DNA of 64,000 nt from Heptranchias perlo. Its lineage: Eukaryota. The notes beneath the pieces were generated by a model that saw only the letters and a program-made list of their open reading frames with translations, had not been told where the DNA came from and made no database searches. Below, one piece after another: positions 1 through 64,000 of the stretch. Numbering within the stretch: the stretch's first letter is position 1; every line of letters begins with the position of its first letter. Location of the stretch: positions 23,622,001-23,686,000 of the forward strand of contig NC_090336.1 in assembly GCF_035084215.1 (NCBI RefSeq), read 5' to 3'. The position numbers and the translations under genes are program-made.

Positions 1-66
1 TGAATAGCGGTGTTACATTTGCTACCTTCCAATCCACGGGGACCATTCTAGAATCTAGGGAATTTT
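1..66 (-). mobile_element. CR1-type LINE ORF2 fragment running off the window edge
   Basis: Minus strand reads ..DSRMVPVDWKVANVTPLF.., the same motif as the CR1 copies at 43100-43150 and 46980-47020. Confidence 0.75.
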
Positions 67-208
67 ATGATGGTGAGCCGCTACACTGGTGCAATACTCT
101 ACACCGACTGGCATATTGTGTATCCTTTCTTCACCAGTTGTACAGATTAAAAGAACAAAAGAGGTATTCTCAGGGACTGGCCTTTTACCTGTGGGATAGG
201 GTTTGAAA

Positions 209-274
209 CTCAATCTGGAAGTTGAGGTGACCTGTGAACCAGTCGTTGAAGAAGGACTGATGCACGTTACAAGT
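209..274 (-). pseudogene. fads1: fads1 exon-10-like fragment ([22 protein letters not shown]) lacking normal exon ends and the HH of the third His box
   Basis: 22 codons match vertebrate FADS exon 10 (LxATCNV...[10 protein letters not shown]). Upstream reads SELRM with no AG at the expected position; downstream reads FQTLSHR* instead of HH. Confidence 0.75.
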
Positions 275-649
275 CATCCTTAATTCCGAGTGCTGGTGGT
301 ATCCAACTTCCACTGGGGTCATTTCAATGAGACGAGCTGGATGACACAGCCCCAGGGTGGCAACGATACCAACACACTGCTTATATTGTTCTGGTGCTGT
401 TGCTGCGTGCAAGGATCCTGTGTGAAATAAATTTGGGACAGTCTCAATCCACTTTCTAGAAGGTATGACACAGCACAAAGCTGTCGCTAATTAACAATCT
501 TAGAGAGACCACAGGATGGGTGGTGTTGGAAATGAAAAAGGTCACACTGGTGCAGTAAGGGGCACTCTTCTGAGGTTGGACTGAGGCATTTTTAGGGGCA
601 AAGTAGAGGGGTTTTAACCTGCATCTAACCGTGCCGTGCCTGAGGTAAT

Positions 650-922
650 GGTGGTGGTGAGCCGCCTTCTTGCTGTAGTCATTGCGCTGGTGCTCCCACT
701 TCATGGGGCATAGACTCAACCACACAGTGTGGGACAGGGAGTCACGTGTAGGCCAGACTGGGTAGGGGTGGCAAATTTTATTTATGAAACTCCGGTAGCT
801 TTTATGGTCATTTTTCTGGTGACAGCTCACAAATTACCAAATTAAACTAAACTTCACAAATTGCCAAGGTGGGATTTGAACTCATGACGTCTGGTTGCTA
901 GTCCAGTACTCAGCCATTACAC
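650..922 (-). mobile_element. Short head+tail derivative of the tRNA-headed LINE family (see 49650-52984)
   Basis: Minus strand has the same head (..GGACTAGCAACCAGACGTCATGAGTTCAAATCCCACC..) and, at 650-672, the same 3' tail motif CAAGAAGGCGGCTCACCACCACC found near 52872. Confidence 0.6.
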
Positions 923-2129
923 TCCAGTATCCACAGGCTACAGCCTCATCCTTCAGTTCAACCCAGAGATCACCTACCCTGCTATCTAGAACAGGCCCTG
1001 ACCTGCTTTTCCTTATTTCTCTGGTTCAGTTTCCAATCTCCCATCCATACTTCCCTAGTACAGCTCAGGAGGACATTCACTAGTTACATTTCTGTCAATT
1101 ACAATATTTTGTGTGGAATATACTTGATTGACTGGTACAGACCTAAGGTATTGTAGAAACAAGCTATAGAGATCAATAAGTACAGTAAACACTGGGTAAT
1201 AACACCATCTGGTACTGTACAGCTCACATCTGTCTTAGTGTCAGCTCCTATACTGGTACAGTAGGTGGGTGAAAGGGAATGAATTAGTCCTACTTGGCTA
1301 CGAATATTAACCAGTGTGCAAGAGTCTTTAATTTGGGTTAGTTGTATCCCATTATAGCAGAGGGACTGGGACTTAAGAGCAGCTACTCATACATTCAGAA
1401 GACCAGCGAAGTACAATGGCTACACAAATGTTATGCATCTTCCGTCGAAACAGTGCACAACCTACCCCCAACTTTCTTTCGTTCCTCCGAAGCTCCAAAT
1501 ATCCCGCCCACACTCTGTCTCCTCCCTGCACCCTCAACTTCACGACTGTCCAACCTGCAGCCTTCGGGTCCCCTGCAGCTTCCAAGCTGTGACAGCCCAG
1601 CCCTCGAAGCCTAGGCAAATCGGTCCAATTTGCGGTTATGTTTCCTATTCCCCGGTTTGTCCCGTTTGAATTTTGTGCGCTGGACCTTTGGATAAGGCTG
1701 TTTTTAGAGCTCGTTGGTGGATAAATCCTAAATCAGAACACCAAGATCTGCTCGTATCAGCAACTTCAGATATATGGAAGTCAATGAGACCATGGATTTA
1801 ACTGCCCTGGAGGCTCCATGGTAAATACCTATGTGGCTCGTGAAGACAAAATCTCAGACACCCTGCCCTAGTGTATTACCTCCTACACAAACTCATTCTT
1901 TCCCCAACACCCCATGGAACTCTTCACCTTTCTCTGCCTTTCCTTCCTTCTACAATCTAAATGTTTTTAAAACACAAACTAGATTTTTCATTACCTCATC
2001 ATCTGTTTTACACTTTAGTGCGTCCGGCACTATGGGCTTTTACACAGCATGCAATGCACATGAAAAGGTTTCCTAATAGACAAGAGGCTCCCCACTTAGG
2101 CCAGTGTCCAGTGGCATTTGGGCTCTCAC

Positions 2130-2226
2130 CTGCATGGTCAGCCAGTCCTCCTTCTGATCATGGTCAATCATCATGGGAATGTGATTCATCTGGGTCACCC
2201 ACACAAACCAATTACTTTCCAAAAAC
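2130..2226 (-). CDS. fads1: fads1 exon 9 ([32 protein letters not shown])
   Basis: tgcag|G ... CAG|gtgaga; 97 nt; phase fits exon 8. Confidence 0.95.
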
Positions 2227-5200
2227 CTGCAGACAGGAACCATGGAATTAATCGGCTGAGGTGAGGAATGTGTTCCAACAAAGTATTAATATAATTTTAA
2301 AAAACACTTTAATTTGGCAGAAGTAAAACAAAAATACAGACCCCACTGGTATGGGATCCTCCCAGTGGTGCTGTCATTAAGCTCCAAATCATAGAGGCAT
2401 TTTATTGTACTATGGTGAATGGAGAGGTCTGAAAGGACTACCTGCCAAATTATCCTAGGAACAGGCATAGGCTGTTCAGCCCCTCGAGCCTGTTCTGCCG
2501 TTCAGTTAGATCATGGCTAATCTCCATTTACCTGCCTTTGCTCCACATCCTTTGATACCCTTACCTAACAAAAATCTATCAATCTCAGCCTTGAAAGCTC
2601 CAATTGTCCCAGCAGCCACAGCATTTTGGGGGAGTGAGTTCTCGATTTTCACGACATTTTGTGTGAAAAAATGCTTTCTGATTTCACTCCTGAATGGTCG
2701 AGCTGTAATTTTAAGATTATGCCCCCTTGGTCTAGATTCCTCCACCAAATAGTTTCACTATATCTGCCCTATCAAATCTCATTTTAAAAACCTCGATTAA
2801 ATTACCCCGAGATCTTTTAAACTCAAGGGAGTACAAACCAAGCTTATGTGATGTGGCCTCATAATTTAACCCTTTAAATCCTGGTATCATTCTGGTGAAT
2901 CTGCACTGTACCCCCTCCAATGCCAATATATCTTTCCTGAGGTGTGGTGCCCAGAACTGAATGCAGTACTCCAGATGGGATCTGACCAAGGCTCTATACA
3001 ATTAAAGCATCACTTCCCCACTTTTGTATTCCAGTCCCCTTGAGATAAAGGTCAACATTCCATTAGCCTTTTTGATAATTTTTTTTGTACCTGTGCACTA
3101 GTTTTTAAATGATTTTTGCACCTGGACAGCTCAATCCTTTTGCTCCTTCACAGTTCCTAGTTTCTCACCATTAAGAAAATATTCCAATTTGTCTTTCTTG
3201 GATCCAAAGTGGTGGGCCTCACACCCTCCCACATTGAACTCCATCTATCCTAGTTTTGACCACTCACTTAGTCTGTCTATGTCCCATTGAAACTTCCTGC
3301 TCCTATCTACACACCTTACTGTGCCTCCTAACTTTGTGTCATCTGAAAACTTGGATATACAACTCTCTAATCCTTCATTCAAGTCATTATTGTGAAAAGC
3401 TGAGGGCCCAGTACAGATCTCTGGGGAACACTACTTGCCACATCCTGCCAGTGGACCAACTTTTCCCAATTCAAAACGGGATTGAGCTTTTAAACGACGT
3501 GTGCGTGTGGTTTGATGGTGAAAATGCACTCGCGCATTTCGCATTCGCACCAGAATTAATTGGTGGCCAGACCCTAGACCATCCTAGCTGCTATCCACGG
3601 GTCAGTGCGTCACTGTCTCTGTAACAACCTGTTCCGAGCTTCTAGTCACCATCTCATCTGTCTTTTATATTGTGCTTAGTAGGGTCCTGGCGGGGGCCCC
3701 GATGCCCGGGTCTGGCGGGGGGCCCTGGTGCCCGGGTCTCATGTAGTGTTCCCAAACCTCCCGGAATGATCGAGAGTTTCCTTGAAATCGGGGTTTGTCC
3801 CCCGAGCGCTGCCTCCAGCAGCCCGGGAGATCCACAATTTAAATTTCCCACCTCGGTGCGCATCGTTCCCACCGTGATGTCACCGGCTGCTGTTGGAGAA
3901 GCTTCCAGCTCGGTGACGTCACCCAACCACCACGACTGGGAGCCATGACCGGCTGGTGTGAAGTCAGGAGGGGGCTGGGAGTCAGGATTTGGGAGGGCTT
4001 GGCAATTGGGGGGGAGGAAGGGGGTGCACCGCATCAGCAAGTCGGGGAGGGGGGTTCCCTCGGTTTCCCCTCCTCCCCGCCCTCGGGTGACCTCCTGAGT
4101 CATGGAATTTGTCACACAACAACTGCTGATGCAAAAACCACAGGCAAAAATACTCAACTACAGGGGACCCAACCTTCATAAGGCAAATGCAATAATGTCA
4201 GGTGTGGCCTGGTGAAACCTCTAGAAATGCCTCCAACCAGAGTTGGCAACCCTAGACTGGCGGCAGTCCCACTTAAACTGAACAGTTTGTCCTAGGTTGC
4301 CGCTGGCAGTGCCTGACCTGCCCATTGGGAACTGGCGATACCAGCTTCTCGTTAAACCCAGAGGTAAGGGACCAAGAGCGAGCAGAAATACAGGCAGCAA
4401 GACAGAAATAAATACATTAGTGTTCCTGTAACAGCATTGACTAAACATACGTACAAGTCAATGCGAGAGCCTCGGTGGGTGGAGGAAGTGTTGAATAAAG
4501 GCTTCTTCGAAACTACAGTGTTTAGCATAAAGAATAAAGATTGGATTCTCAGTGGTGGGATGCAGCAGCTGTTATAACATTACATCAGCAGCAATGATCA
4601 AGATAAGCACGTGCCATGTAGACAGTCTGACTGAATGTAAGAATAAATTGTTTATTTGTTAGACACAGTCTGTGTATGGGGGGGGTGGTGGGGGATAGAG
4701 GGGGAGAAAAAATAGACAGCAAGACACAAATAAATGGAGGTAGTGAGTGGGAAACTAAAAGATGGACAGAGAAAACAGAGAGGGAGAGAGACACGTAGAG
4801 CAAAGAGTGTAAACAGGGCTATTGGAGATGGGCCTCGCCATTCCTCGAGTCTATACAAACTCATATTAGATCAAGCAGATAAAAAACAGAGGCAGCCTGT
4901 TCCCACAAAGCCAGGACAGGCATTGGTTAATGGATGGTTAACGTACTCTAGATTCTCAGCACCAATTATTGCAGCAGACAAACAATCAAATAATGTAGTT
5001 CGTAATATGACACGGGGGGCCCCACCTCACAAGGAAGAACATGATCAGGAATCCTTGGACTCCGAGCAACGGGATGTAAGTCAGGCTGATACGGATGTAG
5101 AAAGACACCATCCAGGCCAAGTCCTGTGAAGGGCAAGAAACAAATCACTTTACAAATGAACCATTATTTTCCTTTCCAGTTTCTCTACTCCTCTCCTGAA

Positions 5201-8200
5201 GGTGTTGTCTGGCCCTAGGGTTCAGGTCCACAGGCACCGGCAGCCCTCTGGTACCTCACCCGAGCGGCCATTCTTCACACGTGAGCCTAGGCAGTGGGCG
5301 TCAGCAGGCCATTGAAGGGTTGGGGAGAGGAGTGGGAGCGGCATCACAGCTGATCCTATCCTCCCGAATCCTGTAATCCTGCAGGACCACATAAATCCCA
5401 GCTAGCTCCCACTGAAACCCAACAGTCTACTCCTTCCGCAGGAGGGTCACAGGCTAGGGGTTGAACTGTGAAAAACACCCAGCAGTACAGTTACAAATTC
5501 TGTCCTTCCAAATGTGGGTTGCGTCTGGAGAGAGCGGTTTGAGCTGCGTAACACCAGGGTGAAGTACCGCTGGTTACAGGTCTGTCGATGGTGGTGGAAA
5601 CAATTTGAATAAAGAGTATCGCACAAAAAGGAATGGGCACAATGTTGCGATGTATGGTTCACGTAAGATTATTCTTATATTGGATTCATACCAATATACT
5701 ATATAGGTCCAGTAACAGTAGTGCTAGTTAAGATGGTTGACATCTGATGAATCTTTTTCAGAGTCAGCTGTCTATCAGGAACAGCTGGGTTGTTCACCAC
5801 ACCTGTGACTAAGTGGGGGTGGACTTCCCATTGTGTTGGAGCAGACACTTGTCAGGAGCTAGCCCTGCTGTCCATGATGTGCATTGTGCGCATAAAATGA
5901 ATAATATGTACTCAGCACAGTCTGAATGAGGGAAGTCACCAAATAGGACAGGTGGTAGAGGCACCATGGATACTGCAAACATGGATCATCACTGTGACAG
6001 TGTACATGCACAAGAAGAATCTGAAAAGGCCTTTCAGCAGAAAAAACAAGTGGTGTCCCCTCCCTCCTCGGTACTATTGAACAAGGCCGATTTTTCAAAC
6101 TCTACAGCAATGGGTTTGGGCAATAATTACGGACGCACAAGCATGATTCACTGCACGTGGCATTTTGTGACACACAATCTCAGGTATAACGAGGCCACGC
6201 TACAGGCACGTGTAAGCCTCATTTAATCCTATAATTAGTAAAGTGACGTCCCACCCCAAATCCTGTGACTTTGGAATTGGCTTCGCCCACAGTGCACACG
6301 CTGCTCATAGAGAATAGGCACATCCCAACCTGGCCTGCTCAAGGTGGCCTTTTAATGGGAGATCACAGTCTGAGCTTCTGGCAAAGTGTTTCTTTTGCAT
6401 TTGCTCCAGGTATTGGTTGGTTTTGCTGGGAAGTTTATCATTTTTGCATTCTTTGTCAATATTTTTCTTCAATATTCTTCATTTCTGCAGCTGTTTAAGT
6501 AGCATCAAAGGTCGTGAAGCTAGGAATCCACTTCAGCGCCAGGCAGTGCTACATGATTTAGATGAAGAAGATGGGTTCATGAGGGGGGACAACAGACGCA
6601 GATGCAATGACACCGGAGGCGGTTTGCCTACAGCTGTACACGAGTTTATAGACCCCCTCCACGTGTACCTGGATGAGTCAGAGGAGTCTCTAGTGCCAAG
6701 TTGTGCCACTTAAGAAATATGAGCAAAATTCAGTAGCAGTTACTTGTCCCTTGCTTCTGAAAGCAGCAAACTATGAGGGACTTGGGTGACTGGACTGACT
6801 CAGTGACCTCCCTCTATGCAACTGGCACCTGTACTTTTAGTGGACGAAGGCCTGTCAGGAGCAGGAACACTGGCTGATTTTTCTCCTCCCTAACCCAGGA
6901 ATCCCGAGGAAACTGGAGCACCCTTACCGTCGTCACAGTGAGATCAGCTAACTTAGCGCAGAGCAGGGCTGGAAGCTTTGGACCTTTTGGTCCGGATGGC
7001 TCAGTACACACCAGGCAGTGCATTTAGCCACTGGGCCATGGGGAGAGCTATTACCAAATCACAAATAAAATGTTGAGAGAATTGAAGCCAGGGTTGAACT
7101 AGTATCCAGGAGGCTGCTGGGAAATACTCACCACCCACTGCTTCCGCTGCACAGCGAAGTAAAAGATGTACCACTGGAAATAGAGGGGGAGCAGTGCTGG
7201 AGGCCCAACTGTGAGAGAAAGGGAAAGAAAAGGAATTAGATTGAACCGTAGCGCAGTGTTGTAATATACTGGTATTGGCCGTCAGAAGTGATCCTACTGG
7301 TGTCGGTAACCCCACCTCCCCCATCACTCCCGCACCTCCCCCATCACCCGCACCTCCCCCATCACTCCCGCACCTCCCCCATCACTCCCGCACCTCCCCC
7401 ATCACCCCACTCCCTCATCACCCCCACCTCCCACTCCTGCACCTCCCCCATCACTCCCGCACCTCCCCCATCACTCCCGCACCTCCCCCATCACCCCACT
7501 CCCTCATCACCCCCACCTCCCACTCCTGCACCTCCCCCATCAGCCCCACCTCTCCCATCAGCCCCATCACTCCCGCACCTCCCCCATCACTCCCGCACCT
7601 CCCCCATCACCCCCACCTCCCCCATCACTCCCGCACCTCCCCCATCACTCCCGCACCTCCCCCATCACTCCCGCACCATATCCGATTTCTTCTGTCCGCC
7701 AACGCAAAGGAGGCACAATTACAAACGTTATGTCCGTCGTTTGTCACCTGATGTGCCACACTCCTGACACTCGTCATTGCACATCATTTTGCACTCATGC
7801 CAAATATCAGAAATGCCAGTCATGGTACAAATAGTGGCAGGAAAGAGGGAAAAGTCGCAGCATAGAGTGGAGCTGTGAGATTGTGTAGGCCGTGCTTGCC
7901 AATGCAAAGAGGAGCGGTGTAATTGGCACATGGTCAAAACCCCAGGTAACGCGACTGTGAATTTTGATCAAGAACAACCAGTCTGGATATCTAAAAATAT
8001 AAAGTGAGCGACAGTGGATGTCCAGACAGGCCAGCCCACTCCATTGGGTCTGAGAAAGGAGCAACCTCTGAAAACATACAAGAGGATAAAACCCAGCTCT
8101 GAAGGAGGACAGGGTTAGCCCATATGGAACCACGAGAGCTTAGGGTACTAAAAAGACGTTTATGTTGTTTAAAGAAATATTTTGGTGAATTTTATATTTA

Positions 8201-11200
8201 TCTGCTTGAGTGTTGTTAAGTGTTGGGGGGGAGGGGAAACACTTTCCATTTCAGGCACCCAGTGTTAGCATCAAACACTCAGAGGTCAGAGAAAGCACAT
8301 CTCAGTATCTGTGTAGATTCAGTGTCAATGTAGTGGATGAATCAAATCTTTCAATTTAATTGCTCCACCTCCACTGAGACCCACACACCGGGAACTTCCA
8401 TGGGGGTTCTCCCAATCTTCGGTGGAATCGACCGAGAAACAGCGTAAATGTCCGGGGCCCCTTCGAAGTACAGTTTAAAGTTTGTTTTTTAAATTTCCTC
8501 AACCTTCTGATAGGTTAGTGGCTAAATGCATTGCTGATGTATGGCAGTGGGTAACGACACTTCCTAGAGTAGGGCTAATACGTACAAACCAAGATTGCAG
8601 GTTCAATCACCAGTCTGGGATGAGTTAGCCGATTTCAGCAACAGAGGGTGCTACAATTCAACTCCGTGCACCTGGCCTAGGGAGGGGAAAATCAGACAGG
8701 TTCGAGCTCCTGCTCGGCATTCAGTGGACCCCCCCACCCCCCTCCCTTGGAAAGTGCGTACGCGCGGGATGTTGGGTAAAGACAAGATCAGGCTCAGCTG
8801 TGACGCCCTCCACAGTCAAACAGCATACTACTAGTCAATGTCTTGGCTCACACATGTGGAATGGCCTCTTAGGCGAGGTACCACAGGTCTGCTGGCACCC
8901 ATGGAACCAAAACCAAGTAATAGTCAATGCATCCAGAGAGGAGAGAAAATTGGGGGAAAAAAAATTAAATAAACTCTTGCACAAAGAATTTTATTTAATG
9001 CTAAAGATTATAAACACCACAGGTAGTAGAACCAAACTTTGAAGTGTAGACACGTGGCAGACACTGCCTATGGCTTGTAAATCTCTTGTCACATTTCTGG
9101 CTCCACGTATACTCCCTTGAAATGAATCAATTCTCAGCAAATACACGTCTGACACAGTTCACAGGGCACAGCCTGTGTGAGGGAAAGGCAGAAAATCCAC
9201 TCTCTGCACATCGGCTTAATTTACAGGGAAGTCAGGAGAGGCAGCTGGCCAATCAACGAGAGGGGAAAGGAATCTCACCACAGCAAGATATGTCAGGAGA
9301 TCTGAAATAACAGAGGCAAAGTGTCAGTCTGCCTGGGGCCGGGGAGTGGGGCCATTGAGGAGCACCACCTCTGCTGTGTGTACCTTCTGCATAAAACACC
9401 CCGCATCAAATGACATTTCTATACATGCGTGCACACGTTACATATAGCCCTCTGGCAGTCCTGGTTGTTCAGGGCTCTCGATGCTGGTTCCTTGTTTTAA
9501 TTTTTATTAAGCACTTCATTACCCACAAGGCCACAGCAGGGTCACCATCCGCCCGGTTTCAGTCGGGCGCCTCGATAATCCTGGTCACTGAAAACTGGAT
9601 GTTAAACTGTTCATTTTTATACATTTGCGCTCCCAGCATGGAGCCTCACCCTTAACATCAATGGAACGGGCGGTGTTCCTGCCTAACCACTAAAAGGGGC
9701 ACCATCCCAGCAAGTGGAATCTGGCACCATACCCGTCCAGCCTGTGGAGGGATGAGACACCTTTTCTGCTCAGCCAACAGATGAGTGAGGCATAGTTCTT
9801 GCCCAGCCGAAGGTGGGGGGGTCACCGACTGTCAAGTGGATGGTTCTCTCTACCTTCTGATCCCAGTACTTTCTCTAGGTCTTGACAGTTTGTTAATAGG
9901 TATATTAATGATGAAATTAGGGTTTATTCCTGCCTTTAACTGTTACAATTTGGGCCCTTTCCCAACTCCCATAGGAACAGGAGTAAGCCATTCACCTCCT
10001 CGAGCCTGTTCCGCCATTTAATCAGATCATGGTTGATCTGTATCTGAACTCCATTTATCCGCCTTGGTTCCGTAACCCTTAATAACCTTGCCTAACAAAA
10101 TTCTATCAATCTCAGTTTTGACATTTTTGAAAATTGACCTGGCCTCAACAGCTTTTTGGACGAACAGAGTTGCAGATTTCCTCTGCCCTTTGAATGAAGA
10201 AATGCTTTCTGACATCATCCCTGAACGGCCTAGCTCTAATTTTAAGGTAATGCCCCTTTGTTCTGGACTCCCTGTCAGAGGAAATAGTTTCTCTCTATCT
10301 ACCCTATCAAATCCTTTAATCATCTTAAAGAACCTCAATTAGATCACCCCTTAATCTTATATATTCTAGGGAATACAAGCCTAGTCCATGTAATTTGTCC
10401 TCATAATTTAATCCTTTTAGGTCCTATACCATTCTGGTAAATCTGTGCTGCACCCCCTCCAAGGCCAAGGACTGAATGGAGTGCTCCAGATGGGGTCTAA
10501 CCAGAGCTCTGTTCAGCTGTAACATAACATTGTTCCCTTTGTATTCCAGCCCCCTTAAGATAAAAGCCAACATTCCGCTAGTCTTTTTAATTATTTTTTG
10601 TACCTGTCCACTAGCTTTTGGTGATTTCTGTACTTGGACCCCATAATCTCTGCTCATCCACAGTTCCTAGCTTCTCACCATTTAGAAAATACTCTGACCT
10701 ATCTTTCATAAGTCCAAAGTTGACGACCTCACACTTTCCCACATTGAACTCTATCTGCCACAGTTTTGCCCACTCACTTGACCTATCTGCGTTCACTGTA
10801 AAATGCAGTTTCTATAGGTTGACTCACTTTCATTGTGAACTGAAACCTACGACTTAAAGCACGTTGTGAATGGGAATAGCGTGTCAGAGTTGATAATGAC
10901 CCATTTCCTGCGTTATTTCACACCAGAGGTTGCACAGCTGTGCACTGATGTCCTCTCTGAGCGGTGGAAGAACGCCACATTCTCAAACTATATAGTTCAA
11001 GCTAAAACTAGGGGACTAATTTAATGCCCACCCTGCATTCTTAATGAGTGTCCGACCCAGGTAAAAGGGTTGGGGCTGGGGTGGAAATGGAGCCGCCAGG
11101 CCTAAGTCCTGAAACAGATCCTTTCAGAAGCAGCTAACAGAGTTTCACTTTAAATTCCCATTTATCATAAAAACTCATTGAAAGTTATAATACAGAAAAT

Positions 11201-14200
11201 GTTATGACGAGAAGCAGGATAGAGCTCTGCTTCTGTCACACTCACCACTGCGTTAAGAGTGTGTGGTGGAATGCCTGTCTAATCCTTATTTCTAAATCGA
11301 CCACAGTTCACTCATCTAAATGCAATGATATGATGACAGAATTGCTGCCAGGACTTACTCAGGAAGAAGTACTTGTGTTGGTACTGGTATGGCATATACT
11401 TCTTCTTCTGCTTCCCCACCTGGGTCGGAGGGCACAAAGAAAAGGATCGCATTACCCTCACACGGACACGTGCAGACACAGACACACACAGACACAGACA
11501 CAGCAAGATTGGTTTGCCCATGGGTCAGGAAAAACAGGCCGACATGCAGCCTAATATGCGGTCCTAAAGCCACAACCAACAAGTTTTTAAATATATTCGT
11601 ACCTGAATGTGGAGCCGGGAGAAGCCTCTGCTGCTCACCGCACCCGACCAGTAACCCCCGCCCCCCCCGCACCCGACCAGTAACCCCCGCCCCCGCCCAC
11701 CGCACCCGACCAGTAACTCCCGCCCCCGCCCACCGCACCCGACCAGTAACCCCCGCCCTCCTGCCCACCGCACCCGACCAGTAACCCCCGCTCCCCTGCC
11801 CACCGCACCCGACCAGTAACCCCCGCTCCCCTGCCCACCGCACCCGACCAGTAACCCCCGCCGTCCTGCCCACCGCACCCGACCAGTAACCCCCGCCCTC
11901 CTGCCCACCGCACCCGACCAGTAACCCCCGCCCTCCTGCCCACCGCACCCGACCAATAACCCCCGCCCTCCTGCCCACCGCACCCGACCAGTAACCCCCG
12001 CCCTCCTGCCCACCGCACCCGACCAGTAACCCCCGCCCTCCTGCCCACCGCACCCGACCAGTAACCCCCGCCCTCCTGCCCACCGCACCCGACCAGTAAC
12101 CCCCGCCCTCCTGCCCACCGCACCCGACCAGTAACCCCCGCCCTCCTGCCCACCGCACCCGACCAGTAACTCCCGCCCCCGCCCACCGCACCCGACCAGT
12201 AACCCCCGCCCTCCTGCCCACCGCACCCAACCAGTAACCCCCGCTCCCCTGCCCACCGCACCCGACCAGTAACCCCCGCTCCCCTGCCCACCGCACCCGA
12301 CCAGTAACCCCCGCCCTCCTGCCCACCGCACCCAACCAGTAACCCCCGCCCTCCTGCCCACCGCACCCGACCAGTAACCCCCGCTCCCCTGCCCACCGCA
12401 CCCGACCAGTAACCCCCGCCCTCCTGCCCACCGCACCCGACCAGTAACCCCCGCTCCCCTGCCCACCGCACCCGACCAGTAACCCCCGCTCCCCTGCCCA
12501 CCGCACCCGACCAGTAACCCCCGCCCTCCTGCCCACCGCACCCGACCAGTAACCCCCGCCCTCCTGCCCACCGCACCCGACCAGTAACCCCCGCCCCCCC
12601 GCACTCGACCAGTAACCCCCGCCCTCTTGCCCACCGCACCCGACCAATAACCCCCGCCCTCTTGCCCACCGCACCCGACCAGTAACCCCCGCCCTCCTGC
12701 CCACCGCACCCGACCAGTAACCCCCGCCCCCCCGTCCCACCGCTCCCGAACAAAGCCCCACCTCCCCCCCCCCCCCCACCCAGAGGGCCACCACTCCCGA
12801 CCACCACTCCCAACCACCCCGACCACCCCCCCCGGTCACCATTGCCCCCAGCCACTGTTTCCACCCCCCACCCCTAAATCAGGCCGTCACTCCCGACCAT
12901 CCCCCCCACCATCCACTGAGCCACCGTTCCCCACCACCACCACCACCGTTCCCCTCTACCCCCACCCAGGCCACCGCTCCCCACTCCCACCCTCACCTGG
13001 GCTTTTATCTTCCCCTGGCCACCACTGTCTTCCCCCCACCCCCTCAGGCATTTATCCGCTCCCAGCCACCACTCACAACCCCCCCACTCCAGGCATTCAC
13101 CCTACCCCAGCCATCAATTCCCCCCCACCGGCCAACACTCCTTCCCCGATGTTCACCGCATTCTGTTCAAAAAACCTAGGATCCCATAGGTTTTTTTTAC
13201 AGCTTCACCAACTTATCCTCATACCACGCCTGCCTGTACCCTATCTACCCCATCAGTTTCTAAAAGTCCTGGCGGTGAAGACATCACAGGGTTGAGGAGC
13301 TGGCTGTGTATCTGTGCATTACTTGCCTCAACTGACAGTTTCTTTCCCAGGACGAAGAAGATGGGGTGCATGTTAATGTCGGGGTCCTTGAGGAAGCAGT
13401 TGGGTTTGGCATGATGCTGGAAGTGGAGGTGGTTCCACCAGCTGGCAGGGGCACCCTTTACCAGAAAGAAAAAGAGAAACCATTAGGTCGGTGTGCGAGG
13501 GTCAAAGCCTAAAATCCCCCCAAACCTCAAACACAGTCAGCACAGCTATCAACCACACAACCTGAACTCACACAGGCACTAATACATTCCAGATTTTTTT
13601 TTCTCTTGTGTTATGTCCAAAGCACACATTTTAACATCACTGCCCTGGGAGTCAGTATATCTCTGCATTGATTATGAAAAAGGAACGACCATTTTAAATC
13701 TTGCTGAGGTACGATCCCACAGGCATCAACTGCCCTCCAGTACCTTTCCCAAGAGACCATTCCTGATATGTGAGCCTGGGAAGCGAGTGTCAGCAGACTA
13801 TTTGACTCCAAGGGGCATCGCAGCCAAAACCCAATCCTGTCCTCATTGGATATCCAGACAAGCACACTCTCCAGCAGGTGTTTCGGATCGACACAAGGGG
13901 CAATGCAATTGGCGTCAGTGCCTCTGGACCAGAACAATCTTTCCGTTCCCTAGTCTAGAGACACTAAGGCCAATTTGCAGTGCTCCTACTGTTGCCTCAG
14001 GTGAGATCAGCTGATCTGCACATACCAGGGAACATACTTGGTCTCAGCCTCAAGAGGAGCCCAATAAAGGCAATTTAATGAGATGATGCACATTAAAGTT
14101 GTCACAGTATTTAAGTCCCATGGGTTAGCCTACAGGGGGTCAGTGTACAGTACAGGAAAAACTACAGGAGTTGGCATTGGGTCAGTGTACAGTAAAGGGA

Positions 14201-15163
14201 ACACTACAGGAGGAGTTTGCATGGGGTCAGAGTACAGTACAGGAAACACTACAGAAGGAATTGGCATGGGGTCAACATACAATACAGGAAAAACTACAGG
14301 ATTCGGCATTGGGTCACTGTACAGTATAGGAAAAACTACAGGAGTCGGCATTGGGTCACTGTACAGTATAGGAAAAACTACAGGATTCGGCATTGGGTCA
14401 CTGTACAGTATAGGAAAAACTACAGGATTCGGCATTGGGTCACTGTACAGTATAGGAAAAACTACAGGAGTCGGCATTGGGTCACTGTACAGTATAGGAA
14501 AAACTACAGGAGTCGGCATTGGGTCACTGTACAGTACAGGGAACATTACAGGAGGAGTTGGCATGGGGTCAGAGTACAGTACAGGGAACACTACAGGAGG
14601 AGTTGGCATGGGGTCAGAGTACAGTACAGGGAACATTACAGGAGGAGTTGGCATGGGGTCAGAGTACAGTACAGGGAACACTACAGGAGGAGTTGGCATG
14701 GGGTCAGAGTACAGTACAGGGAACACTACAGTAGGGACTGGTATGGAGTCAGTGTACAGTACAGAGAACACTATCAGAGTTGATATGGAGTCAATGCACA
14801 GCAGAGGTTATACTACAGGGGGAGTTGATATGCGTTAGTGTACCTTGTGGAGAGAGTGATAGAAAGAAATGTGCAGCGAGAGTTAGGGAGAGACAAATAT
14901 ATAGTCAGAGAAAGAGAAACAGAAGGCAAGATAGAGAGAGAACAAGCTGGAGACAGTCAGTGAGAGACAGAGTACAAAAAAGGTAGACAGAAAGAGACAG
15001 AGGGTCAAACAGAGAGATGGGCAGAGAGAGAGAGAAGATAGGCAGAAATAGGCCAGGAATTTCCTGGTAGCTGTTCTCGCTCCACTGTCATAACTTTGCC
15101 AGAAGTTTTCTGGCAATGTTACTCCATGCAAATTCCTAGCCATAGATATGAAAAAGATATAGA

Positions 15164-15194
<31 letters not shown>

Positions 15195-18100
15195 TGAGAG
15201 AGACAGGGAAGAGAGAGAGAAGAAAGCACAAGAGCAATGAAGAAACAGGGAGAGCGAGCACATGAGAGGAAGTGAATAAGGCTGACAAGTTAGAGAAACA
15301 CATGTAACTGGGAAAAGATTGTGTGTGTGGATACAGGAGTTACAGCAGACTAGCAACAAAGCAGTGCAGTAACCTTCACATGTACAGTGTGACCCACCTT
15401 CAGGTGGCCGATGATAAACTTGTGGACAAGATGGTTCCACTTGGATTTGCTGAACACAGAAAGGTGCCCGAAGTCATGCTGCAGCCAACCACCCTGCGCC
15501 TGCAAACAAAACCACCGGAGAGCATGTTACAACTAAATACCAACAGCAATGCACAGGCCACCACAACAATTCTCATTAACCTGGGCATCCATGTTACCTT
15601 GGCCAGTCTGAGTTACACTGGCTTATAATTAAAATTACTCTTCATACTAAGCACGGAGACCAGAAGGTCCCACGTTCGATTCCCGATCTTTGTTCAGACT
15701 GATCCTGAATCTGCTGGCTGGAACAATCCCACATGAAGTGATTGGGGTAAAATACAGCTTGTGGTATTTAGAGATCCCCAGTCACAAGGTGACTAGGGTG
15801 AAATACAGTTTACGGCAGTTCATAAGGTAATTGGGGTCAAACTGATTCACTGGTGGCCGAGCTTTTTAATATTATTTTACACACACGGCTCAGACCGAGT
15901 GACGTATTCCACTTGACGTAGTGCATGTCCCGGCTAAAGTGACAGCTGGATGCGCGGAGGAAGAATTCACCCAATTGCGCAGCTGTCAGCTGCGAACCCA
16001 CCTGCATGGTGCCCAGAAGAGCTGTGCTGATCAGAAATGGGACAAGGGAGGTGCCAAAATACCATAGGGTGAGCCAGGCTGCAGCTTCGAGGAGCAGAAG
16101 GTGTGCCAGCAGTCCAGCGAAGAATAGCTTATTCGGCTGTAGGAGGTCCGTCTTTTCCACAACGGCACGCAATTCCCGGAAATCTTCCGTCGCGGGTTTC
16201 TGAGAGTGAAACGGAGAAAATAACCATCAGTTTGAATTTTTAAAAAGTGCTGCCTATCGGGCGTGAATGGAATCTCACCTTGAGGAATCAGCACACACAG
16301 AGAACTTTGTACTTTTTTTTTAAAGTATAGAAAAAAATGCCAGCAGTATTCTTCCAAATAATGTTTAAAAGTAGGTGGCTATTTCCTTTGCAGGTGTTAA
16401 CGGGGCAGCACCCAGTAAATGTATCCCAGGCATTCACTGCAGCATCAGCAATTGTCTACATTAAAAACAGAACTTCCATTTACACAGCGCCTTTCACCAC
16501 CTCAAGACGTCCCAAAGCACTTTACAGCCAATGAAGTACTTTTAAAGTGTAATCTCTGTTATAATGTAGGAAACAGGCAGCCAATTTGTGCACAGCAAGA
16601 TCTCACCAACAGCAATGTGATAATGACTAGATAGTCAAGTTTTACGGATAAATGTTGACCAGGACACCGGTACAATAGGACCCATTTAAGGGGAGTTTGC
16701 AGCACACTGACTGGAGAAGGTACTCACATTTTTCCACGATTCCAAGCTGGGCTGGTCAGGCGCAAGCTCTCCGATGAGCAGGGAGTTCAGGTACTTGCTC
16801 ACCAGAGTCTTATCAACATGGAAGGCAGTAAATGGATCCTAAGGGTAGAGACCTATTGTTATCCTGGGTGACATACCATTATTTACACAGAGGATGTAAT
16901 ATTGACCGAATAAGATTTGAAAATGTACCATAGGTTCATTTCTTTCCCCCCCCCCCCCAGAGAGAAACCCAGGTGAAAGGACAAATCCAATCGTCCAAGG
17001 TTAAAAAGAGTAGGACTGAAGATGAGGTAAATCAGGAGGTTGAAATTACGTGATGCTAAACTTGGGTTCAAAAGCCTATAGATTGTGGGAGAAAGGGAAG
17101 ATTGAGGGAAGCAAGGAATTTCACAATTTTGAGGCCTTGGGAAAGAATAGGTTAGAATAGGAAATGGTGCAATATGGAATATTGGTTTAACATAATGAAG
17201 ATTTAGGGAGGAGGAATAGCGTGTAAGATCAGGTACGTGGAGCTCAGCAGGAATGTTAGAGATTGCTCAGAGCAGCAATTATTATAATAGTGTCGATAGA
17301 TTAAAGAGTCAAGAAAACAAGTGATAGGGAGACAGAGGCTAAAGGTGAGAAGTGAGAGAGGGATTGCCAACCCATTGACAAGCCTTTTCTTTTATCCTGT
17401 CTAGGAGGGAGTGCATGAGGCGGTTAGAACGAGTTGGTACATGCGGCTCTGTGGGCTGGGTTTCCCCTCACAGTAAGATTTGAGAGCAGGGTGTGCGCAT
17501 TGATTATTTTAGCTGAGTTAGATGAGCCTTTTATTGGGTGGGTCCTTGAGGTTTTCCAGCAGACAATTTGAGCTCTAGATAAATGGAGCCATACACATGT
17601 TGTGTAACTGAAAGTGTTACTATAGAGAGACAGATTAGTTAATTTGAACAATAAATTGCTTCATTCACTGAGCTGATTACTTTTGCTAAGGTAACAGTTA
17701 TGGAAACTTACTTCCATTTCAAACTGTAAAATAATTGTTGCGATCAGAGTGAAAAGTAAGGTCTTTCTGGAGCCGGATTTCTGCGATAATAATTAGTTTT
17801 CTTTCTCCTTTGATGTTAATTGTAAATTGTTATGGATGCTTTTGAAATGCTTTACTCAGCAAAAATGTACAGCACAATTAATTTAGGATTCTATCAGTAG
17901 CAGATCGGGGAGAGTCAGGAGGGAGCTGGCAGCAGGAGGGGAGAGTCAGGAGGGAGCTGGCAGCAGGAAGGGAGAGTCAGGAGGGAGCTGGCAGCAGGAA
18001 GGGAGAGTCAGGAGGGAGCTGGCAGCAGGAAGGGAGAGTCAGGAGGGAGCTGGCAGCAGGAGGGGAGAGTCAGGTGAGAATCACCCTAGATCCAGAGAGT

Positions 18101-21100
18101 CAGGAGGGAACTGGCAACATATCTGGAGTCATGAGGGAGCTGGCCCTAGATTCGGAGAGTCATGAGGGAGTTGGCAGCTGATTGCGAGAGTCAGGAGGGA
18201 GCTTGCCGCAGATCAGGAAAGTCAGGAGAGAGTTGGCAACAATTGAGATCGGAGTGAAAAGTAAGGTCTGTCTAGAGCCGGATTTCTGCGATAATAATTA
18301 GTTTTCCTTCTCTTTTGATGTTATTTGTAAATTGTTATGGATGCATTTGAAAACGCTTTACTCAGCAAAAATGTACAACAAAATTAATTCAGGACTCTAT
18401 CAGCAGCAGATCGAGAGAGATCGAGGGGGGTGGAGCTGGTCGCGGGGTGGGGAGAGTCGGGGGGGGGGAGCTGGCCACGGGGAGGGGAGAGTCGGGGGGG
18501 GGGAGCTGGCTGTGGGTAGGGGCGAGTCGGGGGGGGGGGGGGGAGCTGGCCGCGGGGAGGGGAGCGTCGGGGGGGGAGCTGGCCGCAGATCAAGAAAGTC
18601 AGCCAGGAATCAGCGCAGGATTTAAACTGGATGTGAGATCAAGACTCAGATGGGAGGTGGCGATAGATCAGCCCACTTAAGGGCGGGAACAATGTATTAG
18701 AGCATTCCCTATAGCAGAGTGAGGCTTAGTGGCTGAATTTGAAGCTGTTTTACAAGTATGTGCAGTCAGTCTGAGAGGCGGGATGTTATAGATGGGGTTT
18801 GACTGCAACAGATCATTCAAAATTAAACTGTGGAAAATTGGGGCAATAAACAGTGTGCAGTCTCACTCAGGCCTGCATCCAGCCAGCCCAGGGCTGTGCC
18901 AGTTACCAGGCCTGTTGAATTAGATGGCTTGTAACTCCAAAGGACTAGCTCTAGTGATCGCCGACTTCAGATTGTAAGCAATCTTCAGCCAGGGAGTGGT
19001 TGATCAGGAGACTGTGGTGTGACTGGGTCTGAAGGGCACTGTGGTGTGACTGGGTCTGAAGGGCACTGTGGTGTGACTGGGTCTGAAGGGCACTGTGGTG
19101 TGACTGGGTCTGAAGGGCACTGTGGTGTGACTGGGTCTGAAGGGCACTGTGGTGTGACTGGGTCTGAAGGGCACTGTGGTGTGACTGGGTCTGAAGGGCA
19201 CTGTGGTGTGACTGGGTCTGAAGGGCACTGTGGTGTGACTGGGTCTGAAGGGCACTGTGGTGTGACTGGGTCTGAAGGGCACTGTGGTGTGACTGGGTCT
19301 GAAGGGCACTGTGGTGTGACTGGGTCTGAAGGGCACTGTGGTGTGACTGGGTCTGAAGGGCACTGTGGTGTGACTGGGTCTGAAGGGCACTGTGGTGTGA
19401 CTGGGTCTGAAGGGCACTGTGGTGTGACTGGGTCTGAAGGGCATTGTGGTGTGACTGGGTCTGAACCAACTGCAGTAAACACAGTGGGCTCAAGGAATTA
19501 GACTGAAAATGCATCACCGAGGCAGTACGGAGAGGTAGAGAGACTGGCAGCTTCCAAAATAACAGAGAAATCCATCAGTAAATCAGTCAATAATTAAACA
19601 CACTCACAAACACACACATCACTGGGTCTCACAGATCAGTCCATTGACAAGTTTGTTACAGTACAGAGACAGACAGACAGATAGAGAGAGACAGACAGAG
19701 AGAGACAGAGAGAATTTAGTAACAGAGAACCTCTTATCTATAAAATTAGTCTGTCACAAGAGTTAGATTGGACAGACAATACTGCTCATATCCAGTGTAG
19801 GGCCACTATCAGCAAGCCAAAGCAGACAGGGACATACTGCCTATATCAATCATAGAGCTACAGTTAAAGCATTGTTATTGGGTGGTTAAAGTAGAGACAT
19901 ATACTCTACACATCAAGCACAGGCACCACTCTGTACAGACAGGAGGAGGGTGAGAAGCAATAAGGTGTAATGATATATATGAGTAAATTCATGCTACGAG
20001 AGGTAAGTCAAGTTTGGTGTATGGATTAGAGACAGGGCTACAACCTGTTGCGCTGATTCTCTGCCTTCAAGCATGGCTCCTTGGTGAGAGTGCAGGATCC
20101 GTGAATTCACCCTATGGAGTGAATGCTTCTAGGTTTTTTTTTCCGCAGTAAATGTCAATGTCTCATACCAATGTGAGCATATAATGTGGAGACATTCCTT
20201 AAACAACCAGTAACTGAAACGGTATCAATTTAAGCAGTTGGCAGGCAGCTCCCACAGAGAGCACTGAAACTAGCATTCTGTGAACCTGGGCTAAACTACT
20301 GCTGTGTTAAACGGGAATAAAGTTATTTTACATTTAATCTTGGATTATAAAGGGCCCCAAAACAAATTCAAAACCTGAACATTGCTATATGAACATACAA
20401 TTTCAAAACTGCTGTTAGATGCTAGTCAAATGCCATATATGTTGGCCTGGAATTTGCTCTTTAAATAAAGGTGAGGCTAACAAAGCTCACCATTATTTCA
20501 GTGCAAATGAAAGAGCAACTTCCCACGACTGTACATGCGCGGTCAAACATCCACAGGATGCACTGCAGCAACTCGCCAAGGCTTCTTCGACAGCACCTCC
20601 CAAACCCGCGACCTCTACCACCTAGAAGGACAAGAGCAGCAGACACATGGGAACAACACCACCTGCACGTTCCCCTCCAAGTCACACACCATCCCGACTT
20701 GGAATTATATCGCCGTTCCTTCATCGTCGCTGGGTCAAAATCCTGGAACTCCCTTCCTAACAGCACTGTGGGAGAACCTTCACCACATGGACTGCAGCGG
20801 TTCAAGAAGGCGGCTCACCACCACCTTCTCAAGGGCAATTAGGGATGGGCAATAAATGCCGGCCTCGCCAGCAACGCCCACATCCCATGAACGAATAATT
20901 TTTAAAAATCCTGAAACTGCTCTCGAAGATGTCCTGCTCCTCCGAAAGCTGCGTGGAAAGCACGGCTCGCCGGCTGGATTCCCGTTGGAATGAATGGACC
21001 AGCACGAAGTTGCTCTCCTGCCCAGCTGGAAATGAACTAATCTGTTTTTTTAGGTCTAAGCTAACTTTTAATGTTGTGGCAAGTCTTAATGACTGTCAAA

Positions 21101-24100
21101 AAACCTCTCTGGCACTGAAAATGAACTTTAAAAAAATGTGGAGTCTCATTCGTTCCGATTTTAATTGTTGGCTATTTAACTTTTTTTTTAAAACTTTTTC
21201 TTTCTGTCTCTTTTATCTCTGTCTTTTAATTCAATATTTCTTATGCTCACTTTATTTTGCTTTCTCTAACTGATTTTGCATTGAATTTACTGTTGTAGCA
21301 TTCACTTCCTGGTTCTCACTCTGTGTGGCTTGTTAAGGATGCTTCAATCTGATTGATTGAGGGGGCAGACAGTTCCTTGCCCCACTCACACAGCTCACAG
21401 ATACCCGAGAGAGAACACTGCACTTTTTTTGGCTCCCCATTGCAGCAAGTTGGCACCTAAAAGGCCGTGGATAGTTTGTGGGTAAGTTTAAATCTAACGA
21501 GCAGCGGGCACCGGTCGTTCGTCGCTCAGTGCAAAACCCTTGCTGTTATCTCAGAGATTGCAGTACACAGGAGACTCCCGACAAATATACACAAGTAAAT
21601 CACAGTGGTTTATTCGGTTCAATAAACAGGATTTCTGTACAATTACACAGTGAGTAACCCGCACCCTGCTGAATAAACAGGAACTCTACAAATACACAAT
21701 GAGCAATCATCACCGTGCTGAATAAACAGGAACACTGTACAATCATACGCAAGTAACCCTTTACTGAGAAAGCAGAACTCCATATAGTTACACAGCAAGT
21801 AACCTTAACCACGCAGAAAAAAACCCAGGAACTTTGTACAGAGTGATTCTTACCCTGCTGAGGAAATTCATAGTTACAAAGTATGCAAGCAAGCCTTATT
21901 GTTTTAAGACTTCTGATACGGAAAAATATATAATACATTATATTAGCATTCACAATACATGAAAAGCAAACAGTGCTAGAGTTGGATTATCAGTCTCTGA
22001 TTATTGATCAGTGCTTTGTGCTGATCAGTCTCTCTAGTATTGATCAGTAATCTCTGTAGTAACTTCTGATTACCAATCAGGAATTACTATGATTATCAGT
22101 CTCCCTCCAATTAGTTGAGTTATCGCTCTTGTTATTGATAAACAATCTGATATATAATTGCAGAGAGATGACTGATTAATTATCAGAAATCTTCCCCCAT
22201 TACTGACCTTTCCAATTCTTGATCAGTACTCTCACCCTGATTGACTAGTAATCTGATTATAGGTCATTAATCTCTGATCATTGATAAGTAATCACTCTCT
22301 TATTAATCAACAATCTTTGATTATTGAGTACAATCTCTGAATATTGATCAGAAAACTCCATAATTATTAGTGAAGTTCCAATTATCAAAAATCTTTGTTG
22401 ATCAGTGATCACTCTCCTTGATTATTGATCAGTCATTTCTCTCTTTCTGATCAATGGTTAGTAATCACGCTTCTTCAATAATGATCAGTAATCTTTCTCT
22501 TTCCAGTTATTGATCAATGATCTCGGTCTCTTTTTGACTAATGATCAGTATTCTCTTTCTGATTATTCATGACTAATGTTTATCTGATTATTGATCAGTG
22601 ACCTCCTTGAATGAATACTGATCAGTGATTTCTATCTGGTTATTGATCAGTGATTTCTATCTGGTTATTGATCAGTGATTTCTATCTGATTATTGATCAG
22701 TGACCTCCTTGAATGAATACTGATCAGTGATTTCTATCTGGTTATTGATCAGTGATTTCTATCTGGTTATTGATCAGTGATTTCTATCTGATTATTGATT
22801 AGTGACCTCCTTGAATGAATACTGATCAGTGATTTCTATCTGGTTATTGATCAGTGATTTCTATCTGATTATTGATCAGTGACCTCCTTGAATGAATGAT
22901 TTCTATCTGGTTATTGATCAGTGATTTCTATCTAATTATTGATCAGTGACCTCCTTGAATGAATACCGATCAGTGATTTCTATCTGATTATTGATCAGTG
23001 ACCTCCTTGAATGAATGATTTCTATCTGGTTATTGATCAGTGATTTCTATCTGATTATTGATTAGTGACCTCCTTGAATGAATACTGATCAGTGATTTCT
23101 ATCTGATTATTGATCAGTGATTTCTATCTGATTATTGATTAGTGACCTCCTTGAATGAATACTGATCAGTGATTTCTATTTGGTTATTGATCAGTGATTT
23201 CTATCTGATTATTGATCAGTGACCTCCTTGAATTAATACTGATCAGTGATTTCTATTTGGTTATTGATCAGTGACCTCCTTGAATGAATACCAATCAGTG
23301 ATTTCTATCTGATTATTGATCAGTGACCTCCTTGAATGAATACTGGTCAGTGATTTCTATCTGGTTATTGATCAGTGATTTCTATCTGATTATTGATCAG
23401 TGATTTCTATCTGATTATTGATCAGTGACCTCCTTGAATGAATACTGGTCAGTGATTTCTATCTGGTTATTGATCAGTGATTTCTATCTGATTATTGATC
23501 AGTGATTTCTATCTGATTATTGATCAGTGACCTTCTTGAATGAATACTGGTCAGTGATTTCTATTTGGTTATTGATCAGTGATTTCTATCTGATTATTGA
23601 TCAGTGATTTCTATCTGATTATTGATCAGTGACCTCCTTGAATGAATATTGATCAGTGATTTATATCTGATTATTGATCAGTGACCTCCTTGAATGAATA
23701 TTGATCAGTGATTTCTATCTGATTATTGATCAATGACCTGCTTGGATGAATATTGAGCAGTGATTTCTATCTGATTATTGATCAATGACCTCCTTGAATG
23801 AATACTGATCAGTGATTTCTCTGATTATTAATCAGAAATCTATATCTAATGATTGATTTCACTATCCCCGATTATTGATCAGTAACCTCTCAGTGTCTAT
23901 TGATCAGTGATCTCTCCGTCTCTGCTTATTGCCTAATAATTCTCAGATTATTGATCAGTAGTCTCTCTCTGATTATTAGTCAGTCACTGTTGTGAATATC
24001 CCTCTCTTACTGACTACAGATCAGCAATCTCTCTGATTATTGGTGTAATCACTCTCCCTAATTATTGATCAATATTCTCTAGCTCTCTATGATTATTGAT

Positions 24101-27100
24101 CACGATCTCTCACTTGACCAGTAATCTCTGACTATCTCTCGCTCTCTGAATAGTGATCAAGTAGCTCTCTCTCTCTGATTATCAGTGTCTCTCTCTGATT
24201 ATTTTTCAGTCATTTCTCAAATTGTCAGTCTCTCTCTGACTATTGATCAGTTATCTCCTTGATTATTCTGTAATTTGTCAGCCATTCTCTGATTATTGAT
24301 CAGAAATCTCTGTTGAATTTTGGCCTCTTTCTGACTGCTGATCAGTAAGAATCTGTTTATTGAAGTGATTACATGCTCTCTGATAATTGATGTGTAATCA
24401 CTGATTAATAACTGGAGATAGAGTACTGATTAATAATCAGTGATTTCTCCCTATGCATGGTTATTGATCAATAATCTCTGATGACTACCACTCTCCCTGA
24501 TTATCAATTATTCATCTCTGTGACCAACAGGCTATCTCTAGTTATTGATCAATGATTGTCAGTTTCTAATGACTGATGAATAATCGGAGATCATCAGACT
24601 TGCTCTGATTAGTGATCAGTAATCTTTGTGATTTCCTTTATTGCAATACTAATTGATCAATAAGCTCTGATTATTGATCAGCAATCTATCTTTCCCTCTA
24701 ATTAGTGATCAATTATCTCTTCCTCATTATTGATCTGTAATATGTGTGATGATCAGTCTCTCTCTTATTGATCAGAAATCTCTAATTATTGACATATAGT
24801 CATTCTCACTGATTAATGATCAGTCATTTCTCTCCTTGATTATCAGTGAACAATTTTGTCTCTGTTGATCAATAATATCTGATCAGTCTCACTCTGATTA
24901 TTGGTCAGTAATCTTTTTTTCTCATTATTGATCTGTAATCTATGTGATTATCAGTCCCTTTCTTATCACTGATCAGTAAACTCCATGACAATCAGTCGGT
25001 CTCCGATTATCAGAAATCTTTTAATTATCTATCTTTTTCTGATTACTGGTTAGTAATCACCATCTGATTATTGAAAAGTGATCATCTGCTTTCTGATTAT
25101 TGATGTGTAATCACGCTCCCTGTATTTTTAAATCAGTAATTTCTCCCTCTCTCTGATTATTGATCTATAATGTTTCTCCCAATATTGATGTCACTCTCCC
25201 CGATTATTGACCAGTTTCTCTCTAATTATCGATCATTACTTTTTGCAATTATCAGTGTTTCACTCTGATTATTGATCAGTAATAGCTGTGATTATCCATC
25301 TACCTCCATTTATTGATTAGCTGATTATTGATAACTGATCATTAATCTATTAATCCATGATCTCCCCCTCATTATTGATGTGTAATCACTCAGATTATCA
25401 ATAATCTTTTTCTCTGACTATTGGTCAGTAATGTCAATGATCATCCTCATTTTCTCAGTATTGACCACTTATTGTGATTATTAGTCTCCACTGATCATTA
25501 ATCAGTAATACCCCCTCTCTGATTATTGGAGAGTAATAATGCTTCATGATTAATGATCAATGATCTATTTATGATTATTGATTGGTTATCTCTATAATTA
25601 TTGGCAAGTAAACTCTAATTATTTGTCTCTAATTTTCTGATTAGGTCAAGCAGAAAAGCGTGGTCATTCATAAGGAAACTTGGAGCAGCACATAAACCAT
25701 CACCTAGATGTCAGTATAATGTGTCCCGAACAATATTGCCACACATCTCAATAACACGCCAAAATTTAATAGGGACGAGCTCTTTGAAGAATCAGTAAAG
25801 TGGAAGTGGAGCAGATACAGATTGGTCCCACCTCAGAGCGAGGAAGACATTGTCCAGCCATTCTTCACTGAGGAAATGGAGAGAGCACTGAGTTTCATGA
25901 AAGCAGGACAAGATTGCTTCCTTGACAAGATTCACCAGAACTGCGACTACATCTTGGAAAGAGCATAAAATGGTTGTCTTAATGTACCGTGTCATCCAAG
26001 AGAGCAAGATGCCTAAGCTATAGCAGAAAGCTAGGATGCTAGCTATACCAAAACCAGGAAAGAACCACTCTTTCCCAGCTAGCTACTTTCCTAAATGACT
26101 TCTGAGTCGTGATTACAAACTTCTGAAGTGGCTAATTGTGCTCACAGTAGAGCAGGCTCTGAAGAGTAGGCAGGCTTCAGATCAAATAGGAGCACTTGTG
26201 ACCATTCTTGCTCTGGCCACCTGTATAGAGAATAATTTCCAACAGAAGGAGAATACAGGGGCAGTGTTTCTTGACTTGACAGCAGCATACGATACCATCT
26301 GGCACACTGACCTACTGGTCAAGATGTCAAAGATGTTACCTTGAGTTACTATGGCTACGGAGATGATGTTTTGGGAGACGATTCCAGGTGACGTTAGGCA
26401 ATAAATTGAACGCATGGATGATCCAGAAGAATGGACTGCCCCAGGGATCTGTTATGGCTCCAATTATTTTTTATCATACTTGCAAATGATCTCCTGTCAA
26501 CACTCTCCAGCCCATTCAAGTTTGCAGATGACATCCGCCTGGCTTCAAGGGAAACAGACTTCAAAAAGATTCAGCACAACTTGAACCAAGACATGGCAGC
26601 CATCAGTGACTATTGCAAAAAGTAGTAGACTTAATCCTATTGTGTCAAAGACCATGTCGTCATGCTTCCCTCTTAATCGTGCCAACGCTTCACGGCAACT
26701 CAATATCTTCTTGGATGGAGAACGGCTGGAACATGACATAAAGCCAATATATCTAGGAGTAACTAGATCGCAAACTTACCTACAAGGACCACCTCACCAA
26801 GGTAGATCAGAAGATCAAGAGCAGAAATGGGCTCCTAACTAAACTTGAGGGCTCAACTTGGGGAAGCTAATGGGCAATGGTGTGCAGCTCGCCGCTACCT
26901 CTGCTACTTCATTGGAGAATATTACGCTTCCTGTGTGTTTAAAGTCTTCTCACACAAAACCAATTGATGTACAATTAAATTAACAATGAGAATAATAACA
27001 GGGACTACGAGTCCAACAAACACACAATGGTTACCAGTCCTCTCAAATATAACGTCACGTGTCATATTCCAGCAAAGAAGCTCCTTGAAAAAAATCCAGG

Positions 27101-29595
27101 AGTTGCCACAACTGCCACTTTTCAAAGATATATCGGAGACTTCTCACCAATGGCCCAACAGCAGACGACCAATCCGGACTATGCTCCCAACCATCTCCAA
27201 GGCTGGAATCAGAAGCAAAATACTATGGATGCTGGAAACCTGAAATAGAAACAGAAAATGCTGGAGAAGCTCAGCAAGTCAGGCACCATCTGTGGAGAAA
27301 GAAACAAAGTTAATGTTTCAGGTTGAAGACCTTTCGCCAGTTCTGATGAAAGATCTTCGACCTGAAACATTAACTGTTTCTTTCTCCACAGATAGTGCCT
27401 CACTTGCTGAGCTTCTCCAGCATTTTCTGTTTTTACCTCCACGGTGGAGGCTGCCTCATTATGGTGGACAGAATGAGGACGAGCTGCTCTCTCTGTAAGA
27501 AACTCCTTCTTCATCACCAAGCCTTGAGCTGCCGTGCCATCTCTGGAACATGCTCAACCGTTTTAAATGTGGGGTGGGAAGGTGTATGGTAAATGACCAT
27601 ACCTGAGGACTCGGGAATGTCCGTCTGTGTAGCCGTGGTGCAGCTGAGGATGCCGCACATCTACTGAATGGCTTCTCAGTTCATGCTGGTCTACCAGGAG
27701 GACTTACCAGACTCCACAATGCTGACCCCACGGCTACTAAATGGCTAAAGTGGGTATGATGCCTACCTAAGCCCCTTGACACTTTTTACATTTTTGACTT
27801 ACTTCCTAATTTATGGTTTGTGTTCTGAATTTTTCCCCCCCAATCTTTATTGTACCACTTTTGCATTCTCAAATAATTTCTCTCTATTGATAAGTAATCT
27901 CCATGATTATCAGTTTTCTGATTATTCATCTTGCAATCTCTCCCTAATCATTGATCTGTAATCTTTCTCTAATTATCGACTAAGAACTCCTTTCTGATTA
28001 CTGATCACTAACCTCTTATTACTGATGTGATCACTTTCTCTCCCCAATTATTGATCTGTAATCTGTGCTCATCTAACTTTCATTATGAATCATTTATCTC
28101 TTAATCAGTAATCATTCTGATTAACAGTTAACACTAGTCATCTGATTATGGATCAATAATTTGTGATTATCACTCTCCGATTATTGAACTCGGCAATTAT
28201 TAGCCTCTGATAATCAATCATTAATCTTACTCCAATTATTGATCATTAATATTTGTGATTTTCAGTCTGCCTCAAGAAACAGGAGAATGTGGTGGGCATC
28301 CCACATGATCTCCAAATTACGGCTGAGTTCCACCATTAGGGGTTGATTGTTAACCTGGACATGCTAACCAACACACATTACCTGCTACGGTTTGGACCAT
28401 AGAAAAGTCAGTCTGCTTATAAACCATCTTTTTTTGCTGTAAACAAATTCAGAAAAGCCCAAACTATAACAACACATTGTGATTATTGATCAGAAAGTGA
28501 CCTCTCTCTTACTATTGATGAGTATTCACTCTCTCTCTGATCAGTAACAAAAACAACTGCACTTCATCAGCTTCAAAACTTCCCCAGAAACGTGGCAAGG
28601 CACTATACAAATGCTGGTACTTTTTTTTCCCCTCTGATTATTGGTTACTAATCTCTTTCTCACTATTGATCAGCGATCGCTCTGATTACTTATCAGTGAC
28701 CTCTCGCTCTCGAACTGATCAATAACCTCTCTCTGATGATAACTGATCAATAACCTCTCTCTGATGATAACTGATCAATAACCTCTCTCTGATGATAACT
28801 GATCAATAACCTCTCTCTGATGATAACTGATCAATAACCTCTCTCTGATGATAACTGATCAATAACCTCTCTCTGATGATAACTGATCAATAACCTCTCT
28901 CTGATGATAACTGATCAATAACCTCTCTCTGATGATAACTGATCAATAACCTCTCTCTGATGATAACTGATCAATAACCTCTCTCTGATGATAACTGATC
29001 AATAACCTCTCTCTGATGATAACTGATCAATAATCTCTGATGATAACTGATCAATAACCTCTCTCTGATGATAACTGATCAATAACCTCTCTCTGATGAT
29101 AACTGATCAATAACCTCTCTCTGATGATAACTGATCAATAACCTCTCTCTGATGATAACTGATCAATAACCTCTCTCTGATGATAACTGATCAATAATCT
29201 CTGATGATAACTGATCAATAATCTCTGATGATAACTGATCAATAACCTCTCTCTGATGATAACTGATCAATAACCTCTCTCTGATGATAACTGATCAATA
29301 ATCTCTGATGATAACTGATCAATAATCTCTGATGATAACTGATCAATAACCTCTCTCTGATGATAACTGATCAATAACCTCTCTCTGATTACTGTTGAAG
29401 TGCCAGTCTTACCGTAGCCTCCTGCCCCGCGTAGTGCCCGATCACTCGGGCGCCTCCCGGGTGCCTTTTGCTGAACTCGCTGATATCATAGACCTTCCTG
29501 TGGATCACCAGCCAGCGGTCGGTGCGGGTGCAGTGCTTCTGCACTTCCTCCCAGGTAAAGAGCCCGTCCCGACCCAACTCCGTACTCGAGCCCAT
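2130..29595 (-). CDS. fads1: Fatty acid desaturase 1 (delta-5-type front-end desaturase), spliced exons 1-9; the 3' end is not in the window
   Basis: Nine exons of 183,111,198,102,129,61,77,98,97 nt join in frame. They contain the cytochrome b5 HPGG motif, His boxes HDFGH and HFQHH, and FADS1-type segments ([40 protein letters not shown]). The gene is divergent from fads2. Confidence 0.95.
2455..3450 (-). mobile_element. 5'-truncated CR1 LINE (RT C-terminus and 3' UTR), decayed
   Basis: ORF fragments [24 protein letters not shown] and [17 protein letters not shown]; CR1 3' UTR ends near 2455. Confidence 0.9.
5026..5123 (-). CDS. fads1: fads1 exon 8 ([33 protein letters not shown])
   Basis: ttcacag|GAC ... 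GTGAG|gtgggg; 98 nt. Confidence 0.95.
7132..7208 (-). CDS. fads1: fads1 exon 7 ([26 protein letters not shown])
   Basis: ctcacag|TT ... GTG|gtgagt; 77 nt. Confidence 0.95.
7310..7676. repeat. C-rich minisatellite, ~20-bp unit CACCTCCCCCATCACTCCCG with variants
   Basis: Tandem units are directly visible and explain the Pro/His-rich ORFs at 7275 and 7288. Confidence 0.95.
8560..8960 (+). mobile_element. Unclassified SINE-like interspersed repeat (related copies near 5170-5370, 6830-7040, 13650-14040, 31730-32000, 56940-57300, 58150-58560, 59530-59710)
   Basis: Shared motifs (GGTTCAA, GGGAGGGGAAAATCAG, GGAAAGTGC, GAATGGCC..GGCGAGGTACC) recur in both orientations across the window. Boundaries are approximate. 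Confidence 0.55.
9970..10790 (-). mobile_element. 5'-truncated CR1 LINE, decayed
   Basis: Fragments [30 protein letters not shown] and [14 protein letters not shown], followed by a CR1 3' UTR. Confidence 0.9.
11359..11419 (-). CDS. fads1: fads1 exon 6 ([20 protein letters not shown])
   Basis: cccag|GTG ... CTGA|gtaagt; 61 nt. Confidence 0.95.
11636..12735. repeat. GC-rich minisatellite, 35-bp unit CCCACCGCACCCGACCAGTAACCCCCGCCCTCCTG (~30 copies), followed by a C-rich low-complexity tract to ~13140
   Basis: Period 35 seen directly (e.g. 11881 vs 11916). It explains the three long Gly-rich minus-strand ORFs. Confidence 0.97.
13327..13455 (-). CDS. fads1: fads1 exon 5 ([43 protein letters not shown])
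   Basis: taaag|GGT ... GAG|gcaagt (GC donor); 129 nt; contains the second His box. Confidence 0.93.
14135..14830. repeat. Minisatellite with 42-bp and 45-bp units (GGCATTGGGTCACTGTACAGTATAGGAAAAACTACAGGAGTC)
   Basis: Period 42 (14305 vs 14347), switching to 45-bp variants after ~14520. Confidence 0.95.
15398..15499 (-). CDS. fads1: fads1 exon 4 ([34 protein letters not shown])
   Basis: ttgcag|GCG ... AAG|gtgggt; 102 nt; contains the first His box HDFGH. Confidence 0.96.
16002..16199 (-). CDS. fads1: fads1 exon 3 ([16 protein letters not shown]...LLGTMQ)
   Basis: ctctcag|AAA ... CAG|gtgggt; 198 nt. Confidence 0.95.
16470..16672 (-). mobile_element. Deu-domain SINE (SacSINE1/AmnSINE-like) 3' fragment; related copies ~30390-30540 (-), ~31525-31730 (-), ~54600-54915 (+)
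   Basis: Minus strand contains TGCTGTGCACAAATTGGCTGCC and TTCATTGGCTGTAAAGTGCTTTGGGACGTC..GAAAGGCGCTGTGTAAATG, which I recognise as Deu-SINE-like sequence. Confidence 0.7.
16728..16838 (-). CDS. fads1: fads1 exon 2 ([37 protein letters not shown])
   Basis: cccttag|GAT ... AAT|gtgagt; 111 nt. Confidence 0.96.
17742..18620. repeat. ~505-bp tandem duplication; each copy is a unique ~165-bp block followed by a G-rich ~31-bp minisatellite
   Basis: GATCAGAGTGAAAAGTAAGGTC.. at 17742 recurs at 18247. Unit GGGAGAGTCAGGAGGGAGCTGGCAGCAGGAA has period 31. Confidence 0.9.
19011..19464. repeat. Near-perfect 27-bp minisatellite ACTGTGGTGTGACTGGGTCTGAAGGGC (~17 copies)
   Basis: Identical tandem units are directly visible. 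Confidence 0.98.
20548..20900 (+). mobile_element. 3'-end fragment of the tRNA-headed LINE family
   Basis: Near-identical to 52618-52970 ([28 protein letters not shown]...CATCCCATGAACGAAT). Confidence 0.92.
21980..25640. repeat. Degenerate AT-rich satellite built on CTGATTATTGATCAGT; homogeneous core at 22570-23830 of interleaved 25-bp and 27-bp units
   Basis: Units GATTTCTATCTGATTATTGATCAGT and GACCTCCTTGAATGAATACTGATCAGT alternate. The flanks are decayed versions, and the ORF track is empty here. Confidence 0.92.
27213..27437. mobile_element. Penelope-type inverted-repeat (hairpin) remnant inserted in the Vingi-like LINE
   Basis: AAACAGAAAATGCTGGAGAAGCTCAGCAAGTCAGGCA..TCTGTGGAGAAAGAAACA is mirrored by TGTTTCTTTCTCCACAGA..TGCCTCACTTGCTGAGCTTCTCCAGCATTTTCTGTTT. 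The centre carries a hammerhead core. Confidence 0.75.
27338..27376 (+). ncRNA. Minimal type I hammerhead ribozyme motif (probably decayed)
   Basis: CAGTT-CTGATGA-A-AGATC-TTC-GACCT-GAAAC-ATT-AACTG. Stem I (CAGTT/AACTG) is perfect, the cores CUGAUGA and GAAA are intact, and stem II has one mismatch. Confidence 0.65.
27830..28712. repeat. Continuation of the degenerate TGATCA satellite after the LINE insertion
   Basis: The same ATTATTGATC/CTCTGATTA motifs resume after ~27830. Confidence 0.75.
28713..29390. repeat. Homogeneous 28-bp minisatellite AACTGATCAATAACCTCTCTCTGATGAT (with 24-bp variants) abutting the fads1 exon 1 donor
   Basis: Period 28 (28741 vs 28769). The array ends ~22 nt from the donor site. 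Confidence 0.97.
29413..29595 (-). CDS. fads1: fads1 exon 1, cytochrome b5 domain N-part ([21 protein letters not shown]...HPGG...GQEAT)
   Basis: ATG at 29595, HPGG heme motif, ACG|gtaaga donor; 183 nt. Confidence 0.95.
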
Positions 29596-29789
29596 CGCTT
29601 CGAGCCCAGACAGTAGCTTCAACCCCTTTCCCCCCCTTCCCGGGGCTGCGCCTCAACCTCTCCCCGCTTTGCCCTCACTCCCTGCCCGGGGCTGTAGTCT
29701 CCTGGCTCCCTGCCTAAATTTCCTACCCCTTCTCTCTCCACACTCAGACTCTCCAATTTCAGTAACACATCCAGCGGCTGGCGGCTAGC

Positions 29790-30065
29790 CACCGCCCCTG
29801 AAGGCGGGATCTAGCGACTGGGAAACCTATTGGACAGTTTCCATATCAATCACAACCATTTCCTATAGCGATTGGTTCACGTATCCGTCAATCATAAGCG
29901 CGGTCCTCGCTGTGCTATTGATATATATCCTGGGGGGGTCTTAATCAAGCGATGTCCAAATGCTATTGGTTAATAGAAGCGTCAATCGGCCAAATCCTGA
30001 TTTTTATTGGTTTATTTGCAGCATCACCGACTCTCACGCGGTTCGGGACATGTCTTTGATTGGTC
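29790..30065 (-). promoter_or_regulatory. fads1 proximal promoter with five CCAAT (NF-Y) boxes and a GC box
   Basis: ATTGG on + (CCAAT on the gene strand) at ~29829, 29871, 29965, 30006 and 30059; GGCGGG near 29803; locally CpG-rich. Confidence 0.65.
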
Positions 30066-33039
30066 GCTGCATGGACATCAGATGTAGTGAATGGGCTAGA
30101 GGATGAATGAAGTGGGAGACACTCCTCCCTGCTGGGTGAGGTTGGGGGAAGAGTTTAAATGATTCATATCAGGTTCAGTCAGGTTGCAAGGAGTCTGAGA
30201 CAGGGTTACTTGAGGGAGATTCAGATACTAAGAACAGAAGGTCTGAAAGAGCCACATAACAGCATCTGGCTTTGGTAGAAAAGATTACTCCCAGAAATTA
30301 GCAAGGGAAATACTGAGATCTGACAGATTAGAAGTAGATCATACGGAATTTAATATTGTGTCGCCTTTTCACTACCTCTGCAGAAGGAAGACTTACATTT
30401 ATATCGCACTAGATTACATCCCTCAGAGATGTCGCAATGTGCTTCACATATAATAAATTACTTTGAAGCAGAATAACTTTTCCTCCGAATGCACCAGCCA
30501 TTTTGTCACAGCAAGATCCCACAAACAAAAGTGAGATCGTACATGTCAATCTAGAAAACTAAGAATAGCTGGAAATCACCCCACCCCAAAGCTGACGACT
30601 GAAGAGCAGCATTAATTATAAGCCAATGATTTGTGAAAACAAGTAGTTACATGGGATTTGTAGCTTAAAATAAAAATTGTAAATGCTGGAAATCTGAAAT
30701 AAAAATCCGGTGTTATAAATACACAGTAGGTCAAGAGAACAAAAACACATTATGATGTTTCAGGTGTGTACCCTTCAACAGACTGAAAACTGAAAGGCAG
30801 AGAGGCATTTTAGTAAGGTTGGAAATTTGAGGACATACATGGGAGAAGGGAGAGGAAGGAAGGAGAAATCAACAGATACACTAATGACAGGGAAGGAGTG
30901 AATCAGCTAAATGACTTGCAAACTGTTTAATAGAAAAACTTGGATAATATAAAATATTAATTAGATGATGCAGAGACATAAAAATGGACAAAAGAATATG
31001 CAAATAATCAATGGTGAAAAGACAGGTCAGATCCATGTACAACGAAAGCATAAGTAATAAAAGAGACAATAAAAAAAAGAAAAAACAAGCTGCAAATGTA
31101 GCAGATATGAGATTAAACAGAAAATGCAAGTGAAACAGTCACAAGATGACAATTAAACATGCTCAGACCCCACCAGCTCTGTGTTCTTCAGAAAGGTCCA
31201 CACCCCAAATGCCAACCTGCCTCTCCTGCCCCCAGACACTGGCAGACCCGCCCCACATTGCATCAATATGAAGGGTGTAGTTAAGGTCTGAAGTTACTAA
31301 AGTCACTGTTCATGAATTTATGCTGACAATCATCTCCCTTCATTTACTGCTGGCACTCTCCTGTCCCACTCCCTCTAACGAGATGCTGGCGATACTCTTG
31401 TTTCCTCCACCCCAAAAAGCCAATCCCATTTTTATGTCTCTGCATCATCCAATCCCAGTATCTCCATTCTTCTCCTCCAAGGCACCACTAAGAGACTCTG
31501 TCCCCTTCTCCCCTTCATTTCCCTTTGCATTTATATAGCACCTTTTACAACCTCAGGACGTCTCATTGCACTTTACAGCCAATTAATTATTTTTGCAGCG
31601 CAGTCAATATTGTAATGTAAGAAACACAGCAGCCAATTTGCGCACAGCAAGGTCCCACAAACGGCAATGAGATCATGACCAGATAATCTGTTTTAGCGAT
31701 GTTGATTGAGGGATAAATATTGGGCAGGACACATAGACAGTGAGCATCAGCAGACTATTCAATTGTGAGAGACATCACAAACAAGCCCAATTCTGTCCTT
31801 ACCCCACATCCATAAGTCTACTTTCCAGCAGTGGTCACTGGATAAGGATCAGGAGCAGGATCTCTGCCTAATTTTAATGTCCCCAATTGTAATGTCCCCA
31901 TTGCCACCTTGCCTCAGATCAGCTAATTCAGTATGAACCTGGGACTTTCTGGTGTGTATTGCTCAGTCATACTTGCCTTTACCAGCCATGCATTAGGACA
32001 AGAAGTTAATTGCATCCTCCCTCTCTTAATTTCTATCCTCCTTCCTTATTTATCTTTCAGACAGGCAATTTTAATTTAAATTGGTATGATTTGGTGTAAG
32101 GTCATTTTTAAGCCTGCCTTTAATTAGTAACATCATAACACCTGATTGTCATAAAATTAAAATATTGTAGTCTGAAACTTTATTTTATTGGGCTCCTTCA
32201 AATCTGAAAATTATTACAACACTCTTCTCTTTTTTTTACTGTCTCCAATCTGGGCTGGTCCCATGTCTGGGACTGTAATGCATTTAATTAGTGCTATTAT
32301 TAGACTAACCATGTGTCCTGAGCAGCTTATATTAAATAAAACTCCTAGTTAAGGGGAGGGTAGAGAGAGAGAGATTCTGTTTGGGAGAGGCAGAGAGAAA
32401 CAGAGGAAGAGAGAGAAGGAGACCCTATTTGGCAGAGGGAGTGAGAGAGAGATGCTGTTGATGTAGGGTAGTGGGGCACGAAGTCTCAGACTCCAGATAT
32501 GAAGGCCTGCATTTCATACACACACACAGAATATCATTTTTACAAGTATTTCATATATTTTAATTGTAACCCAGAATTTACAGTTTGTGATATTAGTACA
32601 CAGATGTTTAACATGATTGTACATAATTTCTTTGTCTACTATTTTAATGGAGGCATTAACTCATTAAATAAAGTTGTTAAGATGGCAGACAGAGACATGT
32701 TATACAAATATATTAACATGTAACATCTGCCCCAGTGTCTCACCTGTCTGACATTAGACCCGAGGCTTCCTCTCAGACACATGACTCCCATACCTGGCCC
32801 TATGCACCCAATGCTGGTTCTGTGTCTCACCCTCTTCCTGTTCAGGAAGACATGGCAGCTGGGAGAGGTAAAATGTTGTGCATTGCCCTGCGCAATGGCA
32901 GACCAATAATACCAATCCATTCCCACTTATGTATAGATCATCATGTTCCCCATGTTCTCTTCCAGTCCTTTCTTTGCTGCCTGTCCAGACCTCCCTCTGC
33001 CAATGTACTGTAAGTTAATGAGTTATCTTAATAACAGTT

Positions 33040-33530
33040 TTTTGCTGCAGACTTTCACAATGCGAGGAAGACTGTTGATCCTTTCCTTGGGTCTCCTGCT
33101 CTGCTTGTCGATAGCAACCCGGGTCTCCCACTGGTATGTATTAAGTAGGTCCCTTAGAACCCTTCCAGCTGCTTCCTCCCTTTCAGTCAATTCCTTATCC
33201 TCTTCCAAGTTTTAACTAGGATACCCAGCTTATGTTGCATCCTTTAATGCAGACATTTATCCAAGGTTTTCTGGAACTCCAATACACTCTACATCATAGG
33301 GCTTTCCAACGTCCAATTGGGATGTCACTTCCTGAAAAAAGTCATGGAGGTTGACAAGGCTGGATCCCCCACACCTCCCCCCTCTTCTGAAATTAAGTTG
33401 GCTTCTATTTATTTTATTTTATATAGCTGATCCTCAAACTTTTTCCTAACAATCAATTCCATCATTTTGCCATTTAACACACCTTTCATTGTTAAACAGC
33501 CTTTCCTCCATCTCCTTCAAGCAATGCCAA
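33040..33530 (-). mobile_element. Old CR1 RT fragment
   Basis: Minus-strand remnants of W.NDGI, G.DPALS..F and DR..RRP..RINSLP; heavily decayed. Confidence 0.5.
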
Positions 33531-33989
33531 AAGAAATCCGCTAGTAAATATAAAATAGGGAAATGTTTTGCTAAAGTTGGTAAAGTTTCTACTACAAAAT
33601 TCTCAACTGCTTGATTTCCCCTCCCTCTGAGTTCAGAGATAAAAAGTTACATTTTAGCAATCTGTATAAATTCTCAAATATTCAATTTTGCCCTCTCTCT
33701 CATTTTACAGGCACAGAAAGTTACACTTTAAACAATGTTTCAGTTTTGAGTTACATGACGTGATCCATCTACAGAGAAACCTTTTAATGTAATAAATTAC
33801 TGATTATCATTTCTGAAGTTATATAAGGCTGCACATTCTTAACTAAAAGATATACTTCCTCCCCCCCGCCCAAATTTAGGCTCATACCATTGGTTTAAAC
33901 ACCGAAACATATTTTATATTAGTCTACACAACTCTGAAGCTAATTCTAGATTGTTTTGTTCAGAGCTTTTTAACAATTTAAAAGTCAAA

Positions 33990-34470
33990 CAGAATCATTG
34001 GGTTCAGTTTCCTCATTATGGGAAGGATATAAAAGCAATGAAAAAGGTGTGTGTAAATTCGCTGGGTAAGTTACAGTTCTGATGAGAGACTTGATTAGAT
34101 CATTTTTCACTGAAGCTGAGAAAGTTAAACGGGACCAAGATTACAAAGGGTTATGATAAGGTAAATAGATTGTTTTCATTGGTTGGCAAAGTGATAACAA
34201 GAGAGCACAATTTTAAGATTATCGCAAAAAGAATTAAAGGGGAAGTTAAAAGAGTGTTAACACAGTGAGTAATAAGAATGTGGAATTCTGTGCCACAAAC
34301 TGTTGCTGAAGCAGAGAAAATAAATTCTTTTAAAATCATAAGTTGCTTGAAAAAGAGGACTATTATAGGATATGGGGAATGAGCAGGCGAATGGGATTAG
34401 ACCAGATGACTCGTGGAGAAAAACACCAGTGTGGACTTGAATGGTTTGCTTCTGTGCTGTAACATTCTGT
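33990..34470 (+). mobile_element. Old CR1 3'-end fragment
   Basis: Remnants of QFPHYGKDI, TREHNFKII and VIRMWNSVPQ, plus a CR1-like 3' UTR. Confidence 0.7.
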
Positions 34471-35057
34471 GGAAAAAAAATAAAGGTTGTGTTTTTCCAT
34501 CTGCCAAAAGGCCCATTTTACATCTCACTGAAATCACAGCCCGTTGTCAGCACCCAGTATTATAACCTGGGAGATTTATGTGTCCAAGTCATGATTTTCT
34601 TTTGTATAACCTAGGCTTTATGTTATTGATATGACTATGGTCAGTGTCTCTCTAAATTCTTTTGTTCTTTCTTAGCTCAAAATATGCCATCTCACATGCT
34701 CTTGCTCCTCCATACATATTCACTGTTTTGAAATCAAGATTTCTCGCACCATCTCTTATTCTAACTCATGTTTCCCAATATTTCAACACTGTGGAATTGC
34801 TTGCTTAGTCTAGATTTCCTCCTACAATCTACTTCCTGAGTTATCTCATCCTCTCTTCTACTCTATTGACTCCACTTGATGGCATCCTGCATTATGGACC
34901 TTTCACCAAGGTCTCTCTTAAAAAAAACATAATGATTTGGTTTACATCAGAAGAATCTCTTTTATTTCCAGGAACAGAGTGGGCATCACATTCCATTACT
35001 TCCAAGTGGCTGCTCACATTGTTGTGAAATGGGGTGGAACCCAATTTTAAGCAAACA

Positions 35058-35620
35058 TGGTAGTGTAGTGGTAATGTTACTGGGCTAATAATCCAGAGAA
35101 CTATGAGTTCAAATCCCAACATGGCAGCTTGAGAACTTGAATGCAGTTTAAAAAATATATAAATTTGGAAATAAAAAGCTGGTAGCAGTAAAAGTGTCCA
35201 TGAAGCTGTTGGATTGTCATAAAAACCCAGCTGGTTCACTAATGTCCTTAAGGGAAGGCAACCTGCCATCATTATCTGGTCTGGCCAGATGTGACTCCAG
35301 TCCCACACCAATGTGGTTGACTCTTAATTGCCCTCTGAAGTGGCCTAGCAAGCCACTCAATTATATTAATCCATGACAAAGAATAAGGAGAATGAAACCA
35401 GATGGACCACTCGGCTGCAACCTGGGCATCAAACTAGGACACAACGAAGGCACTACCAGCCCAGTCGACCCTGCAAAGTCTTCCTCACTAACATCTGGGG
35501 AATGGTCCTAAAATTGGGAGAGCTGTCCCACAGACTAGTCAAGCAACAGCCGGACAGTCATACTCACAGAAGCATAATTATCAGCCAATGTCCCAGACTC
35601 CTCCATCACTATCATTGAGT
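35058..35620 (+). mobile_element. 5' fragment of the tRNA-headed LINE family (head plus ORF start)
   Basis: Collinear with 49654-50240 (TAGTGTAGTGGTAATGTTACTGGGCTAATAATCCAGAG..GAGTTCAAATCCC..KLGELSHRLVKQQPD). Confidence 0.88.
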
Positions 35621-36205
35621 AAGTCATGTCATTAGGAAAATAGGATTGACTGCCTACCTGAGTGAAATAAAATGAAACTCTCAATATCCTCAAGTCTCCT
35701 GCGGTCCTCCTGATAAAATTAAGAACCAGGAAAGGAGGACACCTTTCCCAAATTCTTTGATGCAGCATATATTCCACCGACAATGGAGACTATTACAATC
35801 ACACCGGATCGATCCTTCAGGATGGTGCTTGATTTAAGTGTTGACTAAATACTGAAAGTCTCTGATAACACACTAAACTAAGTAGCTCTCATCAAATCCT
35901 CCAACACTAAAGCCAGCCCGTGTAAATGGTACACCCCCACTATACCGGCACGGAGAGTCCTAGCACAGTAAGTGCTTGTGGATCTCATGGCACATCCTGT
36001 AATTAATCTCCATGTTGAAACGGCATCCACTGCACATCACTCAGCAGCTTGCTTAATATCAGTTTCCCCACTAATCCCCCGATCCCTTGTCCTGCAAGCC
36101 CACTCCCGAGCATTTTTAGGCTGTCCTGACAACCTCTCTCTCCCTCTTTCCCTTCTCCTCCTCCTCTCTCCCTGTCTGCTCTCCTCCCATCTCCATCCTC
36201 CCTTT

Positions 36206-36953
36206 TGTAAGAATATTGGAAATAGGGAAAAAATGACATCTTTTTCTTAATGCTACTAACCATCATGCTCTGCAGGTTGTGCTGCATATTTTGCTGAGTG
36301 TGTGGCTTATTTTGCTGAATTGTAAACTGTTAACTTTTGACTAGTGACTGACCCTTGTTACCCTCATTGTGAGGCAAGGCAGCTATGTGGTAAAAGAGGA
36401 ACAATGACCCAAAAAGCAGAACACTAACCCAAAGATAACGATAAGACCAGGACAATGATGAGATAGCTAGACGAGTGCGGTCAAATAAACTGGCCACCTT
36501 GAAAAAAAACATTTCAAAGGGTCTTATGGTTAGATGAGTAATGCTTAAACAAGTTGTCCATCTTGAATTCTTTGAAAAACAACCTTGTTCATTTATAAGG
36601 GCCTTATGAATATTATTCCATATATGGTGTGAGGTTCCTGCCGGGGAGACATAAAAACCCAATGTATTCTGAGCTCAGGGCAGAGGAATCAGTGAAATTC
36701 ACCCAGCTGTCAGAAGTACACCTATCTGTCTGAAGGTAACACCATTGTCAGAAGAACACCCAGCTGTCAGAAGGACACCTGACTGTCGGAAAACAACCAT
36801 GTCACCAAATTAATTACAAACTCTGCCCAGAGATTAAATGGGATAATATTGTTTTGATCTTTATTGTCTAATATTCGATACCTTTACATGTTTGATTTGA
36901 CTAAATAAATGAGACATTGATTACCATTTGGTGTCATATCCGAATCTGTTATA
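36206..36953 (+). repeat. 5' LTR (~748 bp)
   Basis: Homologous to 49253-49649 plus 52985-53282. TATA-like CATAAAAA at ~36650, AATAAA at 36904, ~19-bp CAGCTGTCAGAAG repeats at 36700-36790; ends TGTTATA (the 3' LTR ends TGTTACA). Confidence 0.92.
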
Positions 36954-36956
36954 AAT

Positions 36957-36974
36957 TGGCGAGCCAGCCAGGAG
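36957..36974 (+). promoter_or_regulatory. Primer-binding site complementary to the 3' end of tRNA-Arg(ACG)
   Basis: TGGCGAGCCAGCCAGGAG lies 3 nt after the LTR and is the reverse complement of the vertebrate tRNA-Arg(ACG) end ..CTCCTGGCTGGCTCG-CCA. Confidence 0.88.
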
Positions 36975-37090
36975 GTGACTAATCAATGTTCCGTGTTGAC
37001 ATCTAAAGGAAAATACATTTAAATATTGACAGGCGATCACAAAAAACATGAATTGTTCAAATTCCGCAAGTGAGGTTTTGTTTAATATAA

Positions 37091-38620
37091 GTGATCGTGA
37101 CAAGTGTCTATGAAATGTTAGAGAGAAAATGGAAAAAGGAACTAACGGGGTCTGGGGAACCTCTAGAATTTATCTCCAAAATAGTGGAGAAGAGTGAGGC
37201 TTATGAGATGGCCATAGAATGGCTCGAGGATCAAGTTCAAAATAAAAAGATGAAGGAGAGAGTGGTAAAAGGACCCTTATGTGGGCGGCAAATTTGTGCT
37301 CACTTAAGATTGAGGAACGTATTAAACAATTAAAAGAGGAAAATAGGAATCAGTTAGAGGAAACTAAGAGACTGTCAGACAGAAGAGTCAGATGAAAAAG
37401 TAAGATTGAAAGAACGTCTGACTGATGTCTTGACTATTCTGGAGAGTTCACAGTTGGTGGCTAAAATTGTGACAGCACAGGGAGTACAGAGTCAGAAAAT
37501 ATTACAAGAGAGAGATAGACTTACAGAGAAAAATGGGAGACTAGAATCAGAACTCACCGACTGTAGAGGGACTTTAAGGGAGAGTATGTGTCGTCCCATG
37601 AATTTGGTAGACCACATACTGTGTAAGTTAATGATTCAGGAGTTACAGGGCAAATTAGGCTGACAAGGGGCTGTGATGGCTACTGTAACATGAGGAGTTA
37701 TGGGAGGAACAGAAGGTTCACTGGAACACCGACGGGAAAGGTGAGGTGGATTGGAATGGTCTGGCAGGAGAAATGAGGAATGGGGATCACCAAGGTTGGG
37801 ACTATAACAGTCCTGACTACGGAGGGCTAACCGTACCTGTGAATGTGATTACCACTACCACCAGGCATACTGGGCAGGGTAACGTGACTAGTATAGTTCA
37901 GGAGGAGAAATCAATTTCCCCTCCTGAGACAGAGGTTCTGTCTCGGGAGCCAGGATCCAAGGGGAATGGTCCAATAGAAGTGTCTTGCCAAATTAACTCT
38001 TAATATGGCCCACCAGGAATTGTCCAAAATAGACCAAAAAAGGGGAAAATGGACTGCCTGCCAACAAACAATTAAGGTCTCCCTTAACCCCAATATGCAT
38101 GTCCCTGCCACCCCCTTGCAGGAGTTTAAACGCGATATTATGCATATATTGGGTATGAATCAAATTAATGTCATTAGTCAATGTGGACAAACCACTCAGG
38201 GACCACAGGAACACCCATGAGCCATTGGAAGTAGGTTATGGAACCTGTTTATGCTGACTCAACCCAGAAGGGTAGAGGCTCCAACCATAGACTCCGAGGT
38301 ATTTAAACAGGTACCCCCACTGGTGAAAACTGCCCTTGGTGTAAGTGTCAATAAAATGACCCAGTGGATGAATCTCTTGGAGGCGGCAGTTCCACCCTGG
38401 GGAATCCTAAATGACCATATGCCCAAAGCTCCACAGAAAAAAAAAATCGATATCGGCCGTAGAGGGATCAATAGGTTGGGGTAATAGTAGGAGTAATATG
38501 GTAAACGATAGGCATAACGACAGGTGTTTCTGGTATCAGAAAATGGGTCATTATGCCATCGACCGCTGGAGTAATGTAGTGCCCCCTGGCAAAGAAACAA
38601 TGAGGGAAATCAGACCATGA
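37091..38620 (+). pseudogene. Decayed gag (N-terminal helical/coiled-coil region, capsid-like part, degenerate zinc knuckle)
   Basis: Series of same-strand ORF fragments after the PBS. MHR-like QGPQEHP*AIGSRLW, and RCFWYQKMGHYAIDR as an eroded CX2CX4HX4C at ~38520-38565. Confidence 0.7.
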
Positions 38621-38739
38621 CTCCCCAAAAACCAGGAGGGGCGGAACAAAAATTAGATAAATTAATAACCCTCCTGACTACCCAACAATAGAAACAGATA
38701 CAACAGTTCCAAGAACAGTAGAGAGTTAAGAGAGATAGT

Positions 38740-39219
38740 ATGTGTACAATGACCCAAAAGGATGGTGATGGAGACGAGGTGGCAGAGGAGGCTGCGGACT
38801 ATCGCTCCCCAGACAACACAATGACACTAGGAGCCAATGATGAGAATAAAGTAGATTGTGAAGGCTTAGATGAGGACTGCGAAATGGAAGTCGCAGAAGT
38901 CAAAGAATCGTTTAAGCAAACCCAAAGCACGTTACAGAGTAAAAGACCAGAAGGGAGAGAGGCAGTCGTAGAGGTTCTAGAAAGTGAACAAAGAAAGAAA
39001 CTAGAACTCCCGGCTGGTTCTCCAGTTACCTCTTTTCCATTCACTATACCCCATCCTTCCAGCAACAGCGGGAAGGAGAAAACCTTTAAACAAGAGAGCC
39101 AATACAAGCCTGATAAATGGTCTTTCCAACATGAGATTTTAAATCGTAACAAAATTGAGTTAAGTAGGAAATATCAGAGAATGAAAATTCAGATGAAAGT
39201 TAAAGGACAGTTGATTTAA
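38740..39219 (+). CDS. 159-aa acidic ORF of unknown function between gag and the env-like region
   Basis: ATG-initiated open frame inside the provirus; no recognisable protease or RT motif. Confidence 0.3.
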   Translation: MCTMTQKDGDGDEVAEEAADYRSPDNTMTLGANDENKVDCEGLDEDCEMEVAEVKESFKQTQSTLQSKRPEGREAVVEVLESEQRKKLELPAGSPVTSFPFTIPHPSSNSGKEKTFKQESQYKPDKWSFQHEILNRNKIELSRKYQRMKIQMKVKGQLI

Positions 39220-40019
39220 AACAAGGGGAAAAGGTGGAAAGGGAAGATTCCGTCTCTCCTACTGTTACAAGCTACTAGATTTTTCTTTAGTTTTTAATGT
39301 ACTATCTCTTTAAGTGTGTGCACTCTGCAGCACCATTTCCTCTTTTTTTCACAAATCTGAAGCAGTGTTCACCCTTTGTAATCCCAGTCGTTTAGTATAT
39401 GCATTTCAATCGTTTTGTTTTCTAAGCATAGTACCACTGTTAAATGTACAAGAAATCAAAAGAGTTTGGAGAATTATTATACAGTTACGAGACTATTTGC
39501 TACGTTATGTCTGTGAAATTTGAGATCTAAATCCATTGTTTTCTTTTCAAAGTTTCTTTAAATTTAGTTAAAATCTGCTGTGAGGAAGCTGGCTCTGCCT
39601 TCTTTTCAGTCAGTACTGCAAAGAAGTTTTAAAATCATGTTGCCTCACATAGAGTTAATTGCACATTTGGGAAGACTTTGACCCTGTGGGTCTACAGCCG
39701 TCCAATGGGGAAAATTAGTCGGTAGGAAAGTGCAGAGTGTCCAAGATGACAGACAGTTGAGACGTCAGGTCGAGATTGTGTAAGGTGCTCTATTCCAAAT
39801 CTCCAAAGAAACTGGAGGCGGAAGAAATAATTCTTTGTGCTTTCTTCACAAATGAAGCAAAATGACAATGTGATATTAATTACATTTATTATTGGGGAGT
39901 ATAATATGACAGGGAATTAGAAACTGTAAAATGTGCCATAAGTAAATAATGTCCAATTTATGATACAGTGGCAAATGCCCATAAGAGATATGCAGATAAA
40001 ATGGGAACGAGAGGTAGAG

Positions 40020-40950
40020 AGTGATAGACAACAAAACAGAGGTATAAATTAGACCAGAGGAAGGCATCTTCAGGACGAGACAATTACAGTCGGATGCTGT
40101 GGGATGGGTAGGTGCGATAACAGGAATGTCAATTTGGAATCAGGAGGATGTTGAGACTATAAAGAAGCATACGCGTCATTAGAAACATACACAGGCCAAA
40201 CTGGTCAATGCACCAATCCTAAACACAATCAATGAGCTAGCACGGGAAGAACAATATGCAATGCACAACACTGCCAAGTTTTTCATTCAGACGCAGGGTA
40301 AAATAAATTAAACGATATACATGGGAAACTAGCGAGCAAAGGGAATAGGACGGGCAACCATTTGTACAGCATAAGGAATATTTATTGATCAAGAGACTTG
40401 CTGATATAAGGGACTATGACCTTGTCCATTGGTATCCTAGGGGAAATAGTGAAACAAATGTGAGGGTTGAAGTTCCACCTGTATAAACAATCCACAATCT
40501 GGGGTACTATTCACCCAATGGGCCAAGTTAGGGATAAGAATAAACCTTGATTTTTACCCTGTCCTTACCTAGCGTGGATGTTACGACCCGAATATTTTCT
40601 GAATTGGCAGAACCACGTTCTGTGGGATATTTAGAGAGAGAAGTGTATAAGCAAAGGGTAAATTCGCCTAAGTTAATGATGTATGATAGGAAAACTGCAT
40701 CATCAAATTTGGATTGTTGTGTCAAGCAGGGGAACCGATACCTAGGCCGAAGTGGATGTTTTCCTGCACGCATACCTGAGTGCTGAAGGTATAGACGTAA
40801 TTTACAATTGAGACTAATGTAATTAAAACTTTAAAATGGCAAGAAAAGATACGGGAATGAATTTGTGGTGACACAAACACAAGAAGCTTGTTATAATTTG
40901 CAGTTAGAGATTATTCCTGCTCTGTTAAATTTTTCCTTCTGTATCTTTTG
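40020..40950 (+). pseudogene. env/fusion-glycoprotein-like module 1 (decayed)
   Basis: RTRQ|LQSDAVGWVGAITGMSIWNQEDVETIK (cleavage site and fusion-peptide-like stretch, 40072-40160), then RSVGYLEREVYKQRVNSPK and CVKQGNRYL, which align with modules 2 and 3. Confidence 0.6.
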
Positions 40951-41837
40951 TCTTCTGATTTATGTAATTGAATGTATGTAGATTTTTTATCACACTAAGA
41001 GAAATGGTACACAGTTTTACCAAGCGCATTCGGGAAGAGATTCAGGTGAACTCACAGAGACAATGGGAACATGATAAAACATTGCACAACCAAATAGAAG
41101 GATTACTTAAAGGAATGAATAGGCAGATGGGGGATGTTATATCAGAACAAGGAGAGTCCCTGATTTTAATAAAACGACTGGTGGAGAGACAGGTTAGGGA
41201 TATTGGCAATCGTTCAGAATAACGAAGACAAAGGAACAGCTGATCTTAAAGGCAATTATGTATGGAAAGTTCTTACAATGTTCAGATTCAAAGGGGGTTA
41301 ATGCTGTAGAGAACAATTGGATCCCACAGTTTATATTGGACAAACAAATGAAAATCTAGAAATCAGATGGGGATATGGATTGATGTAAGGCACATAGACT
41401 GAGATTGGTGTATTATGCTAAGAAGCTTTGCAAGCCAAGTGATATTATTTCACGACTGATTCCTGTGGTTGTGGCAATACCATTGCTATCTGCTGATGTA
41501 AAACCAATGAAAGTATTTAAAGTGGAATCGATGGGCTTGTTGGAGGATGATATACATGAGGAATTTGTAAATTATCCGAAAATCGAAGATATCAGTACAG
41601 GGGAAAAGAATGATTCTGGATTGCACCAAACACTTCATGTATTGTTCCTGGAAAAGTGGATCCTGGTTGTGCAGATGTGACATTTCATAAAGTGCACGGC
41701 TAGATTGTGGTTTCACCCTGCATGAAGAATCCTCTAATTGTACTATTAAATTTGAAAAGCACCAATGTTGTTTATTTGGAGAGAGGAAGGAATTGCATTA
41801 CAACTAATAAGAAGCACTACACACAAGGCGGCACCAT

Positions 41838-44800
41838 GAGGTAAAGTGTAACCCCCAAAAATGGGTGGGTTGGGGGTGAGTGGGGAGTAAAAATCCTCCA
41901 TTTTCAGAGGGGGACCACATCCTGGCTCTAACATGCCTACTTCTGGGTTTAATCAATTTGGGCAGAGATAAGAAATAGTAAAGGCAAAAAGTCACTTGTG
42001 GGAGTAGTTTATAGGCCCCCTAACAGTAACAATACTGTAGGACAGGGTATACAGGAAGAAATAATGGGAGCTTGTGAGAAAGGAACATCGATAATCATGG
42101 GTGATTTTAATCTACATATAGATTGGAAGAATCTGATTGGCAAAAGTAGCCTGGAAGATGAGTTCATAGAGTGCTTTCAGGACAGTTTCTTAGAGCAGCA
42201 CGTTCTAGTGCCAACCAGAGAGCAGGCTATTCTAGATCTGGTAATGTGTAATGAGACAGGATTAATTAATGCCCTCATTGTAAAGGAGCCTCCAGGTAGC
42301 AGTGATCACAATATGATTGAATTTCACATTCAGTTTGAGGGAGAGGAGAGTAGGTCAAAGACTAGTGTTTTAAACTTAAATAAGGGCAATTATGAAGGCA
42401 TGAAGACAGAGCTGGCTAAAGTGAACTGGGAAATTAAGTTAACGGATAGGTCAGTAGAGATGCAGTGGCAGACATTTAATGAGATATTTCATAACACTCA
42501 GCAAAGATACATTCCAGAGAGAAAGAAAGACTCTAGGGGAAGGACGTACCATCTGTGGCTAACTAAGGAAGTTAAAGATAGTATCAAATTGAAAGAAAAA
42601 GCATACAATTCTGCGAAGATTAGTGGCAGGTCAGAAGATTGGACAGAATATAAAAAACAGCAAAGAATGACAAAAATGATTAATAAGGTAGGGAGAGTAT
42701 GAGAGAAAGCTAGCTAGAAATATAAAAACAGATAGTAAGAGTTTCTACAGGTATTTAAAAAGGAAAAGAGTAAGTAAAGTGAGCTTTTTTCCTCTAGAGA
42801 GTGAGTCTGGGGAATTAACAATGGAGAATAAGGAAATGGCGGATGAATTGAACAGATATTTTGCATCTGTCTTCACTGTAGAAGATACAAATAACATGCC
42901 AGAAATAATTGTGAATCAAGAGGTGAAAGGGAGGGAGGAATTTAAAACATTTACAATCACCAGGGAAAGGGTTCTGAAAAAAATATTAGAACTAAAAGCT
43001 GATAAGTCCTCAGGTCCTGACTGACTACATCCCAGGGACTTAAAAGAAGTGGCTGCAGAGATAGTAGATGCATTGGTATTAATTTTCCAAAATTCCCTAG
43101 ATTCTGGAAGGGTCCCATCAGATTGGAAAATAGTGAATGTAACTCCTCTATTCAAGAAAGGAGGGAGACAGAAAGCAGTTAGCTTAACATTTGTCCTAGG
43201 GAAAATGCTAGAATATATTATTCAGGGGGTTATAGCAGGGCACTTAGAAAATCTCAATGCAATCAGGCAGAGTCAACATGGCTTTGTAAAAGGGAAATCG
43301 TGTTTGACTAATTTATTAGAGTTCTTTGAGGAAATAACAAGCAAAGTGAATAAAGGGGATCCTGTGGATGTGGTGTACTTGGATTTCCAGAAGGCTTTTG
43401 GCAAAGTGCCACATCAAAGACTACTACACAAAATAAGAGCTCATGGTGTAGGGGTTAACATATTAACATGGATAAAGATTGGTTAGCTAACAGGAAACAG
43501 AGAGAAGGCATAAATGGGTCATTTTCAGGTTGGCAAGATGTAATGACTGGAGTGCCACAGGGATCAGTGCTGGGGCCTCAACTATTTACAATCTATATCA
43601 AATGACTTGGATGAAGGGACCGAATGTATGGTTGCTAAATTTGCCGATGACACAAAGGTAGGTAGGAAAGTAAGTTGTGAAGAGGACATAAGGAGTCTGC
43701 AAAAGGGATATAGATAGGTTAAGTGAGTGGGCAAAAATTTGGCAGATGAAGTATAATGTGAGCTTGCCCACTTTGGCAGGAGGAATAGAAAAGCAGTATA
43801 TTATTTAAATGGAGAAAGATTGCAGAACTCTGAGGTACAGAGGGATCTGGGTGTCCTAGTACATGAATCACAAAAAGTTAGTATACGGGTGCAGCAAGTG
43901 ATTAGGAAAACAAATGGAATATTGTCATTTATTGCAAGGGGAATGGAATATAAAAGTAGAGATGTTTTGCTACAGTTGTACAGGGCATTGGTGAGACCAC
44001 ATCTAGAATACTGTGTGCAGTTTTGGTCTCCTTATTTAAGAAAAGACATAATTGCTTTGGAGGCAGTTCAGAGAAGGTTCACTTGACTGATTCCTGGGAT
44101 GAAGGGGTTATCTTATGAGGAAAGGTTAGACAAGTTTGGCCTGTATACACTGGAGTTTAGAAGAATGAGAGGTGATCTTATTGAAACATATAAGATCCTG
44201 AGGGGACTAGAAGGGGTAGATGCTGAGAGGATGTTTCCCCTTGTGGGAGAGATTAGAACTATGGGCCACAGTTTAAAAATAAGGGGTCTCCATTTAAGAT
44301 AGAGATGAGGAGAATTTTTTTCTCTCAGAGGGTCGTGAGTCTGTGGAACTTCCTTCCCCAGAGAGCGGTGGAGGCAGGGTCATTGAATATTTTTAAGCCT
44401 GAGTTAGATAGATTCCTGATTAACAAGGGAGTCAAAGGTTATAGTAGGTAGACGGGAAAGTATGGTTGAGGTCACAATCAGATCGGCCATGATCTTATCA
44501 AATGGCAGAGCAGGCTCGAGGGGCCGAATGGCCTATTCCTGCTCTTAGTTCGTACGTTCGTATGTAACCCAGACAGGTTTGTCTGTGTGTGGAGTGCAGA
44601 CACCAAGAAGTCTCTCCCCCACTCAAAGCTGGCAGGGCCGATACTTAAAAGGGCAATGTATCTCATTGAGATACTTGAGGTACTTAATATTTTGTGTATT
44701 GGAATAATAAAACAAATTTAACCTTACCTGTTCAGGTTTCCCATCGCTTCCCATTCACGTCAGGTGAAAGCAGGCGGAAAGGGCCGGATCCATGAGCCGA

Positions 44801-45280
44801 GTCCCTTTATTGCGCTGCTTGTGGGCCCGGAGGAGCAGGAGTGCTTTATCCAGGCCCAACAAACTTACCTGACCAACAGGATCCCTGTGATTGGCCGACC
44901 ACCCACTATCCGTTCCGCAGCACCCCCCCCGCCCAAACTAATCCCTGGCTCCCCCCGCCCTCCGATCATCTCCCTGGCGCACCCCAAACTCCTCCGCTGC
45001 CCGATTTTCTTCCTGGCCTCCCCCCGCCCCCCCACGATCTTCTCCCCGGCCTATGATCCCTCCCTCCCTCCGCTCCCAGGCTCCAACAGGCCTTCATGCC
45101 CGACAGCCAGCCAGCCTGTCATTCAGGCTGTCTGCCGGGTGCGAAACCCAAAAGTGCAATTGAAGGGCCTCATTAAGGTCAGGATCACAGATTGTGACCC
45201 GCCCACTTACCTTCCGGGTTTCACATCCGGAAATCTTCCGCCCCACCGCTCTCTTCCTGGCGGGAATTTAAATTTACCCC
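41838..45280. mobile_element. Non-autonomous TIR element (PIF/Harbinger-like MITE) inserted in env module 2 and itself interrupted by a CR1
   Basis: Imperfect TIRs GAGGTAAAGTGTAA / TTTAAATTTACCCC, flanked by CAT at 41835-37 and 45281-83. Removal restores ACC-ATA-TGT-CCG (TICP). Confidence 0.65.
41953..44564 (+). mobile_element. 5'-truncated CR1 LINE (partial APE endonuclease plus RT, with stops and frameshifts)
   Basis: GVVYRPP, IMGDFN, SDHNMIEF, QHGFVKGKSCLTNL, FADD, HLEYCVQFWSP; 3' tail TTCGTACGTTCGTATG. Confidence 0.95.
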
Positions 45281-45543
45281 CATATGTCCGGGTTGGCGGT
45301 AACATTTTGCTTTACACCAACCAGAATTATTAAACTGGGGCTAAAATATTTTGCCTGTTGCGGCCACAATGTTACAAAAATGCAAGTAAACATTTCCCTC
45401 CAGTCAGAAAGCTTATGAGCGGTTGTAAATTTTGGCTGCAAAAGCATTACGTGTACTTAAACGTGCTGTCTGGAACATTAGATGGAGGGAGGGCCACTTA
45501 GAACTGACAGCCTTATTGAAGGATAGATGAGAGACAGAGACCC

Positions 45544-48500
45544 TTGGGGTTGTCTTACTCTCAAGGTGGGGTAGTTGCTAACCCAGAATACAAATGGTCA
45601 CTGCCCACCAACGGACAGGCGGGTTTTTATTCCACCTCAAATGAAAGGACGGTGTGGGCTGGAATGAAAATAGAACAGACACCGAGAGTGGCCATGGAGG
45701 ATTATGTTATCCCACCCCGACAAAGGATGGCTCAACTTCTCCTAACAATACCATCCTCTGACCATTGGAGTGTGTACCAAGTGGATGGAGAAACGGTATA
45801 TGCATCCTCTTACAGTATGCCATATATCGGGCTTCCTGAACCCAACGGATTGACTGAGCTAGTGTGGCAACTTTATTTTTCCTATGTTTATGAACTACAT
45901 GAGGGACGATATAGTTGCACTGGAACACTAGAATTAGAGAATCCATCACAAGTTAAAAAGAATTCTATAAAGATTCAAGAACAACAAATATATCACGTGG
46001 TTGAATCTAGTTGTGACAGGGCTTTATTTTCTGACTGATTGCGTAACGGTCTAGTGGTTCAGGCTACTCATTAAGTTGTGTACACAAATGTGAGATATGA
46101 GGTGGTCCTGGTTATTGTCGATTTAAGTAATGTAATGCTTCTGCAAGATTTATGTGACCTGCATTATGTTAACTGGGCTCGTGCGGTATTAATTCAGATA
46201 TTAGATGGGTTCCACAAGCAGACAGCAGGGAGACAATGGAAGGAAAAACGAGATGGGGACCAAATCGTGCACACTCGCTGACCCAGATCTATCACTGGCT
46301 GGGGGAGCTGCCGCAAGAGCAGTATTTAACAGGTTGGATATAGAAAATCAGTATTATCATCAGGGAAGACTGACAGGACAACTTAAGAAGTTATTAACCA
46401 AAATAAATGAGAGTAACCTGGACCTGATGGATGAGGGGTCAGAGGGTCTCTTATCCTTTAATGAAATAGGCCAGGGTGTCCATGCAAGCCGGAATAAGAT
46501 TAATGAAATCATATACAATCAAGAGACCATTGCATCTTGGGTCTCTAATGAGGTGGTGTCCAGCATGTATCTGAGCCTCTGGCAGGAAAGAATAGCAGAA
46601 GGGCTAAGAGATGTAGTTGAGGGAAAATTACCCACTTGGATAACAGATGAACAATTGGTTGCCTGGCGAAACTAACCTGTGCCTAGTAAGACTTTGCGAA
46701 GGTGCATATTGCCAAAGAACTTTGCAAACATTGTGGGGCCCAGGAAATCTTTGGGTTGAGAAAGGCATTGATGTTAGGGAACTTGGGGAAATAAATAGTG
46801 ATGTCTTGAGGAGTGTACATATTACAGAGAGGGAGGTGCTGGAAGTCTTAACGCGCATCAAGGTAGATAAATCTCCGGGACCTGATGAAATGTATCCCAG
46901 GACGTTATGGGAGGTTAGGGAGGAAATTGCGGGTCCCCTAGCAGAGATATTTGAATCATCCACCGCTACAGGTGAGGTGCCTGAAGATTGGAGGGTAGCA
47001 AATGTTGTGCCTTTGTTTAAGAAGGGCGGCAGGGAAAAGCCTGGGAACTACAGACCAGTGAGCCTGACATCTGTAGTGGGTAAGTTGTTAGAGGGTATTC
47101 TGAGGGACAGAATCTACAGGCATTTGGAGAGGCAGGGACTAATTAGGAACAGTCAGCATGGTTTTGTGAGAGGAAAATCATGTCTCACGAATTTGATTGA
47201 GTTTTTTGAAGGGGTAACCAAGAAGATAGATGAGGGCTGTGCAGTAGACGTGGTCTACATGGACTTCAGCAAAGCATTTGACAAGGTACCGCATGGTAGG
47301 TTGTTACATAAGGTTAAATCTCATGGGATCCAAGGTGAGGTAGCCAATTGGATACAAAATTGGCTTGACGACAGAAGACAGAGGGTGGTTGTCGAGGGTT
47401 GTTTTTCAAACTGGATGCCTGTGTCCAGCGGTGTGCCTCAGGGATCGGTGCTGGGTCCGCTGTTATTTGTTATTTATATTAATGATTTGGATGAGAATTT
47501 AGGAGGCATGGTTAGTAAGTTTGCAGATGACACCAAGATTGGTGGCATTGTGGACAGTGAAGAAGGTTATCTAGGATTGCAACGGGATCTTGATAAATTG
47601 GGCCAGTGGGCCGATGAATGGCAGATGGAGTTTAATTTAGATAAATGTGAGGTGATGCATTTTGGTAGATCGAATCGGGCCAGGACCTACTCCGTTAATG
47701 GTAGGGCGTTGGGGAGAGTTATAGAACAAAGAGATCTAGGAGTACAGATTCATAACTCCTTGAAAGTGGAGTCACAGGTGGATAGGGTGGTGAAGAAGGC
47801 ATTCAGCATGCTTGGTTTCATTGGTCAGAACATTGAATGCAGGAGTTGGGATGTCTTGTTGAAGTTGTACAGGGCATTGGTGAGGCCACACTTGGAGTAC
47901 TGTGTACAGTTCTGGTCACCCTATTATAGAAAGGATATTATTAAACTAGAAAGAGTGCAGAAAAGATTTACTAGGATGCTACCGGGACTTGATGGTTTGA
48001 CTTACAGGGAGAGGTTAGACAGACTGGGACTTTATTCCCTGGAGAGTAGGAGGTTAAGGGGTGATCTTATAGAAGTCTATAAAATAATGAGGGGCATAGA
48101 TAAGGTCGATAGTCAAAATCTTTTCCCAAAGGTAGGGGAGTCTATAACGAGGGGGCACAGATTTAAGGTGAGAGGGGAGAGATACAAAAGGATCCAGAGG
48201 GGCAATTTTTTCACTCAAAGGGTGGTGAGTGTCTGGAACGAGCTGCCAGAGGCAGTAGTAGAGGCGGGTACAATTTTGTCTTTTAAAAAGCATTTGGACA
48301 GTTACATGGGGAAGATGGGTATCGAGGGATATGGGCCAAATGCAGGCAATTGGGACTAGCTTAGTGGTATAAACTGGGCGACATGGACATGTTGGGCCGA
48401 AGGGCCTGTTTCCATGTTGTAACTTCTATGATTCTATGATTGAGCTCCCTTGTCTGGGCAACCAATCTGGCCTACCTCTATGCCGTATCATCGGTGGGGT

Positions 48501-49198
48501 GGTTAAAAGGAACCACCTTGACTGAATTCCATCAACCCCCCTGCCCTATTTGGTCTTGGGAGACCAGTGGGGGGCAATGAAACTTCAACCTTGTGTTCAA
48601 TGGGGCGATGACTGGGTTTGTGAAACTAATTACACTCAAGACCACCAGTCATGTGGATATATGTCTGCCGATGAATCACCCTTTTGTAACATGCGGGTAA
48701 TGTCCCACTGGCAGGGTACTCATATTGCTTACCAAGGAAATGGGAAATACTGTTACACGACCACTGAGAAGACCTTCACACATGGAGATAGAGACTGTCC
48801 ACTGACATGGCCCATGGGATGAGTAATTCATGTGGATCTGTGGGGAGTTGATGGGGGAAGCATTACAGGCTGTAATTCGATTTGGGCACCTCATTCCCCC
48901 TTTATCATTCAGTCTTAAAAGCATCTTGGATAGAAGTGTTACCTCTTAGAAACATCTGGTCAAAATGCAGCAGGATAACAAGGAAATAAAGAAAGGTATT
49001 CAAACCCTTGGGGCTAAATCATGGTGGAAGAATATCTATAATGCTGGTGATTCCCGATGGGCACGTTTAGCGTTGTTTGCTTTCTTGATCATACAAGTCC
49101 TGGTTACCATATCCCTAATAGTGTCTACCTGCTGGGTCTACAGGTGGGTCACCAAGTTAAAACAGAATGTGCGCCATTCCCCTATTGGACTAGATTGA
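45544..49198 (+). pseudogene. env/fusion-glycoprotein-like module 3 with N-terminal linker and C-terminal TM (split by the CR1 at 46761-48439)
   Basis: ORFs 45544 and 46078 share a frame. KEKR cleavage-like site, AGGAAARAVFNRLDIE, a heptad-like region, LPTWITDEQL, Cys-rich CVQWGDDWVC..CGY..C..GNGKYCYTT, and hydrophobic TM LALFAFLIIQVLVTISLIVSTCWVY just before the PPT. Confidence 0.8.
46761..48439 (+). mobile_element. Young 5'-truncated CR1 LINE with an uninterrupted RT frame
   Basis: Open frame to 48359 with KSPGPD, YRPVSLTS, GVPQGSVLGP and FADD; (ATTCTATG)n tail; TTGAG on both sides (46756-60, 48440-44). Confidence 0.97.
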
Positions 49199-49239
49199 TT
49201 AAATAAGTGAGGGGTTGAAGCCTTAGTCTTCTCTCCCTT

Positions 49240-49250
49240 AAGGTGGGGAA
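49240..49250 (+). promoter_or_regulatory. Polypurine tract
   Basis: AAGGTGGGGAA lies 2 nt before the 3' LTR. Confidence 0.8.
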
Positions 49251-49252
49251 TC

Positions 49253-52200
49253 TGTAAGAATATTGGAAATAGGGAAAAATTGACATTTTTTCTTAATGCT
49301 ACTAACCATCATGCTCTGCAGGTTGTGCTGCATATTTTGCTGAGCGTGTGGCTTATTTTGGTGAATTGTAAACTGTTAACTTTTGACTAGTGACTAGTGA
49401 ATCACTGTGAGGCAAGGCAGCTATGTGGTAAAAAAGGAACAATGACCCAAAAAGCAGAACAATAATCCAAAGATAATGATAAGACCAGGACAGTGACGAG
49501 ATAGCTAGACGAGTGTGGTCAAATAAACTGGCCATCTTGAGAAACAACTTGCAAAGGGTCTTGAGGTTAGATGAATAATGTTACAACAAGCTGACCATCT
49601 TGAATTCTTCAAAAAAAACAACTTTGTTAATCTAAGAACCTTATGAATAACAATAGTATAGTGGTTATGTTACTGGGCTAATAATCCAGAGGCCTGGACT
49701 AAAATCCAGAGTCATGAGTTCAAATCCCGCCACGGCAGCTGGCGAATTTAAATTCAATTAAATTCAATTAATTACAATTAAAAAAAATCTGGAATTAAAA
49801 TACTAGTATCAGTAATGATGGCCATGAAACTACCGGATTGTCGTAAAAACCCATCTGGTTCACTAATGTCCTTTAGGGAAGGAAGCCTGCCGCCCTTACC
49901 CGGTCTGGCCTATATGTGACTCCAGACCCACAGCAATGTGGTTGATTCTTAATTGCCCTCTGAAATGGCCTAGCAAGCCACTCAGTTGTAAAATCTCGCT
50001 ACGAAAAGTCATAATAAGAATAAAACCGGACGGACCACCCGGCATCGGACCACTAGGCACCGGACACGACAACGGCAAAACACCAAGCCCAGTCGACCCT
50101 GCAAGGTCCTCCTTACTAACATCTGGGGACTTGTGCCAAAATTGGGAGAGCTGTCCCACAGACTAGTCAAGCAACAGCCTGACATAGCCATACTCACAGA
50201 ATCATATCTTTCAGCCAACGTCCCAGAATCTTCCATCACCATCCCTGGGTATGTCCTGTCCCACCGGCAGGACAGACCCACCAGAGGTGGCGGTACAGTG
50301 ATATACAGTCAGGAGGGAGTGGCCCTGGGAGTCCTCAACATTGACTCTGGACCCCATGAAATCTCATGGCATCAGGTCAAACATGGGCAAGGAAACCTCC
50401 TGCTGATTACCACCTACCGTCCTCCCTCAGCTGATGAATCAGTCCTCCTCCATGTTGAACACCACTTGGAGGAAGCACTGAGGGTAGCAAGGGCACAAAA
50501 TGTACTCTGGGTGGGGGACTTCAACGTCCATCACCAAGAGTGGCTCGGTAGCACCACTACTGACCGAGCTGGCCGAGTCCTGAAGGACATAGCTGCCAGA
50601 CTGGGCCTGCGGCAGGTGGTGAGCGAACCAACACGAGGGAAAAGCTTACTTGACCTCGTCCTCACCAATCTACCTGTCGCAAATACATCTGTCCATGACA
50701 GTATTGGTAGGAGTGACCACCGCACAGTCCTCGTGGAGATGAAATCCTGTCTTCGCACTGAGGACACCATCCAACGTGTTGTGTGGCACTACCACCGTGC
50801 TAAATGGGACAGATTCAGAACAGATCTGGCAGCTCAAAACTGGGCATCCATGAGGCGCTGTGGGCCATCAGCAGCAGCAGAATTGTATTCCAGCACAATC
50901 TGTAACCTCATGGCCCGGCATATTCCTCACTCTACCATTACCAACAAGCCAGGGGATCAACCCTGGTTCAATGAGGAGTGTAGAAGAGCATGTCAGGAGC
51001 AGCACCAGGCGTACCTAAAAATGAGGTGCCAACCTGGTGAAGCTACAACTCAGGACTACATGCATGCTAAACAGCGGAAGCAACATGCTATAGACAGAGC
51101 TAAGCGATTCCACAACCAACGGATCAGATCAAAGCTCTGCAGTCCTGCCACATCCAGTCGTGAATGGTGGTGGACAATTAAACAACTAACGGGAGGAGGA
51201 GGCTCTGCAAACATCCCCATTCTCAATGATGGCGGAGTCCAGCACGTGAGTGCAAAAGACAAGGCTGAAGCGTTTGCAACCATCTTCAGCCAGAAGTGCC
51301 GAGTGGATAATCCATCTCAGCCTCCTCCCGATATCCCCACCATCACGGAAGCCAGTCTTCGGCCAATTCGATTCACTCCACGTGATATCAAGAAACGGCT
51401 AAGTGCACTGGATACAGCAAAGGCTATGGGCCCCGACAACATCCCAGCTGTAGTGCTGAAGACTTGTGCTCCAGAACTAGCTGCGCCTCTAGCCAAGCTG
51501 TTCCAGTACAGCTACAACACTGGCATCCACCCGACAATGTGGAAAATTGCCCAGGTATGTCCTGTCCACAAAAAGCAGGACAAATCCAATCCGGCCAATT
51601 ACCGCCCCATCAGTCTACTCTCAATCATCAGCAAAGTGATGGAAGGTGTCGTCGACAGTGCTATCAAGCGGCACTTACTCACCAATAACCTGCTCACCGA
51701 TGCTCAGTTTGGGTTCCGCCAGGACCACTTGGCTCCAGACCTCATTACAGCCTTGGTCCAAACATGGACAAAAGAGCTGAATTCCAGAGGTGAGGTGAGA
51801 GTGACTGCCCTTGACATCAAGGCAGCATTTGACCGAGTGTGGCACCAAGAGCCCTAGTAAAATTGAAGTCAATGGGAATCAGGGGGAAAACTCTCCAGTG
51901 GCTGGAGTCATACCTAGCACAAAGGAAGATGGTAGTGGTTGTTGGAGGCCAAGCATCTCAGCCCCAGGGCATTGCTGCAGGAGTTCCTCAGGGCAGTGTC
52001 CTAGGCCCAACCATCTTCAGCTGCTTCATCAATGACCTTCCCTCCATCATAAGGTCAGAAATGGGGATGTTCGCTGATGACTGCACAGTGTTCAGTTCCA
52101 TTCGCAACCCCTCAGATAATGAAGCAGTCCGAGCCCGCATGCAGCAAGACCTGGACAACATCCAGGCTTGGGCTGATAAGTGGCAAGTAACATTCGCGCC

Positions 52201-53282
52201 AGATAAGTGCCAGGCAATGACCATCTCCAACAAGAGAGAGTCTAACCACCTCCCCTTGACATTCAACGGCATTACCATCGCCGAATCCCCCACCATCAAC
52301 ATCCTGGGGGTCACCATTGACCAGAAACTTAACTGGACCAGCCATATAAATACTGTGGCTACGAGAGCAGGTCAGAGGCTGGGTATTCTGCGGCGAGTGA
52401 CTCACCTCCTGACTCCCCAAAGCCTTTCCACCATCTACAAGGCACAAGTCAAGAGTGTGATGGAATACTCTCCACTTGCCTGGATGAGTGCAGCTCCAAC
52501 AACACTCAAGAAGCTCGACACCATCCAAGATAAAGCAGCCCGCTTGATTGGCACCCCATCCACCACACTAAACATTCACTCCCTTCACCACCGGCGCACA
52601 GTGGCCGCAGTGTGCACCATCCACAGGATGCACTGCAGCAACTCTCCAAGGCTTCTTCGACAGCACCTCCCAAACCCGCGACCTCTACCACCTAGAAGGA
52701 CAAGGGCAGCAGGCGCATGGGAACAACACCACCTGCACGTTCCCCTCCAAGTCACACACCATCCCGACTTGGAAATATATCGCCATTCCTTCATTGTCGC
52801 TGGGTCAAAATCCTGGAACTCCCTTCCTAACAGCACTGTGGGAGAACCTTCACCACACGGACTGCAGCGGTTCAAGAAGGCGGCTCACCACCACCTTCTC
52901 GAGGGCAATTAGGGATGGGCAATAAATGCCGGCCTTGCCAGCGACGCCCACATCCCATGAACGAATAAAAAAAAATTAAAAAAAATATGGTGTGAGGTTC
53001 CTGCCCCCAGGGGGGAGCAAAAAAACCCAACGTCTTTTGAGCTCAGGGCAGAGAAATCATCAAAGACCACCCAACTGTCAGAAGAACACTTGACTATCAG
53101 CAGGCTACCTCACTGTCGGAAAACTTGAAACAACCACGTAGCCAGTTACAAACTCTGCCCAGAGATCAAACGGGGTAATATTGATTTGATCTTTGTTGTC
53201 GAATATTTTATACTTTTACATATTTTACTGTTAATAAATGAGACATTGATTACCATTTGGTGTCACACCCGAATCTGTTACA
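49253..53282 (+). repeat. 3' LTR, split into 49253-49649 and 52985-53282 by a LINE
   Basis: The two halves are collinear with the 5' LTR (..CCTTATGAATA | ATATGGTGTGAGG..). It ends in TGTTACA followed by the TSD. Confidence 0.92.
49650..52984 (+). mobile_element. Apparently full-length single-ORF LINE (APE+RT, CR1/L2-group-like) with a tRNA-like 5' head; one frameshift at ~51850
   Basis: ORFs 50133-51857 (ILTES, YRPP, GDFNVH, SDH, YRPISLL, LDIKAAFD) and 51839-52912 (GVPQGSVLGP, FADD). A-box TAGTATAGTGG at 49654, B-box GAGTTCAAATCC at 49716, A-rich tail. Confidence 0.92.
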
Positions 53283-55540
53283 CCTTTCTCATCTCTCCCG
53301 CTCACCTCCTCCACCACTTCCTCTGTCTCCCTCCCTCTCCTCTCTCCTCCCTCCCATCTGTTAACGAATGATCTGCCTTGTCTCTAAATATAATTTGGGT
53401 TCAGGCCTGTTGAATCAGACATGACTACATACATCTTAAAATCAATTTAAGCTTTTATTTGTGGCAGACTTCAAGTATACCGGCAAAGTAGCAACATGGA
53501 CCATAGCAGCATAGGAACATTCCACTATGAGGCAACCTTACCAATCAGGACACAGTGATTATCGCGGCCCTGGGAACCACCCCAACCAAGGTTTCTTTCT
53601 TCTGTGGAAGATACACTGTAGCTCCCTGTCTAGGTGCTGACTCTCTCCCTATATACCCTTCCTTATCACTACCATGTGACGGATCTGGCTGCGACTCCCC
53701 TTTGTTTTCAGGCTTCCATTAAGTTTATTACATTTGTCTGAGCCGATGGTGCCTTTTGCTAAATTAACGCTTTGGTGTTCTTGCAATCGGTACCAATAAA
53801 CATTAATTACCTTATCACTCAGCACATGCTTTTCATCTCTGATATAACTATTTGGCCTTGGGAATCTGCTGATTCCCAGAGCTGTTGGCATCGTCTTGTC
53901 TGTCCCTAGCAGCCTTTCCACATTCCCACGCAGGCTTCACCTTGATTAACTAACACTATGTGCCCCTTCTGTGTCAAGTCAACAAACAGACTTGCTTGTA
54001 TCCCTGACTATCCTTATCTCTTTAATAGAGAACCATCCGTTCAAAAGACAATCGCAACTTTGATTAGTTGTTTTAAGATACGATGGCTGAAAGGTTATAT
54101 TATGGTGCTTAACAGCCAGGAGCTGAGAATTGACACTACTACAATGTAACAAATCACTGGCAGTATTACATTAACAAACTTCATTAAATCACTTAATTTG
54201 AGCTGCATAAATCCCTGCTAGTGCCCTATTAGCCCTTTGCATACAGTTCCATTATCACCCAAAACCACCCTTTCTCCTTCTCACCACTCCCTCCCCTCAC
54301 GCCCTCGCCCTCATGCCCATCCCACTTTGTTACCCTCCCTCCTCTCTCCCTCTCTGCCATCAGCCTCTCTCTCCCCTCCTATCCTCTGTCCCTGCCTAAC
54401 ATTGTGATCAGTCTATGCTGCAATTACTCTGTTACTATGTCTGACACTTAACAGCAGCTTATTACTCGATATTTTTAGCATTTTGTACTGCTAAGATTTT
54501 CTCTTCCCACTCCTTACATAAGCAGAACTCCCTGGATATTATTAACCCATGAATTGAACCGTTTTAATGCACAGACGACTGCGTCATTTGTTTATTCACC
54601 AGTTGATCAGAACACCTTCTAGGCTGAAACCCCAGTGCTGTACAAAGGGAGTGCTGCATCTCCTAAGGTGATGCCCTGTGGACAAGACATTAAACCAGGT
54701 CCCCAACTGGTTCAGATGGTACATTTGAAGCAGAGCAGGGAACAGGTGCCAACATTTTGCCCTCAACCAACACCCACCAAAAACAGACAAACTGGTCATC
54801 TCTCTTTCTTATGTGGGATGATGTTTGTGAACCTAGATGAAGGTGATCACTGCACTTCAAAGTAATGCATTGAATGTGAAATGCTGAGATATATAAGGTG
54901 CTCTATAAGTGCAAGCCATTAGATCTTAATATGGGTACAGTTTTGTTTCACTCTATTAAAAATTGGAAAACTATCAAATACTAAATGGATCCCAGTTTCC
55001 TTACAAAGGAAGTCTTTCTCCTCATCAAAATATCAACAAGTTCAAAGGAATTTTGATCAACAATCTTCTTGTTTCATCTCTGATTCTGCAGCATCCAGCA
55101 GCGAGCTTGCTAGATGTTACTGAGCCCAATAAAGAGCTGGATTCACATCGGTCAATGGAGAATAGTGCAGGCAGGGAGGAGTTTCTGAGCCTCAGTGTGA
55201 GGGAGATGGATTAGCATAAATGAAATTATAGTTTGTAACACAGGGTGCTGGTTGGGGAGGAATGAGCGGATTTGACAGTGCCAGGGAGCCGGATGACTAT
55301 CAATGGAGATACAGTCAGTAACACGGGATACTGGCTGGGAGGAGTTACTGAGTGTCCAGATTCAGTGCTGTGAGTCAAAGAAGGAAGAGAAGAAACTGAA
55401 TTGAGAGGGCTGGCAATGTGTCCTATTCGGGAAAGGAGCTTTACCGAGCAGATTTGGCCGCAATCTCACTGGAGTGAGGTTTACTTGAAAGCTCTTACAG
55501 AAGTATCAGCCCCCAACTGGTTCGAAAGATCAGAATTGAA

Positions 55541-55670
55541 CCAATGCCTGCAAACGAGGGCTGTGACACAGCGACTTGATTGGTGCAAAAACTCTGCTGA
55601 TCTCCTCGGATACAGCATCGTATTAATGGTTAATTCTTGTCGGATGTTGCTGGGCGGGCTCGAAATATAA
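55541..55670 (+). promoter_or_regulatory. fads2 proximal promoter: CCAAT, inverted CCAAT, SRE-like element, GC box and TATA-like motif
   Basis: CCAAT at 55541, GATTGG at 55578, CTCTGCTGATC at 55592, GGGCGGG at 55652, AAATATAA at 55663. The NF-Y/NF-Y/SRE order is the known vertebrate FADS2 promoter module. Confidence 0.75.
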
Positions 55671-55751
55671 GATGAACTGCTAAAGCAAAGAGGGCAGGTA
55701 GAGGGAGAGAAAGAGAGAAGAAAAGAACGTGAAGGAAAGAGTGAGGACAGG

Positions 55752-55958
55752 ATGGGAAAAGGAGGAGAGAAAGGAGAAGAGGAGGGAGGATGCGAGAAAA
55801 AAATAGCCCTTTACACTTGGGAAGAGATTCAGAAGCACAATAGCAAGACGGACAAGTGGCTTGTGATTGATAGGGAAGTATATAACATCACTAACTGGGC
55901 CCTAAAACACCCGGGAGGGATACGGGTTATCAGTCACTATGCCGGAGAGGATGCAACG
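55752..55958 (+). CDS. fads2: Fatty acid desaturase 2 (delta-6-type) exon 1, cytochrome b5 domain; the rest of the gene lies beyond the window
   Basis: MGKGG start, [44 protein letters not shown]|gtaagg donor; 207 nt. Confidence 0.95.
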
Positions 55959-58900
55959 GTAAGGAGATCTCCTTTTCAAAAAAAAATTAAATCAAATCTA
56001 ACCATTGTCAACTTTTCTTACATTACAGAGATGCTGCATGCATGTAAAGTAAAATGCATTCCAGTGATCGAGTGAGACATTTTCTGTGCTGTATATACAA
56101 TATATTAACATCTATACTCATTCCGAATCGCTTGCAGATATCCAGGACTTTTCCAATTCTCTTCCCCATCCCTCCTGAAAGTCAATTCATCATTTGAGTT
56201 TGAGAATATTTATTGATATTCTTTTTATAATCGCGATACCATAGGCTTTTCCCTAAACATCTTGTCGACGCAGATTGTCTCGCACTTTTTTTTTTAAAAC
56301 AACAATTCTTGATTTAAGGTACGGAAGAAACACGAGTTTCTTGGCTGAGGGCCAAGGTTACTTGAGTTCAGGGATCCGAAGTTACTATCGGTCAGCTGAA
56401 TCTGGGCTATCGTTGTTGGAGGGATACCACCCTCTGAACCTGGGAGCTGCCCATCAAAAATACTCCAGGCGAGGTCAACATATGAATTACTAAATTGCTG
56501 AGGCTACTGGGGAAAATTAGAGAAGCACAATTCTTCTGAGTTATATATGGGGTGAAGAGTTTTTTTTTGAAAAATGATTAATCATAATTACTAAAGCCAC
56601 TGATTGTGGTTTTCACAAGAAAAAACTGGATGGATTCGTGGATTATAATTCCCAAAATCTCCATAGTAGTCTTGGAAAATTCAGTAATACCATGTAATAA
56701 AAATTGATTTATTCAGTCACCACAAATCAGTGGGCGGTATTATAAATGAATGCTGCTATAGAAGGCAATCCCCAAAACACTGCTAAAAATCCTGGAATCC
56801 CATTTAATAAAAACAGAATTTGACTTATTCAGTCACAGTGATCTTATAAATACTACTTAATTGGACTGCAGTTCAAATTAATAAATTAATGCTACAATAT
56901 ATTAACATCTATTCTCATTCAGAATCGATTGCAGATATCCAGGACTTTCCATTTTTTCCAATTCTCTCCCCATCTCTCCCGAAAGTGTCGACATTTTGCT
57001 GGTGTACTGTTCCAATGGTGCTAGTCAAATAGCCATTCTTGATGTGAGCTTAGACTATGAGTGTCACTGGGCCATTCAATTGTGGGGGACGATACAGCTT
57101 ATGTCCTCGCACAACATCAAAGCGAATGGACTCTCCAGCAGGATGCAGGATATTGGTTAGGATTTGCAACCCAGGCTGATTTCTGGCTCCTGAGCCAAGG
57201 CTGAGATCATCCAACACACTCTAATCTTGGAATTGAACCTGGGACGTTGTACTCTGTATGGTTCAGTCCCATGTTTAGTGGTGGATTTACATAATGAGTC
57301 ATCACAGGAGCTCAGATGCACCATTCTTCTGATAAACTGATCTGTTTAAATGTTGTTACAAGTATGCTGTGATGTCTGTTCACCCCAGGATAAATCCTGC
57401 TGCCTCTGACATGAGTTCTCTTGATACTGTGGATAGAACCTTATCATAAGGTGTTTTTACTATACTCCCAGCTCAGAAACAGCATGGGTTAGATGTAGAG
57501 TAAAGCTGCCTTTTTATTGTTCGTCAAGCGCTCTTAGCTTAGAGTAAAGCACCTCTGCTCTGCTCCAATAACATATCGAGCTTCAATCTCAAAAGACCAC
57601 TCTAGTATACCAGTGCGATATTTCCATTTTATTGTCAGCCATCCTTGCAGCCTCTTCTCGCGGAAGTGCCAATAAGGGCTGAATCATGGATAGTTTTGCA
57701 CTATGTGTCCATGCCCATTAGGGACTGCCCCAAACTCATTACACATTGGACCCTTACAACCAGCAGACTGAGCAGAATTTCATCCCATGATTCTGCAGTA
57801 GATTTGAACCCAGATTGGAGAGGTTAAAGGAGAATGTTCTAATCAACTATATCACCTATTTTCTACATGCTTCAAAAATCACTTTGAATCTTTAAATGAA
57901 TTGTAATGAATATAGATTCGGCAGACTTTCCAGCAGATTAAAGAGATTCGTTGCAAAATGATGCCTTGTAGAAGATGGGACACTGTTTGAATTGCTTTGA
58001 TGTCCAGTTTGAATTCAAATTTTTGTGCAATCGTACACCCATATATGGCCAACAATGTGCCCAATGATGTCTGATGGTTGAATTATCCAGTTATGAATGT
58101 GCTGTGGGGGGAAATAACAATTTAAAAGCTCTACCAATAGATCAATATGATACAAAGGCACCGAGAACTGAAAGGTCCTGGGTTCAAACCTTAGTCTGTG
58201 CTGAATTAACACATCCCATCCTCTCTGTCCTGTGCTGAGGTAGCTCATTGCAGCTGAGGCAGCGATAGGGATGCTGCAATTGGCCTCTGTGTCTCCTGGG
58301 TTAGGGAGGGAAAAAAGATCAAATCAAGGTTCCTTGTCCTGATAGCTGTACAGTGACTTCTCCTGGAAAGTGCACTTATGTGGATGGCAGGTAAGGACAG
58401 AATTGCCCCCTGATGTGATGCTCTCCAAGGCAAAATAGCTTGACAATATCACAGTCTGGATTTGTGTATAAAGAATGGCCACATGGATGAGATTTTTGGG
58501 GCCGACCAGTTCCTGTGCAACTATGTCCAAGTATAGATGAGCATTTTCAGGAGAATAACAGATAAAACTGAAGACAAATCCCCCCCACCCACACCCCACT
58601 ACATTTGGTTTAGTAACTGCAAACTTAAAGTTTTGCAATTTAGTTCCTGACTCCCTGCTGCCCTTTTCTCTCATCCTTTTCTGAAGGCATTTGGATATCG
58701 TTTCTCAAGCAAGTAGCTAATCTTCATGGGTGAGCACAGACTGTGAGTGTCAACAAGCTATTCAACTGTGGAGGGCATTCCAGTCAAGCTTTGTTCTGTC
58801 CTTACTCTCTTGCAATCTGAACTACAGAAGTGCCAAATGTAAAAGTATCTTAACAAGAGTATCTGTATGCAATTTCATGCAGTCAGCTTCTGTCCTTGAC

Positions 58901-58959
58901 TGATGTGCACATTTTGCAGTGGGTGGTGGTGGAGGGTGTTGGTTGGAGGTGGAGGGTGT

Positions 58960-59520
58960 TGCTGGATTGGAATTCAAAGTGAGGAAGTTATACTTCAGTT
59001 GTACAGTGTCTTGGCCAGGTCACATCTGGGAGTACCGTGTTCAGTTTTGGGCACTGAACCTCAAGAAGGAAATATTGGCCTTGGAAGGGGTACTGTGCAG
59101 ATTTACCTTAATGAACCCAGGACGTAAAGGGATAAATTATGAAGACAGGTTGCATAAGCTTGGCTTGTATTCCTTTGAGTTTAGAAGGTTGAGCGGTGAT
59201 CTAATCAAGGTATTTAAAATGTTTTCTCTGGCGGAGGAATCCAGAACAAGGGGCATAATGTTAAAATTAGAACTAGGCCATTCAGGGGTGAAATTGGGAA
59301 GCAATTTTTCACACAAAAGGTAGTGGAAATCTGGAACTCTCCCAAAAGGCTGTGGGTGCTGGGTCAATTGCATTTTCAAGACTGACATCACTAGGTTTTT
59401 GTTAGGTAAGGGAACAAAGGCAGGTAAATGGAGTCGAGGTACAGATCAGCCATGATCTAATTGAATGGTGGAACAGGCTCAAGGGGCTGAATGGCCTACT
59501 CCTGTTCCTATGTTTCTATA
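58960..59520 (+). mobile_element. CR1 3'-end fragment
   Basis: EYRVQFWALNLKKEILALEGV..EFRRLSGDLI, followed by a CR1 3' UTR ending CCTATGTTTCTAT. Confidence 0.88.
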
Positions 59521-60889
59521 ATAATCGAGAGAGACCCCTGGTTGATTTTTTTTTTCTCTCTCTCCCAAGCTGAGGGGTACTGAGACCAATTGTAACGTCC
59601 CAACTGCGACCCTATCTGAGATCGGGTAATTCAGTGAAGACCAGGAACTTGAACCTGGACCTTTTCTGGTCCGTCTGGGTCAGCTACGTGCAGCTTTTAT
59701 CAGCTGAGCAGTCTGGAAGATCTCTTTTCACTTTAACTAATGGTGTTGCTGCCCAAGGAAGAAAGTGCCAATTCAACCGATAATTAAGGGGTGGACTTGA
59801 GAAAAGTAACCAGTCATTTTGTGCATCGAATATCAGCGCGATACAGAAATGCCACATGGTGAGGCTTCCTCACACCGAATCCTCTGGGCGCACTAATGAG
59901 CCCCAAGTGAGTAGAGTTTGCTCTTCGGCAGCTGGGTCACAGCAACAGAAGGGAAGCAGAGAAAGGAGGAGTAGGAGGCTCCAGATGATTAGGCTTTTTC
60001 CTTTCAGGAGAATTTAGCATTAATGTTCGTACTCCAAACCAAAAGCTACATAACTGAGCCTAATCACCTACACTCACCTAATCAGATAATTGATACAGTC
60101 GAGACATATGTTACTTATTTTTATCTGTTACAAACTTGTTGAAAAATTGCTAAGAGATCATTGGGGTGGGGAGAACATTGGCCTTTTAAATAATTATAGT
60201 GGATCTCCTGTGATGTTGCTCACGGTAAATTGAAGGATACACTATTTTATAAGAATAGAAGTGTTATATAATGCACAGTGTATTCTGGTAGTGCTGTGTC
60301 CCTTTAAGAACATAATATCTAATTGTTATGTAAACTGCCCCACAAGCCAATTAGATTTGAATTGCTTGGTGAAGAAAGCTGTCCAAATTGGAAAATGCTT
60401 AAGTTTCAGACTGTAAGTCAGAAGCACCTGGTATTAAGTTACTGGCTTTCTTTTTTTTGTTGTATGGTTTGTGTAACAGTGTGACATCTGGAGTGTAATG
60501 GACAAACAGTGTGGTAGATGGTATATATTCCCTCATAAACTATTAAATTGAATTTCACCAGTCATCAGCTTGAGAGCTTCAGATCTCCATTTATAACATG
60601 GACTTAAACTTGTACAGTTTCTAATGAATGTGGCTTTAAAATCTGGTTCTACTGCACAAGCTTGTGCAATGATAAAATCAGATTACATCAGCAAGGAATT
60701 AGTTGATAAACTGAAAATCAAATTAGATTACGAAATTCACATATATATTGTATATTCAATTTTTTTCAAGCGTGACAAAAGATGGTGTAATAACTAATGT
60801 CTTACAAGCAATAAATATGTGTAGTCAGCAGTACGTGGATCGCTGAACTTATATTGTATGTGAGCTCTCACTCAGGTAACTGAGAACCA

Positions 60890-62796
60890 GGCTAAATATA
60901 GGAAGTTCAGAGGAGCAGTGAAAAAGGAAATAAGAGGGGCAAAGAGAGAGTATGAGAATAGACTGGCGGCCAACATAAAGGGGAATCCAAAAGTTTTCTA
61001 TAGGCATGTAAACAGTAAATGGGTAATAAGAGGAGGGGTGTGGCTGATTAGGGACCAAAAGGGAGATCTACTCATGGAGGCAGAAGGCATGGCCAAGCTA
61101 CTAAATGAGTACTTTGCATCTGTCTTTACCAAGGAAGAAGATGCTGTCAGAGTCTCAGTAAAGGAAGATGTAGTTGAGATACTGGATGGGCTAATAATTG
61201 ATAAACAACAGGTACTATAAAGACCAGCTGTACTTAAAGTAGATAAGTCACCCGGTCCGGATGGGATGCATCCTAGGTTGCTGAGGGAAGTAAGGGTGGA
61301 AATTGTGGAGGTACTGGCCATAATCTTCCAAACATCCGTAGATACAGGGGTGGTGCCAGAGGACTGGAGAATTGCAAATGTTACACCCTTGTTCAGAAAA
61401 GGGTGTAAGGATAAACCCAGCAAATATAGGCTAGTCAGTTTAACCTCAGTGGTGGGGAAACTTTTAGAAACCATAATCCAGGACAGAATTAGCAGTCACT
61501 TGGACAAGTGTGGATTGATTAGGGAAAGCCAGCACGGATTTGTTAAATCATGTTTAACTAATTTGAAACAGAGTTTTTTGATGAGGTAATAGAGAGGGTT
61601 GATGTGGTGTATATGGACTTTCAAAGGGCATTTGATAAAGTGCCACATAATAGGCTTGTCATCAAGAATGAAGCACATGGAATAAAGGGGGGAAATAGCA
61701 ACATGGATACAACATTGGCTAAGTGACAGGAAGCAGAGTAGTGGTGAACAGATGTTTTTCGGATTGGAGGGAAGTGTACAGTTGTGTTCCCTAGGGGTTG
61801 GTACTGGGATCACTGCTTTTCTTGATATATATTAATGACTTGGACTTGGGTGTACAGGGCACAATTTCCAAATTTGCAGATGACACAAAATTTGGACGTG
61901 TAGTGTACAGTGAGGCGGCTAGTGATAGACTTCAAGAGGATATAGATAGGCTGGTGGAATGGACGGACACGTGGCAGATGAAATTTAATGCAGAAAAATG
62001 CTAAGTGATACATTTTGCTAGGAGGAACGAGGAGAGGCAATATAAACTAGAGGGCAGTATTCTAAAAAGGGTACAGGAACAGAGAGATCTGGGGGTATAT
62101 GTGCACAAATCGTTGAAAGTGGCAGGGCAGATTGAGAAAGTGGTTAAAAAAGCATACGGGATATTGGGCTTTATAAATAGAGGCATGGAGTACAAAATCA
62201 AGGAAGTCATGATGAACCTTTATAAAACTATGGTTCGACCACAACTGGAGTATTGTGCCCAGTTCTGGGTACTGCACTTTAGGAAAGATGTGAAGGCCTT
62301 AGAGAGGGTGCAGAGGAGATTTACTAGAATAATTCCAGGGATGAGGGACTTTAGTTACATGGATAGACTGGAGAGGCTGGGATTGTTCTCCTTGGAACAG
62401 AGAAGGTTGAGAGGAGATTTGATGGAGGTATTCAAAATCATGAAGGGTCGAGACAAAATAGATAGAGAGAAACTGTTCCCATTGGTGGAAGGGTTAAGAA
62501 CCAGAGGGCGTAGATTGAAGGTGATTGGCAAAAGAACCAAAGGTGACATGAGGAAAAACTTTTTTATGCAGCGAGTGGTTAGGATCTGGAATGCAGTGCC
62601 CGAGGGTGGTTGAGGCAGATTTAATCATGGCTTTCAAAATTGAATTGGATAAGTACATGAAAGAAAAAAACTTGCAGGGCTACAGGGATAGGGCAGGGAG
62701 TGGGATTAGCTGGATTGCTCTTGCATAGAGCTGGCATTGACTCGATGGGCCGAATGGCCTCCTTCCCCGCTGTAACCTTTCTATCATTCTATGATT
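60890..62796 (+). mobile_element. 5'-truncated CR1 LINE, decayed
   Basis: NPKVFYRH, PEDWRIANVTPLF, FADD, PQLEYCAQFW; tail TTCTATCATTCTATGATT. Confidence 0.95.
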
Positions 62797-63065
62797 TTAT
62801 AACAGTTTCCACCGTGATCATCTTATTGGCTTCGTAGCACATGTTGAAACTGAACTTTCTCGTAATTAATTAATTGAGATCAGTTTCATGCTGTTCTTGT
62901 CAAAGGATTTGGTTATTTAGCACCAATTAATCATTAAATAATGACTGAGTCCAAATTAAAATATTAATTAATTTGATTGAAATTGAATCAAGCTTCAAAG
63001 AAAGAACTGTAAAGAGAGGAAAACATTAGACAAGTTATTCTGTAAATCGATATATGAAAAATATT

Positions 63066-63620
63066 ACATATGAACATATGAATATGAAAATGACGGGCAG
63101 GAAAAGACCTGCTCATCCATCAAGCCTGCCCCACGCTCACGATGCCTGAACACTTCCTGCCCCCCGACCCTCCTTCCCCAACAGCCATGTAATCTCCTGG
63201 GAGAGGCAAAAAAACAGAATAAGTAAAACAGGACCAAAAAGAGGGAAGAAATTTCTCTCCGGCCTCCTCAGGTGATTGAAACCAGTCCAGGAGACCATAT
63301 TGACCATGTGTATATTAACTGTTAAATCACTCGCCTTCTACATGATGCAATCTCTGCCCTTGCCTATAACTAATCCAGCTCCCTCTTGAAGGCATGCAGA
63401 GAGTCAGCGCACACTGCACCAGCCAGCAACGTATTCCAATGGTTAACTACTCTCTGGGAAAAGAAGAACCGCCTAATACCTAGCCTATTCTTACTCTTGC
63501 ATAGTATAAGTGCATGACCCCTGGACCGGCCCAATCTGCTAAATGAAATAATCTATCTGTAGGCACACAATCCAGCCCTTTCGTTATTTTAAACACCTCT
63601 ATCATGTCACCTCTAAGTCT
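63066..63620 (-). mobile_element. CR1-like 3'-end fragment of another subfamily
   Basis: Minus strand reads RLRGDMIEVFKI..RGHALIL..RRFFFSQRVVNHWN; repeated CATATGAA tail at ~63066-63090. Confidence 0.7.
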
Positions 63621-64000
63621 AATGCTATACTTTCATACTTTTAAGTCAACTTTTTTTCATTATAAATGTTTATGTCCACATTTATGATGGAAAAAGTCCT
63701 ATGTAAACTTGTCACGTAATGGCACAATATGGGGACTTTGTAGCTGTTTTTATACATTATTAGAGACTCAGTCTGCCATGTTGTTTTCTCTTCAGGTAAG
63801 TTTGACTTTTTTTAACACTTAAATTTTAAATTTTTCATATTTTTTAGGCTCTTCCTGCCATACAGCCTTCCGACTCCCCTTCTGCTTGCTGAATTTTTGG
63901 TTGTTTAGGTCCTGCTGACTGCTGTCCTGTTCACTTCACAATTCCCCCTCACTCCCAACTAAACCAGCCACCTTCTCTTTCGCATTGGGACGTTCTCTGA

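What the first reader, a model, noticed from the sequence alone, without database searches (positions are those of the whole stretch)
36206..53282. pol-less LTR element with a tRNA-Arg primer site and a 5-bp TSD
Seen: all cis signals for retroviral replication are present (LTRs, 18-nt tRNA-Arg PBS, PPT, TSD). After removing nested inserts, the internal region is gag, one acidic ORF, ~0.7 kb without an obvious frame, and glycoprotein-like modules. I find no protease, YxDD RT or integrase motif outside the LINEs, and too little space for a pol. Known: Arg priming is used by snakehead retrovirus, and some vertebrate LTR lineages (lokiretroviruses) have Env related to Mononegavirales F proteins. 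Inference: a non-autonomous, helper-dependent family that traded pol for extra glycoprotein coding, possibly one half of a two-component (gag-pol / gag-env) system.
Basis: partly seen in the sequence, partly recalled or inferred. Interest (0 to 1): 0.7.

Follow-up and report, generated by a model that had tools for sequence, protein, structure and literature searches.

The report
Shark retrovirus parasite stacking envelope fossils
This is a dead copy of a multi-copy retrovirus family, in what is likely a shark genome, that lacks the copying-enzyme gene, shares its ends with a complete virus in the same genome that likely copied it, and carries three broken or cut-short envelope-gene pieces that likely piled up by repeated recombination rather than serving as extra coat proteins.

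Summary
The anatomy is real: LTRs, an 18-nt tRNA-Arg PBS, a PPT, no pol remnant, and three homologous envelope modules whose intact relative folds like RSV/paramyxovirus F. Pol loss is a family trait: 26 of 32 fetched gag ends run into the pol-less cassette, and its module A occurs at about 100 loci. The predicted partner exists: at least 8 independent loci share LTR and gag and carry pol. But the partner has its own single env, so this is no gag-pol / gag-env pair. The three modules look like recombination debris of different origin. A and B carry stops or frameshifts shared by most copies. C is the helper's env without its leader, joined behind a leftover internal PPT. The 'acidic ORF' is an in-frame Gag tail, partly from other elements' gag. 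The family TSD is 4 bp; 5 bp is peculiar to this copy. Best reading: a recKoRV-like recombinant parasite whose ends come from the helper and whose centre is older, likely copied in trans. RT groups with retroviruses proper, not the presumed lokiretrovirus clade. This scan noted F-type env in shark ERVs before, on other genomes.

The parts
36201..36205 (.). left target-site duplication CCTTT (family norm is 4 bp)
36206..36953 (+). 5' LTR (TG...TA; TG...CA in other copies), shared with pol-bearing copies at 77.5% mean identity
36957..36974 (+). primer-binding site, complementary to host tRNA-Arg(ACG)
37097..38692 (+). helper-type gag (coiled-coil N-terminus, capsid region, CCHC knuckle), broken in this copy; 79.8% mean identity to pol-bearing copies
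38693..39210 (+). 'acidic ORF' = in-frame Gag tail found only in pol-less copies; first part resembles the pre-capsid linker of another Gag, second part matches truncated gag of older elements
39211..40050 (+). non-coding spacer (shared stops in all phases), partly homologous to older defective elements; no pol remnant
40051..40750 (+). env module A: cleavage/fusion-peptide region to mid-F1 only; shared frameshift near 40540, shared stops at 40333 (11/22) and 40703 (16/21); intact relatives P0003, P0004, P0006
40760..41837 (+). env module B, 5' part (F2 to DII); 74% identical to an older env family; shared frame breaks near 41220-41250, 41600 and 41750
41838..45283 (.). nested insert: short inverted ends and 3-bp CAT duplication (DNA-transposon-like), holding a CR1-like LINE at about 41951-44570; absent from other copies
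45284..45571 (+). end of module B (no transmembrane segment), stop, short 3' UTR and a leftover internal PPT-like tract
45572..46755 (+). env module C, 5' part: the helper's env lacking its leader and first ~60 codons
46756..48436 (+). nested 5'-truncated CR1-like LINE
48437..49190 (+). env module C, 3' part with transmembrane segment; no stop shared among copies
49240..49250 (+). polypurine tract
49253..49649 (+). 3' LTR, first part
49654..52984 (+). nested LINE (endonuclease + RT) inside the 3' LTR
52985..53282 (+). 3' LTR, second part
53283..53287 (.). right target-site duplication CCTTT

Best explanation
The element is an old copy of a pol-less recombinant of an Arg-primed retrovirus with F-type Env: its ends match a pol-bearing form in the same genome, its middle holds foreign gag debris, a spacer and two broken env remnants, and it was likely copied in trans by that form's enzymes. 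Shown: the mosaic, its recurrence, the helper's presence, and the breaks in A, B and C. Inferred: the mosaic arose by reverse-transcriptase template switches between co-packaged RNAs. Each switch gave an older defective RNA the current helper's 5' end (LTR, PBS, gag) or 3' end (env tail, PPT, LTR), so remnants stack like layers: helper ends outside, B next, A and the spacer in the centre. Inferred: the pol-less form outbred its helper because it needed only the cis signals; its Gag frame was open during amplification but capsid was dispensable.
For: Segment by segment, LTR, gag, C1 and C2 match 5-8 pol-bearing loci at 77.5-82.3%. Tail, spacer, A, B and B's 3' UTR match none of them. B matches 13 of 22 non-family donor loci at 74%. 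The switch from gag to pol or to cassette is at one site, 38692: 26 cassette and 6 pol among 32 fetched loci (script classed 20+5, I read the other 7 by eye). Pol-bearing copies with env C: L035/36, L040, L033/34; with C tail: L104. Module A is at 102 of 108 loci at >=55% identity (150 listed matches); family pol is at 9 loci, 8 independent (40 of 310 candidates scored). Gag trees are star-like with pol+ and pol- copies intermixed. LTR pairs diverge 0.07-0.16, the pol-bearing copy 0.108, so the two forms were active together. B ends in its own PPT-like tract, followed by the LTR in 4 copies (L019, L028, L109, L132) and by helper env in the 3-module copies. Deletions recur at independent loci, including loss of the capsid region (37718-38515; in frame in L025, L048). 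PBS variants match different host tRNA-Arg genes. Older A-type relatives already stack a cut A behind another env (L125, L126, L127, L130).
Against: Trans-mobilisation and template switching were not observed; they are inferred. The order of events is unresolved: A-B-PPT-LTR copies could be ancestral or could be PPT-to-PPT deletions. The gag trees have almost no supported inner branches (3 of 18 and 0 of 20), so a single origin is neither shown nor excluded there; the shared junctions argue for one. Module C has no shared stop in 12 pol-less pieces, and a ~290-codon stretch of B stays open through paired frame shifts. Shared frameshifts rest on MAFFT columns of copies ~20% apart, so single positions may slip. 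Counts are lower bounds, and loci were chosen by search rank. A 5' piece of the tail, the 3' spacer and B's 3' UTR have no identified nucleotide donor.
Confidence: 0.8

Rival explanations
1. A two-component system: a gag-pol partner and a gag-plus-several-env partner complement each other, the extra env modules being functional glycoproteins.
For: The pol-less form recurs at many loci, shares LTR, gag and PBS type with a pol-bearing form, and keeps three F-type modules; C is open in the pol-less master.
Against: The partner has its own env with a leader. A and B have shared stops or frameshifts. A lacks leader and anchor, B lacks the anchor, C lacks the leader. Of the pol-less copies whose 3' half was seen, about 14 lost most or all of C and about 10 kept it (hand count).
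Confidence: 0.05
2. The pol-less form supplies Gag in cis, the fused acidic tail being a selected new domain, while env remnants ride along as passengers.
For: Gag plus tail form one ~700-codon frame with no shared stop. Gag-only non-autonomous BHIKHARI families exist (10.1101/2024.03.25.586437, passages).
Against: Capsid-deleted copies multiplied at many loci. The tail resembles Gag pieces of other elements (E 5e-5 to 0.007 on a small set). An open frame may only reflect recent fusion.
Confidence: 0.12
3. This copy merely suffered a local pol deletion, and the env repeats are nested insertions at this site.
For: The copy is old and holds three nested inserts.
Against: The same cassette and junctions recur at independent loci with different TSDs.
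Confidence: 0.01

Closest known systems
recKoRV1 (koala retrovirus x PhER recombinant; PMC6112702, abstract and passages read)
   Same: Both ends from the active virus, the middle replaced by an older degraded retroelement, disrupted ORFs, many integrations with TSDs; co-packaging is proposed there.
   Different: Here gag stays whole and is fused in frame to foreign gag debris. The middle holds remnants of two older env lineages. Some copies append the helper env behind a leftover PPT. The event is ancient and the Env is F-type.
BHIKHARI Bik-1/Bik-2 of zebrafish (10.1101/2024.03.25.586437, passages read)
   Same: Non-autonomous family with a gag but no pol, needing a partner; Gag with an N-terminal coiled coil.
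   Different: Bik-2 is stated to have neither pol nor env, and Bik-1 a single Gag ORF; they are assigned to lokiretroviruses, and no partner was found for Bik-1 in the reference genome. Here the helper is present and RT is not in the presumed loki clade.
Snakehead retrovirus, clade Huo, CmiERV lineage I (PMC4422223 part 1 of 2; PMC6001957 passages; PMC13517186 passages)
   Same: Retrovirus proper in a cartilaginous fish; in-frame stop between gag and pol; YVDD RT; Arg primer (recalled for SnRV, not checked).
   Different: Gag-pol stop is TGA here and UAG in SnRV; SnRV was not in my tree, so clade membership is untested; SnRV is complete.
Lokiretroviruses (PMC7947760, parts 1-2 of 4 read)
   Same: Env related to paramyxo/pneumovirus F; tether plus RNase H in relatives.
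   Different: Family RT groups with gamma-like retroviruses (100/99) apart from a ray-finned-fish dual-RNase-H clade that I take to be loki; the main text does not mention sharks or cartilaginous fish.
MaLR, VL30 and ETn non-autonomous ERVs (recalled)
   Same: Pol-less LTR elements mobilised by an autonomous relative and often more numerous than it.
   Different: Not known to me to carry stacked env remnants from several lineages.

Membership tests
Non-autonomous recombinant ERV (recKoRV-like) | Ends shared with an autonomous virus in the same genome | tested here: met
Non-autonomous recombinant ERV (recKoRV-like) | Middle replaced by sequence of older elements, no pol | tested here: met
   donors found for B, A and part of tail/spacer, not for all of it
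Non-autonomous recombinant ERV (recKoRV-like) | Recurs at independent loci with own TSDs | tested here: met
Non-autonomous recombinant ERV (recKoRV-like) | Mobilised in trans by the helper | not testable with these tools
   inferred from overlap in age and shared cis signals
Two-component gag-pol / gag-env system | Pol partner lacks env | tested here: not met
   L035/36, L040, L034 carry pol and env C; leader seen in L035, L040, L042
Two-component gag-pol / gag-env system | Env partner encodes complete envelope proteins | tested here: not met
Lokiretrovirus | Env related to Mononegavirales F | tested here: met
   AF2 model of the intact relative L053 (pLDDT 70.7) matches RSV F and hPIV3 F at E 6e-12 to 4e-11; window modules are homologous to it. 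No Pfam F hit
Lokiretrovirus | RT in the clade sister to all other retroviruses | tested here: not met
   caveat: no named loki sequence in the tree, midpoint root, family rows partial
Lokiretrovirus | CGIN1-like integrase | not tested
   no reference set at hand
SnRV-related clade Huo | Pol clusters with snakehead retrovirus | tested here: inconclusive
   no SnRV sequence among the 110 hits; tree shows only retrovirus-proper placement

The most novel reading that the evidence does not exclude
An ancestor of this cassette, or the older lineage that already stacks one env behind another, expressed tandem F-type fusion-protein modules on purpose: a pol-less partner supplying extra or secreted envelope chains as decoys or entry variants to its helper, i.e. 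a multi-envelope retroviral satellite.
Probability: 0.08. Interest if true: 0.75.

Novelty: new variant of a known kind. Interest (0 to 1): 0.35.

Why it matters
It is a fossil case of the recKoRV process run repeatedly. A defective RNA appears to have taken the ends of a newer virus and then outnumbered it about tenfold, keeping older envelope genes as layers. Such elements record env lineages and the order of invasions that intact proviruses no longer show. It also adds to the evidence that F-type Env is not confined to lokiretroviruses. It is a warning too: several env-like modules in one provirus need not mean several envelope proteins.

Tried and rejected
Pol remnants in 38690-40100: none. 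Pfam on family fragments: only weak zinc-knuckle hits, no F family. PDB by sequence: nothing for one env; the profile gave measles F at E 0.15, not significant. Single-sequence AF2 failed (pLDDT 34.9); the 69-row alignment worked. Word-based protein searches found only two shark proteins for env. The ESM Atlas gave no answer. Gag trees could not resolve an order of events. No gag or pol was found upstream of the six older A-type loci within 10-16 kb (one pol hit in L125 is on the other strand). Absolute dating was rejected because no host rate is known; the rate assumed in PMC4422223 would give implausibly wide ages. Literature searches for a pol-less multi-env ERV or F-type shark env found nothing on point (0 papers; 57, 71, 102, 103: none describing it); subscription journals and Repbase were not searchable. 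Supplements of PMC7947760 and PMC6001957 were not read and may list these lineages. No RNA data were examined.
Full report
Setting. The window lies in a 3.25-Gb genome. The host is likely a shark: the closest named relatives of an env from this genome are Scyliorhinus, Heterodontus and Chiloscyllium proteins. Without its three nested inserts (41838-45283, 46756-48436, 49654-52984) the element is about 8.6 kb, with about 7.2 kb between the LTRs.

Cis signals. The LTRs, PPT and flanking CCTTT are as described. The PBS at 36957-36974 is the exact complement of a host tRNA-Arg(ACG) 3' end plus CCA. Two other copies (L012, L038) carry a PBS matching host tRNA-Arg(TCG). The family duplication is 4 bp: 6 of 7 other two-LTR copies read show a perfect 4-bp and no 5-bp repeat, and one shows none. 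Three of 6 solo LTRs show a perfect 4-bp repeat.

No pol, and not a local accident. Seven pol or integrase queries from intact relatives found nothing at E<1 in 36000-53400. Profiles and the family's own pol frames scored at chance level on 40 pieces of 38690-40100. The interior is colinear at 79-86% in most of the 40 best-scored of 739 candidates. Of 32 fetched loci holding the gag end, 26 continue into the cassette and 6 into pol, switching at one site, 38692 (the loci were chosen by search rank, and one LTR-search locus was left out). Module A occurs at 102 of 108 loci at 55% identity or more. Family pol occurs at 9 loci, two of them near-duplicates (40 of 310 candidates scored). All counts are lower bounds.

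The helper. L093, L096, L104, L035/36, L100 and L102 share gag, and mostly LTR, with the window at about 80%. They then pass an in-frame TGA into protease and, where preserved, RT, RNase H and integrase; YVDD is seen in L033 and L093. L035/36, L040 and L033/34 continue into one env, module C. A hydrophobic leader and the start of an Ig-like domain are seen in L035, L040 and L042 (no signal-peptide program was run). Gag trees are star-like with both forms intermixed. LTR pairs differ by 0.07-0.16 in ten other copies, including 0.108 for the pol-bearing one, and by 0.12 and 0.22 in the two parts of the window pair. The two forms were therefore active in the same period.

The three env modules. 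An intact 780-aa env of another family (L053) hits the window three times. Its core, folded with a 69-row alignment (pLDDT 70.7), matches RSV, hPIV3 and other F proteins at E 6e-12 to 5e-8 and viral F-like proteins in BFVD. So all three modules derive from F-type Env. Their origins differ. C matches the helper at 79-82%. B matches 13 of 22 non-family donor loci at 74%, several with integrase remnants directly upstream and one, L134, with pol. A has only distant relatives here (38-48% aa at six loci) and intact ones elsewhere (P0003, P0004 from the frog Pelodytes, P0006). None is complete. A spans only the cleavage site to mid-F1. B ends before the membrane anchor, at a stop, a short UTR and a PPT-like tract resembling the family's own. 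C begins about 60 codons in, directly behind that tract. In the frame homologous to intact Env, A has a shared frameshift near 40540 and shared stops at 40333 (11 of 22) and 40703 (16 of 21). B has shared breaks near 41220-41250, 41600, 41750 and 45370. Against my reading: C has no shared stop in 12 pol-less pieces, and a long stretch of B stays open through paired shifts. Recent capture explains the first; the second is unexplained. By hand count, about 10 pol-less copies keep most of C and about 14 have lost most or all of it, through a few deletions each shared by several loci.

The acidic ORF and the gap. One phase has no shared stop from 37088 to 39208 across 58 pieces, against about 60 in each other phase, so the acidic frame is a Gag tail. 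Its first part aligns weakly to the pre-capsid linker of another Gag (E 0.002), its second to truncated gag of older elements (E 5e-5, 0.007, small target set). A DNA profile of tail and spacer hits six older loci (L131, L138, L139, L142, L146, L153), which are of both the B-type and A-type kinds. A deletion of the capsid region (37718-38515) recurs at many loci and is in frame in L025 and L048. In four older loci (L125, L126, L127, L130) a cut A-type env already follows another env's C-terminal part, so stacking has happened more than once.

Mechanism. Shown: helper-type ends, foreign middle, recurrence, overlap in age, broken modules. Inferred from established retroviral biology: template switching between co-packaged RNAs gave an older defective RNA the helper's 5' end and, in some copies, its 3' end with a cut env. 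Helper RT and integrase then copied it. This parallels recKoRV1, where KoRV ends flank an older element and the recombinant spread to many loci (PMC6112702, abstract and passages). Whether the A-B-PPT-LTR form preceded or followed the three-module form is open.

Placement. In an RT tree of 36 rows (25 chosen from the 110 hits, 11 from this genome), the family groups with shark sister families, a coelacanth protein and gamma-like retroviruses (100/99). It lies apart from gypsy elements and from a ray-finned-fish dual-RNase-H clade that I take to be lokiretroviruses (no named loki or SnRV row, midpoint root, two family rows under half filled). Wang and Han report F-like Env for lokiretroviruses (PMC7947760, parts 1-2 of 4), and their main text does not name sharks. 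Han places one elephant-shark lineage with SnRV (PMC4422223, part 1 of 2). Two earlier notes of this scan, on other genomes, reached the same non-loki reading and pointed me to that paper. A 2026 screen of chondrichthyan env used syncytin queries and ISD criteria (10.64898/2026.05.06.723177, parts 1-2 of 4). I also saw passages only of 10.1101/2024.03.25.586437, 10.1101/2023.10.26.564294, PMC12193657, PMC13517186 and PMC6001957. Nine searches showed no description of a pol-less ERV with stacked F-type env remnants; unread supplements and Repbase may hold one.

Verdict. It is a new variant of a known kind: a layered recombinant parasite of an F-Env retrovirus. Interest 0.35.

Noticed in passing
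L053:3195-5534 (minus strand): Intact 780-aa F-type env behind a decayed pol, 87% and 85% identical to predicted proteins of Scyliorhinus torazame and Chiloscyllium punctatum, with a Heterodontus francisci protein in the first cluster. Likely a co-opted env gene kept across shark orders; synteny not checked.
   Followed up: partly
L125:3540-4850, L126:3280-6020, L127:5560-6620, L130:370-8280: Older elements with two F-type env pieces in tandem and no gag or pol detected upstream; too decayed to say whether they were one open frame.
   Followed up: partly
L038:3545-4245: Short copy in which the first codons of gag are fused in frame to env C just before the point where the three-module form joins it; could be a deletion or a copied spliced RNA.
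   Followed up: partly
L055, L057, L060, L061, L064: A younger gag-pol-env family with F-type env and LTR pairs 95-97% identical where seen, unrelated in LTR to the window family.
   Followed up: partly
window 49654-52984: LINE with endonuclease and RT and a SINE-like head inside the 3' LTR; many copies are 91-98% identical. Other notes of this scan call a 3.3-kb element of this build a Zenon LINE; not tested here.
   Followed up: no
window 41838-45283: Insert with short inverted ends and a 3-bp CAT duplication, likely a non-autonomous DNA transposon, holding a CR1-like LINE.
   Followed up: partly
window 55671-56075: Frame with an HPGG motif that looks like the cytochrome b5 exon of a fatty-acid desaturase gene (recalled resemblance).
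   Followed up: no
G000 C13:24.55-24.70 Mb (L136): A B-type env fragment repeated about 20 times at roughly 3-4 kb spacing, apparently caught in a tandem array.
   Followed up: no
window 16474-16644 and 31525-31695; 22395-24311 and 28633-29394: A 79% identical dispersed pair, and related minisatellite arrays of 25-28 bp period.
   Followed up: no

What the first reader, a model, noticed from the sequence alone, without database searches (positions are those of the whole stretch)
40020..49198. Three tandem paralogous fusion-glycoprotein-like modules in one provirus, with a single TM anchor
Seen, after excising the nested inserts: the same ordered motif series occurs three times. Module 3 vs 2: EGLRDVVEGKLPTWITDEQL / KGVNAVENNWIPQFILDKQM; VHIAKELCK / VYYAKKLCK; LYAVSSVGWL / VFKVESMGLL; CVQWGDDWVC..CGY-x8-C / CSWKSGSWLC..CGF-x8-C; THIAYQGNGKYCYTTTEKTFTHGDRDCP / TNVVYLERGRNCITTNKKHYTQGGTICP. 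Module 1 has EPRSVGYL..NSPK and CVKQGNRYL, plus RTRQ|..GWVGAITGMSIWNQEDVE, matching module 3 KEKR..AGGAAARAVFNRLDIE. The copies are far too divergent to be a post-insertion duplication. Only module 3 ends in a clear TM, and module 2 shows no obvious fusion peptide. Known: retroviruses normally have one env, and class I fusion proteins are homotrimers. The layout (cleavage site, fusion peptide, heptad, Cys-rich region, TM) is F-protein-like rather than gamma-type Env; I see no CX6CC/ISD motif. Inference: this lineage encoded either three env paralogues or one long polyprotein that could assemble a heterotrimeric or single-chain-trimer fusogen, or secreted decoy ectodomains. I know of no described retroelement with this architecture.
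Basis: partly seen in the sequence, partly recalled or inferred. Interest (0 to 1): 0.92.

Follow-up and report, generated by a model that had tools for sequence, protein, structure and literature searches.

The report
Shark retrovirus hoarding dead envelope genes
This old shark provirus does carry three related envelope-gene pieces in a row, but they are separate and broken: two dead pieces, likely picked up from other retroviruses, sit where the enzyme gene used to be, so it likely spread as a passenger rather than as a virus with a three-part fusion protein.

Summary
The three modules are real. A profile built only from other envelope lineages hits the window at modules 1, 2 and 3, and a relative's predicted fold matches RSV, paramyxovirus F and foamy Env. 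They lie in one provirus (5-bp target duplication, no inner LTR), and the order recurs in other copies.

- Shared stops separate module 2 from module 3, so there is no polyprotein.
- Module 2 has frameshifts shared by 75-86% of copies; module 3 has none.
- Module 1 has no surface part or signal, and is probably broken too.
- Module 3 lacks its first ~100 codons, including the signal.
- Pol-bearing members of the family show only module 3. Window 38690-45570 (modules 1+2) replaces pol; 0 of 25 loci hold both.
- In a tree, module 3 groups with single-env sister families; a clade of the three modules is rejected (AU p=9e-5).

Best reading: a non-autonomous recombinant that likely captured two foreign env fragments and was copied in trans; many copies later lost module 3. 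Not a heterotrimer. The scan's earlier notes had nothing on this. Side finding: an intact env (L161) conserved at 86-90% in two other sharks, possibly domesticated.

The parts
36201..36205 (.). 5' target-site duplication (5 bp)
   Evidence: identical 5-mer at 53283-53287
36206..36953 (+). 5' LTR
   Evidence: 92% and 88.5% identical to the two parts of the 3' LTR
36957..36974 (+). primer-binding site (tRNA-Arg-like; the tRNA assignment is recalled, not tested)
   Evidence: TGG start three bases after the LTR
37090..38690 (+). gag-like region, broken; coiled-coil-like 5' part
   Evidence: shared with pol-bearing copies and 35-70% aa with sister families; no Pfam hit, so 'gag' rests on position
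38691..39219 (+). foreign acidic tail, in frame with gag at family level; start of the block that replaces pol
   Evidence: pol-type copies leave the window sequence at 38670-38692; no shared stop in that frame to ~39208
39220..40050 (+). non-coding spacer
   Evidence: shared stops in all three frames; no surface-subunit signal (median 15.1 vs control 15.6, n=28)
40053..40800 (+). module 1: env fragment from cleavage site/fusion peptide to first Cys cluster; no surface part, no anchor; probably broken in the source element
40860..41837 (+). module 2, 5' part: end of a surface subunit plus most of the fusion subunit; frameshifts shared by most copies
41838..45279 (+). later insertion(s): decayed LINE plus a second repeat
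   Evidence: absent from other copies; Exo_endo_phos_2 and RVT_1
45280..45519 (+). module 2, 3' part, ending before the second heptad and anchor; shared stops at 45499, 45505, 45517
45575..46755 (+). module 3, 5' part: the family's own env, cut at its 5' end (surface subunit, cleavage site, fusion peptide, heptad)
   Evidence: pol-type copies rejoin at 45571-45579 and carry ~100 more env codons upstream
46756..48436 (+). later insertion: young 5'-truncated LINE
   Evidence: 95-99% identical copies elsewhere; RVT_1
48437..49198 (+). module 3, 3' part with Cys-rich region, second heptad and membrane anchor (~49067-49123)
49240..49249 (+). polypurine tract
   Evidence: sequence
49253..53282 (+). 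3' LTR, split by LINE insertion(s) at ~49650-52984
53283..53287 (.). 3' target-site duplication

Best explanation
This is one old, broken provirus in which the pol gene is replaced by a block holding two dead envelope fragments, likely captured from other retrovirus lineages by recombination, placed in front of the family's own 5'-truncated env; it was likely copied in trans by pol-bearing relatives. Shown: (1) the family has a gag-pol-single-env form; (2) the window form swaps 38690-45570 for pol and the start of env; (3) modules 1 and 2 branch away from module 3 and its single-env sister families; (4) module 2 already carried frameshifts when the copies spread, module 3 did not. Inferred: the block came in by template switching during reverse transcription of co-packaged RNAs; the chimera needed only its LTRs, primer site and polypurine tract, so gag, module 3 and parts of modules 1-2 were later deleted without stopping its spread. 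It would not have made a three-part fusion protein.
For: Pol and the block exclude each other in 25 loci: 6 with pol, 17 with the block, 2 neither, 0 both (in L214 and L215 only the piece next to gag is the family's own pol). Six loci leave the window sequence at 38670-38692 and three rejoin at 45571-45579. Spacing between motif anchors: M3 in frame in 14 of 14 intervals with no majority stop; M2 out of frame in 4 of 11. A frameshift-aware profile alignment finds M2 shifts shared by 79% of 34, 81% of 36, 75% of 36, 43% of 35 and 86% of 21 copies; M3 at most 35% (26 copies). Identities: M1-M2 17%, M1-M3 19%, M2-M3 24%; M2 to other lineages up to 39%; M3 to pol-type copies 73%, to sister families 40-50%. 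Tree of 39 rows: M3 inside a 100/100 clade with single-env, pol-bearing sisters (pol in L163-L168). AU rejects M1+M2+M3 (p 9e-5) and M2+M3 (p 5.5e-4). Codon positions show near-neutral decay in all modules, third/first-second ratio 1.1-1.2. 0 of 10 loci picked by M1+M2 similarity show M3's surface or core parts in the stretches fetched.
Against: No single-env donor for M1 or M2 was found: neither has a close non-family relative among 24 other rows, and an M1 protein search gave almost only family-level identities. Capture is therefore inferred from the tree and the layout. For M1 the case for early death is weaker: shared shifts reach only 40% of 15 copies, though a stop is shared by 17 of 20 modal-length copies in one interval. 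One frame of M2 stays free of shared stops from ~41236 to 45499, so a partly out-of-register product is not excluded. The profile used to align the tree rows is weighted to the L173 lineage and may inflate M1/M2 identity to it. The tree used LG+G4 without a mixture model, and M1 has a long branch. Loci were picked by query, so the counts are not frequencies.
Confidence: 0.8

Rival explanations
1. The block was once useful: an earlier pol-less satellite expressed modules 1 and 2 as secreted, anchor-less ectodomains (decoys or receptor blockers) through splicing, and they decayed before the copies seen here spread.
For: Both modules stop before the anchor. The gag-acidic-tail frame is open at family level. 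M2 has the highest third-position excess, 1.22, though small.
Against: M1 has no surface part or signal. M2 has five shared shift sites. Both modules also lack most of the receptor-facing surface subunit. No splice evidence was obtained.
Confidence: 0.1
2. One reading: the lineage encoded three working env paralogues or one polyprotein that assembled a heterotrimeric or single-chain fusogen.
For: Three homologous modules in order, one anchor, in the window and in 7 of 29 other loci examined (at least half of M1, M2 and both M3 5' segments).
Against: Shared stops between M2 and M3. M1 to M2 spacing is out of frame in 26 of 35 copies, and all 9 in-frame rows hold a stop. M3 lacks its start and signal. 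Pol-bearing copies have one env. The three modules are not one clade. M1 and M2 lack the second heptad that a class I hairpin needs (established knowledge).
Confidence: 0.04
3. Modules 1 and 2 are very old tandem duplicates that predate the split of the sister families and were lost in every pol-bearing form.
For: No donor was found. Deep nodes of the tree are open.
Against: It needs repeated clean loss in the family's own pol form and in six sister loci. The block sits exactly in the pol slot and cuts into env. M2 is closer to other lineages (39%) than to M3 (24%).
Confidence: 0.06

Closest known systems
Lokiretroviruses (Wang and Han, PMC7947760; parts 1-2 of 4 read, passages and supplement searched)
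   Same: LTR-gag-pol-env layout with tether and RNase H; Env with basic cleavage site, fusion peptide, heptad and anchor, related to paramyxo/pneumovirus F.
   Different: One env per genome in that paper. A supplement row lists Chondrichthyes with 3 and 0, which I read as 3 genomes screened, none positive. The two Loki RT passages seen have a PFGY-x-NSP motif; this family has LPQGFHNSP. No RT tree was built.
Foamy virus Env and paramyxo/pneumovirus F, subclass Ib fusion proteins (PMC11468914, passages)
   Same: The predicted fold of the intact relative L161 (pLDDT 72) matches RSV F (Foldseek E 3e-9), NDV F (Z 8.0, rmsd 14.4, 241 aligned) and foamy Env 8rm0 (Z 7.2, rmsd 4.6, 203 aligned). A sister family's RT hits foamy Pol best (E 2e-25, against 5e-15 for the next group).
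   Different: No sequence-level hit to any solved F or Env below E 0.3. The modules here are fragments.
Env acquisition and loss by recombination in ERVs (review PMC10536682, passages)
   Same: Heterologous env acquired by template switching between co-packaged RNAs; env loss with continued spread.
   Different: The passages seen describe swaps that replace env. Here two foreign env fragments stack up in place of pol while the resident env stays, truncated.
Snakehead-retrovirus-related shark ERVs, CmiERV lineage I / clade Huo (PMC4422223 part 1 of 2; PMC6001957 passages)
   Same: Shark ERVs outside the gamma, epsilon and beta groups exist and are candidate relatives.
   Different: No direct sequence comparison was possible; placement is untested.

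Membership tests
Endogenous retrovirus (provirus) | Paired LTRs with target-site duplication, primer-binding site, polypurine tract | tested here: met
Endogenous retrovirus (provirus) | pol with RT, RNase H, integrase | tested here: not met
   0 residues of retroviral Pol matched in the window element; present in 6 family loci, so this copy is non-autonomous
Subclass Ib (F-type) fusion protein | F-like fold of the post-cleavage subunit | tested here: met
   fold of the intact relative L161; Atlas features 0.94 to PF00523 clusters; link to the modules by profile. The modules themselves were not folded.
Subclass Ib (F-type) fusion protein | Each protomer has signal, fusion peptide, two heptads and anchor | tested here: not met
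   M1 and M2 end before the second heptad and anchor; M3 lacks its start and signal
Single polyprotein / single-chain trimer | One continuous reading frame over the three modules | tested here: not met
Tandem paralogues duplicated within this lineage | The three modules form one clade | tested here: not met
   AU p 9e-5; tree
Lokiretrovirus | Env related to Mononegavirales F | tested here: met
Lokiretrovirus | RT falls in the Loki clade | tested here: inconclusive
   motif differs by eye from two Loki RT passages; best solved hit is foamy Pol; nearest named proteins are coelacanth and frog elements at 52-58%; no tree with reference viruses
Spuma-related or snakehead-related retroviruses (clades Tu/Huo) | RT phylogeny with reference viruses | not testable with these tools
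   no named reference Pol set was returned by any search
Gamma-type Env | Short TM subunit with ISD and CX6CC | tested here: not met
   post-cleavage subunit of about 430-470 aa with F-type fold; top matches are F proteins

The most novel reading that the evidence does not exclude
Before the copies seen here spread, a pol-less satellite of a shark retrovirus carried a cassette of three envelope genes from three lineages and expressed two of them as secreted or co-assembling F-type ectodomains, the first retroelement with a multi-env cassette.
Probability: 0.08. Interest if true: 0.8.

Novelty: new variant of a known kind. Interest (0 to 1): 0.38.

Why it matters
It is a clean fossil of env shuffling: one passenger element preserves envelope pieces from three distinct retrovirus lineages, two of which have no close intact relative among the loci examined. 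That shows these shark retroviruses likely co-packaged and recombined across deep divides. It also exposes a little-annotated family of F-type retroviral Env in sharks and frogs (46 hits; 7 of the 10 looked up are uncharacterized frog or shark proteins, 2 are unnamed, 1 is a chance bacterial hit), apparently outside the lokiretroviruses. It does not overturn the rule of one env and a homotrimer.

Tried and rejected
- Pfam on 13 window pieces gave nothing relevant (three queries were in a wrong frame). Pfam on 23 homologs gave only a weak Baculo_F hit (E 0.001).
- Single-sequence fold of L161 env failed (pLDDT 35).
- Sequence and profile searches of PDB found no F or Env below E 0.3. The lysozyme hit is a coiled-coil artefact.
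- The first frame count on occupancy columns drifted between frames. It was redone with modal spacings and a frameshift-aware aligner. One M3 anchor and one M2 anchor sat next to window indels and were dropped.
- Tree rows: 39 of 57 kept. Dropped: 3 copies per module, 2 short rows, 7 near-redundant L173-type rows.
- RNA: no RNA holder listed. Contigs of three runs guessed to be RNA cover family sequence in short pieces at mostly under 95% identity; nothing can be said about expression or splicing.
- No complex prediction was run.
- Separate nested proviruses for M1/M2 were rejected (no inner LTR).
- Literature: searches (0 papers; listings only; 98 was swamped by 'environment') showed no multi-env ERV. 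This is weak evidence of absence. Two papers were not held. The Anura preprint passages did not help.
- Look-ups in earlier scan notes found nothing relevant.
- Dating in years was not attempted, because no reliable shark rate is at hand; LTR K2P is 0.08-0.125.
Full report
Anatomy. The finding lies in one provirus, window 36206-53282. It has LTRs 92% and 88.5% alike (K2P 0.08 and 0.125), a primer site at 36957, a polypurine tract at 49240 and a perfect 5-bp target duplication. Three later insertions interrupt it: 41838-45279, 46756-48436 and about 49650-52984. All hold LINE RT, and other copies run straight across the first two. Between gag and the modules there is no retroviral pol. The host is a shark-like genome of 3.25 Gb; 'shark' rests on the named homologs and on earlier scan notes on this genome.

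Are the modules homologous? Yes. A related locus, L161, has one intact 780-aa env, and pieces of all three modules hit its post-cleavage part. An HMM from 60 env pieces of other lineages hits the window at M1, M2 and M3, with nothing else below E 1; reversed frames score at best -20.8 bits. M1 spans about the first 250-300 of 427 positions, M2 28-347 and M3 13-425. A surface-subunit profile scores strongly before M3 (median 89 vs 13, n=22), weakly just before M2 (26.6 vs 13.7, n=37) and not before M1 (15.1 vs 15.6, n=28). So each module is a fragment of a separate env, cut at different points.

What fold? With a 55-row alignment, L161 env folds at pLDDT 72. It matches RSV, paramyxovirus and metapneumovirus F (best E 3e-9). 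Among viral models it also matches baculovirus F and walleye and foamy Env. The structural aligner puts ten F proteins and foamy Env in its top eleven rows (Z 5.7-8.0), middling values that agree with Foldseek. This is the subclass Ib fold that PMC11468914 (passages) describes for foamy Env and F. The modules themselves were not folded.

One frame or three? I aligned 92 and 94 natural fragments and counted, without building a consensus. M3 is one frame with no shared stop from about 45520 to 49196. It is separated from M2 by stops shared by 82-100% of covering copies at 45499, 45505 and 45517. The 830 bases before M1 have shared stops in all frames. Between motif anchors, M3's modal spacing is in frame in 14 of 14 intervals. 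M2's is out of frame in 4 of 11 (13 of 37, 17 of 40, 30 of 39 and 26 of 34 copies have the modal length). A frameshift-aware alignment gives the same picture: five shared shift sites in M2 (43-86% of 21-36 copies), none above 35% in M3. M1 is less clear: shifts are shared by 40% of 15 copies and one stop by 17 of 20. Against a simple reading, one M2 frame stays stop-free from 41236 to 45499, but the homologous motifs move in and out of it. So M2, and probably M1, were already pseudogenes in the element that spread.

The parent form. L092 and L102 share the LTR, gag and M3 (71-86% DNA identity) but have pol and no M1 or M2. Four more gag-bearing loci leave the window sequence at the same point, three of them into pol. 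Across 25 loci, 6 have pol, 17 have the acidic-tail/spacer/M1/M2 block, 2 have neither and none has both. The left border is 38670-38692 (six loci) and the right border 45571-45579 (three loci). In L092 and L102 env has about 100 more codons upstream of that border, with a hydrophobic leader, so the window's M3 has lost its start and signal. M3 of pol-type and block-type copies differ no more from each other than block-type copies do among themselves (mismatch about 0.17 per site): the two forms were contemporaries.

Where did M1 and M2 come from? Mean identity is 17-24% among the modules, 39% from M2 to another lineage, and 40-50% from M3 to sister families that have pol and a single env. In a 39-row tree M3 sits inside a 100/100 clade with those sisters, while M1 and M2 are separate deep branches. 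Holding M1+M2+M3, or M2+M3, together is rejected (p 9e-5 and 5.5e-4; simple model, M1 long-branched). No donor provirus was found. Whether the two fragments arrived together or in two steps is open.

Mechanism. Shown: block-for-pol swap, separate lineages, shared breaks. Inferred from established retrovirology (PMC10536682, passages): co-packaged RNAs recombined by template switching, giving a pol-less element with intact cis signals that pol-bearing relatives copied in trans. In line with this, later deletions removed parts freely. Recurrent deletion ends fall at 37710/38510 in gag and at 45490-45570/48830 across M3. First-look candidates number 429 for M1+M2 DNA, 46 for M3 and 35 for mid-gag (only 40, 40 and 35 were scored, and query lengths differ). 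Decay is near neutral at all codon positions.

Known relatives. The Env works like lokiretrovirus and foamy Env. Membership of the lokiretroviruses is doubtful: the RT motif differs from the two Loki passages seen, and the nearest solved RT is foamy Pol. The nearest named Pol proteins are from coelacanth and frogs. Named Env homologs are uncharacterized frog and shark proteins of 440-750 aa, each with one module. I found no paper on a multi-env ERV, but the searches were weak.

Verdict. This is a new variant of a known kind, a non-autonomous recombinant ERV with stacked env fragments. Interest 0.38.

Noticed in passing
L161:1692-4034 (-), G000:C6 near 50.325-50.328 Mb: Intact 780-aa F-type env in a provirus whose pol is broken. 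Over residues 300-780 it is 90% identical to an uncharacterized Scyliorhinus torazame protein and 86% to Chiloscyllium punctatum chiPu_0008396, while a broken copy in the same genome (L172) is only 74-81% alike. Candidate domesticated env shared across shark orders; synteny and selection not tested.
   Followed up: partly
window 38691-39219: Acidic ~165-codon tail of unknown origin that continues the gag frame at family level in block-type copies; no Pfam hit and no hit in 20 other-lineage loci.
   Followed up: partly
window 37358-37663: Coiled-coil-like stretch in the 5' gag region, reminiscent of the smc-like gene reported for some lokiretroviruses; not tested.
   Followed up: no
L103:7050-7450: A deletion joins the 5' start of gag in frame to the env surface subunit.
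   Followed up: no
G000:C15 2.84-3.54 Mb (L053, L055, L056, L058, L064, L065, L076, L077): Cluster of near-identical M3-bearing copies, likely segmental duplications; left out of the codon test.
   Followed up: no
G000:C6 78.024-78.026 Mb: A 39-bp piece of M3's surface region has expanded into a tandem array.
   Followed up: no
window 29389-29652 (-) and 55671-56075 (+): Two divergently oriented cytochrome-b5-domain first exons, resembling fatty-acid desaturase genes, flank the provirus (PF00173 for the second; the gene name is recalled).
   Followed up: no
window 46756-48436 and 49992-52912: Young LINE copies with long open frames (571, 621 and 359 aa); the same LINE families have inserted into many copies of this ERV.
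   Followed up: no
P0008 and P0027 clusters: Frog genomes hold many annotated env genes of this family (16 members in the Mantella cluster, 32 in the Discoglossus cluster), suggesting young expansions.
   Followed up: no
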